Shown here: positions 1 through 32,301 of the stretch, one piece after another | Layout of the letters: every line of letters begins with the position of its first letter | Position numbering within the stretch: position 1 is the stretch's first letter | DNA from: a virus | IMG/VR virus record: IMGVR_UViG_3300006100_000043 | Direction: 5' to 3' (one strand) | DNA: 32,301 nt | Notes under the pieces: model-generated | Database searches by the model: none | What the model was told of the DNA's origin: nothing | Seen by the model: the letters and a program-made list of their open reading frames with translations, nothing else | Position numbers and translations under genes: made by a program

Positions 1-120
1 GGTGTCGACGTACTCCCCGTTATCGTACTTGCGCACAGGGGCAGTTGACTTCCGGCACCACATCTGCTCATCTTCATTGATGAGGTAGACGGAACCGCTG
101 ATCGTTGTTACTTCCTTCAT
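1..120 (-). CDS. Hypothetical protein, 5' end only (start codon at 118-120; gene continues off the left edge)
   Basis: Reverse complement of 1-120 is an open frame MKEVTTISGSVYLINEDEQMWCRKSTAPVRKYDNGEYVDT with no stop. AAGGAGGA sits immediately upstream (plus 124-131 reverse-complemented). Too short to appear in the supplied ORF track. Confidence 0.45.
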   Translation of the reverse strand, partial: MKEVTTISGSVYLINEDEQMWCRKSTAPVRKYDNGEYVDT

Positions 121-157
121 GTGTCCTCCTTAAGGACTGTTGGGTTTGGGTACTGCG

Positions 158-208
158 TGCCCACCCAGGGGATCGAACCCTGAACATCGTCGCCATATGA
201 CGATGAGC
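158..208 (-). other. tRNA-like minihelix / truncated tRNA remnant (T-arm plus acceptor stem, no D-arm)
   Basis: Minus-strand sequence gctcatc-gtcatatggcgac-gatgtt-cagggTTCGATCccctg-ggtgggc-a. It has a perfect canonical T-arm (GGTTCGATCC type), a 7-bp acceptor pairing (2 G-U) and a single 4-bp/7-nt-loop hairpin where D and anticodon arms would be. At 51 nt it is too short for a functional tRNA. Confidence 0.2.
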
Positions 209-223
209 CACCGTAGTTGACGC

Positions 224-346
224 CTACTTACGTTTGCCGCCACGCAGCATGGGCTTCAGCTTGACTGGCCTGGCCGCACGCGACGTGTTCGCGCCAGCTG
301 TCAAGGAACTCCCCTTGAAGCCTTTGTACACGACGTTACGCTTCAT
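224..346 (-). CDS. Small basic protein (40 aa), hypothetical
   Basis: Minus-strand ORF MKRNVVYKGFKGSSLTAGANTSRAARPVKLKPMLRGGKRK. GGAGG lies 6 nt upstream of the ATG (plus 353-357 reverse-complemented); stop TAG is at plus 224-226. Lys/Arg-rich. Confidence 0.4.
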   Translation of the reverse strand: MKRNVVYKGFKGSSLTAGANTSRAARPVKLKPMLRGGKRK

Positions 347-359
347 ATGCATCCTCCTT

Positions 360-722
360 TCTTGGTGTTAGAGAGAACAAGACCATGGCAACCCCTCGAG
401 TTGCAGGACTTACATCCAAGACCTAGCTAGATCTTCATAATCTCTGAGACTTTTCTTCTCTGTTCTCTTATATAGGCTTAAAATGGGATGGCAAGTTTTG
501 CCATTTCCAGAACTAAAGGGTTTTCGAGGGACCCTAATATGGGACCCTAATCCTGGGGAAAAGTCGACTTTAAAAAAATCGCGGGGGGCCCATAGGGAAT
601 TTCCTAGCGCATAAGTAGGTATTATAAAAAACGGCCGGAGGCCCCCGCCTCATAATGTAAAACGTAGTGTTTCTTGGTATAGGTGGTGACGATTGTTTCT
701 AACCCCCTATGAGAGGTACACT
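360..722. promoter_or_regulatory. Divergent intergenic control region between leftward and rightward gene sets
   Basis: About 330 bp non-coding between minus-strand start (346) and plus-strand start (723). Contains a 17-nt palindrome ATGGCAAgttTTGCCAT (488-504), two 11-bp direct repeats GGGACCCTAAT (528-538, 541-551), A/T-rich stretches with TATAAT-like hexamers (cataat 650-655, tatata ~470), and a GC hairpin ggcc-gga-ggcc (~632-642). That hairpin is followed by a T5 run on the minus strand. Confidence 0.4.
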
Positions 723-1127
723 ATGCCATTTATTCCAGAATTTCTGTCGCCACAAGAAATCAGAAGACAAATTACTGCCAATCAGGAATCTTTTGGGTCA
801 AATGATCCACAGCGTCCGCTTCGGCCCGAAGAGCACGATGCATTGGTTGCTTACCACTCAAGTGAAAGAGAACGTCACACGAACGTTGCCGAGGCAAACT
901 CTCACGACCGTAATTACTCTTCTTACCACCGTGCTGCGGCCGCTGGCCACGAAGTAGCTGACCCCAGAAGAACTCTGAAGCCCCGTTCCCTTGCAGAACA
1001 GAAGCAACTTACTCAGCAGGCCCAAACAGCATCTAGCAAAGCAGACAACATGCTGCCTGAGCCTGTTGAGCCATCTCCTAACTGGATTACTGAACTCCCT
1101 ACCTGGCAATCGGGTCGTCACCAATGA
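723..1127 (+). CDS. Hypothetical protein (134 aa)
   Basis: ATG at 723 preceded by GAGAGG 8 nt upstream. The track ORF 693..1127 begins with TTG, so the internal ATG is preferred. Stop TGA overlaps the next start (ATGA). Confidence 0.6.
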   Translation: MPFIPEFLSPQEIRRQITANQESFGSNDPQRPLRPEEHDALVAYHSSERERHTNVAEANSHDRNYSSYHRAAAAGHEVADPRRTLKPRSLAEQKQLTQQAQTASSKADNMLPEPVEPSPNWITELPTWQSGRHQ

Positions 1128-1516
1128 ACTGGGATCAACGTTATAAGGAAGCCGGTATTAAGGACTGGGCTGACAGAAAACGTACCAAGAAGGTTACTGA
1201 AGAGTGGCGTGAATACCAACGAGCCGATGAACGCAATGAAGTAAAAGAAAGAGTCGGTGAACACGAACGTATGGCAGGTACCCATTTTGCCATCTTCAAC
1301 CAGAATGATGATCCTGCCCACGAATGGGCAGCACAATTTCACATGCACGCACGCCAAGCGTATGACGCGTTAGGCTCGCATTTAGCAAATCCTCATCCCG
1401 ATCGCGTCCAAGATTCAATGATGAGAATACAACTAGGTGGTCTTGCAACTATGCTAGGAGATATGGCCAACGATCAAACACGGCGACTGATTCATGGTGA
1501 AGACTACGACGAATAG
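1124..1516 (+). CDS. Hypothetical protein (130 aa), acidic/basic mixed
   Basis: ATG embedded in ATGA overlap with the upstream stop; uninterrupted 130-codon frame. Confidence 0.6.
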   Translation: MNWDQRYKEAGIKDWADRKRTKKVTEEWREYQRADERNEVKERVGEHERMAGTHFAIFNQNDDPAHEWAAQFHMHARQAYDALGSHLANPHPDRVQDSMMRIQLGGLATMLGDMANDQTRRLIHGEDYDE

Positions 1517-1563
1517 ATAGTATGGCAAAACCCTTGAAATATAAGGTAAACTATTTGCGGGCG

Positions 1564-1579
1564 GACCCCATTCGGGGTC
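1564..1579 (+). other. GC-rich stem-loop (GACCCC-ATTC-GGGGTC) 8 nt upstream of the next start codon
   Basis: Perfect 6-bp GC stem with a tetraloop; no downstream T-run. It sits inside a 20-codon mini-ORF (1522..1584). Confidence 0.25.
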
Positions 1580-1586
1580 GATAACA

Positions 1587-2495
1587 ATGGCCACCCGCGC
1601 CGCCGAAACGAGAGACATGATCAACAGAACAGCAAAACGAAACTATATGTATGATACTCCAGCGTGGGATAACTACATTAATTCGGTTGACAGTTTCCAA
1701 AACAAAATTACTCCTAATATAGAGCCGGGTCCTTCTTCTCCACTCCCCGCGCCGGTCCCCGGACGCAGCGAACCACTCGCCGCCGCCATGCAAAACTTTG
1801 ACCTTTGGCAAGACTATCAAAGAAGTTTGGGTCCTGAAAAAAAAGTAAGAGCCGTTAATCCCGTGCAGCTTGATCCTTCACAAGTAGCATATCCTCAACT
1901 GCAGCCTGGCAGTATGATCAATCTATTGCCACCTGGACAAGTTCCTCCGAGCCCCGCAGCACCGTTTGTATTCGCTCCAAAAATTAATGAAACTACTGGT
2001 GAGTGGGAACGCAATCCAGTCATTAACTGGGCTGATGGAGAAAGAGGCTTTGTGAACATTGGAGAACGCCAATATTGTGCCGATCACGTAATAGAACCAG
2101 AGCTTAGTGAGGTTATCCGACTTGGCGAAGACAGCGGCTTTCAAGCTTTGCCGTTTAAGAATGCAGAGGGCAAGCCAATTTGCACTGATTGTTTTACTCG
2201 CATCAAGAATTTTGATGATCAAATGAAACCTATCATGAATGGCGAAAAACAAAAAGTATATCCAAAGGGTCACCCAAGAGCAGGTGAAACTATGTTCGAG
2301 TACAAGCAACATTGCGACAACTGCAGAATGATTGGGCCACTTACCAATACAGACTTGACCGGCAAAGAAAAACTTTGCAGATCATGCTTTGCTGATACAC
2401 AAGGGTTTATTCCGGAGCGATTGGATCTTGGAGATCGCATCGCAGTGGCAACGTCAAAACTCATGGACAAACTAACGCTAGGCAAGATGAGATAA
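1587..2495 (+). CDS. Hypothetical protein (302 aa) with C-terminal CxxC...CxxC zinc-ribbon-like motifs
   Basis: Long ORF. Cys pairs CTDCF...(~40 aa)...CDNCR...(~20 aa)...CRSCF. Confidence 0.7.
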   Translation: MATRAAETRDMINRTAKRNYMYDTPAWDNYINSVDSFQNKITPNIEPGPSSPLPAPVPGRSEPLAAAMQNFDLWQDYQRSLGPEKKVRAVNPVQLDPSQVAYPQLQPGSMINLLPPGQVPPSPAAPFVFAPKINETTGEWERNPVINWADGERGFVNIGERQYCADHVIEPELSEVIRLGEDSGFQALPFKNAEGKPICTDCFTRIKNFDDQMKPIMNGEKQKVYPKGHPRAGETMFEYKQHCDNCRMIGPLTNTDLTGKEKLCRSCFADTQGFIPERLDLGDRIAVATSKLMDKLTLGKMR

Positions 2496-2497
2496 GA

Positions 2498-3958
2498 ATG
2501 ACAACATATAATAGCAAGAGACATGGAAGAAAGAAGTTTAACGCATTGCGTTACGCTGGGATTAAGGATTTTATTGCTCGACCAGTAAAGCGTTTGTACC
2601 CAATGCGTGGATCAGGCATGGAGGGTTGGTCACAAATCGACTCCGATCCTGAAACTTTCTTGAGAGACAGAGACCAGAAGACACTGGCAGAAGTTTACAT
2701 TCACGGTTGCAATGGTGAACCAGTAACAAAAACTGACGCAAACGGCGAAGTAACCACAGTGAAGAACCCTGATGGCACCATCAAGCGCAATTGCAGAAAC
2801 CGTGCATGCGGTGGAACATTCCAAGGAGTTGCTGCAAATCCATCATCTATCAACATTCCTGCTGCACAAATCATGGGTATTCACATCCAGCCAGGTGATT
2901 CTGGAACTCTTCACTACGAAGGTGATAAATGCGAAGGCCATCACTATGGTACAAGCCCAGCAAGAAACTTGCCGACTGCTGCAGAATACGCAGATCTTCC
3001 CATTATTTACCAAGGTCACGAAGGCGAAGAACTTACAATCAACGAACTCCTGATGAACGCCAACACTGCACCGCTTGGTACAGATGAAGAAGGAAGAACG
3101 TTGTTCGCAGGAAGCATGGGTGTTGACAAGAGAACAGGCGCTGAACTGCGTGAAGAACCAATCAAGAGAATTGGTACTGCTGCAATGAACAACGCGACTG
3201 CAATGACAAGACTGGCAGAGCAGGGTGTAACAGATGTTGAGCCTTATTGGCAAGCTGCTTTGGATACTGCTCACCAAGAGTACAGAACCAAAGAAAGAGA
3301 AGTTGTCCCAGGCAGCGATTCTGAGCGTTTAGTTGGTGTAAGTGAAAGCGCTCCTGAAAGATTGCCGCTTCATACCGTTACCAACCGATCATTCCAGAAC
3401 GTTCGCAACTCACCAATGGTGCAATTGAACATTGCCGAGCTCCACAGAAGAGGGACAGAAGACCCTTGCACTCGTGATGAGAGCTGTAAGGGTTGTCACT
3501 CTATGCGTCGAGGCAGAATGCTGTGGGATAAGCTCAAGACTTCAAGTTTTGTTCAAGCATTTACGCCGCACCACGCTTGGGATGAAACTGCTGAACCAAT
3601 GAATCACGTATATGACGTGCAAGATCTTGAACAATTGGCACGAAGCAAAGATCCTGCTGTACAATCAGCGTATTTCCACGCATTCCCAGACTACTTGCCA
3701 AGCGTTGACAAGAACATGAGTGAGCTTGGAGCTGTAGGTAAGAAGGCTCCAGTAGGTTCATTCTGGAATTCATTGTCTGTTCGCAACCTTATTCAGGATG
3801 CTGTTACTGATATCCAACGACGTAAGAAGAAAAGATACGTTGGTAGAGAACCGGTTTGGCAACCGGAATACGAACCAGGTATCGATATGGATGCACTTCG
3901 TCAAAAAGCTGAAACACCTGAGAATTTCCAGAGTGTTCAAGAATTTGAAAAATATTAG
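2498..3958 (+). CDS. Hypothetical protein (486 aa)
   Basis: Long ORF starting 3 nt after the upstream stop; no recognisable catalytic motifs. Confidence 0.75.
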   Translation: MTTYNSKRHGRKKFNALRYAGIKDFIARPVKRLYPMRGSGMEGWSQIDSDPETFLRDRDQKTLAEVYIHGCNGEPVTKTDANGEVTTVKNPDGTIKRNCRNRACGGTFQGVAANPSSINIPAAQIMGIHIQPGDSGTLHYEGDKCEGHHYGTSPARNLPTAAEYADLPIIYQGHEGEELTINELLMNANTAPLGTDEEGRTLFAGSMGVDKRTGAELREEPIKRIGTAAMNNATAMTRLAEQGVTDVEPYWQAALDTAHQEYRTKEREVVPGSDSERLVGVSESAPERLPLHTVTNRSFQNVRNSPMVQLNIAELHRRGTEDPCTRDESCKGCHSMRRGRMLWDKLKTSSFVQAFTPHHAWDETAEPMNHVYDVQDLEQLARSKDPAVQSAYFHAFPDYLPSVDKNMSELGAVGKKAPVGSFWNSLSVRNLIQDAVTDIQRRKKKRYVGREPVWQPEYEPGIDMDALRQKAETPENFQSVQEFEKY

Positions 3959-3968
3959 AATAACATCC

Positions 3969-3997
3969 TTGACAGGGCTTTTTTCTCCTTATATAAA
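3969..3997 (+). promoter_or_regulatory. Consensus sigma70-type promoter TTGACA-N17-TATAAA
   Basis: ttgaca at 3969-3974, exact 17-nt spacer, tataaa at 3992-3997. Lies in an AT-rich ~230-bp gap immediately after a stop codon; downstream genes are on the same strand. Confidence 0.55.
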
Positions 3998-4012
3998 TAA
4001 AAGGACAATCTC

Positions 4013-4180
4013 GTGAATAACAAATGCAAATGTATTGGCTGTGAAACACAAAATTACTACGATAACGTACGTAAATGTGACAAAGAAAACTGCAAATGTA
4101 GCAGTTACGTCTATAAAACACCGGATTTAAGCATAAATAGCAGTTATCTTGGCAAATTTCCTGTCATAGTTAGTGAATAA
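4013..4180 (+). CDS. Small Cys-rich protein (55 aa, GTG start), putative zinc-binding
   Basis: Frame opens after TAA 3998-4000. AAGGAC sits 6 nt upstream of GTG 4013. Translation VNNKCKCIGCETQNYYDNVRKCDKENCKCSSYVYKTPDLSINSSYLGKFPVIVSE has 7 Cys in CxC/CxxC/CxC clusters. Absent from the ORF track because it is under 60 aa with a non-ATG start. Confidence 0.35.
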   Translation: MNNKCKCIGCETQNYYDNVRKCDKENCKCSSYVYKTPDLSINSSYLGKFPVIVSE

Positions 4181-4186
4181 AACGCC

Positions 4187-4609
4187 ATGACAGTCGAAAA
4201 ACATGATCAAAACATCACTCATCGCTACCAAATTCACTATCCGGAGCATCCAGAGAGGGAAAATGACCCTCATTACGTGGATTTTAACCATTTTCGGCAA
4301 AAAACCAAGGCCACTGCTCAGTGTTCTGTCGGTTTACACCGTAATGACTTCAGCGAATGTGATCTAGAACACCCATTGGAGCTTCATCACTCGCACGTAG
4401 AGTTTTCTCTGCAGAACGGAGTCGATCTTAAGTGGCTAGAAACAGATTATCCCGGCATTTCGAACCCAGAAGCCGTAGGCGCGTGGGTAGAGAGCGCAAA
4501 AAACTTGGAATGGTTGTGCCTATTCCACCATCGGGGCCATGGTGGAGTACACACGGCGGCAGCTAGCGACTATGAAGCTGAAAAATACGTACGAGGATTA
4601 ATACAATGA
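4187..4609 (+). CDS. HNH endonuclease-like protein (140 aa)
   Basis: Motif order C(46)...C(58)-DLEHPLELHHSHV ... N ... NLEWLCLFHHRGH. This matches the HNH signature [DE]xHH...N...NLxxLCxxCH. It is the first gene after the consensus promoter. Confidence 0.6.
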   Translation: MTVEKHDQNITHRYQIHYPEHPERENDPHYVDFNHFRQKTKATAQCSVGLHRNDFSECDLEHPLELHHSHVEFSLQNGVDLKWLETDYPGISNPEAVGAWVESAKNLEWLCLFHHRGHGGVHTAAASDYEAEKYVRGLIQ

Positions 4610-4938
4610 GAACGTTTAATTCAAAAGAAGCAAATACTGGTGCCATTCTTCATGATCTATATAAAGCAATTTGGCCAGAAGGTCCAAAAACTATGGGAAG
4701 CGATGTATCTAAAGCATCAGAGATCGCAACAAACCCAGACAAACGTCAGCACGCAAAAGATAGTCTTGAAAGCTTAAAAACGCTGCCTGGTTTAATTAAT
4801 GTGTATGCTAAAGACAAGGTAAATCGCATTAAGAATAGACTAAAAGGTTTAACGCCAGAAGGTCTTGATCCTGACACTGGTATGCTTCCCAACAATGGTG
4901 CTGATGATGCCGATGACGACACTACGACAGATGAGTAA
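4606..4938 (+). CDS. Hypothetical protein (110 aa), acidic C-terminus
   Basis: ATGA overlap with the HNH gene stop; C-terminal DDADDDTTTDE. Confidence 0.6.
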   Translation: MRTFNSKEANTGAILHDLYKAIWPEGPKTMGSDVSKASEIATNPDKRQHAKDSLESLKTLPGLINVYAKDKVNRIKNRLKGLTPEGLDPDTGMLPNNGADDADDDTTTDE

Positions 4939-6040
4939 AATGAAAAAAACAAGCGCAATTTCTAGAGATGAAGCCCTCAAACTTGCTCATAACATGCGCA
5001 AGAGGATTGATTTCTTTACAGAAAACCCAACAGCAATCAATGAAGCTGATTTTAAGAAACTCAGTGACACATATGATAGTCTGCGTGAACAGCATCGCAT
5101 CACTGACGATGATCTAGACGGTACTCCTGCTCCTAAGAAAGAGATAAGACCGACCAGCACTGAACCAGTTGATCTTGAACAAGCATATTATTCACAACCT
5201 GAAGTTCAAGAAGAAGAAGAAATGAACCGCGCTAATGGCCTTGACAGAAATAGCGATTTTGCTTTGCCATTTAAAATAGGTTACAACTTTGAAACTGGTC
5301 AGATCGATAGAGCCGGTCTTTTTAAAACAATTTCAGAACGCAAAGCAGCATTTGATAACAAACATTACGAAGGTGTTGACCCATCAATATTTCCTGACAT
5401 TCGAGAAGCAGAAGCAATGGGCATAAATCCCCAAACTTACATTAGAGCAAGAAGTATTGGTGCATCACACGATTATTTGACACAAGCGCATGTGATGAGT
5501 CTAAGACCACACACTATCCAGCTGGATTCCACTCCTTTGAATTCAGAAAGAGAGGGAATTGGCAAAATTCAATTCTCGGAAACCCCGGTTGGTGAAGCTG
5601 TTAAAAATTATATTGGCTATATGGAAGCAAACGGAACGCCAATGTACACAAGAAGCGAGAGCACTGACATTGAGCCAGCTTCAGGGTTTACTCCTATTCG
5701 TTTTGCTTGCATCAGACCTTTTCACGCAGGTTTGGCTGAGCAAAAGGGTGTTACCGTTGGTGAATTGACAGATGCATGGCACAATAACGGTTTTCACCCG
5801 TTGGCGCAATACAGCAGTGATCACACATTGCCAATTACAAAATATATTGTTGCACGTGACATGGGAATTGACCACCAAACCACTAGAAGACTGCTTTCAA
5901 GCGTACAACACATACCACTTGACAGTTTTAAGGGTCTGATGATCAAAGGACACTCGCCAGAAGAAATTCTGGGTGGTGCTACCAAATTTAAGCAGTTTGA
6001 GATGCCACAATCCCAAGAAAACCCGCAAATTGGTGAATAA
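4931..6040 (+). CDS. Hypothetical protein (~370 aa)
   Basis: Track ORF 4865..6040. I prefer the in-frame ATG at 4931 (MSKMKK...), which overlaps the upstream stop (ATGAGTAA); ATG 4940 is also possible. Confidence 0.65.
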   Translation: MSKMKKTSAISRDEALKLAHNMRKRIDFFTENPTAINEADFKKLSDTYDSLREQHRITDDDLDGTPAPKKEIRPTSTEPVDLEQAYYSQPEVQEEEEMNRANGLDRNSDFALPFKIGYNFETGQIDRAGLFKTISERKAAFDNKHYEGVDPSIFPDIREAEAMGINPQTYIRARSIGASHDYLTQAHVMSLRPHTIQLDSTPLNSEREGIGKIQFSETPVGEAVKNYIGYMEANGTPMYTRSESTDIEPASGFTPIRFACIRPFHAGLAEQKGVTVGELTDAWHNNGFHPLAQYSSDHTLPITKYIVARDMGIDHQTTRRLLSSVQHIPLDSFKGLMIKGHSPEEILGGATKFKQFEMPQSQENPQIGE

Positions 6041-6354
6041 TGGACTGGTTAGAACGTTACGCGATGGCAAAAGGGGACGACATCCCCACTTTGCTTGGCA
6101 AAATTAAGAATAACGCCAATACGTATTTTCCAAACGCTAACGCAGCACCACATCAATGGGTTGCTAGATATTCTATGACTGCAAAAGAACATGGTGCTGA
6201 AAACCATGAAGAACTTAGACAAGCTTGTTATAAGAATTCTGATGAAGCGCGTTGGATGGCACAAAACAAACACAAATCTTATTACTCACACACAAGAATG
6301 TGGTATGAGCTTGGAGACTTACATTCAAAAGCACAGATAGAGGCACAACAATGA
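6040..6354 (+). CDS. Hypothetical protein (104 aa)
   Basis: TAATG overlap start; ATGA overlap at its 3' end with the next gene. Confidence 0.65.
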   Translation: MDWLERYAMAKGDDIPTLLGKIKNNANTYFPNANAAPHQWVARYSMTAKEHGAENHEELRQACYKNSDEARWMAQNKHKSYYSHTRMWYELGDLHSKAQIEAQQ

Positions 6355-7079
6355 CAGACCGCATTATTGGTAAATTAGGTAAACTTGATCCTCGGAGACC
6401 CGCGGGGCTTCACGCACTCGCTTTTTATCAGCACAATCCTCTTCCTGCAGCCCCAAACAAGGTAGATGTTCCTCAAATAAACGATTGGGGAATGTTAGGA
6501 AATGACAAGTATGGGGATTGCACTTTTGCTGGTATTGTTCACGCCAGAATGGCTCACGCTGCTTTCTTGGGTATCGACGAGACCTTCCCCTCCGACACCG
6601 ATGTGGAGAACGCGTACCTTTCTTATACTGGAGGAAAAGATCAAGGAGCAGTAGAGGCCGATCTTCTCAAATACTGGCAAAACAACGAATTGTTCGGAAA
6701 GAAGCTTGCAGCTTTCGCTCCTACAGATCATGCTGACCAGGATGAGCTTCGTAGCGTTATTTCGTCGTATGGACTTGCGTACATTGGTGTACAGCTCCCC
6801 GTTACGTTCCAAGAGCAATTCATCAACAACCAACCATGGGATCTTACGGGTACTCCTGCAGATAATCAGATCGAAGGTGGCCATTGCGTCATTCTTGTTG
6901 GATATGATAAAGATCATGCACAATGTATAACATGGGGTAAAGTGCAACAGATTACGTGGAGATGGCTGCAAAGCTACATGGAAGAGAGCTGGGCTCTCAT
7001 CACTCCAGAGATTGCCGGAAAGGGTCTCTATGGCGATCTTCGCTTGGACACCCTAATTGCTGACCTTAAGGAACTATAA
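6351..7079 (+). CDS. Papain-like / transglutaminase-like Cys-His peptidase domain protein (242 aa)
   Basis: Candidate nucleophile in YGDCTFAG (G-x-C-x-x-F-A motif). Candidate catalytic His in GGHCVILVGYDKD, resembling the papain DHAVAAVGY region. Cys precedes His (non-permuted). Confidence 0.6.
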   Translation: MTDRIIGKLGKLDPRRPAGLHALAFYQHNPLPAAPNKVDVPQINDWGMLGNDKYGDCTFAGIVHARMAHAAFLGIDETFPSDTDVENAYLSYTGGKDQGAVEADLLKYWQNNELFGKKLAAFAPTDHADQDELRSVISSYGLAYIGVQLPVTFQEQFINNQPWDLTGTPADNQIEGGHCVILVGYDKDHAQCITWGKVQQITWRWLQSYMEESWALITPEIAGKGLYGDLRLDTLIADLKEL

Positions 7080-8092
7080 TGGCTACAATCCCAAAGAGAA
7101 TGAGTGAGCTGCTGGAAGAGCAGAAATATGCCAGTGGATTGGCAAGTGGTCTTAACGATTTTGCGCTTGGATCAGATGCGGTTGCAGCTGCTCAAGGTGG
7201 CCTAGACCCTGTATCTGACGTAGAAGCAGGAGCAGCAGATGTTGCTGCAGGTGCAGTAGACGTTGGTGAAGCAGCTGCTCCAGAGGTTGAATCCTTGGCA
7301 AGCAAGGCATGGAGTGGTATTAAAGGATTGTTTGGTGATGGCGGTGCTTCAACCACCGCAGATACAGCAACGACTACCGCAGATACAGCGTCTACAGCTG
7401 GTTCAGGTCTTTACGATGCAGCTGGTAAAGAAATTCCTTCAACATTAGGAAATTCTGCAGAAACTGGTACTGGTTCTACCGGTGGTAGCATGTGGAGCAA
7501 ACTCAAGGGACTTGGTCAAGCTGCTGGTGGTGGTGTAGCCGGTGGTCTTGCAGACAGAGTTAAGAATTACGTTTCAAATGGTAATAGCAGCTCATCAGTT
7601 CCTGCAACAATGGGGCCATACGGTGGAGCCGGTGGTGGTGGCGCTGCTGTACGCATTGGGCCTATGCTTGGTAGCAAGGAAGCCAACGCTGGCATGGAAC
7701 AACAGATTTTGCAACAATTGTCACAACAGTCAAAGCTTCTTGACATGGTTCTTGAAGTGTTGTGCGGATGTGGTCAGCCAACAGCAGGTAACTACAAGGG
7801 AATGCCACACTGTGTTCCAGGAACTGGCTGTGCAACCAACATTGCTTTCTCAAAATCAAATCCAACTGGTGAAAACTGCTGCAGTTGCGGCAACCCAGAT
7901 GCAGCGGGTGCATTCCAGGGTCAACCTATTTGTGCACCTGGTCAAGGTTGTAACGATCACTGGGAGCTTGGAAAGGGTCGCAAGTGGAACCCATTCATGG
8001 AATCTCCACAAGAGAAGATCCAAGATCACGACAATTGGGCTAGCCAGACCAATCACGGTGAAACAGAGATGCCAAAGACCACGTGGGAATAG
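7079..8092 (+). CDS. Gly/Ala/Thr-rich protein with duplicated Cys-knuckle C-terminus (337 aa)
   Basis: N-terminal 200 aa are low-complexity G/A/S/T. The C-terminus contains CGCGQP...HCVPGTGC and CCSCGNP...ICAPGQGC, a duplicated CxPGxGC module. Confidence 0.7.
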   Translation: MATIPKRMSELLEEQKYASGLASGLNDFALGSDAVAAAQGGLDPVSDVEAGAADVAAGAVDVGEAAAPEVESLASKAWSGIKGLFGDGGASTTADTATTTADTASTAGSGLYDAAGKEIPSTLGNSAETGTGSTGGSMWSKLKGLGQAAGGGVAGGLADRVKNYVSNGNSSSSVPATMGPYGGAGGGGAAVRIGPMLGSKEANAGMEQQILQQLSQQSKLLDMVLEVLCGCGQPTAGNYKGMPHCVPGTGCATNIAFSKSNPTGENCCSCGNPDAAGAFQGQPICAPGQGCNDHWELGKGRKWNPFMESPQEKIQDHDNWASQTNHGETEMPKTTWE

Positions 8093-8093
8093 C

Positions 8094-8987
8094 ATGAAGT
8101 ACGCAGAACTTGGACAGGGTAACCATTCAGACGATGATAGTCTAGAAGCCATTGAGAATCACGAAGAAGGTTTCGGTATCCCTGGTCAATCTGCTGTGGG
8201 CCACATTGGTTTTGTAAGAAGAGCTGACGTTGGCAACCAGGATGAAAACTCAACGGGTATAACAGCGCCAACAGGTCATCACACTATCAAATTAACAGAA
8301 GAGCCAGGAATTGTATCAAACGAAGGACTTAGCAGTGTTAGCCCAGGTTCTTTGTCACCACTTATCAATGGAGCACTAGGAAGCAATATGAATACAAGAA
8401 TTGCATACGTAATGGAGAATGGTGAGCCGTTCTGCAATCACTGTGAACGTAGTTTCGTTCCAGCTAATTTGACACGCATCGCATGCACTCATTGTGGTTG
8501 CGGTGCACCACAGGACGATCATGGTTTGGGTGAAAACAACTTCAGTCATGTCGAGGGTGATGTTAAAGAACACGTGCCAGCAGCTGATAAACCTTTCATC
8601 AAAGAAGAAACTAAGCTAAGCTTCGTTGACATGGCATTGCAGACATTCCAAAAGCAATCTAACGACAGTGAACTATACTACCGTGGTTACAACGATGCAC
8701 ACGCTGGCAAGCCACTCGATGAAGACCTCGCATTGTTGAGCGATGACTACTACAATGGTTATGATCAACACAAGTTCTACAACAAGACACCACAGCAAAG
8801 CACTGGTCAAAAGTTGTACGACCTTAAGCCAAACAGCAATGACATTCCACGTGGTGGGAACATGACACCTGGTGAAGCAGACCGCGGTCCACTTGAATTG
8901 ACTGATGGATTTAACCACGCTACTGCTTCGGTTAGACTTGCTTCTATCTTCCCCGTTGATGTAATTGAGAAGTTTTTTGAGGTATAA
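8094..8987 (+). CDS. Hypothetical protein (297 aa) with CxxC...CxxC zinc ribbon
   Basis: Real start taken as ATG 8094 (MKYAELGQG...), 1 nt after the upstream stop. Track ORF 7542..8987 extends upstream through the previous gene in another frame. Motif CNHCERSF...CTHCGCGAP. Confidence 0.65.
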   Translation: MKYAELGQGNHSDDDSLEAIENHEEGFGIPGQSAVGHIGFVRRADVGNQDENSTGITAPTGHHTIKLTEEPGIVSNEGLSSVSPGSLSPLINGALGSNMNTRIAYVMENGEPFCNHCERSFVPANLTRIACTHCGCGAPQDDHGLGENNFSHVEGDVKEHVPAADKPFIKEETKLSFVDMALQTFQKQSNDSELYYRGYNDAHAGKPLDEDLALLSDDYYNGYDQHKFYNKTPQQSTGQKLYDLKPNSNDIPRGGNMTPGEADRGPLELTDGFNHATASVRLASIFPVDVIEKFFEV

Positions 8988-8988
8988 T

Positions 8989-9729
8989 ATGGAAATCTGT
9001 AATGTTTGTGATAGCGGTTTACTCGTTGTAAAGATGAGCTCTGCAGGCAAGGAAGCATTTTGCTCATCATGCCGACGTATTGTAGAGAGCGCTACACTTG
9101 GTTTTAAGTTTGCTCTTACCGAAGGTGACGATGGTATTGTAGAGTGCAAGGGTCCAGACAACCGTAGAGGCTGGAAGGGTCCCGGTAAGAAGGCACGTTG
9201 CTTTACTTACGAAGAAGGAAATCAGGAAGAAGAGAAGAAAGCCCTGCAAAAAGCCAAGGACTCTGCTTATGCTCACCAACATGCTCGTGGTGCTTCTAAA
9301 ATCGTAAACGCTACTGCTTACTTCACAGGTGGGCCTGAAAGCATGTCTGCACCTGCTGCTGCTTCTTCTCTTGTGGGAAAATCAAATGGATCTCCTATTC
9401 GTCCTGGTGGCAACCCAACCAACCCAATGGCTCCTGGCGCACAACCAAATCCTGTATCACCTATTATGCACCCTGGCAAGAGTCCAATTGAACCTGGACC
9501 AATTCGTCCTGGTGGCGCTGGCTTGCACGGTGAAGTTCCTGCTGCTCCTGGTGGAATGCAAATGGGTGACCTTAATGGTGCTAACCCTCTTAACAGCGGT
9601 ACAACTGCTAGCAGAAAGTTGATTATGCTAGCCAATGAATTAATTGCTCATGAAGAAATGGGCGACCCCTTCTGCACACAGCACAATTCTAGAGCTAGTC
9701 AATGTAATCATCTACATGAGGCGCACTAG
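8989..9729 (+). CDS. Hypothetical protein (246 aa): N-terminal zinc ribbon, Pro/Gly-rich middle
   Basis: ATG 8989 (MEICNVCDSG...CSSCRR) 1 nt after the upstream TAA. Repeated PIRPGG segments. Confidence 0.65.
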   Translation: MEICNVCDSGLLVVKMSSAGKEAFCSSCRRIVESATLGFKFALTEGDDGIVECKGPDNRRGWKGPGKKARCFTYEEGNQEEEKKALQKAKDSAYAHQHARGASKIVNATAYFTGGPESMSAPAAASSLVGKSNGSPIRPGGNPTNPMAPGAQPNPVSPIMHPGKSPIEPGPIRPGGAGLHGEVPAAPGGMQMGDLNGANPLNSGTTASRKLIMLANELIAHEEMGDPFCTQHNSRASQCNHLHEAH

Positions 9730-9756
9730 TAATTAGGAAAACAGAAAGATTCCAAT

Positions 9757-10467
9757 ATGAACTACGACGAAATTGAAATCCAAGCTAAGACTGCTGCCGC
9801 AGATAACGGCTGGTTCAACGGCTCTTCAGAAAGTATCTTTGCTAGATTAGACAGACTGCAAGAGATCCTTGACTCAACACGCACAGCAGCCAGCCACCCC
9901 AACACCAACGAGAGAGACCTCGAGCGTTTTGCCAATATCCTCACAGAGCTTGGCGCCGAGAAGGAAGCCCTAGAGAAGCTCGCATCAGAGTATGTTGACT
10001 TTGACACTGAGCAGTACCTTGACAGTCTCCCTGGCGGAACAATTGCTAAGCAATACCGTGTTAGCAGCGCAGGTGTACTTGACCTCGGTGAAGACGATGG
10101 TAGCCTTTTGTACCGCACAGCTTCTTCGATCAACAGAGAATATGAAGATGCAGACTGGATTAACTTCGTTACTGCTGGTGCTGAAGTCTGGGTAGAAGAC
10201 CAGAACCTTCGTTTGCTTGACAACCAGCTTAACACTCGTGAGGCAGCTGTTTACTACGTTGAACAACGCACAATGCCAATCTTGGATGTAACCAAGCGTG
10301 CAGCCATTATTGACAACTTTGTTGACAATGTAGAAATTTGCCGTAGAGCAAAGAAGGAAGGCAGCAAGTTCCGTGGAATTAAGTCCGCTAACGCTCAAAA
10401 ACTGTCTGCCAACTATGTTAACGAAGCCTTGAACGACTCTTTCGGAGATGGCCTTAACTGGTTGTAA
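9757..10467 (+). CDS. Hypothetical protein (236 aa)
   Basis: ATG preceded by AGGAAAACAGAAAG. The conserved 10-mer AGTAATTAGG sits 20 nt upstream. Confidence 0.7.
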   Translation: MNYDEIEIQAKTAAADNGWFNGSSESIFARLDRLQEILDSTRTAASHPNTNERDLERFANILTELGAEKEALEKLASEYVDFDTEQYLDSLPGGTIAKQYRVSSAGVLDLGEDDGSLLYRTASSINREYEDADWINFVTAGAEVWVEDQNLRLLDNQLNTREAAVYYVEQRTMPILDVTKRAAIIDNFVDNVEICRRAKKEGSKFRGIKSANAQKLSANYVNEALNDSFGDGLNWL

Positions 10468-10468
10468 T

Positions 10469-10978
10469 ATGACAGAGACTTGGCACGGTTTTAGAGTTGT
10501 TGGTGCCGTAGAAGATGACACAACAACAAAACCAGTAGAACAACCACCGCTTATTAAGCAATTGCAAGAATTGCTAGCTGATGCTGCGTTGTTTTATCAT
10601 TCAGTTCACGAATTCCACTGGAATGTTTCCGGATTGGATTTCTACGAATACCACAAACTGTTTGATGAAATTGTAAGCGATGTATACGATAGCATCGATC
10701 CAATTGCAGAGAATATCCGCAAACTTGGTGGTCGTGTTAAGTATAAAATGAGTGAGCTTGTCGATATCGCTAATTTGCAAGAACCTGCAGAAGGTGGCAC
10801 TGAAGCGAAAACCTTGACATCTGAACTTATTAGGCTAAACTCTAAGCTCATTAATACTTTGATGAATACTTTCAATTTGGCGAACAAACTCAACCAACAG
10901 GGTATTGCCAACTTCATTGCCGAACGAATTGACCAGCACCAGAAATGGGAGTGGTTCCTAAGAGCCTCTGTTGAATGA
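10469..10978 (+). CDS. dps: Dps / ferritin-like DNA-protection protein (about 169 aa)
   Basis: LQELLADAALFYHSVHEFHWNVSGLDFYEYHKLFDEIVSDVYDSIDPIAENIRKLGG aligns residue-for-residue with the Dps ferroxidase-centre region (HWN...HxxFDE...AERIRxLGG). The C-terminal WEWFLRASVE resembles Dps FLWFIESNIE. In-frame ATG 10448 is an alternative start. Confidence 0.8.
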   Translation: MTETWHGFRVVGAVEDDTTTKPVEQPPLIKQLQELLADAALFYHSVHEFHWNVSGLDFYEYHKLFDEIVSDVYDSIDPIAENIRKLGGRVKYKMSELVDIANLQEPAEGGTEAKTLTSELIRLNSKLINTLMNTFNLANKLNQQGIANFIAERIDQHQKWEWFLRASVE

Positions 10979-11208
10979 TGGAAAGCGTTTCCCAGAATAT
11001 TGGTAATGTAGTGGCTATCCTTACAGCCATTATGAGTGAGCAAGAAGACCTAGCATATGAAATGGTCTTAGATTCTGATCCTATCGAATTGTTCAGTTCG
11101 CTCACTGGTATCCTGCTTAGCTCTCTTAACCATTTAACAAATCTTACTGGCATTACTACCGATGAATATATCAAAGATCTTGGTATGCTCGCTTTTAAGT
11201 CATTATGA
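10975..11208 (+). CDS. Hypothetical small protein (77 aa)
   Basis: ATGA overlap at both ends. Confidence 0.5.
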   Translation: MMESVSQNIGNVVAILTAIMSEQEDLAYEMVLDSDPIELFSSLTGILLSSLNHLTNLTGITTDEYIKDLGMLAFKSL

Positions 11209-11504
11209 GCGAACTCAACGAATTGCCAGAGGGTATTTATATTAATAAAGAACCCAGCGAATTCTATTATGAAATAGAATTTGAATTTATAAATGAAAAC
11301 AAATGCAATAAATGCAATATTGTTTATGAAAGTTTCCTCATGTCAAATGCCAGCAGACATGAGGGAAATATTGTGATCCGTCCTTCTAACAAAAGTGTAT
11401 GGAGAAATACTTTATCAAAAAACCGTGATAAGGCATTAAAAAACTTGCAAGAAACTTTAACCTTAAAGTTTGACAACCATAAGCAAAGGTGTAATAATGA
11501 TTAG
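11205..11504 (+). CDS. Hypothetical small protein (99 aa) in a strongly AT-rich segment
   Basis: ATGA-coupled start. Local GC is visibly lower (~30%) than the flanks. Contains CNKCN. Confidence 0.5.
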   Translation: MSELNELPEGIYINKEPSEFYYEIEFEFINENKCNKCNIVYESFLMSNASRHEGNIVIRPSNKSVWRNTLSKNRDKALKNLQETLTLKFDNHKQRCNND

Positions 11505-11661
11505 GTACAGTACACAACCGACCAAGGGTCCAAATGTCTTGTCAGACAGCCCGACAGCTCCCAAAGTAACAACAAAAGATGTTCGCGGTCTGCTTGGCAT
11601 TAATGAAGATGAGAAATCTCAGACTTTGTTAGACCTTGATGCGGAAGACAACAACGAATAG
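11497..11661 (+). CDS. Hypothetical small protein (54 aa)
   Basis: Track ORF 11470..11661 begins with TTG. The first ATG, at 11497, overlaps the upstream stop. Confidence 0.35.
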   Translation: MIRYSTQPTKGPNVLSDSPTAPKVTTKDVRGLLGINEDEKSQTLLDLDAEDNNE

Positions 11662-12526
11662 GACAATAGTGACGAAACAACTGGCTGAAAAAGATCCAGC
11701 AACACACATTGTAATTCCAGATACCCAGGCCAAGGACGGTGTTCCAACAGATCACCTCACATGGATCGGTAACTATATCGTGGAAGAATTTCACAACCAA
11801 GATGTGAAGATCATCCACCTTGGTGACCACGCTGATATGCCAGCCCTTTCAATGTACGATAAGGGCAAGAAGAGCATGGAGGGTCGTCGTGTTAAAGCAG
11901 ACATTGAAGCTGCGAATGAACACTGGCGCATCCTCAATCAACCGTTATACGATTATAACGACAACAAGCGCAAGAGCAAACACGCTATCTGGAATCCAGA
12001 GCGTCATATCTTGCTCGGCAACCACGAAGATCGTATCAACAGAGCAACAGAAATGGATGCTCAGATCGATGGGTTGTTCAGCACCGATGATCTTGATTAC
12101 GCAAGAAGTGGCTGGAGAGTAAGCCCGTTTAAGAAAATTCTGTGGTTGGATGGAGTGGCTTACAGCCACTTTTTTTATAACCACATGACGGGTGTACCCT
12201 ATGGTGGCAATATCGATACGCGTCTTAAGACTATCGGCCACTCATTCACTATGGGTCATCAGCAGACTTTCCTTTATGGTATGCGATACGTCAACGACAG
12301 CAATGAGCCTTACTCACAGCATGGGCTTGTAGCTGGTGCTTGCTACTTGCATGACGAAGACTACAAGGGTCCGCAGGGTAATGCTCATTTCCGTGGAATC
12401 GTTGTAAAACATGGTGTTCAAAATGGCAGTTATGACATCCAGCAAATTTCTCTTGATTCTTTGTGCCGTAGATACGAAGGTATGGGCGTAGAACGGTTTA
12501 AAAAGCTCAAGTATCCGCATATGTAG
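11636..12526 (+). CDS. Calcineurin-like metallophosphoesterase (about 290 aa)
   Basis: Motifs in order: IVIPDTQ...DG (I), HLGDHADMP (II, GDxxD), LGNHEDR (III, GNHE), TMGHQQ (IV, GH), GACYLHDE (V). Alternative start GTG 11669 with AGGACA upstream would remove the 26-nt overlap with the previous ORF. Confidence 0.75.
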   Translation: MMRKTTTNRTIVTKQLAEKDPATHIVIPDTQAKDGVPTDHLTWIGNYIVEEFHNQDVKIIHLGDHADMPALSMYDKGKKSMEGRRVKADIEAANEHWRILNQPLYDYNDNKRKSKHAIWNPERHILLGNHEDRINRATEMDAQIDGLFSTDDLDYARSGWRVSPFKKILWLDGVAYSHFFYNHMTGVPYGGNIDTRLKTIGHSFTMGHQQTFLYGMRYVNDSNEPYSQHGLVAGACYLHDEDYKGPQGNAHFRGIVVKHGVQNGSYDIQQISLDSLCRRYEGMGVERFKKLKYPHM

Positions 12527-12529
12527 TAT

Positions 12530-13732
12530 ATGGATAAAAATAACGAACGCCAGAGGAAGAACTTTCGCTGTGTCTTTAATCCTTACGTGACTAAAGATAA
12601 CCGCGATGGCGTTATTCGTTCCATCATTTCTCAGTTTGAAGGTTATGAAGCTGAGCCTGAAGTCACACTACATGACGATGGTTTTATCATCACGCTTACC
12701 ACTGGTCCTGAATTATCTCCAACATTAATCAGAGATAAAATTCTGTGGAATCAATTCGTTGACAGCGTAACAGCTTCCGATGCTATCCGCAAGATCCAGA
12801 TCATACGTATCCCTAAGAATTCTGGTTTGATGGATTTTGGTGGTCGTGTGGAAGGACAAGGCAGTATTGGTGGTTTTGGTCCTGAAGTCGATCCTATTGT
12901 TGGCAATACTGGTGTGGATGAGAAACTCAACACGCCATTGAACTACAAGCCTAAGTATCAGATCGATGGAGATCCTAATGATACATTGGGACACCATGCC
13001 AGTGTTAGAAAATACGCTGACCCAACAGATCTTACTTCTCAAGACCAATCTTTTGTACACGGTCTTACTCCAGCTGATTTGACAAGTGATGCCAACAGGG
13101 TTGAAACTGGCCCTCAGGATCCATTGGAAACTGGTAATCACAAATCGTTGCCAAAGGTATTCGCTAGCTTTAAGCGTATTGCAATCGATACAGACGCTGG
13201 AAGTGCTTTTACTTTAAACAAGCCCAATGGGTTTCAAAGCGTTAATGATCCACCCAACCAAGGACCATTGCACCAACGTGCCACTCCAGCAACTGGTATT
13301 GGTGGTGGAGCCCCTATTAGCGGTGCTAGCTGGTATGTAACACAGCCTGGCAATGAGCAAGGAACCGAGCTTGGTGCTGAACGTAACAAGGATTACGATT
13401 TGAGCAGCTCATCAGCACCCCTTGGTGGGATTACTGCTTCGTTGTATGAAGGTCCTGCAGCTGAACAATACGAGAAGTCTATCAAAGACGAATACGGCGC
13501 AGAAACAGCTGAAGACCAAAATAAAGATCAGATCAAAAAGAACATCGTTTACGCATCTTCTGATGGAGACAGTGATACCGATGACGAACAAGGTATTAAA
13601 GCAGAATACGGTTCAACGCTAGATATGCTAGGTGTTGGAGACCACCCAATTGGTGGTGCCGCATATGGTTCTTTCTTTGGACTTAATGAAACATACGATT
13701 ATCAAGGCGATATAGATGAGTACAACCTATAA
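12530..13732 (+). CDS. Hypothetical protein (400 aa), acidic Ser/Asp-rich C-terminus
   Basis: Long ORF; no recognised motifs. Confidence 0.7.
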   Translation: MDKNNERQRKNFRCVFNPYVTKDNRDGVIRSIISQFEGYEAEPEVTLHDDGFIITLTTGPELSPTLIRDKILWNQFVDSVTASDAIRKIQIIRIPKNSGLMDFGGRVEGQGSIGGFGPEVDPIVGNTGVDEKLNTPLNYKPKYQIDGDPNDTLGHHASVRKYADPTDLTSQDQSFVHGLTPADLTSDANRVETGPQDPLETGNHKSLPKVFASFKRIAIDTDAGSAFTLNKPNGFQSVNDPPNQGPLHQRATPATGIGGGAPISGASWYVTQPGNEQGTELGAERNKDYDLSSSSAPLGGITASLYEGPAAEQYEKSIKDEYGAETAEDQNKDQIKKNIVYASSDGDSDTDDEQGIKAEYGSTLDMLGVGDHPIGGAAYGSFFGLNETYDYQGDIDEYNL

Positions 13733-14264
13733 GGTTTACGAAGCAGGTAAAGATCCGTCAAAGTACGTACCAGGAGATTTTATTCTGGTGTCGACCAAGG
13801 GAGTCCTTGCTAAGTTTATCCGTTTTGGTCAATTCATCCGTTATCACGGTAAAATGAAGCCCTTTGCTCACTGGAACCATGCTGCTATGGTTATCAGTGA
13901 GAATGGCGACATCGTTGAAGCTGTTGGTCGCGGTGTTGTAGTTAGCAACATTGGTGAGTACAAGAACGTAGAATATTACTACGTTTCTACTAAGCTTAAC
14001 AAGCAAAGCCGTGACCAAGCGGTAGCTGCTTGTAAGAGTTTCATTAAGGATAAGTATGGTTGGCTAACCATCTTGAGTATTGCTACGGAATTGGCAACTG
14101 GCATCAAGATGCAGTTCACCAATAGCAACACAATGATCTGTAGCGCCGTAGTAGCACAATCCCTATGGGCAGGTGGAGTCGTATTCGACCGCAACCCATA
14201 TCAAATGATGCCTGCTGATTTGGCAGCATCTTTCAACATTCTGACGGAATTGCCAAATACTTGA
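13716..14264 (+). CDS. Permuted papain-fold amidase of the YiiX/YaeF (peptidase C92) type; candidate endolysin/cell-wall hydrolase
   Basis: GDFILVST...HWNHAAMVI...VEAVGRGV...MICSAVVAQSLW...MMPADLAAS follows the YiiX order (GDIIF...SH.G..V..EAVG...YCSEVVW...SPQAVF). His precedes Cys (circular permutation). Confidence 0.7.
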   Translation: MSTTYKVYEAGKDPSKYVPGDFILVSTKGVLAKFIRFGQFIRYHGKMKPFAHWNHAAMVISENGDIVEAVGRGVVVSNIGEYKNVEYYYVSTKLNKQSRDQAVAACKSFIKDKYGWLTILSIATELATGIKMQFTNSNTMICSAVVAQSLWAGGVVFDRNPYQMMPADLAASFNILTELPNT

Positions 14265-14295
14265 TTTTTTGCATTTTATGCAATAAATTGAAAAT

Positions 14296-14463
14296 ATGCA
14301 AAAAGCTACAATTACCATCAGTTATGATGCCCGTGACCACCAGAGCGAAGAGCTCGCTAGTCAAGAGATCAGCGAAACTATCGCTGGCCTTCTCAACAGC
14401 TTGCGTACTCAAGTAAATGGCGTCCAGGTAACCGTGAAGTTCCAAAATAACAAGGAGAAATAA
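14296..14463 (+). CDS. Small hypothetical protein (55 aa) between amidase and holin-like genes
   Basis: ATG 14296. Translation MQKATITISYDARDHQSEELASQEISETIAGLLNSLRTQVNGVQVTVKFQNNKEK. The stop overlaps the AAGGAG ribosome-binding site of the next gene. Not in the track (under 60 aa). Confidence 0.4.
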   Translation: MQKATITISYDARDHQSEELASQEISETIAGLLNSLRTQVNGVQVTVKFQNNKEK

Positions 14464-14465
14464 TA

Positions 14466-14819
14466 ATGTCTAACCCATTGAACACAACAACAACTAGAGC
14501 TACAGGTCGTGCTTTTGTTGCTGCTATCGTTGGTGCTTTGCTTGCTTGGGGTGCAACCAAGTGGGGCAATCTTAACACTGGCACATTTGCAGCTTTGACA
14601 CCTGTTGCTTCTGGTCTGTATTACACAGCAGTTACTGCTCTTGAGAAGAAGTATCCTAACCTTGGTTGGTTGCTTGGTACGCTTCCTCAGCCCAAGGCTC
14701 CTACTGTGTTCCCTACACCAGAGCCCACACCTGCTCCAACACCAGCTCCAACTGCCGCAAAGGCTCCTGCTGCCAAGAAGACAGCTGCTGCAAAGAAGGC
14801 TGCTCCTAAGAAGAAGTAG
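14466..14819 (+). CDS. Holin-like two-TM membrane protein with Lys/Ala/Pro-rich histone-H1-like tail (117 aa)
   Basis: Strong RBS AAGGAGAAATAATA-ATG. Two hydrophobic helices (AFVAAIVGALLAWGATKW; FAALTPVASGLYYTAVTAL). C-terminal PTPEPTPAPTPAPTAAKAPAAKKTAAAKKAAPKKK. Confidence 0.55.
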   Translation: MSNPLNTTTTRATGRAFVAAIVGALLAWGATKWGNLNTGTFAALTPVASGLYYTAVTALEKKYPNLGWLLGTLPQPKAPTVFPTPEPTPAPTPAPTAAKAPAAKKTAAAKKAAPKKK

Positions 14820-14826
14820 TTCTTAA

Positions 14827-14899
14827 TCCCTGGTAGCTCAATTGGCAGAGCAACGCACTGTTAATGCGTGGGTTCCTGGTTCGAGTCCAGGCTGGGGAG
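14827..14899 (+). tRNA. tRNA-Asn (anticodon GTT)
   Basis: Manual cloverleaf. Acceptor tccctgg/ctgggga, D-arm gctc-aattggca-gagc, anticodon arm acgca-ctGTTaa-tgcgt, T-arm cctgg-ttcgagt-ccagg, discriminator G. No encoded CCA. Confidence 0.8.
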
Positions 14900-14904
14900 C
14901 TTTA

Positions 14905-14978
14905 GGTCTTGTAGCTCAGTTGGTTAGAGCACTTCCCTGTCACGGAAGGGGTCGTGGGTTCAAGTCCCATCAAGATCG
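14905..14978 (+). tRNA. tRNA-Asp (anticodon GTC), CCA encoded at 14979-14981
   Basis: Acceptor ggtcttg/caagatc, anticodon arm cttcc-ctGTCac-ggaag, T-loop ttcaagt, discriminator G followed by cca. Confidence 0.8.
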
Positions 14979-14982
14979 CCAT

Positions 14983-15053
14983 TGAGGGATGGTGTAAAGG
15001 CAGCACAAAAGACTTTGAATCTTTTAGTCTAGGTTCGATCCCTAGTCCCTCAG
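14983..15053 (+). tRNA. tRNA-Gln (anticodon TTG), CCA encoded at 15054-15056
   Basis: Acceptor tgaggga/tccctca, anticodon arm aaaga-ctTTGaa-tcttt, T-arm ctagg-ttcgatc-cctag, discriminator G then cca. 71 nt. Confidence 0.75.
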
Positions 15054-15057
15054 CCAT

Positions 15058-15130
15058 GGGACTGTAGCTCAGTGGTAAGAGCGGAAAGCTTATATCTTTC
15101 TGGCCGTAGGTTCAATTCCTACCAGTCCTA
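15058..15130 (+). tRNA. tRNA-Ile (anticodon TAT, reads AUA), CCA encoded at 15131-15133
   Basis: Acceptor gggactg/cagtcct (G1-U72), D-arm gctc-agtggtaa-gagc, anticodon arm gaaag-ctTATat-ctttc, T-arm gtagg-ttcaatt-cctac, discriminator A then cca. Confidence 0.7.
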
Positions 15131-15221
15131 CCATTTAAAACATGCTCTGAGTTATAGCAGTAATTAGGCAATATATGCCTATATTCAGCGTTCCTATTGG
15201 GACAATATAAGGAGTAACACG

Positions 15222-16643
15222 ATGACCTCGATGTTCGATTTTGACGATTCAGTAAACATTGCTTTTGATGCAAAGATTGCTGGTAAGAATCTCGTAACCG
15301 CTAAGCACGAATTGCTTACAAAGACCGGTGAGTTCCTTTTCTTGGCCCACAGCGATCACGAGCTTGCTAGCCGCATGCAAATGGTAGAGAAGGACATCGA
15401 GAAGGTTGCCCACCGTCGTCTTGCTTCAGTTAGCGACTCTAAGGCTAAGCTTGTCCGCGCTGTATACGATGAATGGCAGATTCGTCACGCTCGTTGTGAA
15501 ATGTGCAAGCTTGCATGGGGTTTGAACCCCATCTCTGACCTTGGTCAAGCGATTACTGACATTGGTGGCGCTGCTGGTAAGGCAACCAGATCCGTTGTTA
15601 ACGACCTGTCTGGCGCTGCTGGCGCTGTTGGTCGTGGTGTACGTGATCTTGGCCACGATGCTGCAGGACTTGGTAGAAACCTTTCTGGCGATGCTAAGAC
15701 TGTTGCTCGTGGTGTTGGTGAAGCTGCCGGTACCGCTGTTAATGGTCTCGAGAACGTTGGTAAGGGTGCAATTGACATTGCAAAGAAGGCTCCTGGCGTT
15801 CTCGACAATGTTGCCCGTGGTGTTGGCAATGCAATTGGTCAAGGTGCTCACGACACCGCAGGTGCTTTTGATACTGCTAGACACGATACTGCAGGTGCTG
15901 CTGACGCAGCAGGCCGTGGTATCTCACGTGGATTCGACGTAGCTAGACACGACACCGCAGGTGCTTTTGATACTGCTAGACACGATACTGCAGGTGCTGC
16001 TGACGCAGCAGGCAGAGCTATTGGTCAAGGTGCTAACGATGTTGCACGTGGATTTGATGTAGTGCGTCACGATACTGCAGGTGCTGCTGACGCAGCAGGC
16101 CGTGGTATTAGCAATGATGCTAAGTCCGTTGCTCGTGGTTTGGGCCAGGGTGCTGGTGCTGCTGTAAATGCCGGTGAAAGTTTCATGGGCGATGTAGCTC
16201 GTGGATTCGACGTAGCTAGACACGATACTGCAGGTGCTGCTGACGCAGCAGGCAGAGCTATTGGTCAAGGTGCTAGAGATGTTGCAGGCGTTGCTAAGAC
16301 TGTCGGTACCGATGCTGTTAAGGGTGTAGCTGCTCCGTTCGCCGGGGCTGTTAGCGCCGTTGGATCAATGGGAAGCCAATTTATTCAGGGCTTTGAGAGC
16401 AAGGAAGACAACGACAACAAGAGAGGACCTAGCACATCAACTGGTGGTCCTGGCGGATCAGGTGCACCTGCTGCTGGATCTGCAGGTACTATGCGATCGA
16501 CTCCTGCTTCTCAAGCGATTAACAGTGCAAAAGCTAAGTTGACACCTGACACTGATCACGACAATGACACAGGCGATGCAAACGAAGCCAACAAGACAAT
16601 TGGCGACAAGAGAACATCGTACGATAGAAATTTTCCCTGGTAA
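15222..16643 (+). CDS. Gly/Ala-rich tandem-repeat protein (473 aa), probably abundant virion-associated
   Basis: Strong RBS TAAGGAGTAACACG-ATG. The central 250 aa are degenerate 11-residue repeats with at least six copies of HDTAGA(A/F)D(A/T)A(G/R) and four of RGFDV(A/V)R. C-terminal Gly/Ser/Asp-rich tail. Confidence 0.8.
   Translation: MTSMFDFDDSVNIAFDAKIAGKNLVTAKHELLTKTGEFLFLAHSDHELASRMQMVEKDIEKVAHRRLASVSDSKAKLVRAVYDEWQIRHARCEMCKLAWGLNPISDLGQAITDIGGAAGKATRSVVNDLSGAAGAVGRGVRDLGHDAAGLGRNLSGDAKTVARGVGEAAGTAVNGLENVGKGAIDIAKKAPGVLDNVARGVGNAIGQGAHDTAGAFDTARHDTAGAADAAGRGISRGFDVARHDTAGAFDTARHDTAGAADAAGRAIGQGANDVARGFDVVRHDTAGAADAAGRGISNDAKSVARGLGQGAGAAVNAGESFMGDVARGFDVARHDTAGAADAAGRAIGQGARDVAGVAKTVGTDAVKGVAAPFAGAVSAVGSMGSQFIQGFESKEDNDNKRGPSTSTGGPGGSGAPAAGSAGTMRSTPASQAINSAKAKLTPDTDHDNDTGDANEANKTIGDKRTSYDRNFPW
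15849..16274 (+). repeat. Intragenic tandem DNA repeats (66-bp perfect duplicate with 99-bp period, plus two further 33-35-bp copies)
   Basis: 15849-15914 is identical to 15948-16013. Core gacacgatactgcaggtgctgctgacgcagcaggc recurs at ~15880, ~15979, ~16068 and ~16219. gcagagctattggtcaaggtgct occurs at 16011-16034 and 16251-16274. Confidence 0.85.
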
Positions 16644-16668
16644 CCACAAACCCAGGGTTTAGTGGTAC
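16644..16668 (+). terminator. Weak stem-loop after repeat-protein stop (ccctgg...ccaggg / aaacc-cag-ggttt) with only a 3-T tail
   Basis: Inverted repeats directly after TAA 16641-16643; poor T-run, so intrinsic-terminator status is doubtful. Confidence 0.2.
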
Positions 16669-16699
16669 AACTGCGAAAATTAAAAATGCTTTCAATCTA

Positions 16700-17392
16700 T
16701 TGAGAAATGCTTCTGGCACAACGCCAGCGCCTGGTTCTCTTGATTACGTCGATTCATTGTTACACATCACTTCACCTGCAGCAACTACTCAGACTAAAAC
16801 TCCAGCAGCAGCTGGATCGGATGAGGGTGAACTTAGCCCTTTGAAAAAAGAAGAGCTTCAGAAGGTAATCAACCAAGACCGTAGAATGCACATCAATGTT
16901 CCGCAGAGTGCAATTGATGAAGTTAACGCACCAGCAGATACCCCTCAAGAAGATCAGACTGAAAAAGCAGTTAAGTCTCGTCAAAAAGGAGAAGCAGAGA
17001 CTGCCAGGGCCAATGAATCTAAGGGTCCTATTAGACAGCCTACCACTCCAACGCCTGGTACAAAAACACCGACTAACGTGGCACCAGTTGCACCAGTTTC
17101 CAATAAGCCAGTAAAGCCTGTCGTTGCACCAATTCCAGCAGGCGTGGTAAAGACACCGATCGTTCCAGCTCAAACATCTCCTGTTAAGCCTGTTGTGCCG
17201 CAAGGCACACCAACAGGTTCTCCTGGTAAAACCGGTCCTGGCAAGGATCTCGGTTTTAAGTCTGTGCCAGCAACAACATCTCCTACTGTAAACATGAATC
17301 CTAAGCCCAAGGCTACTGCCCCAACTACATCAGGTACTGGAAGTAGTGCGGAGCAGGCCATTCAAAATGGCGCCGCGTTCCTAGGTGTATAA
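16700..17392 (+). CDS. Pro/Thr/Val-rich low-complexity protein (230 aa); start codon uncertain (TTG)
   Basis: Long open frame with no in-frame ATG until codon 62; the track start is TTG 16700. Motifs TPTPGTKTPT, PVKPVVAPIPAGVVKTPIVPAQTSPVKPVVP. Confidence 0.5.
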   Translation: MRNASGTTPAPGSLDYVDSLLHITSPAATTQTKTPAAAGSDEGELSPLKKEELQKVINQDRRMHINVPQSAIDEVNAPADTPQEDQTEKAVKSRQKGEAETARANESKGPIRQPTTPTPGTKTPTNVAPVAPVSNKPVKPVVAPIPAGVVKTPIVPAQTSPVKPVVPQGTPTGSPGKTGPGKDLGFKSVPATTSPTVNMNPKPKATAPTTSGTGSSAEQAIQNGAAFLGV

Positions 17393-17402
17393 TAAATAGA
17401 TT

Positions 17403-20400
17403 ATGTACAATTCAAAGAACAACCAAAAAGTTGCAGCAGAGCAAGATACATATGCATTTGCCAAATCATTAGACGATGCTGCTCATGGTGGTGATCTCGG
17501 TAAAAGAATTGGTGTTACCAATATTTCCACGCAAGCTGGCTTGTGGGACCGTTCCAAGAAGCTGTGGAGCGAAGGTGTCTACCCGAAAGCATCGGAACTA
17601 ACACCAGGTACATTTGCCACACCATTCGCTGGCCTTCAAGAACAATTGTCTAGTATGCCTGCGGTTACAAAAGGTGGCAACCAAGGTGAACGTGTAATTG
17701 GTGGTTTTAAAAACGCTGATACTGGCCACTCATATGCAATGAGAATGTTCTACCAACCAGATGGTGACAACCACCGTCTTAAGGTATCTGTGCATTTGCC
17801 AGAAAGCGGAGTAAACGCTCACGGCAATCATATCTATGACGTTGAATCAGGTAAGTGGCACCTTCCCGGCGAATCTCACGATAGCCCAGAAGCAATTTCT
17901 TCTTACAACCCCATGGAAGTAATGCAAAGCGCACCAGAAGACTTTGCTAATGCAACTCAATGGACTAAATTCAACACGCCATCTCACTCAGATGGTTTTT
18001 GCAAATCTTGCAAGCGTTTCCCAAGATTTCTTAGCCGCATGCTTAAGATTATGCGACCAGAGAATTGTACAGCTTGTGGAATGCGTGGTGGTGCTCCTGA
18101 GTACCCATGGGAACCTGGTACGTTCGTTGATTTAAACTCAGAAAATGGAACTGGTGTTCAGACCAGTGCTTTTTCTCAATACATGGGGCCAATCTGTCGT
18201 AACAAAAAATGCATTAGTTACAATAAGTCTATCGCTTCCGAGCCAGCGTTTGTAACTCCTGATTACCAGGTAGTTTACCCCGGTGCCGTCGGTGCACAAG
18301 GCAAGAAAATTTACCAGTTAACACCAGCCAAAGTGTCTGAGTTCAGAGATCTTAGAGCAGAGAGAGAATCTAAGAGAACAGAAATTTCTCGGCGGATTAA
18401 CGATGCCAGACTCCTTGGTGACTTGGGCGAAAATGGTGATTACCACGCAGCAAGAGATGAACAGTCTTCAAATGAATACATGATTTCATCATTAGCAGAA
18501 ATGCTTGCAAACCATGAAATCGTTGATAGCTACAAGCCTGATCACAAGCACCTAGAAGAACCAGGTCAGACGACTGCACCATCAAGAATGGTATATGATA
18601 ATCCCATTATCAAGGAAGCCGTAGAGCGTGGCGGTGCAAAAGCAATTAGCTTGCCAGCTGCAAGTTTAGAATGCGATCATGAAGATTGCCCTGACACAGT
18701 TCTTGATCAAACAACTGGAAGAATTAATACAAGTAGACCAATTAGAACTCATGTCGATAAGTTCCCAAAGCTCGGTATTTTGCCATGCCAACACTGTCGT
18801 CGCGGCGCTGCAAGTGGTGTCAAAACTGTAACCACCGAAGATGGATACACAAGATGTGATCCTTCAGAGTACGGTGCCAACACATGCGCACCATTGCCGC
18901 AAAGAATTGCTGATGATCGTGCAGATGATTACTTTAGCTGGTTTGATCCAGACCCCGTAGACAAATACCCTGTAATTAAAAAAGATGCTGGAACGGGTAT
19001 GGGAGTTCTTTTTCAACGTACTGAAGACGAGCAGGATCCAAACAAGCCCAATGGTACATACCCTGGTACTCAAAGAATTTTCATGAAAAACCCATCCAGT
19101 GGTAGAGATCCAGTCGGCAACGGCTATGAGAGCCCCAGAGATTACTTCAAGTTTGGTAAGAAGTCCCCATGGACACGTTTCGGCATGTTCGGACGCAAAA
19201 TCATGGATCGACTGCCCTTGGTTGATCATGAAAGTGACGAAGCAAAGGAATACGCTACAAAGTACAATTTGGCTGATCAGGTAAGAACAGAGATGGGTAG
19301 TGCCAATCTTAGTGAAGACGATATCAACCGTAATGCCAACATTGAAGCAGCCAGCAAGATCAATGGAAAAATTTTAAGTGAACATCGCTCCAAGGCGCAG
19401 GGTTCATTGGCTGAAGAACGCATTACACCTGAAGACTTCGAAGAACTCTCATCAACACCGGTAATTGGTAGCTTAGATAGTATATCAGACACTGATCCTG
19501 TGCTTACGACTTCTATTAATCCTTTTAGATTGCCAGAAGATATTGATGAACGCATAAAGCCACAAACAGCAGTCGATGAACTGGGTCGCGAAGTTGCTCC
19601 TGGTGAGGATCTGAGCCAGGAAGACTATGACCTTGCACGTGGTTACGAGGCACGAAGCATCCCTACGGTATCAAGTATTGTTTCGGATCTTGCTCAGGGA
19701 ACAGGTACATCGCACGATCCAATTCGCTTTAGAGAAAAGCGCGGTTCTCGAAGAATTGTTGCTAATGCATCTGGTTTTGTTTATCCAAAACAAGTTCCTA
19801 TGAGTCTCGATAGTGGTGTTGATTGGGATGATCTTTACGGTGCTCGTCCTGATCTTGTCATACCTGATACACCAGATCAGGAAGAAGTTTTCCAAACTCA
19901 GAAAGCAGTAACACCTGGAGAATCATTGGCAATTGCTCAGAATGAAGTCACAGACTGTCCTGAATGCAAAACCATGTCGATCCTTAACAATGTGCGAGGA
20001 ATGGTGCCACAATCAGCGGTATACGTATCACCGCACTGCCCAACGTCACAATGCCCAGGTGGAGAAGAATGCCACAGTGATATGACCAACAGAAGCCCTC
20101 ACTGTCACGGCTGCAAGGATCCAAAAATTTGTGTTGGCAGAAAGAGAAAAGTTTGGCGCAATGTAGATGCAGTCTGCTCAACCTGTGATAATAACGGGTT
20201 TGTAAGCCCTTCAAAGGTTGCTGACAGGGTTATTCCTGCAATTGGAGAAGGAGCACAGCGTAGAGATATTGGTCACGAAGATATCGTTGGAAATCCAACC
20301 AATGCAATGGATGTGTTTAATGATAGAATCGGTGAATCAGCTCTCGGTGATCTCGAAAGCCATGGTATTGAAACCACTGGTCTTAGCGTTGATGCGATCA

Positions 20401-20972
20401 ACCGTGCTAGAGAAATTGCTAACTGGCAGCGTCAAAAGGACAGAGAACAAGGTCTTATCGTCCATGATTTTGAACTCGAAAACGAAGCTTCAGATCTAAA
20501 GAAGCTTGGGCCTGCGGCATACTTGCAAGCAGTGGAAAATGGCGTCTATGATGCTGATCAACCACTTATTGCTAGTCTAGAACAAGACGTACAAGATATG
20601 GTAACCGAACCACCCCGTGAGGGATTGACAAATCTGCAGTTTGATTCACCAGCTGCTCTTGAACGCGTTAGAAGATTGCGTGAAGATGCACCAAGAGAGA
20701 AGCTTGTAAAGCGTGATGAAAAAGACGATTCTCCATATGTCAGCACAACAGAAGTTAATAATATCCCTGTGGCGCGTATAGAACATGATGAGAAATGCAC
20801 GAAATGTAACCGCGGAATTATTATACCTGAGGTAGTTGGTCCAGAAGAAATGAGAAGAATCAACAACGTAATTGGTCAGGCTACTGCTCAGATTAGAAGA
20901 ACAGTCCCAGCAGAACAGCAGCCTGCGGCAATCAACCAGATGATAGCTGACCAGATGAAGTGTAGAGGATAG
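17403..20972 (+). CDS. Very large hypothetical protein (1189 aa) with multiple Cys-knuckle clusters
   Basis: Uninterrupted 3.57-kb ORF. Cys clusters include CKSCKRF...CTACGMRGG, CDHEDC, CQHCRRG, CPECKT, CPTSQCPGGEECH...HCHGCKDPKIC...CSTCDNNG and CTKCNRG. No Walker A or polymerase motifs found. Confidence 0.8.
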   Translation: MYNSKNNQKVAAEQDTYAFAKSLDDAAHGGDLGKRIGVTNISTQAGLWDRSKKLWSEGVYPKASELTPGTFATPFAGLQEQLSSMPAVTKGGNQGERVIGGFKNADTGHSYAMRMFYQPDGDNHRLKVSVHLPESGVNAHGNHIYDVESGKWHLPGESHDSPEAISSYNPMEVMQSAPEDFANATQWTKFNTPSHSDGFCKSCKRFPRFLSRMLKIMRPENCTACGMRGGAPEYPWEPGTFVDLNSENGTGVQTSAFSQYMGPICRNKKCISYNKSIASEPAFVTPDYQVVYPGAVGAQGKKIYQLTPAKVSEFRDLRAERESKRTEISRRINDARLLGDLGENGDYHAARDEQSSNEYMISSLAEMLANHEIVDSYKPDHKHLEEPGQTTAPSRMVYDNPIIKEAVERGGAKAISLPAASLECDHEDCPDTVLDQTTGRINTSRPIRTHVDKFPKLGILPCQHCRRGAASGVKTVTTEDGYTRCDPSEYGANTCAPLPQRIADDRADDYFSWFDPDPVDKYPVIKKDAGTGMGVLFQRTEDEQDPNKPNGTYPGTQRIFMKNPSSGRDPVGNGYESPRDYFKFGKKSPWTRFGMFGRKIMDRLPLVDHESDEAKEYATKYNLADQVRTEMGSANLSEDDINRNANIEAASKINGKILSEHRSKAQGSLAEERITPEDFEELSSTPVIGSLDSISDTDPVLTTSINPFRLPEDIDERIKPQTAVDELGREVAPGEDLSQEDYDLARGYEARSIPTVSSIVSDLAQGTGTSHDPIRFREKRGSRRIVANASGFVYPKQVPMSLDSGVDWDDLYGARPDLVIPDTPDQEEVFQTQKAVTPGESLAIAQNEVTDCPECKTMSILNNVRGMVPQSAVYVSPHCPTSQCPGGEECHSDMTNRSPHCHGCKDPKICVGRKRKVWRNVDAVCSTCDNNGFVSPSKVADRVIPAIGEGAQRRDIGHEDIVGNPTNAMDVFNDRIGESALGDLESHGIETTGLSVDAINRAREIANWQRQKDREQGLIVHDFELENEASDLKKLGPAAYLQAVENGVYDADQPLIASLEQDVQDMVTEPPREGLTNLQFDSPAALERVRRLREDAPREKLVKRDEKDDSPYVSTTEVNNIPVARIEHDEKCTKCNRGIIIPEVVGPEEMRRINNVIGQATAQIRRTVPAEQQPAAINQMIADQMKCRG

Positions 20973-20973
20973 C

Positions 20974-21729
20974 ATGGCGGGTAAGAACGTTATTTTTAGA
21001 ATTGGCATCTCTCAGAACCCTTGCGAAAGAGCAATCGATCGTGCCGAGCTGTCAGACGAAGCATACTTGCGCAGACACGGTGTAAGCAAGGCGGCTGACA
21101 ACGTATGCGATGGATTGGATCACACTGATCCTAATCGACAGGAAATTTTCCTAAGAGACCGATTGGATGCTGCCATGTTGACTGACCCTCGAGCAGTTGA
21201 CACTAGACAGCACAATCCTCAAGCAGAAATTGTCAATATCCTCGCAGGTAAATCACCCGTCCTCAGCTGCGCAAATCACGCACAGTCATACAAGGACAAT
21301 GGGAACAAGGTTACTTTGATTACTCAGTTTTTCCGTCCAAGATTAAACCCAGGTGAATCGCCATCACTACAACGTTTGTTCGTTAAGCGTTATAACTACA
21401 GAAGACAGCGTGCAGAAGATATTGCAAAGCGCGAACGCGAATTCGATGCTCAAAACAATGCTGCAGAAGCTGCCAACCCGATCAATTCAACACCAAGTAA
21501 TTGGTCTTCCGATAAGTTCACCCCAGTGTGGACAAACAATACAGAACTCCCAGAAGAGACACCAGAAGAAACTCCAACCACTGATTACGGCATTGCAAAT
21601 ATTGTAAACCAGTTCCAGGCTGCTCTCTACGGATCAGAGATGGTAGATGGTCCAACCGACACCAATGCCAGTAGCCATGTAGCGGCTCCAAGCACGGGAA
21701 CACCACCACAACCACCACAGGTATTCTAA
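20974..21729 (+). CDS. Hypothetical protein (251 aa)
   Basis: ATG 1 nt after the upstream TAG; C-terminal Pro-rich PPQPPQ. Confidence 0.7.
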   Translation: MAGKNVIFRIGISQNPCERAIDRAELSDEAYLRRHGVSKAADNVCDGLDHTDPNRQEIFLRDRLDAAMLTDPRAVDTRQHNPQAEIVNILAGKSPVLSCANHAQSYKDNGNKVTLITQFFRPRLNPGESPSLQRLFVKRYNYRRQRAEDIAKREREFDAQNNAAEAANPINSTPSNWSSDKFTPVWTNNTELPEETPEETPTTDYGIANIVNQFQAALYGSEMVDGPTDTNASSHVAAPSTGTPPQPPQVF

Positions 21730-21730
21730 C

Positions 21731-24472
21731 ATGCGTACATTCAGATTCGTTAAAGATGCAGAAAGCAAGAAAAAGAATAGCGGCGGCAAAAAGAAGAAGA
21801 CTGAGCCAGTAGCTATTGACTGGGGTAGCCTTGGTGTACCAGAAAGCGGCGGCTCCGATTGGCACGTCGACGCAGAACAACAGGAAGCCATCGAGCAACA
21901 CCGTGTAGGCATTGAAGAATACAAGGCACGTCGTCGTCAATTCCTTGAAAGAAGAAGACAGACTCGTCAAGCATATGGTATTCTGCACGGAGATCCACGA
22001 GCACTGTTGAAGTGGATGGCAGAAGGCGGTGTTGGCAGTATGCCAGACGAAGCCGCTGCTTCTATTTCTCCTTATCACAGATCAATGCCGCAGTTCCGCG
22101 AAAGAAGAGACAGTTTGGGTAGGCTCAAGATCGAGCGCGTAAAAGAACTTCTGGAGAGTCCTGGATCCGGCTACACACAACACGTTATTCCAGTTGAATC
22201 ATATGCGCACAATGAACATTGGAAGCGCATTGCTCCAAAGGGTATGAAGGTATTCATTAAGAACGATAAGTTGCCGAGTTCAGGCATTAAAGTGCGTTCA
22301 TTGGAATCAAGCCCCATTCTTGAAGCACGACGTTTAGCAGATATGAAGAAAGCAGTTACGCAGCTTCGCCAAGAAACTGGTGGGTATGAAGTTATCGACT
22401 CATTAAATCCCAACCACCCTCTCAACATCTTTGAGGCTGAGGGTCCTGAAGCAATGTTCGCAAGAATTTTTACTGATCGCCATCAGTTCGCTAGACCAAC
22501 ATCTGAGAAAGTAATTGAGAGCGCAGTCGGTGAATCTGGAGAGCCGCAAGAAGTTAAGGTAGACCCTCTTTCTTTGACTAGTATTTGTACTTGTGGTTCT
22601 GCAGAAGATCGACACGTAACACCAGAAGAAGCGACAGAGCATCATGCTTTGACAGGTGAACACCTTGAGATTCACCCATTTTCACCACAGTACATCATGG
22701 AAAGAGACGGAACACCAACGCCTGGCAGAGTGTTCCGTGCTGGTAATTCTATGCTATTGCGGGCTAAGACAACTCCAAAGCGTGGTGACAACGCTCTTGA
22801 AGTCCCTGCGACTGAGTGGAAGCGTATGGACGATGGCATGGGTTATCGTCTTATGCCGCTCGTTAAATTGGGTGAAACAGCTGAGCGTATTCGACGCATC
22901 TTAATTAAGGGTACAGGTCGTGATAAAGACGGTAGAGAAGTCATGCCCTTTATTAAGCCTGATTCTGACAATTGGACCACATGTAAGGGTTCTGAGTTAA
23001 CAGGTCCTTGCTATGGAGGAAAGCTTAAGCCACGTCGTAGTACCAGCGCAATTCCCTGTGACTGCTGTGAGCCCGATGTTGTTAACAGAGATCCTGAAAC
23101 TGGTAATCCAATATCGGTAGGTCTCGGAAACGGTAGAATCCGTATCCTGGATGATGCTCACAAGCCTTTGTGCCCAACTTGCAATGGACAAGGATTCAAG
23201 CTTAAGGGCAGCAAGTCAGAATCTGAAAAGATTGATTGCGAAACATGCGCTGGCAAAGGGACAGACCCAGCAGCAGATAGTAGTGTTGGAATCCCTTGCA
23301 CGAATTGTGGCACATCGAACGGTGCAATCCTTACGACCGATGATAACCGTTGCCCAATCTGCAAAGGAACTGGTAAGGGAATTGAGAAGGTAAAGCCAAG
23401 AGCGCAGCAGCAGGAAGTTTTCCTAAGACAGGATAGCGTTGTCGAAGGTAACCCCGTGGTGTTGGAAGAATTCTCTGCTAAGGGTCATGGGAATTCAGGA
23501 GTAGATGCGTGGAAAGCGCACGCTCATCCGCAGTGCACACGTTGTGGCGGAGATGATGAATATCAGACTGACTCGGGTCTTCCTTGCAATTGCAGAATAG
23601 CGTCTTTCGACGACAAGAAATCTTTGGTTGCGCCTAGTAACATGAGATTCGTTACACCAGAAGGTGTCAGCGTGCCGAATGGGTTGTTCCAGTTCGCGAT
23701 GACCAAAGCATATCCAGAAGAAGGTACGAACCCTCACAGATTCGTCAATGACTTTGAAACCATTGACCCATCCACCGATCTACCATATGACATTGAATTG
23801 CCATCTGACGATCCTGATCGTGAAACCGAAAACGTTGTTCGATACCAGAATTCCAGTGGCGGACGAATCGATGCTAGAAACTACTTGGGACACTATGAAA
23901 ATGGTATCAACATCCCAGAATCTGCTATGAAATGGTTGCAAGAGAGAAGCGCACAGCACCGTTCAAGTAGAAACGCAAAATTTTGCGCAGCAAATGCTGA
24001 GCTCGAGGATATCTATTCGTTGCTTACTAAGCATATCGCAGAATATCCTATCAACATACCTGGTCTAAAGGTCGAGAAGCCAAAGGCTCAAACGTTGGGT
24101 AACGGCAGTATAAGTGGTCCTTCTTTGCACAAGAGTGTGCAAGAAGCAATTCCTCAGATTGCTCAGTCTCTGCAAAGCGCGGGAGTTAACCCAGAAAGCG
24201 TTGAAATGGCACCGGTATTAGAAGCAGCTTCTAACCTACAATTTGCACGCGATGCTGGTCACCCAGAGGATGAACACTGGGATAACTATAATCAAGCTTT
24301 GAGTCGTGCTGTTGGAGGAATTTTCCAGAACCAGAGACAAGATGTTCCAGAAGGAAGTTACTTGACCCCTAGCAAGATTCGTTCTATGCTAAAGGGACTG
24401 CCGCAACCACTCGATACTCAGCCGGATGCACAATCACAGATTCCAGAGCAGACAGCAGATACCAATGCCTGA
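21731..24472 (+). CDS. Large hypothetical protein (913 aa) containing a DnaJ-type CR zinc-finger domain (CxxCxGxG x4)
   Basis: CPTCNGQG, CETCAGKG, CTNCGTSNG and CPICKGTGKG lie within 70 aa (nt 23171-23380). Lys-rich N-terminus KKKNSGGKKKKT. Additional Cys cluster TCKGSELTGPCYGG...CDCCEPD. Confidence 0.8.
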   Translation: MRTFRFVKDAESKKKNSGGKKKKTEPVAIDWGSLGVPESGGSDWHVDAEQQEAIEQHRVGIEEYKARRRQFLERRRQTRQAYGILHGDPRALLKWMAEGGVGSMPDEAAASISPYHRSMPQFRERRDSLGRLKIERVKELLESPGSGYTQHVIPVESYAHNEHWKRIAPKGMKVFIKNDKLPSSGIKVRSLESSPILEARRLADMKKAVTQLRQETGGYEVIDSLNPNHPLNIFEAEGPEAMFARIFTDRHQFARPTSEKVIESAVGESGEPQEVKVDPLSLTSICTCGSAEDRHVTPEEATEHHALTGEHLEIHPFSPQYIMERDGTPTPGRVFRAGNSMLLRAKTTPKRGDNALEVPATEWKRMDDGMGYRLMPLVKLGETAERIRRILIKGTGRDKDGREVMPFIKPDSDNWTTCKGSELTGPCYGGKLKPRRSTSAIPCDCCEPDVVNRDPETGNPISVGLGNGRIRILDDAHKPLCPTCNGQGFKLKGSKSESEKIDCETCAGKGTDPAADSSVGIPCTNCGTSNGAILTTDDNRCPICKGTGKGIEKVKPRAQQQEVFLRQDSVVEGNPVVLEEFSAKGHGNSGVDAWKAHAHPQCTRCGGDDEYQTDSGLPCNCRIASFDDKKSLVAPSNMRFVTPEGVSVPNGLFQFAMTKAYPEEGTNPHRFVNDFETIDPSTDLPYDIELPSDDPDRETENVVRYQNSSGGRIDARNYLGHYENGINIPESAMKWLQERSAQHRSSRNAKFCAANAELEDIYSLLTKHIAEYPINIPGLKVEKPKAQTLGNGSISGPSLHKSVQEAIPQIAQSLQSAGVNPESVEMAPVLEAASNLQFARDAGHPEDEHWDNYNQALSRAVGGIFQNQRQDVPEGSYLTPSKIRSMLKGLPQPLDTQPDAQSQIPEQTADTNA

Positions 24473-26681
24473 TAAAAAGTTTAACTCAAAGTATTCCAAC
24501 AACGATAACGAAATCTTCGATTTTGACGTTGAATCTATCAATGGAATGGGTGCTAGCCCATTACAAAGTGGCATTAACATTTATGAAGCACCAGAAAGCC
24601 TAGTAGGAACTGAAGAGTACACGCCGGACAATCTGAGCTTTGAAGGAGAACAGCAGGCCGCACAGCGCGATGTCAACAGAAGATACCCGGGTATGAACAT
24701 ATTTGGACCTGGTGTTGAAACTATTTCTGCTTATCCGCTTACAGAAAGACGACTTCACTTTACGCCTGATCCAGAACACCCAGAGGGTGGTTGGGTTGAA
24801 CGCAGACGCCATTCACCAAGAGAAGTAGCTGAACACTTTAAAGCAATGGCAAGACAGATTAGAATGAATCGTTTGCACAGACCTGTTCAAGAATCAGGTA
24901 GAAAAGCGCTGGCCGATCACGCAACGCAGAACATTGTAAACCGTCGTGTTATCAAAGCGAACCTTATTCACATGGCGAAGACATTGAGAGAATCTGGTGT
25001 TAGCACCAGAAGTCAAACTGGCTTTGGTTGTGGCTATTGCTCTGGTGGAACAGACCCTAGATTCAAAACTCTTCCGGACCACCAGAAGCATCTGCAAGTT
25101 TATTGCCCAGTATGTCACAACAAAGGCCACACGGTAGATCACCCACAGATGGAATCGTTCCTTACTGACATCGAGAACTCGTCTGAGGTTGAGAACTATA
25201 ATAAAGACTTCCATGCAAGAGTGTGCGCGCCTGCACAATGTTCTCGTCAATGCAGACTGAAAGGTCTGATCGATCAATATGTTCGATTCCCTCACTGGGA
25301 ACGATCGACTGAACCACTTACAAGAGAGCAGACTCACGGTTCATACAGCAAGTCTAAAGATACTTGGATCGACAACCTTTTGAGAATGAGCGTTGTCAAG
25401 GACCAATTCAAACCACTTGATAAAACGATCGAAATGCTTGGCGGACCTGTCCGTGAAGATTTTGGTAAATACGCTTTTGGCCACTTCATGAACTATGATA
25501 CGGTAAACCCAGATGCCAATGTTCTTGAACGTCCTAACCCCGACGAAATCAATGACAATGAGAGAGTGTTCAGCCCCAGTGGTGGTGGACGAGACAAGCA
25601 GATGTTCTTTATCAGCCTTGGTAAAGATGAAAATGGCAACCACGACATTCTTTACAAAGCACGTCCTATGGCCAACATCCGCGAAGAACGCAGACAGCGC
25701 AGAGTTGGCAAGATGGGTAAGTTCATCCGTCTTCGTGGTGCTAGAGATTTGATGAACTCTGTTGAAGAGCGCGACATTGGTAAGAGAGCCGTACGTGATC
25801 AGGTCTCTAATGCTTTTGATCGCATTCTACCGTTTAGAGGTGAGCAGTCACCACTTGTAAGTGGCGCTTCTGCCAACGATGGCAAACAACAAGATTACTA
25901 TGGTGTTCTCCGCGGTGTATCGCCAGACTACCTTGCTATGACCGATGATCTCGGTGCGTCTGGTCTATGTTACTCTGGTTCAGTAAAGCAAAGAGAGAAT
26001 AAGAACAAAATCCGAGGCTGGTTTACAGCTGTCGGTAAGGGTATCCGTGGTAAGCGAGACGGATTCTCTCCAAAAGCCACAACATCCGTCGACGTTAGAA
26101 ACCGTATCAACCATGGTTTTAGTCGTGAAGAGCTACGTAGTGCTTACCAAACCAGCAATGGTGAAGTCCAGGGTGCTATTGAACGCTTGGCGAACGATGC
26201 TCTTGCAGACCTTGGCGTAAGAAGAGAGAGCTTCGGTAGCGAAGAATCTTACCAATCAGCACTCGAAGATCATGACATTATTCATGGTTTGCGTAAAGCA
26301 GGTGCTCCTATCGGTCAGCAGTCTTTGCCACAATCTAACCAATGGGTTAACTACATGCAGAGCCCTGGAGCAGAAAGATCTCTTGCTACGCCTAGCTCGG
26401 TATACAACAGCCAATTGGGACAAGAAGAGCCAAAGCTTGATATATCTGGACCAGATACCAAGGTACCGATGGCCGACATGCCACCAGAAGTCAATCAAAT
26501 GCTCGCCACTCAAGATGGCGTCAATGACTTCCTTGACATGATCAGAGCACAAGCTGGACCGAGTTCAGTTGATACACCAGAAAAGCAAAGAGCTGCTATT
26601 GAAGGAATCCGACAAAGGAACGGAATTCACGGTGGTTTCGAAGCACTCGGTATTCCATACGAAGACCCAAGCAATTACTAA
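24465..26681 (+). CDS. Large hypothetical protein (738 aa) with CxxC...CxxC zinc ribbon
   Basis: Preferred start ATG 24465 (MPDKKFNSKY...) in an ATGCCTGA overlap with the upstream stop; in-frame ATG 24426 is also possible. Motif FGCGYCSGG...CPVCHNKGH. Confidence 0.75.
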   Translation: MPDKKFNSKYSNNDNEIFDFDVESINGMGASPLQSGINIYEAPESLVGTEEYTPDNLSFEGEQQAAQRDVNRRYPGMNIFGPGVETISAYPLTERRLHFTPDPEHPEGGWVERRRHSPREVAEHFKAMARQIRMNRLHRPVQESGRKALADHATQNIVNRRVIKANLIHMAKTLRESGVSTRSQTGFGCGYCSGGTDPRFKTLPDHQKHLQVYCPVCHNKGHTVDHPQMESFLTDIENSSEVENYNKDFHARVCAPAQCSRQCRLKGLIDQYVRFPHWERSTEPLTREQTHGSYSKSKDTWIDNLLRMSVVKDQFKPLDKTIEMLGGPVREDFGKYAFGHFMNYDTVNPDANVLERPNPDEINDNERVFSPSGGGRDKQMFFISLGKDENGNHDILYKARPMANIREERRQRRVGKMGKFIRLRGARDLMNSVEERDIGKRAVRDQVSNAFDRILPFRGEQSPLVSGASANDGKQQDYYGVLRGVSPDYLAMTDDLGASGLCYSGSVKQRENKNKIRGWFTAVGKGIRGKRDGFSPKATTSVDVRNRINHGFSREELRSAYQTSNGEVQGAIERLANDALADLGVRRESFGSEESYQSALEDHDIIHGLRKAGAPIGQQSLPQSNQWVNYMQSPGAERSLATPSSVYNSQLGQEEPKLDISGPDTKVPMADMPPEVNQMLATQDGVNDFLDMIRAQAGPSSVDTPEKQRAAIEGIRQRNGIHGGFEALGIPYEDPSNY

Positions 26682-26690
26682 AGAGGAAAT

Positions 26691-27110
26691 ATGCCAATTT
26701 TTAAAATTTCGTCAGCACTGAAAAACGCCGATGTAAGCATGAGCGACAAGTCAGCGATCTGTGATGCTTGTGAATACCCAGCCACAGAAGATAACCCCAT
26801 CATTAGTCTAGGTATGACAAAAGATGGTAAGCGAGAAATGCACTCTCACATTCACTGTAAGCCTGCTCAAGATCGTATGAGAGAGCAAGAAGAGTTAATG
26901 TCAAGAGATAGTGCCGTACAACAAGAAGGTGATCATTTGTTCTCCTTCGCCAATAAATTCCGTTATTTTGCTACAGCTATGTCAGATAACAGCACTGTTC
27001 AGGAAACCTTCCCGGACCACCCACAAAGCAACCAAAAAGTAGAAGATATGACTACCAAGCAGGTAGATGCCAACTACGAAAATGGTGCACCAGTACCACC
27101 CAAGAATTGA
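26691..27110 (+). CDS. Hypothetical protein (139 aa)
   Basis: RBS AAGAGGAAAT-ATG; motif CDACEYP...HIHC. Confidence 0.7.
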   Translation: MPIFKISSALKNADVSMSDKSAICDACEYPATEDNPIISLGMTKDGKREMHSHIHCKPAQDRMREQEELMSRDSAVQQEGDHLFSFANKFRYFATAMSDNSTVQETFPDHPQSNQKVEDMTTKQVDANYENGAPVPPKN

Positions 27111-27121
27111 CAATGTAATTT

Positions 27122-27141
27122 GCTAGGGGAAACACCCTAGT
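27122..27141 (+). other. Stem-loop CTAGGG-gaaaca-CCCTAG between genes
   Basis: Perfect 6-bp inverted repeat 12 nt after stop 27110 and 26 nt before the next RBS; no T-run. Confidence 0.25.
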
Positions 27142-27166
27142 GTATGAACCATATACAGGAGAAATC

Positions 27167-27751
27167 ATGGTAGCACGCTTAAATATCAAGGTCGCTGATC
27201 TGTTTGACAAGACAGCTTTGGCAACAGGACCAGACAACAACTTCGTTCCAGGTGGCGTTCAGCTTCCCGGTGACTTCATGGACGTATCGAGCAATCACCT
27301 CCCCGCTAACATGCAGGCTTACAAGGAGCAGCAGCAGGGTCTTGGTGCTCAGATTCAGAAGTACGTTGATGAATCTCACATGCACGCAACTGACGAGAAC
27401 CCCGCTCAAGACCCCATGATGATGGCACAAAACCCATCGTTGGTCAACAGCCCTGACTTGTCAAACGTTCCTTCACCCTTTGGAGCACCTGAAAAGAAGG
27501 CTGCTTCAAAGCTCGCTGCTGAAGTGTACGGCTTCAACAACGCACAGGCCAACGCTGATTGCACACTCGGTGTAGTTGCCAGTGCCAAGACTGGCACGCT
27601 TGTCAGCGCACGTGTTGTAGCTGAGACACCTAGCACCAAGATCGCTGGTACCGTTGTTGCCGTTGGTGACCGCGAGTTCGCTGTTATCTGGGACGACCGC
27701 ACTGCTTCTGTAGAGCGCAAGGCTGACTACGAGCTGGTAGTTACTCAATAA
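27167..27751 (+). CDS. Hypothetical protein (194 aa), likely highly expressed (structural/scaffold-like?)
   Basis: ATG 27167 with AGGAG 6 nt upstream. The track start 27140 is GTG. Confidence 0.65.
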   Translation: MVARLNIKVADLFDKTALATGPDNNFVPGGVQLPGDFMDVSSNHLPANMQAYKEQQQGLGAQIQKYVDESHMHATDENPAQDPMMMAQNPSLVNSPDLSNVPSPFGAPEKKAASKLAAEVYGFNNAQANADCTLGVVASAKTGTLVSARVVAETPSTKIAGTVVAVGDREFAVIWDDRTASVERKADYELVVTQ

Positions 27752-27754
27752 CCC

Positions 27755-28411
27755 ATGTTTAGAACAAGAAAAACTAAGATCACTTCTACTCCTGTAGAAG
27801 AGGTCCTTGAGGTTGAAGAACCCATTTACGAACCTGATTGGTACGAACCACAGGATGAATGGGAAGGTGTTTGGGAAGAACCAGAGCCCGAGCTCCAACA
27901 ATTCACTAACATTGAGTTCTTGGCAGTTGATTACGTTGAGAACGAAATGCAATGGGGAACGCTAACCAATTATGATGGCCAGCAGTTCAAATACCAATGG
28001 GATACCAAATCGAAGAGGATCGTCCGACTGGTTGGCTACAGAATTGACAAGTTGACATGGGATCTATGCAATGAAGTTCTGCTTAAGTACTATGTTAAGC
28101 CAGAGCCCCCTAAAGTTGAAGAGCCAGTTGGCCCAAAGATTGAACAAGCAATAAACAAAGCATTAACACCAGTGGCGACAGCCTTCAAGACACTTGAGGG
28201 AAAAGTTGATAAAGCACTGGCTGCGAGACCAGCTCCTGCTCCTGTACAGGCTGCTCCAGCTCCTCGTCCGCAGACAGTCCAATCAGCACCAATGCCAACC
28301 AGTGATGTGCCAGCAATAAACGTAGCCGACAATGACATCAGTGCGAACGCTATGAGATTCCTACAGGAATCAAGCGTGCCGGATCTAGGCATAGATTACA
28401 TGAGCCTCTAG
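27755..28411 (+). CDS. Hypothetical protein (218 aa), acidic Trp-rich N-terminus, Pro/Ala-rich linker
   Basis: Motifs EPIYEPDWYEPQDEWEGVWEEPEPE; PAPAPVQAAPAPRPQ. Confidence 0.7.
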   Translation: MFRTRKTKITSTPVEEVLEVEEPIYEPDWYEPQDEWEGVWEEPEPELQQFTNIEFLAVDYVENEMQWGTLTNYDGQQFKYQWDTKSKRIVRLVGYRIDKLTWDLCNEVLLKYYVKPEPPKVEEPVGPKIEQAINKALTPVATAFKTLEGKVDKALAARPAPAPVQAAPAPRPQTVQSAPMPTSDVPAINVADNDISANAMRFLQESSVPDLGIDYMSL

Positions 28412-28419
28412 GAGAAATT

Positions 28420-29184
28420 ATGAACATCGCAGAAGGTAAAGGCCCAAAGCAGCAGAAGAAGACATGGCCATTGGGTCAATTTGTTACCAACTATGGTAAT
28501 GATGGTACACCAGGCGCATTGAATGTTCCTGCGGTGGCATACGGTCAGCAGATTACATCAAGCGGTGTTGGTTACATGACTGCCAATGGTAACATTGGTT
28601 ATGCACAGCCTGGCTCACTGAACCCTGGTCTCAACTTAAACGTTAATGGTAATGGTGCTGTTGATGTTGGTTTCACTTGCGCTCCTGATTCTCAGACAAC
28701 CTTGCAAGACATCCAATCAGTTACAGTGGTGCTTACTGCAGAATCTGGTTGGTCTGGCACTTCAACTGTTAAGCTACAAGGTACATTCGATCGTTACACG
28801 CCCAATGCTTATCTTAACAATGCATCTGCGCTGTCTGGTAGCTATGCTTCTACGAACTGGACCACTATTGCAACAGGTACAGTAACCTCAGCTGCAACAA
28901 ACGTTCTTATCTCTGTCCCAATTGCTAGCGGTTTCTTTTACAATGCTTACAGATTGACAGCTTCTGGCGGTACAGGCATTATCGACTGGACCGTCCCTGG
29001 TATGTTCCTTGACCTTAGCGCAACTGGTATTGGTCAGGAAGCTACTTGGGTTCAAGGCAGCATTGGCCAGCCTAACATTGCTGACGTTGATATCATCACC
29101 ATCTCGGGCGGTAGTACGACTGCTTACTCTGAAGGCAATGTTCCTTACGCAAGCATTGACAATAACCACGACTACTACGGCTAA
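28420..29184 (+). CDS. Gly/Ser/Thr/Asn-rich beta-type putative virion structural protein (254 aa)
   Basis: Strong RBS TAGGAGAAATT-ATG. Composition and alternating polar/hydrophobic pattern are typical of beta-sandwich capsid/fibre domains. Confidence 0.7.
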   Translation: MNIAEGKGPKQQKKTWPLGQFVTNYGNDGTPGALNVPAVAYGQQITSSGVGYMTANGNIGYAQPGSLNPGLNLNVNGNGAVDVGFTCAPDSQTTLQDIQSVTVVLTAESGWSGTSTVKLQGTFDRYTPNAYLNNASALSGSYASTNWTTIATGTVTSAATNVLISVPIASGFFYNAYRLTASGGTGIIDWTVPGMFLDLSATGIGQEATWVQGSIGQPNIADVDIITISGGSTTAYSEGNVPYASIDNNHDYYG

Positions 29185-29193
29185 GGAGTTGAC

Positions 29194-29385
29194 ATGGAAA
29201 GACAACAGAATATAAGATTGGCACGTACACGTCACGTTGGTGCTAACTTCGATTTTAATGGCAACCCTATCATTCAGAATGAATCTGGTGGTACCGTTCG
29301 TCTGAGTGGTCCCATTAGCACTTACCCATGTGGTCACCAATCAATTCCAGGTATTAGTGCCTGCAGTTGCGAAGAATACGCATAG
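29194..29385 (+). CDS. Small hypothetical protein (63 aa)
   Basis: Strong RBS TAAGGAGTTGAC-ATG. Confidence 0.6.
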   Translation: MERQQNIRLARTRHVGANFDFNGNPIIQNESGGTVRLSGPISTYPCGHQSIPGISACSCEEYA

Positions 29386-29396
29386 GATAAACTTTA

Positions 29397-31754
29397 ATGC
29401 CAAGAGAAGACTGGAGTGCATCTGCCGAGCTAGGCCGTATGAAAGCGGCTGGCATCACAGGTCCACGTAACCCAGTAACACGTCGTGTTGCAAACAGAGA
29501 ATTGCTTGATATGGCACGTACCCCTGGCGCTATGGGTGCCATGGGATCTAGTCCACTCTTAGGCCCCACTGAAGGACGTACAAGACTGAACTCTCTTAGT
29601 TCAGCCGATTTCCTCGGTGAGAATAGAATGTCGCGTACTGCTAACCGCAGAACTGCAGCAGCTACTGGATCAGACGCTCAGTGGGCTTTGCCTAAACTAC
29701 ACGACCCGTTTGAATACTGGCGTGAACGCACGTGGTGGTTCAACATGGAGGACCCAGACGAGCAGACCAGAAAGATCCGTGACTGGGCTCGCCTTCTTTA
29801 CACCACTCACTACCTAGTGCCTTCGCTCATTGATATTTATACTAGGTACCCTCTTTTGGACGTGGAGCTTATCCACCCAGACAAGAGAATCTCTGACTTC
29901 TATAACGATCTTTTCTTTGATGGTTTGAATTACAACGAGTTCTTGTTCGACCTTGGTCGTGAGCACTGGACTGTTGGTGAAGTATTCGCCATGGGATCAT
30001 GGCACGATGGTATCGGTGCATGGGAAGAAGACGAGATCATCAACCCCAATGATGTTATCGTAGCCAAGAACCGTGCTCTCAGAACGTATCAGTACCACAT
30101 CAAGGTGCCTCAGGAAATCAAGAAGCTGATCGAGCGTCGTGATCCTCCGCAGGAATATGCAATGCTTATGCAGCTCTACCCAGACGTTGTCGCCTGGGCT
30201 AGACAAGACAAGGAGATCCCAGTCTCCGATGTCATCATGAAGCAGATCAAGTTTAAGACTAACCCATGGAGCGAACATGGAACTCCTATTCTTCTTCGTG
30301 CTTTCCGTATGCTTATGCTCGAAGAGTCTCTCAACGCTGCTCAGGATGCTATTGCTGACCGTCTATATTCTCCCCTTATTCTGGCTACTCTGGGTCTGCC
30401 TGACGTAGACCAAGATGGTCCATGGATCCCTGACGCTCAGGAACTGCAGTCTTTACGTGATGACCTCGGTATGGCCATTAACTCAGACTTCCGTCTGATG
30501 ACATATCACCATGGTTTGCAGATTCAGAATGCATTCGGGCGAGAGTCCATGCCAAGACTTGATGCTGACTTCATGCGTGTTGAGTCTAAGGTTATGCAGG
30601 TATTTGGTATTGGAGCAGACTTGCTTCAGGGCGGTAATGGCGGAACTTACGCTGCTGGTGCCCTTAACCGCGAGCTTATTACTCAGATGCTTTCAACATA
30701 CCAGCACAAGATCGAAAGCTTTATCCGTTCCCGAATGGAACCAGTAGCAGAAAGACAGGGTCACTATGAAATGCGTTCGGTGGGTGGCCAAATGGTACCT
30801 GTCATGGAAACTGTTCTCATGGTTGATGAAGAAACTGGTGCTGAATATGTTGAAGAACGACCCAAGCTGGCCATTCCGGAAGTAAGATTCCGTTCAATGA
30901 ACCTGAGAGATGAAACCATTGAACGTGGTTTCCTCCAGCAGTTGATGGCATCTGGTTTCCCAATCTCACTCAGCACGCTGGCTGTCAATATCCCAATTGA
31001 CTTCGATGATGAAATCGAAGCTCGAAAGGATGAGAAGATCAAGACCGTTGTCGCTGAGCAGCAGTACAAGCGTGAATTGTTCAACCGTCTTACTGTCCTA
31101 CAGCTCCCTATCCCGCCAGAGTATGTCCAGGAATACCAGGCTTACATGGCAATGCTCGAGAACCCTGCACTTGGTGCTCAGTTGGCACCCGGTGCTATGC
31201 AGAGCCTTGTAGTGCCACCACCAGCACCGAACCTTACTGGTGAAGCTATCGGCAACAGTGATGCAGCCATGGGTGCTCAGGTTTACCCAAGCGTTAATCA
31301 GATGGCACAACAGATGCAGCAGACGCAGCGTGGTACCGAGCGTCAGCGTCCACAGGAGTCATACGAACAGCGCAAGAACGCACCCAAGCCTTCTAAGAAG
31401 GGTCCAAAGAATGGTCCTAAGAAGAAGACAGCATCTGTATCTGGTTGGGATGATGATTACGACGATACTCCATTCGAGACCATCACGTATGGTGACCGCA
31501 TGAAGTTTGCAGTGCCATGGGAGAGCAAGAAGCGTAAGCGCATGAAGCTTGCTCGTGGTATGAAGATTATTGCTGACGATAGCTACGAAAAGTTTAATGA
31601 AGAAGAGTTCAAGAAGCACTTGGCATCAATTATGGATGAGCCGATGATTCAAGAACCAACAGATCTCAATGAACACAGCAGTGGTGAAGGTGGCATGGAC
31701 CAACCTGCGCGTAAGCAAGTAGATCCAACAAAAGAAGAACCTTTCCCTTCCTAA
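29397..31754 (+). CDS. Large virion-associated protein (785 aa), possibly a portal (head-tail connector) protein
   Basis: 2.36-kb ORF. The Arg-rich N-terminal ~100 aa, the central region (LMLEESLNAAQDAIADRL...) and the Gln/Ala/Met-rich C-terminal stretch (MAQQMQQTQRG) followed by a Lys-rich tail recall podovirus portal proteins. No detected motif is diagnostic. Confidence 0.6.
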   Translation: MPREDWSASAELGRMKAAGITGPRNPVTRRVANRELLDMARTPGAMGAMGSSPLLGPTEGRTRLNSLSSADFLGENRMSRTANRRTAAATGSDAQWALPKLHDPFEYWRERTWWFNMEDPDEQTRKIRDWARLLYTTHYLVPSLIDIYTRYPLLDVELIHPDKRISDFYNDLFFDGLNYNEFLFDLGREHWTVGEVFAMGSWHDGIGAWEEDEIINPNDVIVAKNRALRTYQYHIKVPQEIKKLIERRDPPQEYAMLMQLYPDVVAWARQDKEIPVSDVIMKQIKFKTNPWSEHGTPILLRAFRMLMLEESLNAAQDAIADRLYSPLILATLGLPDVDQDGPWIPDAQELQSLRDDLGMAINSDFRLMTYHHGLQIQNAFGRESMPRLDADFMRVESKVMQVFGIGADLLQGGNGGTYAAGALNRELITQMLSTYQHKIESFIRSRMEPVAERQGHYEMRSVGGQMVPVMETVLMVDEETGAEYVEERPKLAIPEVRFRSMNLRDETIERGFLQQLMASGFPISLSTLAVNIPIDFDDEIEARKDEKIKTVVAEQQYKRELFNRLTVLQLPIPPEYVQEYQAYMAMLENPALGAQLAPGAMQSLVVPPPAPNLTGEAIGNSDAAMGAQVYPSVNQMAQQMQQTQRGTERQRPQESYEQRKNAPKPSKKGPKNGPKKKTASVSGWDDDYDDTPFETITYGDRMKFAVPWESKKRKRMKLARGMKIIADDSYEKFNEEEFKKHLASIMDEPMIQEPTDLNEHSSGEGGMDQPARKQVDPTKEEPFPS

Positions 31755-31818
31755 GATTTAAACAAGTGCTATAGACGCACTATTAAATAGGAAGTGCAAT
31801 CTTTAATAAGGATACATT

Positions 31819-32007
31819 ATGAGCACGCTATTTAATAATGAAACACCGCGCATTTTGCCAAAGGTAGCCTTGAACAAGCAGAGCTTCCTTAGTGTTGTAA
31901 GTCCACTTATCAAGCTGGATATTATCAAAGAAGGCGAGGGACGGATCTGCCGCAATGCTCACAAGTTGAACCTTGCGAACAGCATCTATGAAAAGATCGA
32001 GGATTAA
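31819..32007 (+). CDS. Small hypothetical protein (62 aa)
   Basis: RBS AATAAGGATACATT-ATG. Confidence 0.55.
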   Translation: MSTLFNNETPRILPKVALNKQSFLSVVSPLIKLDIIKEGEGRICRNAHKLNLANSIYEKIED

Positions 32008-32008
32008 A

Positions 32009-32301
32009 ATGATTCTCGCTTCTTTTTTCAACTCTTCAAACACCTGGTTCAGCTATATTTCAAATTTCTTTTTTGCTGCCGCTGGGTTTGGTACCGTAGC
32101 ACGCATTATTTACAAACTTATCACGAAGCATAGTGATAAGAAAATGGAAGAACTTGAGAGACAGATTGCAATGAGCAAATCTGATCAAGACGATAAGTTT
32201 GAGATTCTTTTCAACCAGTTCAAGACAAACGGTGGTTCAAGCCCCAAAGACCAGTGGAACCGCTTGGAAACAAAGGTTGACCACCTTATGGGTATTGAAG
32301 C
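32009..32301 (+). CDS. Membrane protein, N-terminal part (runs off the right edge)
   Basis: ATG 32009, 1 nt after the upstream TAA. Translation MILASFFNSSNTWFSYISNFFFAAAGFGTVARIIYKLITKH... has a single N-terminal TM helix followed by a charged coiled-coil-like segment. No stop before the window end. Confidence 0.5.
   Translation, partial: MILASFFNSSNTWFSYISNFFFAAAGFGTVARIIYKLITKHSDKKMEELERQIAMSKSDQDDKFEILFNQFKTNGGSSPKDQWNRLETKVDHLMGIE

Follow-up and report, generated by a model that had tools for sequence, protein, structure and literature searches.

A strongly conserved family of small HNH-fold proteins in an uncultured tailed phage, distantly related to the T5 nicking endonuclease

The window analyzed here, the whole 32,301-nucleotide stretch of IMG/VR virus record IMGVR_UViG_3300006100_000043, encodes a 140-aa protein of a single-domain His-Me finger (HNH) family that is absent from curated libraries and has more than 1,000 members. 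We consider it moderately probable that positions 3959–4609, which hold this gene, a small Cys-rich ORF and their upstream signals, are a native two-gene unit in a rightward operon, and that the enzyme is a trans-acting HNH nickase or nuclease, not a homing endonuclease. A self-contained mobile homing cassette, as proposed in the preliminary description, is contradicted by a promoter owned by the small ORF, an ATGA overlap with the next gene, native GC content and saturated synonymous divergence (pS). As the evidence stands, the protein adds one to the small phage proteins with an HNH fold.

The DNA comes from an uncultured tailed phage, probably of Actinomycetota; its phage identity is indicated by a portal protein gene at 29397–31754 (E 9e-167), about 25 kb from the HNH-like gene. 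No terminase was identified in the window, and neither a terminase nor a portal lies within 25 kb of the HNH-like gene. Searches of GenBank phages by blastn with 4.7 kb and by tblastn with the protein gave no match and hence no cultured relative. The features discussed below are, in order:

2498–3958, + strand: upstream flanking gene, 486 aa, without a family match
3969–3997, + strand: putative sigma-70-type promoter, TTGACA at 3969–3974, 17-nt spacer, -10-like TATAAA at 3992–3997, read from the letters
4001–4005, + strand: Shine-Dalgarno sequence AAGGA, 7 nt 5' of the GTG (4013) of the small ORF
4013–4180, + strand: small ORF, 55 aa, 6 Cys (CxCxxC...CxxxxCxC), GTG start, a truncated member of a conserved family
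4187–4609, + strand: HNH-fold (His-Me finger) protein, 140 aa, from a very strongly conserved family not described before
4379–4396, + strand: ELHHSH, residues 65–70, with H68 as the predicted general base
4502–4531, + strand: NLEWLCLFHH, residues 106–115, with predicted metal-binding Asn/His and zinc ligands Cys111/His114
4606–4609, + strand: ATGA overlap of the HNH-like stop with the start of the next gene, read from the letters
4606–4938, + strand: next gene, 110 aa, starting within the ATGA overlap
6351–7079, + strand: p242 neighbor, phrog_19005 (PHROG E 1e-31), with papain-like Cys/His motifs

Both motifs had been pointed out before in the ORF at 4187–4609, and they were found there. Residue conservation was assessed in an alignment of 60 diverse family members spanning 25–91% identity. 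C111 and H115 were invariant, and E65, H67, H68, E72, N106, H114 and H122 were each present in at least 90% of the members. The residues expected of a His-Me enzyme, the candidate catalytic His (H68) and the candidate Asn/His ligands (N106, H115), are thus retained. In the clade of the window protein, C46...H51...C58 stands where most family members have CxxC and, because of this replacement, our choice of zinc ligands is a guess. The protein contains 15 His and 3 Cys in its 140 residues. Invariant His is found within the N-terminal 40 residues, outside the HNH core, and this His-rich segment might be a sign of a different activity. Structure prediction by AF2 from the 60-sequence diverse alignment reached a pLDDT of 96.3, compared with 48 when 33 close homologs were the input. 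The 140-aa protein has the beta-beta-alpha-metal (HNH) fold.

Curated libraries did not recognize the protein. It had no match at E ≤ 1 in Pfam, including the HNH models PF01844, PF13391, PF13392 and PF14279 and the DNA-targeting families, and none in NCBIfam, PHROGs or PADLOC. Among the 60 members, weak Pfam matches were found to HNH_2 (9 members, best 0.002, sub-threshold) and HNH (3 members, best 0.032), and a single member weakly matched RecA_dep_nuc (E 0.11). A phmmer search of the protein against the PDB returned nothing, and Foldseek gave no significant match in the PDB or BFVD; the RecA-dependent HNH protein Ref of phage P1 had a BFVD E-value of 0.2, which is not significant. The HNH assignment of the preliminary description is therefore one that no Pfam model at E ≤ 1 backs, but that the fold and the profile evidence do.

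The profile evidence came from hmmsearch of the family profile against the PDB, which found 9QGV/9QGX, annotated as "nicking endonuclease" (E 9e-6). This protein is T5.153 / ORF142 of phage T5, hereafter T5 Nick, which, in line with its database name, makes the site-specific nicks in T5 DNA. No papers citing 9QGV were found. An hhalign comparison of the family with T5 Nick gave 95.3% and E 2.4e-8 over 90 columns. ELHHSH aligned with LELHHYH of T5 Nick, the second His of which is Q or A in both PDB entries, and the NLEWLCLFHH region aligned with LCQHHH. Both are small single-domain HNH proteins (140 aa here, 145 aa in T5) and have in common a core of a Cys knuckle, LELHHxH, an unusually long insert (~40 residues) and LCxxHH. 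T5 Nick is likewise a conserved phage gene, present in 899 phage records, and no homing element. However, the identity is only about 27% and limited to those 90 columns. The His-rich N-terminal 40 residues have no equivalent in T5 Nick, which has a true CxxC in place of C46...H51...C58. Its gene lies between terminase and portal, whereas the window gene stands behind a host-type promoter with the portal 25 kb away. Judged by sequence, the T5 nicking endonuclease is the closest characterized relative, yet a distant one (27% identity), belonging to a sister family and not to the same one.

Small HNH nickases of phages and prophages are about 100-aa, Zn-stabilized, DNA-nicking proteins with a beta-beta-alpha-metal fold. 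Gme HNH (4H9D), GVE2 HNHE (5H0O) and phage Gamma HNH share 13–14% identity with the window protein. Enzymes of this type match Pfam HNH models and are usually encoded beside cos and terminase; the window family, in contrast, matches no model and is not terminase-linked here. Many of them bear an extra zinc-ribbon module (PMC3592412). This has a parallel in the Cys-rich small ORF, which in two genomes (L050 and L053) continues in frame into the HNH-like gene.

The small ORF and its signals were examined in relatives. Its Shine-Dalgarno sequence, GTG start and length of 55 aa agree with the preliminary description, but the peptide contains six cysteines (positions 5, 7, 10, 22, 27 and 29) and not seven. 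It had no match in Pfam, PHROGs, NCBIfam or PADLOC. Its relatives elsewhere are 126–143 aa long, have an acidic C-terminal domain, and conserve the N-terminal [NK]-C-x-C-x-x-C motif; a 52-aa short form with 36% identity occurs in L024. By comparison with these relatives, the small ORF is a real, conserved gene that has been shortened in this genome.

TTGACA-N17-TATAAA is present at 3969–3997, where it had been described as a perfect sigma70 promoter. "Perfect" is too strong, as the -10 hexamer matches the consensus at 5/6 positions and lacks the final T; a consensus promoter scan with a T6 rule left this pair unlisted. In this window, 0.61 matches to the promoter pattern with at most one mismatch are expected by chance, and 17 of 100 shuffles contained at least two. 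By itself, the pattern is within chance for this window. In an alignment of 12 diverged genomes, however, the -35 TTGACA was invariant at the same place, and the TATA core and the AAGGA Shine-Dalgarno sequence were kept, while the surrounding intergenic DNA was not conserved. Because of this phylogenetic footprint, and not because of the pattern match, we judged that 3969–3997 is likely a real, conserved promoter. In L134, the promoter and the small ORF are kept and the HNH-like gene is absent from the slot, and we therefore assign the promoter to the small ORF and not to the HNH-like gene.

The HNH-like gene follows the small ORF after 6 nt. No cassette boundary marks its far end, where its stop codon and the start codon of the following gene share ATGA. 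The HNH-like gene is embedded in the operon and is not a cassette end. The same operon contains a ferritin-like gene, and a metallophosphoesterase (phrog_221) is encoded nearby.

The HNH-like gene is the best conserved of its neighborhood. All 80 copies in viral contigs were full length, with protein identities of 65–83%, compared with 22–35% for homologs of the upstream gene, which occupy a corresponding position in the relatives. Against L016, the HNH-like protein had 81% identity and thus falls into one well-conserved block with p110, p104 and p242 (83–85%), whereas the upstream gene product had 23%. Identity was still 72–74% to copies within Streptomyces DNA of 69–72% GC. Conservation extended over all 140 aa; across 33 sequences, 60 columns did not vary. 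Over 91 pairs, median pS was 0.83 and median pN 0.157, with synonymous sites saturated. Because of the saturated pS and the low pN, the copies are best seen as old and constrained, neither recent invaders nor decaying, and the gene is old and under strong purifying selection. As a separate observation, conservation this strong exceeds what a simple nuclease role explains.

About 12 representatives carry inteins, all exactly before C111 (between L110 and C111), so that these homologs read ...WL|C...HN|C-x-x-HH. The insertions thus sit at the active-site Cys. Inteins invade conserved functional genes, and their presence here counts against a homing element. A 2025 survey of actinophage inteins listed no such extein. 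In L247 and L232, long ORFs resembling the HNH family were considered as phage inteins and rejected, being stop-free read-through of high-GC DNA.

The gene is also accessory and position-variable. At loci fetched through p242, it was present in 46 of 65, and p242 shared its strand and lay within 6–10 kb of it, before it in some loci and after it in others, in 45 of 80 and 46 of 65 loci. These fractions, together with 1 of 16 cellular copies, led us to reject p242 as an obligatory partner, and no neighbor was universal across the loci. In cellular genomes, the gene was found in 14 of about 185,000 species, sporadically in Actinomycetota; in Mycobacterium interjectum it adjoins p242. Contexts elsewhere were tail-fiber, holin or lysozyme neighborhoods, prophage-like islands and lone cellular copies, and a VIT1/ferritin-like gene lies near a Streptomyces copy. 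Comparison with related phages, proposed earlier as a check for a mobile cassette, revealed five syntenic relatives without the gene at this slot (L134, L136, L148, L149 and L152). The HNH-less slots hold other genes, in L148 an FkbM methyltransferase gene, and at least one of the five has a copy 28 kb from the slot. Absence at the slot in five relatives and sporadic presence in cells imply some horizontal movement.

These patterns bear on how the gene came to be where it is and what it does. A free-standing homing endonuclease would be encoded by a selfish HNH gene that brings its promoter along and whose product cuts HNH-less alleles so that the gene copies itself between the flanks. With such enzymes (I-HmuI, T4/T5 heg, mob) the family has in common the HNH fold, the residence in phage genomes and some presence/absence variation. 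The slots without the gene, the sporadic cellular copies and the shifts of position between phage clades (either side of p242, near tail/lysis genes, 28 kb off) would fit, and in the closest relatives its synonymous divergence is 0.75 vs 0.48 for p242, a sign that the two genes may have had different histories. Homing enzymes typically contain additional DNA-binding modules, show low conservation and a sporadic distribution, and are often of deviant composition. The window gene, in contrast, encodes a single, ultra-conserved domain, has native composition (GC 0.468 vs 0.462 for the window), is coupled to its neighbors and has no promoter to itself, since the promoter of the small ORF stays where the HNH-like gene is gone. 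Pfam detected no additional DNA-binding or target-recognition domain, and the sole candidate accessory module is the separate small ORF. The ATGA overlap in place of cassette ends, the saturated pS with low pN, which speaks against recent spread as well as decay, the whole-length conservation, the methyltransferase gene instead of an empty target site in L148, the invasion of the gene itself by inteins, and the non-homing nature of T5 Nick all argue in the same direction, and we regard homing as highly improbable. A packaging-associated HNH protein of the HK97 gp74 / GVE2 HNHE type, which helps terminase to cut concatemers at genome ends, would match the small single-domain architecture and the place of T5 Nick between terminase and portal. 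In the window, no terminase adjoins the gene, 25 kb separate it from the downstream portal, and it lies behind a host-type promoter and not in a late module; tail-fiber, holin or lysozyme contexts and lone cellular copies occur elsewhere, and one would not expect syntenic relatives to lack an essential packaging factor at the slot. On gene context, this role was rejected as improbable.

The remaining alternatives concern the activity itself. An accessory nuclease for conflict or host takeover, expressed early from a host-type promoter, could nick or degrade host or competitor DNA, or serve in prophage exclusion and defense. The conserved and apparently strong sigma-70-type promoter, the accessory and variable placement, with moron-type positions beside genes for tail fibers and lysis as well as sites within prophage-like islands, and the nearby metallophosphoesterase (phrog_221) are in line with this. 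In T5, a metallophosphatase and HNH enzymes are candidate degraders of host DNA, in a preprint that does not treat T5.153 (bioRxiv 10.64898/2026.04.02.716235). Against this role, no PADLOC model matched, and no immunity or partner gene was consistently linked across loci. Conflict genes usually evolve fast, whereas the HNH-like gene is among the slowest-evolving of its genomes, and we consider the role rather unlikely. Alternatively, the protein may not be a nuclease at all: rich in His and Cys, it could bind metal on a reused HNH scaffold and act, for instance, in metal-dependent regulation or in a structural role on a conserved host machine. The abundance of His and Cys, the presence of invariant His outside the HNH core, the extreme whole-length conservation, as is usual for proteins docking onto conserved partners, the ferritin-like genes in the operon and near the Streptomyces copy, and the lack of a curated HNH model match would agree with such a function. 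However, every residue expected for His-Me catalysis is kept across 25–91% identity, its homolog T5 Nick bears the name of a nickase, and the inteins sit at the catalytic-site Cys; a non-nuclease function therefore has a low probability.

In the native two-gene unit, the conserved sigma-70-type promoter would be read by host RNA polymerase and yield the small Cys-rich protein. The 140-aa ORF has no evident Shine-Dalgarno sequence, and its translation is probably coupled to that of the small ORF. A Cys/His zinc knuckle, with C46, C58 or H51, C111 and H114 as candidate ligands, may steady the beta-beta-alpha core. As suggested by the invariant residues and homology, H68 would activate water, and N106 and H115 would hold the catalytic Mg2+/Mn2+ ion. 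The enzyme would then nick or cut DNA in trans for the phage, and not the site where its gene lies. Its probable partner is the small Cys-rich protein, the N-terminal part of which is joined to the enzyme in two genomes, in parallel with the zinc-ribbon modules of other phage HNH enzymes.

A further-reaching proposal is that the family, as a sister of T5 Nick, occurs widely among uncultured actinophages of fresh water and in some prophages of actinobacteria and, with the small protein, makes site-specific nicks in phage or host DNA. We hold this to be unlikely as a whole. If true, T5-style programmed nicking would extend well beyond Demerecviridae, and a target or partner that is itself conserved would account for the extreme constraint on the family. 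Should the enzyme nick at specific sites together with a separate zinc-binding protein, it would be of interest for programmed nicking in phage genome biology and as a compact tool for nicking DNA. The case also corrects a plausible but wrong annotation, in which an HNH motif plus a promoter was equated with a homing endonuclease; homing and native genes were told apart here by promoter ownership, synonymous saturation and neighbor-anchored presence/absence. It further places outside curated libraries a family of more than 1,000 members for which there are a confidently predicted structure, a distant relative with a name (T5 Nick) and a natural intein point at the active site.

Some details of the surrounding DNA complete the picture. 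An RNA element in the AT-rich stretch was considered and ruled out, as Rfam gave no match (best E 0.77) and the folding z-score was -0.04. The designation of the region as an AT-rich island holds for the promoter and the mini-ORF (GC 0.315 and 0.327; 0.315 at 3901–4100) but not for the 140-aa ORF, and a stretch at about 11.05–11.5 kb is more AT-rich than either of the former. Nor is the gap at 3959 the only sizeable one in the plus-strand gene train, since gaps of 201 nt (14265–14465), 402 nt (14820–15221) and 212 nt (29185–29396) occur elsewhere on this strand; once the mini-ORF is counted as a gene, the gap at 3959 measures 54 nt.

The unit around the 140-aa ORF (the HNH-like gene) consists of the following features:
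3969-3997, + strand: predicted promoter read from the sequence, with -35 TTGACA (3969-3974), a 17-nt spacer and -10 TATAAA (3992-3997)
4001-4005, + strand: SD motif AAGGA, 7 nt ahead of the GTG at 4013
4013-4180, + strand: small ORF of 55 aa with a GTG start, read from the sequence
4187-4609, + strand: 140-aa ORF with ELHHSH and NLEWLCLFHHRGHGGVH motifs, read from the sequence

The 140-aa protein was unmatched in the curated libraries Pfam (even at E ≤ 1), PHROGs, NCBIfam and PADLOC. A large protein collection held 1091 homologues, the best 120 of which were 71-91% identical over the full length, and IMG/VR gave 246 matches; at E ≤ 0.001, the family comprised 140 cluster representatives. Sixty of the 140 columns were invariant among 33 close homologues. 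The signature P-x-H-x-P-R-x-x-D-P-H-Y ... C-x-x-C ... E-L-H-H-x-x-x-E ... N-L-x-x-L-C-x-x-H-H-R-G-x-x-G-x-H was derived from 60 members (25-91% identity), with C111 and H115 invariant and H67, H68, E72, N106, H114 and H122 present in at least 90%.

The structure predicted from a diverse alignment reached a pLDDT of 96.3 and a pTM of 0.86 (a shallow alignment gave an unusable model, pLDDT 48), and a Foldseek search with it returned no significant match. The family profile matched the PDB entries 9QGV/9QGX, 'nicking endonuclease', with an E value of 9e-6. These represent T5.153 of phage T5 (T5 Nick), which is kept in 899 phage records and annotated as 'nicking endonuclease' in a T5-like phage. 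Direct comparison by hhalign gave 95.3% probability over 90 columns. Wild-type T5.153 reads LELHHYH; its second His is replaced by Q or A in the two PDB entries, as would suit a catalytic residue. All 140 residues of the window protein are strongly constrained, among them a His-rich N-terminal stretch of 40 that T5 Nick lacks. The HNH signature noted in the preliminary description is thus borne out by motifs and fold, but not by any curated HNH model. Distantly related to T5 Nick as a sister and outside every curated family, the protein represents an undescribed family within the HNH superfamily, encoded in a conserved bicistronic unit.

About 12 representatives of 370-600 aa carried an intein of ~230-460 aa between L110 and C111 (WL/C ... 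HN/C-x-x-HH), exactly ahead of the invariant Cys. These inteins gave Pfam matches to Hint and Intein_splicing, with no recognisable homing-endonuclease domain. The portion of a 2025 actinophage intein survey consulted here makes no mention of an HNH-like extein.

Intein-bearing homologues:
P0121, P0124, P0130, P0136, P0160, P0175, P0209, P0214, P0247, P0253: insertion equivalent to window 4514-4519

The promoter, previously called perfect, does read TTGACA-N17-TATAAA, but its -10 matches five of six consensus positions. The final T, usually conserved in this hexamer, is missing, and therefore a consensus scan passed over the promoter. The window has one exact TTGACA-N17-TATAWW; with up to one mismatch, 0.61 chance matches are expected, so the pattern by itself is no proof. 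Twelve diverged genomes shared the order of upstream stop, TTGACA, 17-18-nt spacer, TATA-rich -10, AAGGA and an ORF starting x-x-[KN]-C-x-C-x-x-C, with TTGACA invariant and the surrounding intergenic DNA not conserved. The proposed AT-rich island shrank to the promoter (GC 0.315) and the small ORF (0.327), the 140-aa ORF being at 0.468 against 0.462 for the window. Nor was this the only sizeable gap of the + strand gene train, which has larger ones of 201, 402 and 212 nt. An Rfam search of the AT-rich stretch found no family, and RNA folding no unusual structure. The most AT-rich part of the window lies elsewhere, at 11050-11500 (GC 0.30, with small ORFs inside); there, TTGACA-N17-AATAAT with an upstream TG (11470-11498) is closer to consensus than the promoter at 3969-3997.

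The small ORF, which has six Cys codons and not the seven first counted, is a real gene. Its relatives are mostly 126-143 aa long, with a conserved acidic C-terminal domain; a short form of 52-55 aa is common to the window and one relative (L024). Two loci, L050 (5890-6420) and L053, encode its Cys-rich N-terminus and the HNH-like protein as one reading frame of 176 aa, a natural gene fusion joining the products of both genes. Among relatives, the two genes are spaced by -4 to +6 nt (6 nt in the window, where no SD is evident for the HNH-like ATG), which points to translational coupling. On the other side, the HNH-like stop codon and the start codon of p110, the gene that follows, overlap as ATGA (4606-4609).

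Presence and absence were assessed in loci fetched via the neighbour gene p242, not via the HNH-like gene itself, which lay within 10 kb of p242 in 46 of 65 loci. Three absences were loci with truncated flanks. The HNH-like gene directly followed the small ORF in most relatives, but not in all: five clearly syntenic ones (L134, L136, L148, L149, L152; 8-10 kb on both sides) had none there. In L148, an FkbM-type methyltransferase gene (Methyltransf_21, E 4e-16, 8855-9499) fills the place and overlaps the small-ORF stop; in L134, two tiny ORFs follow the small ORF; L152, a 124.7-kb contig, has a divergent copy ~28 kb off in a different neighbourhood. A second phage clade has the gene on the downstream side of p242, and it lies in further clades and cellular copies after tail-fibre-like, holin-like or lysozyme genes. 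Only 14 of ~185,000 species genomes carry it. Its synonymous divergence between closest relatives exceeds that of p242; each of the two genes therefore has a history of its own. Given these absences, positions, rarity and history, the gene is accessory, not a fixed core gene, and moves on a long time scale through the usual mosaicism of phages.

Among the cellular copies are those of the Streptomyces cattleya megaplasmid (L011/L012, 8896-10492) and a Streptomyces sp. (L120). One stands alone among metabolic genes, behind a GH25 lysozyme; the other belongs to a prophage-like series of unknown genes and has a CBM/Laminin_G protein and a VIT1/ferritin-like gene in its vicinity. In the p242 protein (6351-7079, phrog_19005), Cys57 and His178 are invariant and belong to papain-like motifs (N-D-x-Y-G-D-C-T, G-G-H-C). 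Linkage of its gene to the HNH-like gene is loose in phages; in Mycobacterium interjectum (L108), p242 directly precedes the HNH-like gene.

The preliminary description took 3959-4609 for a free-standing homing-endonuclease insertion. The fold and promoter of that reading stand, but the stretch is not a self-contained mobile cassette: L134 keeps promoter, SD and small ORF without the HNH-like gene at this place. Nor does a recent invader fit. Identity to the window protein is 65-83% across 80 viral loci (for the upstream 486-aa gene, 22-35%), and still 72-74% in the Streptomyces copies, which lie in DNA of 69-72% GC. In 91 pairwise genome comparisons, synonymous differences had a median of 0.83 (saturated) and non-synonymous ones of 0.157. 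Against the relative L016, the gene is 81% identical, alongside downstream p110, p104 and p242 at 83-85%. These values reflect old divergence under strong purifying selection, not recent spread or decay, and we regard a homing endonuclease as very improbable. A 366-aa gene (4940-6040) is absent from L016, where its neighbours are those 83-85% identical genes, and is therefore the clearer insertion or deletion in this neighbourhood.

The 140-aa enzyme most likely nicks DNA, as judged from its nearest relatives T5 Nick, Gme HNH and the phage Gamma-type enzymes (PMC3592412). Host polymerase would initiate at the conserved promoter, and the enzyme would be made along with the small Cys-rich protein. 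The enzyme would be a zinc-stabilised beta-beta-alpha-metal nuclease, with H68 as general base, N106 and H115 as catalytic-metal ligands, and C46, C58 or H51, C111 and H114 as zinc ligands. The small protein may add a zinc-ribbon-like DNA-binding or regulatory module, in trans in the window and in cis in L050/L053. A terminase-associated HNH protein is unlikely, the portal gene being 25 kb away, and we would give a non-catalytic metal-binding protein equally little weight. A host-takeover or conflict nuclease is somewhat less improbable, if still doubtful; it concerns the role and could share the chemistry of a nicking enzyme. Phages often encode small HNH proteins, so interest in this one is modest; what raises it somewhat is how extremely it is conserved, its link to T5 Nick, the inteins at the active site and the Cys-rich partner, fused or separate.

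The window had no match among GenBank phages at the DNA or protein level, and most of its ORFs were unmatched in family searches. A portal protein (785-aa ORF, 29397-31754; phrog_2833, E 9e-167) indicates a tailed phage. Many assemblies of freshwater metagenomes contain the region in identical form. The host is likely an actinobacterium, since nearly every homologue of the 140-aa protein in cellular genomes comes from Actinomycetota. A 1189-aa ORF (17403-20972) had a single family match: residues 315-373 form a GreA/GreB N-terminal domain, the coiled coil of transcript-cleavage factors (E 6e-14), which is unusual in the make-up of a phage protein. The same rightward operon encodes a ferritin-like protein (10448-10978, E 2e-18), a metallophosphoesterase (11636-12526, phrog_221, E 1e-40) and a C92/YiiX-like amidase-type protein (13716-14264). 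At the left edge, positions 1-400 have a GC of 0.54-0.58, well over the 0.46 average of the window, beside the leftward block of small genes seen in the loci L002-L005.

Follow-up and report, generated by a model that had tools for sequence, protein, structure and literature searches.

An intact gene of the Dps family was found in a 32,301-nt stretch of viral DNA (referred to here as the window), and its predicted product belongs to what is apparently, judging from sequence comparison, a large and old branch of Dps represented almost exclusively by sequences from metagenomes and viral contigs. The recognition of this mostly phage and metagenomic branch is new, as are the invariance of its metal ligands and its usual home in head-assembly proteins; phage Dps has hitherto been interpreted as a stress gene borrowed from the host and aiding the infected cell. 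For the window protein, the reading that we favor, at somewhat less than even confidence, is that of a 12-mer that detoxifies Fe2+ and H2O2 in association with the phage particle.

An intact Dps-family mini-ferritin in an uncultivated phage

By its sequence, the window derives from a novel, large, uncultivated phage. It encodes a portal protein 40% identical to the portals of Bixzunavirus, and because a portal is present, the window was assigned to a tailed phage and taken to reach the start of the head module. Relatives occur on metagenome contigs of 107–138 kb. No match was obtained when the nucleotide sequence was compared with 50,697 phage records, and the phage therefore has no close cultured relative. 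The portal, together with tRNAs and synteny with viral contigs, supports the view of a first-pass annotation of the window that the dps gene is phage-borne. In a relative that is 95% identical (L089), the genes for the protease and the major head protein come after the portal gene; a Pfam search with the lineage's own head protease gave no match.

The annotation had located the gene correctly. The product has 169 aa, and the three motifs that the annotation quoted are all present in the reading frame: FHWNV (aa 49–53), EYHKLFDE (aa 60–67), and AENIRKLGG (aa 80–88). The frame opens with an ATG at 10469 and closes with a TGA at 10976–10978 (Table 1). This ATG is preferred over an upstream ATG at 10448 because homologues start MTE/MTD-W and because there is a record (P0001) of an identical protein of 169 aa.

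Table 1. Features of the dps locus and the portal gene, in window coordinates.
Feature	Coordinates	Strand	Basis or remarks
g236, conserved all-alpha protein	9757..10467	+	adjacency, homologues; stop 1 nt before Dps ATG
Dps-family mini-ferritin gene	10469..10978	+	169 aa plus stop; Pfam, PDB, AF2, Foldseek, dN/dS
Lineage-specific N-terminal peptide, aa 1–27	10469..10549	+	conservation in 120 homologues; acidic, without Lys-rich tail
Dps core	10550..10975	+	AF2 helices A 27–52, B 58–85, short BC 94–100, C 113–140, D 144–168
Codons His50 (ferroxidase ligand) and Trp51	10616..10621	+	align with E. coli Dps H51/W52, HP-NAP H25/W26
Codon His62 (ferroxidase ligand)	10652..10654	+	aligns with E. coli H63, HP-NAP H37
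Codons Asp77...Glu81 (ferroxidase ligands from partner subunit)	10697..10711	+	align with E. coli D78/E82, HP-NAP D52/E56
g77, small helical protein	10975..11208	+	ATGA-coupled to Dps; synteny
g99, small protein	11205..11504	+	ATGA-coupled to g77; syntenic in most loci
g54, third small gene	11497..11661	+	overlaps g99 end by 8 nt; called in relatives at 54–66 aa
Metallophosphoesterase, 285 aa	11669..12526	+	phrog_221, 1.4e-40
g400 and g182, downstream end of syntenic block	12530..14264	+	synteny
Portal protein	29397..31754	+	phrog_2833, 9e-167

Sequence searches and structure prediction confirmed the predicted product as an intact Dps-family mini-ferritin. The Pfam Ferritin model (PF00210) matched aa 29–166 with E=2e-18 and a score of 67 bits (cut-off 24.5), and phrog_3636, a family annotated as 'DNA-binding protein', matched at 5.5e-30. 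The native proteins listed among the 70 matches of a PDB sequence search were all of the Dps family (NAP, Dlp, Dpr, and similar), and the best matches were Dps proteins rather than 24-mer ferritins, headed by Dps of P. aeruginosa (8ff9, 1e-17). An AF2 model of the monomer (pLDDT 90.4) has a Dps-type four-helix bundle with intact ferroxidase ligands and the short helix in the B-C loop, and it lacks a fifth, C-terminal E helix. The top 50 Foldseek matches to this model were all Dps (TM 0.84–0.94; HP-NAP, TM 0.91). Compared with bacterial Dps (H. pylori NAP, 1ji4/4eve; P. aeruginosa PA0962, 8ff9; Bacillus Dlp; Listeria), the phage protein has the same fold and short BC helix (TM 0.9, rmsd 1.3–1.6 Å) and shares the His-His-Asp-Glu ferroxidase ligands and the adjacent Trp, but it is only 17–29% identical and falls in a separate branch. 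The annotation had named two observations that would speak against a Dps, the lack of a match to Dps or ferritin and the loss of the His/Asp/Glu ligands; neither was seen.

H50, W51, H62, D77, and E81 are 100% conserved in 120 close homologues, and in 95 distant relatives the four ligands H50, H62, D77, and E81 do not vary. Across these 95 divergent members the four metal ligands and one Phe are the sole invariant columns, which indicates that selection acts on the metal site. The gene as a whole is under purifying selection (dN/dS ~0.11). Following what is established for the family, twelve subunits would form a hollow shell with 23 symmetry. Each dimer interface would bind two Fe2+ through His50 and His62, on helices A and B of one subunit, and through Asp77 and Glu81 on helix B of its partner. 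H2O2 (or O2) would oxidize the iron to a ferric mineral stored in the shell, and both Fenton reagents would thereby be removed. It is in this sense that we infer 12-mer assembly and iron chemistry for the phage protein.

A Dps branch housed mainly in head-assembly proteins

An exhaustive HMMER search covering 1.84 billion cluster representatives (clusters at 50% identity) returned 61 representatives at E<=1e-30, which puts the size of the branch at no fewer than 61 such clusters. Of these representatives, 54 exceed 200 aa and 44 exceed 300 aa, with the Dps domain usually lying inside the chain. Pfam analysis of the best 95 matches identified Ferritin in all 95, Peptidase_S78 in 20, S78_2 and Phage_Mu_F in two each, and Mu-like_Pro in one, and a second search found PF04586 together with PF00210 in 76 of the 120 relatives listed. 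Most of the nearest relatives of the window protein are Dps domains within long phage proteins, often fused to a Peptidase_S78 prohead protease; the fusion partners found across the branch are prohead proteases of the S78 or XkdF type, Mu protease I, MuF, and scaffold. Where checked, the fused genes sit between the portal and major capsid genes. For example, the order is TerL, portal, Dps-S78 fusion, and major head protein in L059, where the portal, S78-Dps, and capsid genes form a cassette at 8086–12421, and portal, fusion, and major head protein in L068. In L069 an S78-Dps-acidic tail arrangement is followed by the major head protein, and in L088 a 1740-aa polyprotein is followed by an 89-aa ORF and then the major head protein. 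A search of the literature on Dps-prohead protease fusions found nothing relevant, and no record in the collection of 50,697 phages contains a member of this Dps branch.

The core of the window protein is 36–50% identical to 110 fused members, as against 17–28% to two cellular references, and it contains the motifs shared by the branch (SIDPIAENI-KLG and EQG-I/V-ANF-I/L-AERID-HQKW-W). With the Dps-S78 fusions (UniProt A0A6J7XDU5 and A0A6J7WIS1; L059, L068, and L069), core identity is 45–50%, and motifs and ligands are the same. An NJ tree separated the two cellular references from 170 branch members, with support from 92 of 100 bootstraps, but did not single out any one fused group as the sister of the window lineage. 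Unlike the fusions, in which the domain is covalently joined to protease, scaffold, or MuF, the window protein is free-standing at 169 aa with an N-terminal peptide of its own, and its gene lies 18 kb from the portal gene rather than between the portal and capsid genes. Free-standing members of 144 aa without any extension were found in 11 of 31 loci outside the lineage (14 of 31 when proteins of up to 157 aa are counted); the genes around such forms in L077 and L060 yielded no annotation. Because such members are common, neither fusion nor targeting is obligatory in the branch.

The presence of the domain in scaffold and protease polyproteins, once in tandem (P0121), could also mean that the 12-mer is simply an oligomerization core for assembly factors and that its iron chemistry is irrelevant. 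We consider this improbable, given that the four metal ligands and the Phe are all that is invariant among the divergent members. A point against particle cargo is that cleavage could release the Dps domain from the protease fusions, so that mature heads would no longer contain it.

Origin of the phage dps gene

The first-pass annotation had regarded the gene as a copy of a host stress gene and had proposed a comparison with cellular Dps to detect recent capture. Dps is common in bacteria, and a recently captured host gene carried as a passenger (moron) is one reading, but it is very hard to sustain. The closest cellular or solved Dps found is only ~28–31% identical, and the nearest relatives come solely from metagenomic or viral contigs. 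GC3 of the gene lies within the range of the phage, and its position is kept in ~50 related contigs, with dN/dS at 0.11. All of this contradicts recent capture and points instead to an old gene of a branch that is nearly restricted to phages and metagenomes. A search with exact 8-residue patterns in one genome per GTDB species gave a single match, at 31% identity, a result that excludes close relatives only.

The Dps proteins known from deposited phages (Lactobacillus Semele/LP65, 'Gratiaviridae' and other gut phages, cyanophage S-SRM01, and C. tetani phages) are free-standing too and come from tailed phages, but they are only 24–32% identical to the window protein and its branch (tblastn). 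In structural alignment, phage G gp346 and a Lactobacillus phage Dps show 18–19% identity to it. The earlier phage proteins have not been reported as fused to head proteins, whereas the branch described here largely is; the role proposed for them is to protect against iron and peroxide (PMC8008677, PMC6669764).

A conserved gene string around dps

In the window lineage the gene is part of a fixed string, g236-Dps-g77-g99-g54-phosphoesterase, located ~18 kb upstream of the portal gene. The first-pass annotation had grouped Dps, two tiny genes, and a phosphoesterase ~660 bp downstream into a possible four-gene module. There is indeed a conserved, translationally coupled string that reaches the phosphoesterase, the ATGA overlaps at 10975–10978 (Dps/g77) and 11205–11208 (g77/g99) are real, and the interval stands, but it holds three small genes rather than two, g54 being the third, and the module is larger in that it includes g236 upstream.

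Judged by gene order, the tightest partner of Dps in the module is g236. It adjoins Dps in every locus whose upstream flank is present (54–85% identity), and it has 190 homologues, nearly all of which, among the 120 listed, are 236 aa long. In P0146, Dps and two g236-like repeats are joined in one protein (E=4e-23), which is encoded after TerL with a single 97-aa gene in between. Searches of Pfam and PHROG gave no family for g236, its AF2 model was weak (pLDDT 69.6, pTM 0.37) and gave no Foldseek match in the PDB below E=0.5, and a g236 profile found no match in the other Dps-bearing loci. Profiles of g77, g99, g54, g400, g254, g300, and the phosphoesterase likewise yielded nothing meaningful in those loci.

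Downstream, g77 directly follows Dps in the lineage loci (47–79% identity), except for an insertion between the two in L049 and L057. The dN/dS values against the two closest relatives are 0.10–0.15 for g99 and 0.08–0.14 for g54, and g54 was detected by tblastn at 43–81% identity in many loci. The phosphoesterase most likely starts at the GTG at 11669, which matches its 285-aa orthologues; one orthologue is 100% identical in protein sequence although dS is ~1. The g182 product matched phrog_1128 (5.6e-17) and, weakly, Peptidase_C92; it was considered as a ClpP-like head protease and rejected, as the Peptidase_C92 signal is weak and the head protease of the lineage sits after the portal. A scan of 4000–17500 for promoters and terminators gave counts at the level of shuffled sequence and no operon boundaries.

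This neighborhood lends weight to the main alternative, in which the free-standing protein stays in the cytoplasm of the infected cell and buffers free iron and peroxide. This would protect phage DNA during replication as well as phage enzymes that depend on metals, or would store iron for these enzymes. The nearby genes look non-structural (the phrog_221 phosphoesterase, the amidase-like g182, and tRNAs), and the head module is far off, with the portal gene 18.4 kb downstream of dps. In the relatives L004–L006 the block is surrounded by five to six genes for 2OG-Fe(II) oxygenases, which suggests an iron demand, the published readings of phage Dps, in gut and Lactobacillus phages, are of the same kind, and the 144-aa free-standing forms lack a targeting-like extension. 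We hold this cytoplasmic role to be somewhat less likely than association with the particle. Head-protein fusions dominate the branch, a simple soluble ferritin needs neither a conserved N-terminal peptide nor a fixed pairing with g236, and there is no sign of the host capture from which auxiliary genes usually originate.

An acidic N-terminal peptide specific to the free-standing lineage

The first 27 residues of the window protein, modelled by AF2 at low confidence, contain the core motif W-N/H-G-F-R-V-V-G-A-V-E-D-D-T, with F8 conserved in 97% and R9 in 92% of 120 homologues. Conservation of the peptide is confined to the free-standing lineage; it is missing from the fused and 144-aa relatives, whose matches begin at aa 21–36, mostly at 28. 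None of the other ORFs in the window carries the motif, and no similarity was found between the peptide and the head proteins of L089. The string 'SNGFRD' in the zinc-ribbon of a 234-aa protein encoded after the protease was judged a coincidental resemblance.

Some Dps proteins bind DNA, and binding of the E. coli type requires a Lys-rich tail. The annotation had suggested that the phage protein might compact the nucleoid, and the phrog_3636 label points the same way. In such a role it would, as E. coli Dps does, coat or condense host or phage DNA, with shutdown of the host chromosome or compaction of the phage DNA as the outcome. However, the whole protein has a pI of 5.0 (4.6–5.7 in 120 homologues), the N-terminal 27 residues have a pI of 4.5 with one Arg and one Lys, and nothing extends past helix D at the C-terminus. 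The basic tail of the DNA-binding subclass is thus absent at both ends, and where bacterial proteins of that kind carry it the phage protein has its acidic, conserved peptide. Given the pI and the lack of a basic tail, nucleoid compaction is unlikely, and we give a DNA-binding role little credence.

Discussion

In the role that we favor, the Dps of the window lineage would act with the particle or the packaged genome and shield phage DNA from damage by iron and peroxide, rather than compact the host nucleoid. The fused members of the branch would be carried into the procapsid by the head-morphogenesis proteins to which they are joined. In the window lineage, Dps would be co-transcribed and translationally coupled with g236 and the three small genes, and the N-terminal peptide and/or g236 would replace the covalent link to a head protein. 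The head-protein fusions in the branch, the joining of g236-like repeats to Dps in P0146, and the confinement of the peptide to the free-standing lineage support this proposal, and there is a precedent in phage G, whose ferritin-like gp346, a structural match to our Dps model, was detected by virion proteomics (PMC12484599). It is weakened by the location of the gene ~18.4 kb upstream of the portal gene, outside the head module, by the lack of similarity of the peptide to L089 head proteins or window ORFs, and by the lack of a recognizable fold or family for g236. Association with the particle in the window lineage is accordingly the least secure part of the proposal.

T4 internal proteins bear an N-terminal capsid-targeting sequence, and proteases of the T4/phiKZ type remove such sequences after Glu. 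By analogy, the Dps peptide could be a capsid-targeting sequence that is removed after Glu. It has no sequence similarity to the T4-type sequences, and the possible A-V-E / D-D-T cleavage site is a resemblance only.

Encapsulins offer a second comparison. They combine an HK97-type shell with iron-oxidizing cargo of the ferritin superfamily, which is either covalently fused or brought in by a short peptide at one terminus (PMC8346489). The fused and free forms of the Dps branch mirror these two modes. Encapsulins are, however, cellular organelles without portal, tail, or genome, and the Flp proteins that they carry are not Dps. Targeting relies on a C-terminal peptide in Family 1 and on a larger N-terminal domain in Family 2, whereas the phage Dps peptide is short and N-terminal. 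An encapsulin is recognized as a shell without portal, terminase, or tail; here genes for the portal, the head protease, and the major head protein occur in the window or its relatives. With its conserved N-terminal peptide and its relatives fused to head proteins, the phage protein is a candidate cargo, for which no partner was found among the window ORFs and the L089 head proteins.

More broadly, it is conceivable, though we hold this more loosely than the proposal for the window protein itself, that many uncultivated tailed phages load Dps into their heads, mostly by fusion to protease or scaffold and in the window lineage by way of the N-terminal peptide and/or g236. If true, a virion with its own iron- and peroxide-detoxifying cargo would be the true-virus counterpart, and possibly an evolutionary forerunner, of the ferritin-loaded encapsulins, and hundreds of iron atoms per particle would be possible. 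Should the domain end up in capsids, packaged DNA would have an enzymatic defense against Fenton damage, which would matter for how viruses decay in waters rich in iron and peroxide, and phage particles would be a bigger pool of iron than has been assumed. Such capsids would also be a direct viral analogue of ferritin-loading encapsulins, and the origin of cargo loading would become approachable by experiment.

A Dps-family protein encoded by a large tailed phage

The first-pass annotation proposed a phage-borne Dps, and this observation was confirmed, whereas the interpretation attached to it is supported only in part. The open reading frame (ORF) carries all three motifs cited in its favor (FHWNV, residues 49–53; EYHKLFDE, 60–67; AENIRKLGG, 80–88) and matches the Ferritin-like domain PF00210 (E=2e-18, 67 bits versus a cut-off of 24.5) and phrog_3636 (5.5e-30). 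A PDB sequence search returned 70 chains; the native proteins among those listed belong to the Dps family, with Pseudomonas aeruginosa Dps (8ff9, 1e-17) and Helicobacter pylori NAP (4e-16) at the top. Based on sequence comparison, translation should begin at ATG 10469 rather than ATG 10448, because homologues open with M-T/S-E/D-x-W and the databases already contain an identical protein of 169 aa. An AlphaFold2 model built with 62 homologues (mean pLDDT 90.4) predicts four long helices plus a short helix in the B-C loop, the hallmark of Dps subunits, and its top 50 Foldseek matches in the PDB are exclusively Dps structures (TM up to 0.94, rmsd 1.3–1.6 Å). The ferroxidase ligands are intact: in an alignment with Escherichia coli Dps and HP-NAP, His50, Trp51, His62, Asp77 and Glu81 fall on E. 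coli H51, W52, H63, D78 and E82, and all five are 100% conserved in 120 homologues. When 95 much more distant relatives were aligned, only five columns were invariant, the four metal ligands among these residues and one Phe. By fold, sequence and ligands the protein is thus a Dps-family member, and by analogy with the family it probably forms a 12-mer with the corresponding iron chemistry.

The window is 97% coding with every gene on the plus strand. The best cultured relatives of its portal are those of Bixzunavirus (cluster C) mycobacteriophages (40% identity), a nucleotide search against 50,697 phage records gave no match, and contigs bearing close Dps relatives are 107–138 kb long and come from metagenomes and IMG/VR. 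The large tailed phages represented by the window form an uncultivated lineage. Its tRNA cluster includes an uncommon Ile tRNA with a TAT anticodon. Residues 315–373 of the giant 1189-aa ORF match the GreA/GreB N-terminal coiled-coil domain (Pfam 6.2e-14), an unusual placement for a transcript-cleavage-factor module. In related loci L126, L143, L144, L146–L150, L152–L154 and L157–L164, the portal match spans 3.0–3.5 kb for the same ∼670–785 residues (2.35 kb in the window), implying that an intein, an intron or a homing element of ∼0.7–1.15 kb is inserted in the gene.

Coordinates and layout of the features discussed (window positions unless a related locus, L-number, is named)
Feature	Position	Size	Remarks
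g300, g254	8088–9729	300, 254 aa	upstream of g236
g236		236 aa	directly upstream of Dps; stop 1 nt before Dps ATG
Dps	10469–10978 (+)	169 codons	stop TGA
g77	ATGA 10975–10978	77 aa	start overlaps Dps stop
g99	ATGA 11205–11208	99 aa	start overlaps g77 stop
g54	11497–11661	54 aa	third small gene, overlooked in the first-pass annotation
Metallophosphoesterase	11669–12526		phrog_221, 1.4e-40
g182	13716–14264	182 aa
tRNA cluster	14827–15133		Asn-GTT, Asp-GTC, Gln-TTG, Ile-TAT; tight spacing
1189-aa ORF	17403–20972	1189 aa
Portal	29397–31754 (+)		phrog_2833, 9e-167
Oxygenase clusters, L004–L006	∼1–3000 and 16577–17380
Zinc-ribbon Dps variant	L056 9716–10432
Lineage head protease	L089 5359–6021	220 aa
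Fusions, L058, L059, L062, L068		465–539 aa	Ferritin, then S78; L059: TerL, portal, 84-aa ORF, fusion, major head protein; L068: portal, fusion, major head protein
Fusions, L069, L080		735–813 aa	S78 (weak match), Ferritin, acidic scaffold-like tail; L069: major head protein next
Polyprotein	L088 5711–10933	1740 aa	internal Ferritin domain; then 89-aa ORF, then major head protein

The gene appears to belong to a phage branch rather than to be borrowed from a host

The view of this Dps as a copy of a host gene did not hold. The most similar cellular or solved Dps proteins share 28–31% identity with it, and GC3 is phage-typical (0.39 versus 0.40 ± 0.06 for window genes). When 1.84 billion cluster representatives were searched exhaustively with HMMER, 61 reached E≤1e-30. 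Ten short representatives at 38–48% identity come from metagenomes only, with no NCBI or UniRef entry. Dps proteins of deposited phages (S-SRM01, C. tetani phages, a Bacteroides phage, Aeromonas BUCT695 and Streptomyces phages) are only 24–32% identical to this branch. In a neighbor-joining tree with two cellular outgroups, E. coli Dps and HP-NAP split from all 170 branch domains in 92/100 bootstraps. A scan of GTDB, with each species represented by a single genome and with sensitivity to close relatives only, gave one hit, at 31% identity. Within the reach of these analyses the gene is not borrowed from a host, and a recent passenger is a highly improbable description of it.

The nearest Dps relatives are built into head-assembly proteins

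A structure search against viral models gave as best matches proteins of 'uncultured Caudovirales phage' (333–763 aa, 31–48% identity over the Dps core), several named 'Prohead protease'. Long forms predominate: 54 of the 61 representatives exceed 200 aa and 44 exceed 300 aa, the Dps domain usually being internal. Pfam assigned Ferritin to all of the best 95, Peptidase_S78 to 20, and Peptidase_S78_2, Mu-like_Pro and Phage_Mu_F to 2, 1 and 2, respectively; other matches were to Zeta toxin, HAD phosphatase and several DUFs. In a further search, we counted PF04586 together with PF00210 in 76 of 120 proteins among the matches listed, some labelled 'HK97 family phage prohead protease' by JGI. One protein (P0121, 777 aa) has two Dps domains in tandem, and several polyproteins of 1.7–1.95 kaa (P0192, P0210, P0216, P0218) have a single one. 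Because prohead proteases and MuF-type proteins assemble inside procapsids, the fused Dps domains should by analogy be carried into the phage head. A literature search found no paper discussing Dps carried into heads through such fusions. The closest experimental precedent for a particle-borne ferritin-like protein is phage G gp346, a structural match to our model that was detected in particles (PMC12484599).

The window lineage carries a free-standing form in a conserved gene string

By sequence the window Dps belongs to this head-linked branch, but it has neither the fusion nor the head-module position of that architecture. In its lineage Dps is free-standing, and residues 1–27 form a conserved peptide, W-N/H-G-F-R-V-V-G-A-V-E-D-D-T (Phe 97%, Arg 92%). 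This peptide is missing from the fused and the 144-aa forms. L056 and P0122 represent a syntenic sub-lineage in which a Cys-rich zinc-ribbon-like segment (CSC...CLHC) separates peptide and core. The lineage head module follows the portal, with a protease, 234-, 438- and 172-aa proteins and then the major head protein; Dps lies ∼18.4 kb away, and the peptide motif is absent from lineage head proteins and other window ORFs. Of the 1263 positions in the phrog_2774 profile, only the first 208 are covered by the head protease; the long polyprotein behind that profile, presumably the ∼1,280-aa Bixzunavirus protein (Cali gp92), thus seems to be encoded in this lineage by several separate genes.

The order g300-g254-g236-Dps-g77-g99-(g54)-phosphoesterase-g400-g182-g117 (neighbors named by protein length) is kept across ∼50 related loci; in L049 and L057 an insertion after Dps interrupts it. 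The proposed ATGA coupling was borne out at both junctions, but three small genes, not two, precede the phosphoesterase. For the latter, GTG 11669 is the most likely start codon, in line with its 285-aa orthologues; with this start and g54, the 660-bp interval is entirely coding. Against the two closest relatives, dN/dS is 0.11 for Dps, 0.08–0.11 for g236, 0.10–0.15 for g99 and 0.08–0.14 for g54; all four are thus genuine genes that evolve under purifying selection. Scans for promoters and terminators yielded nothing informative.

Several neighbors have features of their own. The phosphoesterase protein is 100% identical to its L001 and L009 orthologue at a synonymous divergence of ∼1 (dN/dS 0.002, nucleotide identity 82–92%), a constraint far above that of any neighboring gene. 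Weak annotations of g182 conflict: phrog_1128 'enoyl-CoA hydratase-like' (5.6e-17) versus a below-cut-off match (2e-4) to Peptidase_C92, a permuted papain-like amidase. Both g300 and g254 contain CxxC...CxxC zinc-ribbon-like motifs. In L004–L006, the Dps block is surrounded by five to six genes for 2OG-Fe(II) oxygenases, along with methyltransferases and a short-chain dehydrogenase, which places a cluster of iron-dependent enzymes near the mini-ferritin.

Searches with g236 matched neither a known family nor a known fold. In P0146 (866 aa), Cys-rich linkers connect a Dps domain at the N terminus with two g236-like repeats (E=4e-23 at 33% identity, and E=6e-10 for the other). A single small gene separates the P0146 gene from the large terminase upstream of it, and another contig has a Dps-less g236-like protein in the same place. 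This single protein cluster suggests that g236 is tied functionally to Dps and loosely to the packaging/head region.

Possible function

We tentatively favor a Dps 12-mer that would oxidize Fe2+ with H2O2 or O2, store the iron, and do so while associated with the virion or the phage genome; in place of the covalent fusion found in other phages, this lineage would rely on the N-terminal peptide and/or g236. Encapsulin cargo is likewise either fused to the shell protein or equipped with a targeting peptide (PMC8346489), paralleling the fused and free forms of the branch; the window element is itself a genuine phage rather than an encapsulin, and by analogy its Dps may at most work like such ferritin-like cargo. 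The main rival, a free Dps buffering iron and peroxide in the infected-cell cytoplasm, is only slightly less probable. Such a role has been proposed for Dps of gut and Lactobacillus phages (PMC8008677, PMC6669764), and it fits both the non-structural gene neighborhood and the oxygenase genes of relatives. The earlier suggestion of nucleoid compaction fares poorly: the N-terminal peptide is acidic, the whole protein has a pI of 5.0 and no basic tail, so E. coli-type DNA binding is not expected, the protein falls outside the DNA-binding, basic-tail subclass, and we consider this role unlikely. A purely structural hub seems equally improbable.

Phage Dps proteins as such are already known. The literature searchable here does not discuss a conserved, almost exclusively phage and metagenomic Dps branch tied to head-assembly proteins, nor a free-standing form bearing its own N-terminal peptide. 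Particle association, if shown, would raise the interest of the window Dps.

Follow-up and report, generated by a model that had tools for sequence, protein, structure and literature searches.

The question that this locus raises is why a phage should carry four tRNA genes in a row, the last of them encoding an isoleucine tRNA with a TAT anticodon. The window, that is, the whole stretch of DNA analysed (32,301 nt, or 32.3 kb), comes from an uncultivated freshwater phage of ~100–137 kb, and its genes all lie on one strand. ARAGORN found exactly four tRNA genes in it, all on the plus strand:

14827–14899 (ARAGORN end 14900), plus strand: tRNA-Asn, anticodon GTT at 14860–14862 (ARAGORN; Rfam RF00005, 63.5 bits; sequence)
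14905–14981, plus strand: tRNA-Asp, anticodon GTC at 14939–14941 (ARAGORN; Rfam RF00005, 68.9 bits; sequence)
14983–15056, plus strand: tRNA-Gln, anticodon TTG at 15015–15017 (ARAGORN; Rfam RF00005, 63.0 bits)
15058–15133, plus strand: tRNA-Ile, anticodon TAT at 15091–15093 (ARAGORN; Rfam RF00005, 72.2 bits)

All four genes span positions 1–71 of the 71-position RF00005 model, with E values from 1e-11 to 4e-14 and with no non-canonical pairs flagged by Rfam. The same cluster with equal Rfam scores was present in an independent assembly (L140) from a different sample. The matches are not due to chance, and the genes are real. An earlier note, made from the letters of the window, had assigned them to Asn-GTT, Asp-GTC, Gln-TTG and Ile-TAT and had proposed a check by ARAGORN and a covariance model; both programs bear the assignments out, as the scores (63–72 bits) lie well above the RF00005 gathering threshold of 29 bits and the fourth anticodon stays TAT. 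The closest tRNAs of cultured phages are at most 80% identical and differ in the anticodon.

The four genes stand head to tail on a single strand within 307 nt (14827–15133), so that the cluster is indeed as compact as had been described. The spacers of 3–5 nt reported for it hold when counted from the discriminator base to the next tRNA (5, 4 and 4 nt), while 5, 1 and 1 nt separate the 3′ ends from the next gene, the last two spacers being single T residues (T14982 and T15057) behind an encoded CCA. As was also claimed, three of the four genes encode CCA: tRNA-Asp at 14979–14981, tRNA-Gln at 15054–15056 and tRNA-Ile at 15131–15133. In tRNA-Asn, the discriminator G73 (G14899) is followed by CTTTA (14900–14904), i.e., CCA is not encoded. 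A U1-A72 pair is found in both tRNA-Asn and tRNA-Gln, G73 also in tRNA-Asp and tRNA-Gln, and C38 in tRNA-Asp.

We consider it rather probable that the cluster is a T4-like phage tRNA operon which supplements host decoding and provides a TilS-independent reading of AUA. The observations behind this reading are plain: the four genes are canonical, and both the position of the island and the order of its tRNAs are conserved in relatives. All four tRNAs would be transcribed as one precursor, whose 5′ ends would be cut by the host RNase P. The single-T trailers past the encoded CCA of tRNA-Asp, tRNA-Gln and tRNA-Ile would be trimmed by 3′ exonucleases, and tRNA-Asn would be cut past G73 and receive its CCA from the host CCA-adding enzyme. 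Charging would be performed by host synthetases, with the U1-A72 pair of tRNA-Asn and tRNA-Gln fitting the indirect GatCAB route. The outcome would be an added decoding capacity for Asn, Asp, Gln (chiefly CAA) and the rare AUA, the latter being read by the UAU anticodon without need for the host lysidine synthetase (TilS). Such a tRNA would require a host IleRS tolerating U34, for instance a eukaryote-like IleRS2 or an Arg variant, and would probably bring some risk of AUG misreading. Against this explanation we count that a bacterial-type IleRS charges UAU ~360-fold worse than LAU (PMC3575796).

A comparison with T4 reveals both likeness and difference. The T4 cluster (Gln-Leu-Gly-Pro-Ser-Thr-Ile, segB, Arg) and the window cluster are both compact and head-to-tail with spacers of a few nucleotides, and both contain tRNA-Gln(TTG) together with an AUA-decoding tRNA-Ile. 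T4 has CCA-encoding beside CCA-less tRNA genes and depends on the host for RNase P, for 3′ trimming and for the addition of CCA. According to ARAGORN, the T4 tRNA-Ile, which adjoins the homing endonuclease gene segB, has the anticodon CAT and hence depends on lysidine and TilS, whereas that of the window has TAT. The endonuclease is of the GIY-YIG type in T4 and of the HNH type in the relatives of the window phage, being absent from the window itself, where no homing endonuclease gene lies in or beside the cluster. Finally, the window has tRNAs for Asn and Asp, neither of which is present in T4.

The tRNA-Ile itself folds as a canonical cloverleaf with a G1.U72 wobble, A73, A37 and U38. Its 7-nt anticodon loop, C32 U33 U34 A35 U36 A37 U38, occupies 15089–15095, and the anticodon stem is A/U-rich (GAAAG/CUUUC). 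Acceptor stem and D-arm belong to the tRNA-Ile2 (ileX) type. Where the TilS substrate CAU has C34, the window gene has T (15091), so this is not a TilS-dependent tRNA-Ile2, though it would read AUA like one. Its acceptor stem and D-arm are shared with the CAT tRNAs of the relatives. With the E. coli tRNAs as sole references, those CAT tRNAs match ileX at 36–38 of 41 positions (8–48) and metT at 31–33 of 41, and their E. coli matches, the best among those listed, are all annotated as tRNA-Ile. Among six cellular tRNAs with the 5′ half of the window tRNA-Ile, five have CAT and ileX-like T-arms and one has TAT. Judged from these comparisons, the gene is a tRNA-Ile2-type body carrying T34. Its origin by a plain C34-to-T mutation of a resident CAT gene was considered and rejected, since the anticodon arm, the variable loop and the T stem all differ.

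We also weighed whether this tRNA is decaying, as a pseudogene derived by mutation from tRNA-Ile2(CAT), or mis-assigned, receiving an amino acid other than isoleucine. The G1.U72 wobble, the A/U-rich anticodon stem and U38 where A38 is usual could be read in this way, as could A4-U69 and A29-U41, which replace the determinants for E. coli IleRS, and the minimum free energy fold of the naked sequence, which is not a cloverleaf. However, at 72.2 bits tRNA-Ile outscores the other three, Rfam flags none of its pairs as non-canonical, and it is identical in the independent sample. The window and L078 tRNAs are identical at positions 8–48, while their acceptor and T stems differ yet pair owing to compensatory changes, so the same anticodon arm sits on different acceptor stems; and a TAT gene is present in 15 of the 40 distinct islands. 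Taken together, this makes decay or mis-assignment highly improbable.

In bacteria, a genomic TAT tRNA-Ile has been listed for nine tilS-less species and a few redundant cases (PMC3575796), in agreement with its description in the earlier note as uncommon. Decoding by UAU is known from Mycoplasma mobile and B. subtilis (PMC3575796, PMC3919564). The tRNAs of M. mobile, Bifidobacterium, Neorickettsia, Lactobacillus and the B. subtilis tilS suppressor share with the window gene T34-A35-T36 and A37, and lysidine-free AUA reading is expected for all of them (PMC3575796, PMC3919564). A published model derives tRNA-Ile(UAU) genes from tRNA-Ile(CAT) genes (PMC3575796), and the Ile2-type body of the window tRNA is what that model has for UAU genes; the window gene differs from its CAT homologues in the entire anticodon arm, i.e., beyond position 34. 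In M. mobile, the tRNA works with an Arg865 IleRS and an AUG-discriminating ribosome (PMC3575796), whereas the window tRNA-Ile, being phage-borne, cannot co-evolve with either. That phages carry AUA decoders, as had been stated, holds for T4 (CAT) and for prophages of Latilactobacillus curvatus, in which tRNA-Ile has CAU in seven of ten and UAU in one of ten and has been read as supplementing a minor codon (PMC10688831). Both forms are likewise seen among the relatives of the window phage, there at one locus. ATA makes up ~16% of Ile codons in the L. curvatus prophages vs. 4% in their host, and 7% in the window phage.

Relatives were collected with the gene for a 182-aa protein upstream of the cluster as an anchor. 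As a second anchor, the conserved N-terminus of the repeat protein downstream was used in place of a 1189-aa downstream gene, which failed because it is too divergent. There are relatives on 77 IMG/VR contigs, the longest measuring 133 kb, and in 40 distinct relatives the island lies between the same flanking genes. The genes in question are:

13716–14264, plus strand: 182-aa protein (Pfam PF05708, 21.7 bits, under the cutoff of 27; phrog_1128, E 5.6e-17)
14466–14819, plus strand: left island border gene, 117-aa protein (PHROG 10742 of unknown function, E 1.6e-5; hydropathy; synteny)
15222–16643, plus strand: right island border gene, 473-aa repeat protein (synteny and sequence comparison)

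The genes upstream had been taken for lysis genes, which goes beyond what we found, namely a sub-threshold Peptidase_C92 match (21.7 vs. 27 bits) and a weakly hydrophobic protein. The 182-aa protein is possibly a papain-like (C92/NlpC-P60-type) amidase; a PDB sequence search with it gave no match, and its single-sequence AlphaFold (AF2) model was unusable (pLDDT 31). The 117-aa protein has a single moderately hydrophobic segment (hydropathy maximum 1.39) and a Pro/Ala/Lys-rich tail, and to call it holin-like is only a guess.

Across the relatives, the islands are 0.9–7.6 kb long and hold 2–7 tRNAs in the recurring order Asp/Asn/(Ser)/Gln/(Tyr)/AUA decoder, with 0.6–6 kb of cargo between the tRNAs. 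The island is a hypervariable hotspot, and the window cluster is its most compact, cargo-free version. The best-conserved tRNA is tRNA-Asp, with up to 97% identity. Among the relatives, the tRNAs are exchanged at an unusually high pace. An HNH open reading frame (PF01844, 21.9 bits vs. a cutoff of 21.4) lies between tRNA-Asp and tRNA-Gln in two relatives, L083 and L095. In L083, the HNH cassette, bearing its own tRNA-Gln, splits a tRNA-Gln of the window type, and the L095 allele is also split; the window tRNA-Gln is the intact form of this allele. Orphan tRNA fragments occur in relatives and remain at the junction.

The last slot of the island, 70–170 nt upstream of the repeat-protein gene, is found in four states: it holds a lysidine-type tRNA with CAT, a TAT tRNA of canonical structure, a TAT tRNA of 79 nt that is non-canonical, or no AUA decoder. 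TAT and CAT are found together in only 1 of the 40 islands; since they share the slot and nearly never co-occur, we count this toward their functional equivalence. The 79-nt form has a D stem of 6–7 bp, an anticodon stem of 6 bp and no nucleotide 26, and its best Rfam match, below threshold, is tRNA-Sec. As a tentative suggestion, which we regard as rather doubtful, the four states, the relic fragments and the HNH-delivered alleles may reflect a contest for AUA decoding in this slot, driven by host TilS/IleRS compatibility or by host nucleases directed at tRNA-Ile2 and not by codon frequency; the 79-nt form would then represent a novel structural class among phage elongator tRNAs.

Codon usage bears on the operon reading in both directions. 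In the window, AUA accounts for 34 of 482 Ile codons (~7%, or 3.4 per 1000 codons), and per 1000 codons there are 53 for Asn, 67 for Asp and 45 for Gln (chiefly CAA). The portal, repeat-protein and 28420–29184 genes contain no AUA among 73 Ile codons vs. 34 of 409 elsewhere (p=0.005), while AUA is equally frequent on either side of the cluster (p=0.48). CAA use falls from 67% upstream to 44% downstream, and the portal is depleted of it (7/42). The probable highly expressed virion genes thus avoid the codons read by tRNA-Ile and tRNA-Gln, and the earlier proposal that the tRNA set may mark the codons limiting late-gene translation is not supported. For Asn and Asp, each served by a single isoacceptor, compensation for codon choice is excluded, and only amino-acid demand could explain their presence.

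Among the 29 complete islands, AUA use was not significantly related to the presence of an AUA decoder (median 0.214 vs. 0.105, p=0.24), and the decoder effect after accounting for GC3 was 0.04 ± 0.035. The presence of tRNA-Gln(UUG), in contrast, is accompanied by more frequent use of CAA (0.71 vs. 0.54, p=0.009). These internal measures are mixed, and they support the codon argument only in part. Three relatives use AUA for 30–37% without a decoder in the island; an overlooked non-canonical decoder was searched for in these (L170, L191, L189), and none was found. The rarity of AUA, its absence from probable virion genes, the lack of a significant decoder-AUA coupling and these three relatives are among the points that we hold against the operon reading.

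The same data could be viewed in terms of counter-defence, whereby phage tRNAs stand in for host tRNAs cleaved or depleted by anticodon nucleases or tRNA-targeting immunity, and both the swapping of alleles and the Ile anticodon arm represent nuclease escape and not codon demand. The substrates of colicin E5-type enzymes are the GUN-anticodon tRNAs for Asn, Asp, Tyr and His, and these isotypes dominate the islands of the relatives (Asp 33, Asn 28, Tyr 9, His 3). Such a role, with colicin E5-type enzymes named, has been proposed for cluster C1 mycobacteriophages, where Ser(GCU) is noted as a nuclease-safe serine tRNA (PMC10264068); Ser(GCT) recurs in the relatives here. Retron effectors are also evaded by phage tRNAs (PMC11555353). 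The weak decoder-AUA coupling and the very fast turnover of alleles are more readily explained by an arms race than by codon supply, and the UAU arm, including its U38 and A/U-rich stem, is found again on unrelated tRNA bodies. On the other hand, the anticodon loops of tRNA-Asn (CUGUUAA) and tRNA-Asp (CUGUCAC) look canonical, CAA usage tracks the presence of tRNA-Gln, and PADLOC gave no match on the neighbouring genes, i.e., no recognisable defence or anti-defence gene near the cluster. On balance, we regard counter-defence as unlikely to be the main explanation and keep to the operon reading.

The portal is 40% identical to those of cluster C mycobacteriophages, and 226 of 228 phages with a matching portal infect Actinobacteria. 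By this criterion, the C1 phages (Bxz1, Cali), tRNA-rich myoviruses, are the closest cultured relatives, but only the portal is detectably shared between the window and the first 50 kb of Cali. There, a small tRNA cluster (Ser-GCT and three Leu) lies ~4 kb upstream of the portal and is followed by a 1237-aa gene; C1 phages have ~33 tRNAs (PMC10264068) vs. 2–7 in the islands of the family studied here. Megablast of positions 12000–18000 against cultured phages gave no match. A search of 185,579 bacterial and archaeal genomes with the portal found no relative and hence neither a prophage nor a co-binning clue to the host. The 5′-half pattern of the tRNA occurred in genomes of CPR bacteria and one Bdellovibrionales MAG only and was uninformative on the host, a WhiB tblastn across the collected loci found nothing, and a Dps homologue search matched metagenome or phage contigs only. 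The cluster was also considered as an attP or integration remnant and rejected: its genes are complete, no integrase is near, and there are no prophage relatives.

Since phage tRNA clusters and TilS-independent tRNA-Ile(UAU) are each already known, the window cluster alone changes nothing. Its value is that of a clean reference allele in a natural experiment on the AUA-decoder slot, where close relatives bear CAU, canonical UAU, non-canonical UAU or none in one syntenic slot, and the replacement of tRNA-Gln by an HNH cassette can be seen in progress. With hosts identified, the family could separate codon supply, TilS/IleRS compatibility and anti-tRNA immunity as governors of phage tRNA content, and could show how a UAU tRNA-Ile works when barred from co-evolving with synthetase and ribosome.

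Finally, downstream of the last tRNA, the repeat-protein gene is preceded by a structured leader:

15134–15221, plus strand: leader from the terminal tRNA to the repeat-protein gene (alignment, alignment folding, fold)
15134–15141, plus strand: conserved junction TTTAAAAC (alignment)
15165–15181, plus strand: leader hairpin 1 (fold)
15184–15190, plus strand: TTCAGCG, which is TGTCCAGCG in relatives (alignment)
15190–15203, plus strand: leader hairpin 2 (fold)
15209–15214, plus strand: AAGGAG

A role of the TGTCCAGCG motif as a general promoter was rejected because it has no second copy in the window, and a scan for sigma-70 promoters and terminators gave signals at the level of shuffled sequences, which we also count against the operon reading. 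A further reading would have the tRNAs kept mainly as RNase P/Z sites that part the upstream transcript from the repeat-protein mRNA and set the 5′ end of the latter, and as anchors for cargo exchange driven by homing endonucleases, with decoding being secondary. The distance of the terminal tRNA from the repeat-protein gene (always 70–170 nt), the conserved ...ACCA/TTTAAAAC junction and the structured leader would fit, as would the 0.6–6 kb cargo, the tRNA-Gln genes split by the HNH cassette and the fragments lingering at the junction. Yet full cloverleaves with identity-relevant nucleotides and intact anticodon loops (63–72 bits) exceed the needs of a processing signal, and the recurrence of a few isotypes despite sequence replacement argues for selection on decoding identity, leaving this reading quite improbable beside the tRNA operon. 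The repeat-protein gene had been called highly expressed, for which we found nothing beyond the AAGGAG ribosome-binding site and the conserved leader. Its product combines a conserved N-terminal domain of ~100 aa with variable repeats rich in Ala, Gly and Asp, whose units measure 33 and 87 nt, and exists as a 440-aa variant in a different sample.

ARAGORN found exactly four tRNA genes in the window, contiguous and on the + strand, and the Rfam tRNA covariance model (gathering score 29 bits) recovered the same four, all full-length. Rfam revealed no RNA family other than tRNA in the window.

14827-14900, + strand, tRNA-Asn-GTT (63.5 bits; G73 at 14899, then CTTTA)
14905-14981, + strand, tRNA-Asp-GTC (68.9 bits; CCA after the discriminator)
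14983-15056, + strand, tRNA-Gln-TTG (63.0 bits; CCA after the discriminator)
15058-15133, + strand, tRNA-Ile-TAT (72.2 bits; CCA after the discriminator)

Reading of the sequence showed that a single T separates the encoded CCA from the next tRNA after both Asp and Gln. The earlier note had described this cluster correctly in every particular: ARAGORN, covariance scores of 63.0-72.2 bits and the sequence reading agree, and the fourth tRNA is Ile-TAT. An identical cluster, with all four Rfam scores equal, is present in the related locus L140, an independent assembly from another sample. The cluster is a T4-like phage tRNA operon; its decoder of the rare Ile codon AUA is a UAU tRNA, independent of lysidine, with a body of the Ile2 type. 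Both components, the phage tRNA operon and the UAU tRNA-Ile, are already known kinds: there is a prophage precedent for the latter (PMC10688831), and T4 has an AUA decoder of the CAU type, unlike the UAU of the window. What lifts the cluster above the commonplace is its setting in the family, namely the alternation of CAU, UAU, non-canonical and no tRNA in one slot, the HNH-mediated replacement of tRNA-Gln, and relic fragments.

IMG/VR contains 77 related loci, on contigs of up to 133 kb. Relatives (designated L plus a number) were anchored on the upstream 182-aa gene and later on the repeat protein, whose N-terminal ~100 aa are conserved; among them are 40 distinct tRNA islands, 29 of them complete. 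The gene pair flanking the tRNAs is constant, the island is 901-7569 nt long (961 nt in the window, the third shortest), and the recurrent order is Asp/Asn/(Ser-GCT)/Gln/(Tyr)/terminal tRNA, with 70-170 nt between the 3′ end of the terminal tRNA and the repeat-protein gene. Over the related loci we counted Gln 34, Asp 33, Asn 28, Ile-TAT 18, CAT 13, Thr-TGT 10, Tyr 9 and Ser-GCT 8. The window island is free of cargo; between the tRNAs of relatives lie genes for an HNH endonuclease, methyltransferase, cytidylyltransferase, NAD-epimerase, RGP-type glycosyltransferase, 2OG-Fe(II) oxygenase, zinc-dependent dehydrogenase and PfkB kinase, the sugar-nucleotide/glycosylation-type cargo being found at L097 7174-8921, L106 7241-11115, L109 7213-11505, L085 7126-12300 and L089 3767-6748. 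ARAGORN also called an unusual tRNA-Ser with the ACT anticodon (A34) between Asn and Gln in three relatives: L036 (from 465), L127/L180 and L066/L075.

Of the 40 distinct islands, 15 have Ile-TAT in the terminal slot, 10 have a CAT tRNA there, 1 has both and 14 have neither. We assign the CAT tRNAs to the tRNA-Ile2 (lysidine) type; their identity as tRNA-Met was ruled out, the six best-listed E. coli matches all being annotated as tRNA-Ile and positions 8-48 matching ileX at 36-38 of 41 vs. metT at 31-33 of 41. The window TAT tRNA has the whole D-arm in common with the CAT tRNAs and a similar acceptor stem (GGGACUG vs. AGGACUG), and of six cellular tRNAs sharing its 5′ half, five are CAT tRNAs with ileX-like T-arms and one is a TAT tRNA from a Saccharibacteria MAG; it thus has an Ile2-type body with T34. 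It is more than a simple point mutant of a CAT gene, as it differs in the anticodon stem (GAAAG/CUUUC vs. GGGGA/UCCCU), at position 38 (U vs. A), in the variable loop and in the T stem. In L078, L083 and L106 its anticodon arm (AAAGCTTATATCTTT) is found on acceptor stems that are unrelated, which suggests either that modules are exchanged or that the arm is under convergent selection. The window tRNA-Ile further carries a G1.U72 wobble, as well as A4-U69 and A29-U41 at positions where the E. coli IleRS determinants include C4-G69 and C29-G41.

Several ARAGORN "Ile-TAT" calls in the slot of the window tRNA-Ile fall below the Rfam tRNA gathering threshold, and an L083-type Ile-TAT barely reaches it (30.1 bits). 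The former are 79-nt tRNA(UAU) genes:

L113 4360-4438
L097 9279-9357
L089 7079-7157
L112 7262-7340
L023 2-80

They have a D stem of 6-7 bp, no nucleotide 26, a 6-bp anticodon stem, a 4-nt variable loop, C1-G72, A73 and an encoded CCA; their top Rfam match is tRNA-Sec, at 28.8 bits vs. a cutoff of 47. In the alignment of the five distinct sequences, 98.4% of cells are paired and changes on both sides occur at 13 of the 25 pairs; all slid controls scored far lower. The 79-nt forms are real structured RNAs, with the window gene as the canonical member of the slot.

The island also records a turnover of tRNAs. The window and L083 are 98.5% identical over tRNA-Asp and positions 1-24 of tRNA-Gln (14983-15056 in the window; the corresponding region of L083 is 7308-8168). 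There the window-type gene of L083 is split by an 811-nt insertion, which bears an HNH ORF together with a complete tRNA-Gln of another type; beyond it, positions 49-74 of the window-type tRNA-Gln resume, 25-48 being lost. L095 (from 7205) is arranged likewise, and orphan 5′ halves of this tRNA-Gln were found in L095, L078 (278), L079 (5282) and L121-L125; it is intact in the window and L109-type loci. At L078 518-600 and L106 12017-12060, between the live Ile-TAT and the conserved ACCA/TTTAAAAC junction, lie 3′ fragments of other tRNAs, one of a CCGGG-acceptor type and one the 3′ half of a CAT-type tRNA, relics of earlier slot occupants. Conservation relative to the window copies matches such turnover: tRNA-Asp reaches 97% identity across relatives, vs. 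83% for the next-best Ile-TAT and at most 70% for the others. The closest analogue is T4, where segB, which drives preferential inheritance of the tRNA region, adjoins tRNA-Ile.

By established tRNA biology, the four genes would be co-transcribed, RNase P would cut the 5′ ends, exonucleases would remove the 1-nt trailers beyond the encoded CCA, tRNA-Asn would be released by an endonucleolytic cut with CCA added afterwards, and host synthetases would charge the products. Actinobacteria probably carry IleRS2 as a rule. Unmodified U34 decodes AUA; it also reads AUG, readily on E. coli ribosomes and weakly in B. subtilis (PMC3919564, PMC3575796). For a UAU tRNA, charging by E. coli IleRS is ~360-fold worse than for LAU; it is efficient with an IleRS that has Arg at the wobble-contact site and probably also with the eukaryote-type enzyme, cf. 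tilS-less Bifidobacterium (PMC3575796). IleRS2 is widespread among bacteria (bioRxiv 10.64898/2026.02.03.703510). A UAU decoder would release the phage from host TilS but restrict it to hosts with a U34-tolerant IleRS. GC3 is much lower in CAT-type than in TAT-type phages (median 0.255 vs. 0.365, p=1e-4, for phages that are not phylogenetically independent, so that the difference is confounded by relatedness); this gap fits, and may reflect, service of the two decoder forms in different host groups.

The earlier note had proposed that the tRNAs may indicate host codons limiting late-gene translation. In the window (31 genes, 9862 codons) ATA accounts for 34 of 482 Ile codons (7%, 3.4 per 1000) and CAA for 54% of Gln codons, the residue shares being 5.3% Asn, 6.7% Asp and 4.5% Gln. 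The genes likeliest to be highly expressed late, those for the portal, the repeat protein and the 28420-29184 product, avoid both codons: ATA makes up 0/73 of their Ile codons vs. 34/409 in all other genes (p=0.005), and CAA 29% vs. 58% of Gln codons (p=2e-5). Upstream vs. downstream of the cluster, the ATA share is 8.0% vs. 6.2% (p=0.48) and the CAA share 67% vs. 44% (p=2e-6). Therefore, the tRNAs would mainly aid less optimised genes, an emphasis opposite to that proposed. Among the 29 complete islands, each with part of its genome and not phylogenetically independent, AUA usage with vs. without a decoder did not differ significantly (median 0.214 vs. 0.105, p=0.24; effect after GC3 control 0.04 +/- 0.035), and three relatives with an AUA usage of 30-37% lack an island decoder, a re-check for a missed one finding none. 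CAA use does track tRNA-Gln(TTG) (0.71 vs. 0.54, p=0.009, only four islands being without it). Codon limitation of late genes is only partly supported, the CAA relationship favouring it and the avoidance of AUA and CAA by the late-gene candidates and the result for the AUA decoder speaking against it; a counter-defence role of phage tRNAs (cf. PMC10264068) is a live rival explanation.

The long ORFs of the window are all on the + strand (GC ~0.46), few of its proteins match PHROGs or Pfam, and megablast found no match among cultured phages. It is the 785-aa portal (29397-31754), which across 74% of its length shares 40% identity with portals of cluster C (Bxz1/Cali-type) mycobacteriophages, that suggests an actinobacterial host: 226 of the 228 records matching it are phages of Actinobacteria. 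No portal relatives were found in the bacterial genomes of the collection searched and no WhiB in the related loci collected; a tRNA-based genome scan gave matches only in CPR bacteria and a Bdellovibrionales MAG. In Mycobacterium phage Cali (L144 31289-38704) a 1237-aa gene lies between the portal and, upstream, a small cluster of tRNAs (Ser-GCT, Leu-CAG, Leu-GAG, Leu-CAA), a position resembling the tRNAs, large ORFs and portal of the window, with detectable homology in the portal only. The three very large window ORFs (1189, 913 and 751 aa; 17403-26681) contain many CxxC zinc-ribbon-like motifs; apart from a GreA/GreB N-terminal domain in the first (residues 315-373, 52 bits) and a weak DnaJ CXXCXGXG match in the second, they have no homologues other than fast-evolving relatives only 32-40% identical. 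A Dps/ferritin-like gene (10448-10978; PF00210, 67 bits) has 1905 homologues at E<=1e-10, of which the best 120 are all metagenome-sourced, their contigs reaching 137 kb; apparently this phage gene is common to the whole family. At 7079-8987 two long + strand ORFs (7079-8092 and 7542-8987) overlap in different frames, leaving the gene limits uncertain; the true start of the second is probably near 8094.

The label "lysis genes" given to the flanking upstream genes is plausible but weak: the 182-aa protein matches Peptidase_C92 at 21.7 bits (cutoff 27), its PHROG carries an unrelated name, no PDB match was found and the AF2 model was unusable, and the best 19-residue hydropathy of the 117-aa protein is 1.39. 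Downstream, the repeat-protein gene, putatively highly expressed, carries an AAGGAG site, and its conserved leader contains two hairpins, both showing some compensatory changes among relatives; no sigma-70-like promoter or terminator stands out. The leader (15134-15221) comprises the junction TTTAAAAC, a hairpin (15165-15181), TTCAGCG, a second hairpin (15190-15203) and AAGGAG; the motif TTCAGCG is TGTCCAGCG in relatives, and the window carries no second copy. In the repeat protein (15222-16643), the N-terminal ~100 aa form a conserved domain with CxxC at its end, and the low-complexity C-terminus is hypervariable; in the window this C-terminus is Ala/Gly/Asp-rich and encoded with 33-nt and 87-nt repeats. 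The protein is 473 aa long in the window vs. 440 aa in L140 (4507-5829), a sample with an identical putative amidase, and a paralogue in L081 (5670-7661) bears PAPK-rich and TGGG-rich repeats.

Follow-up and report, generated by a model that had tools for sequence, protein, structure and literature searches.

A modular freshwater phage gene with a constant N-terminal domain, replaceable repeats and a candidate -1 frameshift site

The gene at 15222-16643 of the viral record IMGVR_UViG_3300006100_000043 (the window, hereafter, is the whole stretch of 32,301 nucleotides that was analysed) encodes what we take, with a probability of roughly 0.6, to be a modular phage protein in which a constant N-terminal domain is followed by replaceable repeats, which is probably decoded in two frames, and for which a role as an anchor is tentatively suggested. 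An earlier note on this DNA had singled out the repeats; the conserved N-domain, the replacement of cassettes behind it, the hypervariable island that it borders and the candidate -1 site were all missed in that first reading. Tandem repeats in a phage protein are ordinary; the recoding site, the link to phrog_2922 and the island edge are less so.

The gene and its start

14827-15133, + strand: four tRNA genes (Asn-GTT, Asp-GTC, Gln-TTG, Ile-TAT), directly upstream of the gene
15209-15214, + strand: Shine-Dalgarno AAGGAG, read from the sequence, 7 nt ahead of the ATG at 15222
15222-16643, + strand: 0-frame ORF with ATG start, 473 aa (short isoform)

An Rfam search returned the four tRNAs and nothing else, and a scan of 14700-17600 for sigma-70 promoters found none. 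Among 25 starts tested, ATG 15222 has the best anti-Shine-Dalgarno duplex (-8.8 kcal/mol), by a narrow lead over 14466 (-8.5 kcal/mol), which bears out the earlier statement that this is the strongest such signal in the window. The 473-aa protein has 75 metagenomic homologues and, by reading of its sequence, lacks an N-terminal signal peptide. Pfam and PHROG profile searches with this protein, the N-domain and the -1 extension gave nothing meaningful: the whole protein had zero Pfam matches at E <= 0.01, and the N-domain alone, at E <= 0.1, matched only MmeI_TRD, at chance level (E 0.026). The protein and 20 kb of the window had no match by tblastn and megablast among 50,697 phage genomes, and a PDB sequence profile search gave chance-level matches only. 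A match to a 4799-aa protein (P0125) was discarded as spurious, as it is a PAS-repeat histidine kinase. Literature searches turned up no description of the N-domain family, and this is a gene family without a cultured or annotated member.

A constant domain at the edge of a hypervariable island

15222-15509, + strand: conserved helical N-terminal domain, aa 1-96
15510-26681, + strand: hypervariable island of about 11.5 kb, starting after the N-domain, with genes of 1189, 251, 913 and 751 aa

Residues 1-96 form a constant helical domain common to a small protein family from uncultured freshwater phages, the portal of which resembles an actinophage portal. The domain is 65-86% identical across 27 members with unrelated C-termini, and it stands at residue 1 in all 93 cluster representatives, the proteins being otherwise unrelated; the sequence after residue 96 is replaceable, in the manner of a cassette. 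Among close members H29, H43, H89, C92 and C95 are invariant. A reading of the domain as a zinc-binding anti-sigma (ZAS) factor was rejected, given a spacing of H-x2-C-x2-C against the required H-x3-C-x2-C and the loss of the Cys pair in remote members. The C-terminal modules of the family are mostly zinc ribbons, which suit a function in the cytoplasm no less than one at the surface; in one relative, PG_binding_1 is present (54.6 bits). AlphaFold2 models the N-domain as helices, at low confidence (pLDDT 61), and Foldseek found no match for this model in BFVD or PDB at E <= 0.001. The two top BFVD matches, large proteins of Mycobacterium and Rhodococcus phages, were sub-threshold and nonetheless gave the lead to phrog_2922.

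Comparison of the window with four relatives (L004, L056, L002 and L054) gave identities of 67-92% in the left flank and 83-88% in the N-domain, as against 28-39% for full-length matches within the island (48-49% is reached only in two matches cut by a locus end); right of the island, a 139-aa gene is 46-50% and a 203-aa gene 70-72% identical. Judged by these identities, the N-domain is the last conserved element ahead of the island, and the boundary that it marks is a sharp one, with well-conserved genes on one side and, on the other, an island that evolves several times faster. Boundaries of this kind are typical of phage-host conflict. The 1189-aa neighbour is Cys-rich, contains a GreA_GreB_N domain and retains only about 31% identity between close relatives, and the large Cys-rich proteins of the island probably act on the host.

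Remote homology to a pre-portal protein

Profile comparison shows the N-domain to be remotely homologous to the N-terminus of phrog_2922, a large hypothetical pre-portal protein of Mycobacterium (cluster C), Myrnavirus and Gordonia myophages. With hhalign, our alignment A5 matched the phrog_2922 N-termini of cultured actinophages (A4) at 97.4% probability (E 1.2e-11, 93 columns), and the narrow alignment A1 reached only 79.5% against phrog_2922; a direct PHROG HMM scan of the window protein and of its N-domain returned no phrog_2922 match. The window gene and the phrog_2922 genes are alike in being followed by a portal gene, and these portal genes are homologous. In the window, about 12.7 kb of extra genes separate this gene from the portal gene; the homologue in Gordonia phage RedWattleHog is found between the genes for terminase and portal. 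The window's portal protein is 40% identical to the portal of cluster C phages, and cultured phages were linked to the window by the portal only (in a tblastn of all window proteins against the BananaFence region, it was the sole match).

Beyond the homology of the N-terminal approximately 95 residues, the Mycobacterium phage genes likewise follow a tRNA cluster, and in both cases low-complexity acidic or Pro/Ala stretches precede Cys motifs, whereas the cluster C protein is a single 1237-aa polypeptide without Gly/Ala repeats. Literature searches yielded no virion proteome for cluster C. The phrog_2922 protein is present in >200 cultured Mycobacterium and Gordonia phages, in which it is open to experiment.

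A young repeat array that changes length in frame

15534-16346, + strand: Gly/Ala-rich repeat region, about aa 105-375 (A 24%, G 19%, D 10%), with an 11-residue period
15849-15914, + strand: exact 66-bp repeat, copy 1, encoding HDTAGAFDTAR-HDTAGAADAAG
15948-16013, + strand: exact 66-bp repeat, copy 2
16068-16100, + strand: 33-bp core, exact copy 3
16221-16253, + strand: 33-bp core, exact copy 4, with flanks matching 15927-15952 and 16007-16035
16326-16394, + strand: conserved hydrophobic Gly/Ala/Ser segment VAAPFAGAVSAVGSMGSQFIQGF, closing the repeat region
16548-16586, + strand: acidic DxDxDxD motif DTDHDNDTGDANE

The earlier note had described an exact 66-bp duplication, a core recurring four times, an 11-residue periodicity and a recent origin for the duplication, and on each of these points our analysis agrees. 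Segments 15849-15914 and 15948-16013 are the same with zero differences (66 nt being the maximal exact match), and the 33-bp core CACGATACTGCAGGTGCTGCTGACGCAGCAGGC has four exact copies, at 15882, 15981, 16068 and 16221, the last of which, given its flanks, is a mosaic unit. Every exact direct repeat of at least 25 nt in the 32.3-kb window falls within 15849-16275, which excludes chance. Tandem Repeats Finder and a repeat search detected repeats with periods of 33 nt and 87 nt, together with a 98-nt family of four copies; its spacings of 99, 87 and 153 nt are each divisible by 3. The autocorrelation of residues has maxima at 11, 22, 33 and 44, and additionally at 29, 40 and 51, and the peptides HDTAGA and RGFDV occur six and three times, respectively. 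The repeats are young, because the 66-nt copies are identical and the unit present here in four copies is single-copy (FDRARHDVAGAADAVG) in the closest repeat-bearing relatives; older, degenerate repeat families (D2-D4) also occupy the Gly/Ala-rich region.

AlphaFold2 predicts long helices over residues 122-392, at low confidence (mean pLDDT 47), and hand inspection of the 11-residue repeats found no clear amphipathic face. The VAAPFAGAVSAVGSMGSQFIQGF segment aligns with AAPFAGAAAAAGSLISQFTKGV and GAISGAGSLISQFTQGF of relatives; its reading as a transmembrane segment was dropped, its mean Kyte-Doolittle hydropathy being about 1.1 by hand calculation. The acidic motif recurs in relatives ahead of each module end, and may bind calcium, by its resemblance to DxDxDG loops.

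The earlier suggestion that such repeats generate length variants is borne out by orthologues. Near-identical orthologues from lake metagenomes range from 311 to 428 aa and differ by whole repeat blocks, and 12 of them display in-frame block differences of -91, +22, +4, +3 and about +20 aa; unequal recombination between near-identical units of 33-99 bp thus lengthens and shortens the array, always in frame. The further suggestion of phase variation fails: all units and natural indels are multiples of 3, and therefore copy number alters length, not expression or phase, and no switching of frame or promoter by repeat number, by which a phase-variable (contingency) locus is defined, was found.

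A very improbable account of these observations is an assembly or sequencing artefact, either a mis-assembled 66-bp duplication or an indel error in the A3T4 run near 16630. The window is apparently assembled, it had no match in the phage collection, the relatives found are all metagenomic, and repeats of 66-99 bp are mis-handled by short-read assemblers. Yet the repeat block is in frame and mosaic, similar in-frame copy-number variants occur in at least 12 independent assemblies of a sister clade, and, as regards the A3T4 run, the frame change with its stop two codons on recurs at 16 distinct loci in four lineages and many samples.

A candidate -1 frameshift at the end of the gene

16628-16634, + strand: slippery heptamer A_AAT_TTT, in phase, on codons Asn470-Phe471 of D-R-N-F
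16641-16643, + strand: 0-frame stop TAA, two codons past the heptamer, with the same spacing in all four shift-type lineages
16634-17392, + strand: predicted -1-frame extension of 252 sense codons, with its stop at 17390-17392
16640-16668, + strand: predicted hairpin of about 12 bp and a single bulge (-11.1 kcal/mol), starting 5 nt 3' of the heptamer
16670-16708, + strand: tail-helix motif TAKIKNAFNLLR in the -1 frame, beginning upstream of TTG 16700 and running across it

On comparative grounds, a -1 shift probably occurs at the last codons of the gene. The heptamer at 16628 is the sole in-phase A_AAT_TTT within the gene, and the -1 frame opens at this very position, straight after a TAG at 16625-16627. 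We propose that a fraction of ribosomes would slip by -1 on A_AAU_UUU at 16628-16634, where the Phe tRNA in the A site would re-pair perfectly and the Asn tRNA in the P site would incur no more than a wobble mismatch; the shifted ribosomes would bypass the stop two codons on, and add 252 residues of the ORF that is annotated next. The outcome would be a major isoform of 473 aa and a minor one of 723 aa, with the anchor and repeat stalk in both. The longer product would probably consist of residues 1-471 and the -1 extension (...YDRNF followed by SLVTTNPGF...), with predicted junction peptides ...SYDRNFSLVTTNPGF... in the window and ...KDTNFYRIALLAPANPGG... in the L002 clade. In E. coli, heptamers of the form H_HH.U_UU.Y rank with the most efficient motifs for a -1 shift (PMC4066793). 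Literature searches on this particular heptamer turned up eukaryotic RNA viruses only, and the recoding site appears to be undescribed so far.

The identical heptamer, in the same phase and with the same stop spacing, is present at 16 distinct loci in four lineages (the window, the L002 clade, L040/L042 and L053). In all four the -1 frame opens 0-15 nt before the heptamer; these frames run for 112-739 codons, their first ATG, GTG or TTG lying 72-606 nt downstream. Wherever, among the loci scanned (from 77 distinct), the -1 frame continues for long past the gene's stop, either the heptamer is present or an ordinary start codon lies close to the point at which the frame opens. The L004 orthologue has this heptamer as well, and there the 0 frame runs on across it into a homologue of the window's -1 ORF. 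Residues 63-142 of the window's extension are 71% identical to this in-frame continuation; its first 62 residues had no significant BLAST match, and a BLAST of the first 69 against all loci was not significant. The TAKIKNAFNLLR motif is the single match, in six frames of the window, to a tail-motif pattern of the family that was defined post hoc, and a BLAST of the tail-helix segment was not significant. Each of the four lineages has a hairpin that begins 4-7 nt past the heptamer on its 3' side. In L002 it is a strong one (-19.9 kcal/mol, z -2.4 to -4.0), accompanied by a Shine-Dalgarno-like element 11 nt upstream of the heptamer; this element is absent in the window and present in two lineages other than the window.

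The same region could instead comprise two ordinary genes, 15222-16643 and a second starting at TTG 16700, TTG 16841 or ATG 16886, with no recoding and the heptamer serving as plain Asn-Phe codons, which we consider unlikely. It is true that the ORF list gives 16700-17392 as a separate ORF, and that TTG 16841 has a moderate Shine-Dalgarno (a GAGGG resembling the consensus, -6.1 kcal/mol), so that some of the downstream ORF could be translated on its own. The window hairpin, moreover, is no better than those of shuffled sequences (z -0.33 and -1.47), and the D-T/R-N-F peptide is conserved even where no shift is needed; as the heptamer encodes this peptide, its conservation alone is no proof of recoding. 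However, the coincidence of heptamer and frame opening in the window speaks against separate genes, as do the candidate starts: TTG 16700, the first possible one in the -1 frame, is the worst of all starts tested (+1.7 kcal/mol, no Shine-Dalgarno), and conservation with the L004 orthologue sets in before TTG 16841 is reached. The relatives weigh further against this arrangement, in that 108-202 codons (324-606 nt) of their open -1 frame pass before a first ATG, GTG or TTG appears, and in that the frame stays open in all alleles of the L002 clade despite many indels in the start-less part. (Codon-position variability in this part, at 32/32/27, says nothing either way, as the alleles differ by cassette swaps.) In L040, the 0-frame product would be a bare 102-aa domain, followed by a 739-codon -1 ORF that is start-less for 372 nt.

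A frameshift near the end of a small helical domain, a 0-frame product of about 100 aa in L040 and a 1189-aa gene next in line also recall a G/GT-type tail assembly chaperone followed by a tape measure protein, in which case the repeats would set tail length. This we find scarcely credible. Upstream lie tRNAs and enzymes, and neither a tail tube nor a sheath gene is among them. T domains are conserved, whereas here the extensions of different lineages bear no relation to one another and reach 739 codons, and there are no PHROG tail matches; the cysteines, GreA-type domain and rapid divergence of the 1189-aa protein also speak against it. Neither the genomic position nor the conserved T domain of a G/GT chaperone was found here.

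If the frameshift is real, then as much as about 2 kb in each genome of these phages is wrongly labelled by current gene calls, either as non-coding sequence or as start-less ORFs. The site would moreover be used at the boundary of swappable protein modules, outside the classic tail-chaperone context, and it is conserved across diverged lineages of abundant freshwater phages.

Possible roles of the protein

The modular architecture weakly suggests an anchor that stays constant while the modules attached to it vary, perhaps in association with the virion. The N-domain may act as a docking handle that holds the variable C-terminal modules to a conserved partner. The most plausible partner would be a component of the capsid or portal vertex, and the helical repeat array could serve as an adjustable spacer. 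Hints of a virion or cell-wall connection are the PG_binding_1 domain of one relative, the lack of an N-terminal signal peptide and the place of the RedWattleHog homologue between terminase and portal.

It is also possible, if doubtful, that this is a non-virion early protein, the N-domain of which binds a conserved intracellular target of host or phage and tethers zinc-ribbon modules for host takeover. Such a function would suit the predominance of zinc ribbons among the C-terminal partners, the genuine GreA-type domain of the adjoining 1189-aa protein (a kind that binds the secondary channel of RNA polymerase), and the strong Shine-Dalgarno and own intergenic region of the gene. It sits less well with the peptidoglycan-binding domains of one member, with Pro/Thr-rich linkers and DxDxDG-like motifs that would be more typical of extracytoplasmic proteins, and with homologues that adjoin the portal gene in cultured phages, that of RedWattleHog occupying the terminase/portal interval.

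A more elaborate and rather improbable reading would make the D-T-N-F / A_AAT_TTT junction a reusable branch point, at once the source of a nested isoform ladder, a recombination joint and part of a polymorphic effector system coupled to frameshifting. At sites of the shift type it is frame 0 that terminates (within 0-2 codons), at read-through sites frame -1, the other frame continuing in each case; because one frame stops and the other continues at each site, one mRNA could yield a nested ladder of isoforms. The conserved 20-nt junction (represented by the strings GATACAAATTTTAC and GATACAAATTTTAT) might double as a recombination joint for cassette exchange, and the N-terminal handle might load variable modules into the virion for delivery to the host, together with the large neighbours, one of which has a GreA-like domain that could bind the RNA-polymerase channel.

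Comparison with known systems

C-terminal extension of phage proteins by -1 frameshifting is familiar from T7 gene 10A/10B and lambda G/GT. These share with the present gene an X_XXY_YYZ heptamer near the 3' end, a 0-frame stop just downstream, and a minor, longer isoform that contains the whole N-terminal part of the major one. Here, however, the heptamer and the gene family are different, the gene does not occupy a capsid or tail-chaperone position, the extension is hypervariable rather than a conserved domain (and largely of low complexity in the window, L002 and L053 lineages), and sister lineages read the same site through in frame.

The likeness to the PE_PGRS proteins of mycobacteria, which also join a conserved helical N-domain of about 100 aa to polymorphic Gly/Ala repeats and variable C-termini, is an analogy only, as there is no PE domain match, the YxxxD/E position is not conserved, and the repeats of this phage gene are 11-residue units with Asp, His and Arg, not GGA/GGN. 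An 11-residue period is likewise found in LEA group 3 proteins, apolipoproteins and alpha-synuclein, and the present repeats are predicted to be helical; they differ in the dominance of Ala and Gly and in an invariant His-Asp, and Pfam gave no LEA, apolipoprotein or other repeat-family match for the protein.

Polymorphic proteins borne in the capsid are known from MuF / SPP1 gp7 fusions and from T4 internal proteins with a capsid-targeting sequence. Although no sequence or fold similarity to these was found, they too combine a constant N-terminal module with a swappable C-terminal payload, and they are likewise encoded near the portal gene, in a fast-evolving locus.

Repeat Structure and Length Variation

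15222-16643, + strand: the subject gene, an ORF of 473 aa

The repeats in this gene are real, young and dynamic, and ordinary in kind. As the earlier note had claimed, 15849-15914 and 15948-16013 agree at every position (maximal exact match, 66 nt), and a 33-bp core (CACGATACTGCAGGTGCTGCTGACGCAGCAGGC) does recur in four exact copies, at 15882, 15981, 16068, and 16221. A scan of the whole window for exact direct repeats of at least 25 nt found none besides those of the subject gene. Repeat searches further resolved a four-copy, 98-nt family at spacings of 99, 87, and 153 nt, and older families of 60-78% identity, while Tandem Repeats Finder returned periods of 33 and 87 nt. The proposed 11-residue periodicity is evident in residue autocorrelation maxima at 11, 22, 33, and 44, with further maxima at 29, 40, and 51; residues 97-375 comprise 24% Ala, 19% Gly, and 10% Asp. 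AlphaFold2 places long helices over residues 122-392 of the 473-aa protein, with a disordered tail, at a pLDDT of only 47, and the idea that the repeats form amphipathic helices gained little support.

Length variants were also predicted, and comparison of orthologues bears this out. In a sister clade, 12 near-identical orthologues span 311-428 aa, and differ by in-frame blocks (-91, +22, +4, +3, and ~+20 aa) bounded by repeats, which confirms recombination-driven length variation but rules out the frame-switching phase variation that had been suggested. By alignment, the ARHD unit occurs four times in the window and once in repeat-bearing relatives. The same FDRARHDVAGAxDAVG repeats occur in a 551-aa protein, P0075, of one further locus (L135 2063-3718, on a contig that also carries WhiB), which is without the N-domain (the conserved residues 1-96 of the subject protein) and differs in its C-terminal part, so that movement of the repeat cassette extends to unrelated genes.

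A Constant N-Terminal Domain Heading a Hypervariable Island

15510-26681: hypervariable island, ~11.5 kb, its left boundary exactly where the N-domain ends

Among 5.8 billion proteins searched there were 75 homologues, all metagenomic. They share 65-86% identity over the ~96 N-terminal residues, and continue into unrelated sequence that includes Gly/Ala repeats, low-complexity Pro/Thr-rich stretches, zinc ribbons, and globular parts of ~600 aa; at some loci the bare ~100-aa domain is the entire protein. When 1.84 billion representatives were searched exhaustively by profile, the N-domain turned up in only 93 proteins, and invariably began at residue 1; one of these, a 4799-aa PAS kinase, was a spurious match. 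The C-terminal Pfam content of the family is mostly zinc ribbons, and one member carries PG_binding_1 (54.6 bits). AlphaFold2 models the N-domain as three to four helices (pLDDT 61), and PDB sequence and fold searches gave no significant match.

Comparison of the window with four relatives delimits the island. Genes to its left are 67-92% identical and the N-domain 83-88%, whereas the rest of the subject gene is missing or ~42% identical, and the next four genes (1189, 251, 913, and 751 aa) fall to 28-39% over full-length matches; two island matches cut by a locus end reach 48-49%. Identity recovers beyond the island, to 46-50% in a 139-aa gene and 70-72% in a 203-aa gene. In the closest backbone relatives (L004, L056, and L060) the Gly/Ala cassette is missing, and the N-domain runs directly into ...SNDTNFTKSAGDEGELS..., homologous to the next ORF of the window. 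The Gly/Ala region thus behaves as an exchangeable cassette.

The 1189-aa protein (17403-20972) is very large and Cys-rich. Its residues 315-373 match GreA_GreB_N at 52.4 bits (cut-off, 24.5) and contain the GDLxENxxYHAA tip motif, and this domain is recorded in the equivalent protein of L002, L003, L053, and L136, but not of L004 or L054. The secondary channel of RNA polymerase is where GreA-type domains bind, and the match suggests a phage factor targeting the host enzyme.

A Putative -1 Frameshift Site at the Module Boundary

16628-16634, + strand: heptamer A_AAT_TTT (codons AAT TTT and the preceding A)
L002 clade: GAT ACA AAT TTT ACC GTA TAG
L040/L042: nucleotides as in the L002 clade, directly after the 96-aa domain, then a 739-codon -1 ORF
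L053 clade: GAT ACA AAT TTT ATC GGT TAA

The subject protein ends in Y D R N F P W. At this point the -1 frame opens at 16628, right after TAG at 16625-16627, and extends as far as 17392. Three further lineages share the design (above), which in total is present in 16 of 77 distinct loci. All four lineages place the stop of the gene's own frame exactly two codons past the heptamer, and open the -1 frame 0-15 nt before it; that frame extends for 112-739 codons, with its first ATG, GTG or TTG 72-606 nt downstream. Alleles of the L002 clade carry numerous indels in the start-less stretch, yet the frame is open in all, and the same downstream sequence is rejoined. Gene calls leave such stretches empty, or fill them with spurious minus-strand ORFs. 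The first candidate -1 start in the window, TTG at 16700, has the worst Shine-Dalgarno (SD) pairing of all starts tested (+1.7 kcal/mol), and the family-typical tail-helix motif TAKIKNAFNLLR begins upstream of it; this motif is the sole match in six frames to a tail-helix pattern that was defined post hoc.

A hairpin starts 4-7 nt past the heptamer in all four lineages, and is strong in L002 (-19.9 kcal/mol, z -2.4 to -4.0) but weak in the window (-11.1 kcal/mol, z -0.3 to -1.5). Two lineages have an SD-like element 11 nt upstream of the heptamer; none was found upstream of that in the window. AAAUUUU is the ORF1a/1b slip site of roniviruses. Papers on umbraviruses and on shrimp roniviruses mention it in connection with frameshifting. 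H_HH.U_UU.Y heptamers, A_AAU_UUU included, are among the most efficient -1 motifs in E. coli (PMC4066793). Judged from these comparisons, a conserved and apparently undescribed -1 frameshift site appears to mark the module boundary, and isoforms of 473 aa and 723 aa (...YDRNF|SLVTTNPGF...) are probably both made.

Other D-(T/I)-N-F sites are translated straight through in frame (L004, L060, L054, L108, L039, and the second sites of the L002 clade). These sites retain the heptamer, and their -1 frame closes within 0-1 codons, at TAY TAA or TAA. The pattern hints that each module boundary may be a branch point with two outcomes, although a conserved peptide, N-F-(T/I)-K, with ordinary codon usage could equally produce the read-through pattern.

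Gene Start and Genomic Setting

14827-15133: four tRNA genes, upstream of the subject gene
14827-14900: tRNA-Asn(GTT), ~320 nt upstream of the subject gene
15058-15133: tRNA-Ile, anticodon TAT (reads AUA), last of the four tightly packed tRNA genes
29397-31754: portal gene (phrog_2833 match, 9e-167)

All long ORFs of the window lie on the + strand, and the subject gene does have the strongest Shine-Dalgarno, as had been noted: AAGGAG at 15209-15214 forms an anti-SD duplex of -8.8 kcal/mol, the best of 25 starts (runner-up, -8.5). The portal is 40% identical to portals of Mycobacterium cluster C myophages; the region besides it had no direct match to cultured phages. Relatives come from lake metagenomes, and a locus with the same ARHD-type repeat also has a WhiB gene; the window is thus placed in an uncultured freshwater phage with an actinophage-like portal. 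The G+C of the window is 46%.

The proposed slip would hold Asn (AAU) in the ribosomal P site, and the phage encodes its own tRNA-Asn(GTT) close upstream of the gene, which may be coincidence; in some retroviruses -1 frameshifting at AAU/AAC is influenced by how tRNA-Asn is modified. Relatives carry, at the position of the tRNA cluster, a sugar-nucleotide-type cassette of 7-8 genes (L002 3377-9676, L053 2849-9127, and L054 3887-9482), including a zinc alcohol dehydrogenase, E1/transketolase-like enzyme, PfkB kinase, epimerase, cytidylyltransferase and cupin, which looks like an auxiliary metabolic module for a surface glycan. Further upstream, 14466-14819 has the second-best SD in the window, and encodes a small protein, hydrophobic in its N-terminal half, whose Pro/Ala/Lys-rich tail (...AAKKTAAAKKAAPKKK) resembles histone H1. 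The product of 13716-14264, 66-90% identical in relatives, is like permuted papain-like amidases of YiiX/C92 type (phrog_1128, 5.6e-17; Pfam 21.7 bits, below the cut-off), and may be a cell-wall amidase. All relatives conserve a ferritin/Dps-like protein (10448-10978; Pfam Ferritin 2e-18; phrog_3636, 'DNA binding protein'). Two long + strand ORFs in the mechanical ORF list, 7079-8092 and 7542-8987, overlap by ~550 nt; the corresponding L004 genes do not, so the second probably starts near 8100.

Possible Function and Relation to Cultured Actinophages

The top two BFVD matches, although non-significant, were to large proteins from phages of Mycobacterium and Rhodococcus, and on this basis the N-termini of BananaFence gp87, Phabba gp243, RedWattleHog gp8, and Skog gp150 were aligned. 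In hhalign these matched the narrow family alignment at 79.5% probability, rising to 97.4% (E 1.2e-11, 93 columns) once remote family members were added. All four belong to phrog_2922, a family of large proteins, and their genes share the position of the subject gene, before a ~120-aa gene and the portal gene; phrog_2833, the family of the window portal, is the neighbor family of phrog_2922. The phrog_2922 gene also follows a tRNA cluster in the Mycobacterium phages, and lies between the terminase and portal genes in Gordonia phage RedWattleHog. There (L138 4708-9214), the profile, which in cluster C is a single 1237-aa protein, is split over adjacent genes, the N-terminal part in gp8 and the C-terminal zinc-ribbon part in gp9, indicating fission or fusion of the pre-portal protein among actinophages. 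Such a split is in line with a view of the N-domain gene, together with the large genes downstream of it, as one functional unit.

The architecture combines an N-terminal domain that stays constant with a helical repeat region of adjustable length, and further includes an acidic DxDxD motif, a tail helix and the putative recoding site. As to what the protein does, we infer, and favor, a docking-handle model. For a virion-anchored version, to which we assign a probability of about 0.3, hints of virion association or cell-wall contact come from the peptidoglycan-binding domains in one relative, Pro/Thr-rich linkers, DxDxDG-like loops, and the adjacency of the homologous genes of cultured phages to the portal gene; that the subject protein has no signal peptide was counted likewise. 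A purely intracellular handle, which we hold just as tentatively, would accord with the predominance of zinc ribbons in the family and with the genuine GreA_GreB_N domain (52.4 bits) of the adjacent 1189-aa protein. The added value of this analysis is a putative frameshift site within a family of polymorphic proteins, which stands at the head of a hypervariable island and is connected to phrog_2922 of cultured actinophages.

Follow-up and report, generated by a model that had tools for sequence, protein, structure and literature searches.

Phage T4 injects a protein, Alt, that modifies the host RNA polymerase (RNAP), and the capsid-targeting sequence (CTS) of T4 proteins is MKTYQEFIAE-like. 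T4, being a myovirus, shows that a contractile tail lets large proteins pass. Large, morphogenesis-encoded proteins that are packaged in the head and leave it with the DNA, some of them acting on transcription, also occur as gp14-16 of T7, gp7/16/20 of P22, the inner-head proteins of phiKZ and SPN3US, the cargo of crAss-like phages and the virion RNAP of N4. Mobile-element-encoded proteins of the TraR/DksA type, a family other than that of GreA, reprogram host RNAP through its secondary channel; phage-encoded binders of this channel are known, e.g., lambda Orf73 of the TraR family (PMC9239242). These binders are small (about 70 aa), are synthesised once infection has begun, and exist as separate proteins and not as a domain of a giant one.

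Here we analyse a block of four genes (A to D) in a window of 32,301 nucleotides, the whole stretch of viral DNA that was examined. A close parallel is T4, whose internal proteins IPI-III and Alt are injected and have only a 10-20-residue N-terminal CTS in common; as in our phage, they are otherwise unrelated proteins encoded at scattered loci (PMC3012670, PMC5694885). Our phage, like T4, has a prohead protease. By contrast, the block proteins are far larger than the T4 internal proteins and zinc-rich, their tag ([FY]NSK) differs from the T4 CTS, and none of them shows sequence similarity to any T4 protein. They also have no detectable homology to known ejection or cargo proteins in PHROGs, PDB or cultured-phage records.

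The block and its genomic setting

The earlier note had described four coupled, consecutive open reading frames (ORFs) between a repeat-protein gene and structural-looking genes. This arrangement was confirmed: one nucleotide separates A from B and B from C, C and D overlap by 8 nt, all are on the + strand, and the flanks are a tandem-repeat protein gene upstream and the portal gene downstream.

15222-17392, + strand: two conserved genes opening the module, for the tandem-repeat protein and then a Pro/Thr/Ala-rich 230-aa protein
17403-20972, + strand: protein A, 1189-aa ORF, a modular giant
20974-21729, + strand: protein B, 251-aa ORF
21731-24472, + strand: protein C, 913-aa ORF
24465-26681, + strand: protein D, 738-aa ORF (an alternative in-frame ATG upstream, at 24426, gives 751 aa)
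26691-29184, + strand: four small conserved genes (139, 203, 218 and 254 aa) in the D-to-portal interval, syntenic in every lineage
29397-31754, + strand: portal protein (phrog_2833, E=9e-167)

The tandem-repeat protein (15222-16643, 473 aa) has the conserved N-terminus MFD(F/Y)DDS(V/I)N(I/L)AFDAKIAGK and a repeat number that differs among lineages. None of the four small proteins has a family match. The portal is 40% identical to Bixzunavirus portals, is followed by prohead protease, decoration-like and capsid genes, and anchors the block to the head-morphogenesis module. The phage, an uncultured one, is distantly Bixzunavirus-like, with portal and capsid of the Bixzunavirus-like myovirus type. 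The block lies downstream of a tRNA cluster and upstream of the head genes. All genes in the window share one strand, and late genes are not set off from earlier ones in it by any promoter or terminator signal; therefore, the position of the block is only suggestive.

The ORFs are real and not sequencing artefacts: gene calls on 23 contigs from JGI, ENA and Logan assemblies give the identical 1189-aa A product, and lineages that have diverged to 28-40% identity preserve the order of the four genes, those at 30-40% their sizes as well. Overall, more than 20 metagenome contigs, independent of one another, carry the block intact, and its synteny, the comparison that the earlier note had proposed, is kept in at least seven phage lineages. 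No homologue of the block proteins was found among 50,697 cultured-phage records.

The description of these proteins as large and rich in Cys clusters holds most clearly for A and C. Cys content is 2.10% in A, 2.19% in C, 1.08% in D and 1.20% in B, compared with 0.92% in the other 24 ORFs of the window; clear enrichment is thus confined to A and C. A has 10 clusters of the CxxC, CxC or Cx4C type and D has 3; C has 8, of which three are perfect CxxCxGxG motifs. All four proteins are very hydrophilic (GRAVY -0.70 to -0.82; maximum 19-residue hydropathy at most 0.62), with G, P, S, T, N and Q making up 36-39% of the residues, and the 19-residue hydropathy scan gave no membrane helix or hydrophobic segment. 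A to D lack the hydrophobic, transmembrane and lytic-transglycosylase parts of envelope-spanning ejection proteins. Together with the missing PHROG or PDB ejection match and the myovirus-type portal and capsid, this argues against the analogy with podovirus core proteins once drawn for the block.

The GreA-type finger and the zinc-binding modules

The earlier note could match the block to no family from sequence alone. This was overturned for one segment of A and one of C, a GreA finger and a DnaJ-type zinc finger; beyond these two, A to D have no match in Pfam, PHROGs, NCBIfam or PDB. The reported lack of enzymatic signatures held up in motif scans and in Pfam, PHROGs and NCBIfam: A to D have no Walker A, DxDxD/DxDGD or GDD-type polymerase motif, no other ATPase, polymerase or nuclease motif, and no enzymatic family.

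From N- to C-terminus, A consists of the tag MYNSK, a beta-rich/Zn region, the finger, a conserved Zn-binding central domain, a variable linker, a Cys module and a C-terminal Zn/helix module. Its family has 8 members in 5.8 billion proteins.

17403-17420, + strand: N-terminal tag of A, MYNSKN, with the motif [FY]NSK
18300-18542, + strand: GreA N-terminal-domain-like coiled-coil finger of A, aa 300-380 (Pfam PF03449)
18651-19202, + strand: central domain of A, aa 417-600, the most conserved part of A in the family alignment
19953-20207, + strand: Cys module of A, aa 851-935, with four to five CxxC / CxxCxxxG pairs
20775-20969, + strand: C-terminal module of A, aa 1125-1189, with invariant H1128, C1132, C1135 and C1187
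22982-23593, + strand: wider Cys region of C, aa 418-621, enclosing its zinc finger
23171-23374, + strand: DnaJ-type CxxCxGxG zinc-finger module of C, aa 481-548 (Pfam PF00684, PDB 1nlt)

In A, aa 300-380 form a coiled-coil finger of the GreA N-terminal type. Residues 315-373 match Pfam GreA_GreB_N (PF03449) with E=6.2e-14 (52.4 bits; cut-off 24.5), PDB 1grj is matched with E=3.6e-5 by the single sequence and 5.4e-10 by the profile, and hhalign aligns the finger to residues 6-82 of E. coli GreA (96.7%). The AF2 model gives a two-helix hairpin (308-337 and 345-369, pLDDT about 75) whose helices are about as long as those of GreA, and the best Foldseek matches are GreA, Gfh1 and GreB, RNAP-bound forms included. 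At the tip (GDLGENGDYHAARDEQ), G339, D340, E343, N344 and Y347 are invariant in 8/8 family members; D340 and E343 correspond in the alignment to D41 and E44 of E. coli GreA, so that the acidic tip is equivalent. Unlike GreA, GreB and Gfh1, whose N-terminal coiled-coil finger is homologous, A has only this finger of about 80 aa, embedded in a protein of 1189 aa. NCBIfam GreA models match it through their first ~80 residues only, and full-length models reach 36-58 bits, well short of their cut-offs (139-234). According to Pfam, hhalign and NCBIfam, A lacks the GreA C-terminal domain, through which Gre factors dock on RNAP. The finger sequence is host-like, with an identity over 50 aa of 64% to the GreA of an Acidimicrobiaceae MAG, compared with 36% to E. 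coli GreA, and almost all of its best 80 genome matches are from Acidimicrobiia. No DksA/TraR Pfam match occurs in the block.

The central domain has invariant C424, H426, C429, C462, H464, C465, C485 and C495, followed by the motif W..P.P..K.P...D..G.G..Q...N..G.YPG.Q. It has no Pfam or PDB match and is modelled at pLDDT below 50; we regard it as a candidate docking domain replacing the GreA C-terminal domain. The Cys module matches the DNAJA2 zinc finger weakly (E=0.088) and is the only internal part of A kept in a distant short homologue (hhalign 98.8% to L019:8124-9209). The terminus ..ADxxKC(R/K)G is retained across all lineages, including L019. This distant lineage possesses C, D and a shortened A of 361 aa, and no GreA finger throughout 22 kb; to judge from this gene content, RNAP targeting can be neither the ancestral nor the core role of the block.

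The C family is the deepest-conserved core of the block, with 38 representatives (50% clustering, 1.84 billion proteins), nearly all of 750-910 aa. C carries a DnaJ-type zinc finger, with C481, C484, C503, C506, C523, C526, C541 and C544. This segment aligns with the central zinc finger of DnaJ/Ydj1 (four CxxCxGxG, two zinc centres); C differs in having neither the J domain nor the DnaJ C-terminal domain. The C family profile matches PDB Ydj1 (1nlt) with E=2.9e-5. PF00684 is matched by 6/33 family members (best 3.1e-5), and by C of the window with E=0.007 (17 bits), which is under the Pfam gathering threshold of 32.7. The zinc finger probably has a structural role or one in protein-protein or protein-nucleic-acid contact. 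B, with no match in Pfam, PHROGs or NCBIfam, has invariant C17, C45, C99 and H102 and an RP(R)LNPGE motif in its family alignment, and a variable, acidic C-terminal half. D has CxxC pairs and a C-x4-C-x3-C cluster at aa 189-263 (25029-25253) and an acidic C-terminus.

A to D appear to be built from small zinc-stabilised modules on flexible linkers. The structure predictions suggested by the earlier note recovered the hairpin and were otherwise poor, with mean pLDDT of 42.6 (A, where the finger is the only confident part) and 37.0; therefore, this architecture of small modules on a string is read from sequence and not from modelled structure.

The shared N-terminal tag

The N-terminal tag is genuine. 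The window proteins, 9,797 residues in all, contain [FY]NSK four times, always within the first nine residues of a protein, and 0/20,000 shuffles gave two or more proteins tagged in this way. The carriers are A, D (MPDKKFNSKY) and two further proteins:

2498-3958, + strand: 486-aa tagged protein (MTTYNSKRHGRKKFNAL), otherwise unrelated to A to D
4606-4938, + strand: 110-aa tagged protein (MRTFNSKEAN) with the same N-terminal tag

The 486-aa protein is hydrophilic with Cys clusters, and its 35%-identical homologue in another lineage retains the tag (MPSFNSKKQPVRKFNSQ). A and D keep the tag in every lineage, including the short A of L019 (MAYNSK). C begins with a variant, MRTFRFVK, and distant members of its family have the tag. 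The codons differ, so the tag is conserved as a peptide. No cleavage site is definable after it. We liken it to the T4 CTS, by analogy with which it may direct packaging; it could instead serve assembly, turnover or protease recognition.

Proposed role and alternative explanations

The earlier note had offered an internal-virion set or a host-takeover machine. The evidence fits both combined and proves neither. The start of the head module, the hydrophilic, non-enzymatic proteins, and the tag common to A, C, D and two unrelated proteins point to the virion, and the host-like finger in A points to host takeover. We tentatively favour the possibility that A to D are head-internal cargo, loaded via a T4-CTS-like tag and injected with the DNA, and that A plugs the secondary channel of host RNAP. 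A to D would be produced together with the head genes, and the tag (K)[FY]NSK..A would steer them into the assembling prohead, a route that at least the 486-aa protein may also take. The tagged proteins would enter the cell along with the phage DNA. The finger, presumably captured from an actinobacterial (Acidimicrobiia-like) host with the two catalytic-tip acidic residues kept, would insert in the secondary channel, with the zinc-binding aa 417-600 substituting for the GreA docking domain. Arrested complexes on phage DNA might thereby be rescued, or the channel occupied against host factors. Such action would be steric or catalytic, in contrast to ADP-ribosylation by T4 Alt, and would place host transcription under phage control at once. 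We infer packaging, ejection, RNAP binding and the direction of the transcription effect alike.

Alternatively, though we consider it somewhat less likely, A to D could be made during infection and form a non-packaged intracellular takeover complex, a cytoplasmic zinc-rich scaffold held on host RNAP by the finger of A. It would re-route transcription, e.g., to late phage genes, and the tag would serve co-assembly, turnover or regulation. The host-like GreA finger fits this equally, the co-oriented genes show no detectable class boundary, the virion association is conjectural, and the other tagged proteins are encoded 13-15 kb upstream among non-structural-looking genes. Nevertheless, the block lies immediately 5' of the portal, protease and capsid genes, and the tRNA/insertion hot-spot upstream sets it apart from metabolic genes. 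Moreover, a short N-terminal tag on otherwise unrelated proteins is the known T4 capsid-targeting signature (PMC3012670), and L019 retains the block without any finger.

That A to D are a non-cargo virion structure (tail fibre, baseplate, tape-measure-like or head-decoration), with zinc merely stabilising the folds, seems improbable. The proteins are indeed large and adjoin morphogenesis genes, and in Bixzunaviruses, too, an uncharacterised ORF of 1237 aa lies shortly before the portal gene. However, they are not similar to Cali gp83 or any PHROG structural family, have no repeats, collagen-like or beta-helix signatures, long helical tape-measure pattern or hydrophobic segments, and a GreA finger has no obvious tail or fibre role.

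Finally, an extremely divergent virion-borne phage RNAP (crAss-like, N4-like or phiKZ-like), with the finger as a built-in cleavage factor analogous to the TFIIS-like subunits of eukaryotic Pol I and Pol III, would recall the giant proteins near head genes in virion-RNAP phages, the fusion of a cleavage-factor finger to one block protein and the zinc sites common in multisubunit RNAPs, but is very hard to credit: no RNAP family is matched in Pfam, PHROGs, NCBIfam or PDB even with profiles, A to D contain no invariant triple-acid motif, whether of the DxDGD/NADFDGD type or another, the low-confidence models contain no double-psi beta-barrels, and the finger's close copy of host GreA argues for a fit to the host enzyme.

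Four coupled reading frames beside the head genes

The block consists of four back-to-back reading frames, and their positions in the earlier note were borne out:

17403-20972, + strand: A, 1189 aa
20974-21729, + strand: B, 251 aa
21731-24472, + strand: C, 913 aa
24465-26681, + strand: D, 738 aa

The A/B and B/C gaps are one base each, and the last 8 nt of C are shared with D. Sequencing errors, which the earlier note had named as a possible undoing of the long ORFs, do not break them: independent JGI, ENA and Logan assemblies include 23 contigs on which an identical 1189-aa product of A is called. Sequencing-error pseudogenes were ruled out because the same ORFs recur on many contigs, and it is practically inconceivable that the block is an artefact.

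Cysteine makes up 2.1% of A, 2.2% of C, 1.2% of B and 1.1% of D, against 0.92% in 24 other ORFs of the window, a background that B and D exceed just slightly. Almost all cysteines lie in CxxC, CxC or Cx4C pairs, which form 10 clusters in A, 8 in C (three of them perfect CxxCxGxG) and 3 in D. A, C and D resemble one another only weakly, at the level of CxxCxGxG, and none is a duplicate of another. A regular-expression scan found no Walker A or polymerase-type acidic motif in A-D, while loose nuclease-type expressions matched unconserved sites only. Pfam, PHROGs and NCBIfam returned no enzymatic family, in agreement with the earlier observation that Walker A, polymerase and nuclease signatures are missing, and the motif scan ruled out an ATPase, polymerase or nuclease identity.

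All four proteins are strongly hydrophilic (GRAVY -0.70 to -0.82), and G, P, S, T, N and Q together account for 36-39% of their residues. Podovirus ejection and core proteins, to which the block had been likened, possess membrane-inserting or peptidoglycan-cleaving segments, whereas A-D contain no hydrophobic segment (19-residue hydropathy maximum ≤0.62). Nor do they show PHROG or PDB homology to T7 gp14-16 or P22 gp7/16/20. The podovirus analogy thus did not hold, and membrane-channel ejection proteins were ruled out by the lack of hydrophobic segments. Judged from these comparisons, A-D belong to no known ejection-protein or polymerase family.

Among 5.8 billion proteins the A family comprises only 8 clusters, every one of them metagenomic. 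Initial searches gave 4 clusters for C and 2 for D, and an exhaustive profile search of 1.84 billion proteins yielded 38 C-family representatives (50% clusters), nearly all 750-910 aa long. By tblastn, A, C, D and two distant C-family members were absent from 50,697 cultured-phage records. The synteny comparison proposed in the earlier note found the same gene order again and again: A-B-C-D, four small genes and the portal gene follow one another in the related metagenome loci L006, L007, L008/L009, L010, L015-L018 and L019, at 28-40% identity across lineages. The portal protein matches phrog_2833 (E=9e-167) and shares 40% identity with its counterparts in Bixzunavirus (cluster C) mycobacteriophages. 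Beyond the window, related loci carry a prohead protease (L012 13451-14113; phrog_18299, head maturation protease, E=5.6e-25), a decoration-like gene (Pfam Phage_cement_3; also phrog_2783, to which the Cali gp94-type neighbour belongs) and a gene with an N-terminus similar to the major head protein of the Bixzunavirus Cali. The block is therefore conserved and adjoins head genes.

A GreA finger and zinc modules

Although the earlier note matched the block to no family, one part of A is readily recognised. Residues 315-373 score 52.4 bits with Pfam GreA_GreB_N (PF03449; cut-off 24.5 bits, E=6.2e-14), and the A-family profile retrieved E. coli GreA (1grj, 5.4e-10) and GreB (1.8e-6) from the PDB. 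With hhalign, A 306-379 aligned with GreA residues 6-82 at 96.7% probability, and the alignment ends there; NCBIfam GreA models reached 36-58 bits against cut-offs of 139-234 and spanned only about residues 14-83. Pfam gave no match in A to PF01272, the C-terminal domain with which GreA docks on RNA polymerase. Since hhalign and NCBIfam both stop at about 80 residues, A has the GreA N-terminal coiled coil (the finger) without the C-terminal docking domain. On these criteria A is not a Gre factor: it has the finger, but the docking domain is missing and the curated thresholds are not reached.

The tip of the finger, GDL(S/G)EN..Y, is unchanged in all eight A-family members; its D340 and E343, invariant in all eight, correspond to D41 and E44, two catalytic-tip residues of E. 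coli GreA. AF2 models of A (mean pLDDT 42.6, 8-sequence alignment) and C (37.0, 4-sequence alignment) are chiefly low-confidence coil with short elements. Such coil-like models from shallow alignments are no proof of disorder and would fit a chain of many small modules, each stabilised by metal, with linkers between them. Their only usable part is the GreA hairpin, two helices at 308-337 and 345-369 that form the one confident region of A. A Foldseek search of the PDB returned GreA, Gfh1 and GreB as best matches, some in RNA polymerase complexes, and otherwise noise; the alignments run beyond the hairpin (108-133 columns) with an rmsd of 10-12 Å on a low-confidence model.

Over 50 aa the hairpin shares 64% identity with a 158-aa GreA of Acidimicrobiia (ARLLGDLSENGDYHAAKDEQ vs ARLLGDLGENGDYHAARDEQ), and its identity to E. 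coli GreA is 36%. In a GTDB scan with one genome per species, the best 80 matches listed were GreA genes almost only of Acidimicrobiia (Acidimicrobiaceae, Ilumatobacteraceae, Microthrixaceae and Iamiaceae); the scan pattern was derived from the phage proteins, which biases the taxonomic enrichment and leaves the pairwise identities unaffected. We are confident that the finger is homologous to GreA and host-like. Combined with the actinophage-like portal, it suggests that the host is actinobacterial, probably a member of the Acidimicrobiia, and that the finger is shaped to the RNA polymerase of this host. Use of the finger on an RNA polymerase appears likely.

The absence of family matches probably also fails to hold for part of C. 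Residues 481-548 form a putative DnaJ-type CxxCxGxG double-zinc module with the repeats C481xxCxGxG, C503xxCxGxG, C523xxC and C541xxCxGxG. The match of C itself to PF00684 is weak (E=0.007, 17 bits against a cut-off of 32.7), and 6 of 33 C-family members match this model at E<0.01 (best 3.1e-5); a deep C-family profile found the zinc-finger region of Ydj1 (1nlt) in the PDB with E=2.9e-5. The J domain with its HPD motif was absent by Pfam from A-D and from the 33 C-family members, and C is accordingly not a DnaJ. The Cys module of A and the CxxC pairs of D gave only faint DnaJ-like matches, and PDB profile searches of A, C and D returned nothing past GreA and the DnaJ zinc finger. For A 1-300, A 417-600, B, D and most of C the earlier statement stands, with no relative detected in Pfam, PHROGs, NCBIfam or the PDB. 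A 417-600 is highly conserved, with a C/H ligand pattern. Overall, about 9 kb of conserved 'ORFan' coding sequence beside the head genes appears to be built largely of zinc-binding modules, an architecture found in no current family database.

A shorter form of A separates the older parts of the block from the younger ones. In locus L019 the A homologue has 361 aa (L019 8124-9209). The N-terminal tag described below is present in it, as are the Cys module (A aa 851-935, aligned by hhalign at 98.8%) and, at the C-terminus, the ..ADQYGCKG module; the N-terminal and central domains and the GreA finger are absent. GreA-like sequence was found nowhere across this 22-kb locus. The old core of the block is thus C, D and a short A, the long A is a lineage-specific elaboration, and any targeting of RNA polymerase is an add-on. 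No homology accounts for the core function of C and D. The D homologue of L019 (12063-14297) has an extra CxxC-packed insertion (..CPTCGCKECNANG..CEFCKDGKTHTGCKECNGTG..); together with the 361-aa A, it gives the impression that zinc modules come and go as cassettes.

A shared N-terminal peptide and candidate head cargo

The peptide [FY]NSK, which had escaped the earlier note, occurs exactly four times in all called proteins of the window (9,797 residues), and every copy begins and ends inside the first nine residues of its protein:

17403-20972: A, N-terminus MYNSKNN
24465-26681: D, N-terminus MPDKKFNSKYS
2498-3958: 486-aa protein, N-terminus MTTYNSKRHGRKKFNAL
4606-4938: 110-aa protein, N-terminus MRTFNSKEAN

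When 20,000 composition-preserving shuffles were scored for the motif within the first 12 residues, 71 had one tagged protein and none had two or more. The codons differ between copies (Ser TCA or AGC; aromatic residue TAC, TTT or TAT), indicating that the tag is conserved as a peptide and not as nucleic acid. A and D carry it in every lineage, L019 included. C of the window begins MRTFRFVKD. Near members of its family begin M-x-K-F-x-F-x-K-K-A, and distant members begin M..FNSK (MSKFNSK, MIIFNSKRA, MIFNSKNS). A 35%-identical homologue of the 486-aa protein, reached by walking a related contig of another lineage (L104, minus strand as stored), begins MPSFNSKKQPVRKFNSQ with the tag duplicated; a peptide-pattern search of IMG/VR found no relatives of the 486-aa protein. 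Some 30 further genes of the phage are untagged, among them the head genes and the small genes upstream on the minus strand. We hold it as almost certain that the tag is real. In the L104 lineage, a 359-aa homologue of the product of window 4895-6040 begins MLKFNSG, which the window copy does not.

The nearest parallels in function are the internal proteins and Alt of T4, ejection proteins from the inner head of giant phages, and the secondary-channel binders that mobile elements encode in the TraR/Orf73 class (PMC9239242). In T4, internal proteins and Alt bear a capsid-targeting sequence of 10-20 residues that is cut off by the prohead protease (PMC3012670, PMC5694885). A short N-terminal peptide common to otherwise unrelated proteins is likewise found in the window phage, and its lineage has a prohead protease. 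No cleavage site could be defined after the tag. By this analogy the tag may be a capsid-targeting signal, to which we give somewhat less than an even chance. It fits the internal-virion half of the earlier proposal (an ejection or internal-virion set, or else a host-takeover machine), for which packaging is a step that we infer.

We propose that A-D and the other tagged proteins would be cargo inside the head. The tag would carry tagged proteins into the prohead, the cargo would exit with the DNA, and the finger of A would enter the secondary channel of the host RNA polymerase, with the zinc domain at A aa 417-600 as the anchor in place of the absent Gre C-terminal domain. That A-D are packaged and ejected has, in our estimate, slightly less than an even chance; the whole chain from cargo through tag loading and ejection to the finger in RNA polymerase is a little more doubtful. 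The conserved acidic tip suggests that A may have Gre-like cleavage or anti-arrest activity, or may occupy the channel as Gfh1 or DksA does. Gre-like activity would favour transcription of the entering genome, and the sequence does not tell activation from inhibition. One could speculate that zinc modules let long proteins pass the tail as small stable units strung together.

A cytoplasmic takeover scaffold that is never packaged would account for the finger as well as the cargo reading does, but it explains the position of the block and the tag less well, and we consider it rather unlikely. A place for A-D in the tail or baseplate, or as decoration proteins, would leave the finger without a role; no similarity or sequence pattern supports this assignment, which is improbable. 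A cryptic RNA polymerase with a built-in cleavage factor is highly improbable, given that searches of Pfam, PHROG, NCBIfam and the PDB, profiles included, gave no match, that DxDGD/NADFDGD-type motifs were found neither by regular expression nor in invariant columns, that the models show no double-psi beta-barrel (a weak structural test, as they are poor), and that the finger is close to a copy of the GreA of the host.

No paper on a phage-encoded GreA-domain protein or on the A-D families turned up in the literature searches. What is new is the set of families, the tag and a giant phage protein with a host Gre finger fused into it; as concepts, injected internal proteins and secondary-channel factors were known before. 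The clues are specific and testable, and every functional step past homology is one that we infer. If the reading is true, the phage has a new route to host transcription control through a captured Gre finger on a different docking domain, and [FY]NSK is a candidate capsid-targeting peptide. The motif could then identify the injected proteome of an uncultured phage lineage from sequence alone. The capsid-targeting sequence of T4 has been used to load foreign proteins into capsids, and [FY]NSK would in principle be able to do the same. The near-host finger would assign these metagenomic phages to Acidimicrobiia-type hosts among the Actinomycetota. It is possible, though we think it unlikely, that the block represents an undescribed class of phage-injected effectors: giant zinc 'beads-on-a-string' proteins, loaded into the capsid by [FY]NSK, whose lead member delivers a stolen host GreA finger directly to the secondary channel of the host RNA polymerase as the DNA enters. 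On this reading no Gre-type factor would have served as a viral weapon before, [FY]NSK would be without precedent as a defined capsid-targeting signal beyond T4-like and giant phages, and the viruses concerned would be those of abundant uncultured freshwater Actinomycetota.

Neighbouring genes

The genes around the block that could be described are the following:

10448-10978: Dps/ferritin-like protein (Pfam Ferritin E=2e-18; phrog_3636)
11636-12526: metallophosphoesterase (phrog_221)
13716-14264: permuted-papain C92-like peptidase (weak, E=2e-4)
14827-15133: four tRNA genes (Asn-GTT, Asp-GTC, Gln-TTG, Ile-TAT), directly before the module that runs into the portal
15222-16643: tandem-repeat protein, 473 aa, with Ala/Gly/Asp-rich repeats (ARHDTAGAADAAGRGI...)
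26691-27110: 139-aa protein just after D, with a conserved CxxCEYP motif

About 20 other ORFs of the window had no Pfam or PHROGs match. IMG/VR contig 3300020731_000022 has about 6.5 kb of extra genes at the position of the tRNA cluster, identifying this position as a module boundary. By their N-termini alone, the extra genes resemble dehydrogenase, kinase and cytidylyltransferase-like genes. Counts from a promoter and terminator scan did not exceed shuffle expectation, and no operon boundary could be defined. The tandem-repeat gene is followed by a gene for a Pro/Thr-rich protein and then by A. In the repeat protein (TRF periods 33 and 87 nt, located at 15849-16142) the N-terminus, MFD(F/Y)DDS(V/I)N(I/L)AFDAKIAGK, is strongly conserved. 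Its length spans 135 to about 575 aa across lineages and differs even between contigs of one phage (440 vs 473 aa). Downstream of D come four conserved small genes and then the portal gene. The 139-aa protein, which begins MPIFKIS in several lineages, may belong functionally with the block.

Cali shares this local layout, with tRNAs, a 1237-aa ORF, a small Cys-rich ORF and the portal. The 1237-aa pre-portal product, gp83, considered as the positional analogue, shows no similarity to A, C or D and has no tag.

A 481-aa ORF with a GTG start at 7542-8987 overlaps two better-supported genes called on related contigs (7079-8092 and 8094-8987), and it is probably not a gene. Window 1-700 is a divergence point, and from about 700 onward all genes are on the plus strand. 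Upstream of the window start, the related contig L021 (1-8200) carries small minus-strand genes, an AAA_5 ATPase among them, in what looks like an early region.
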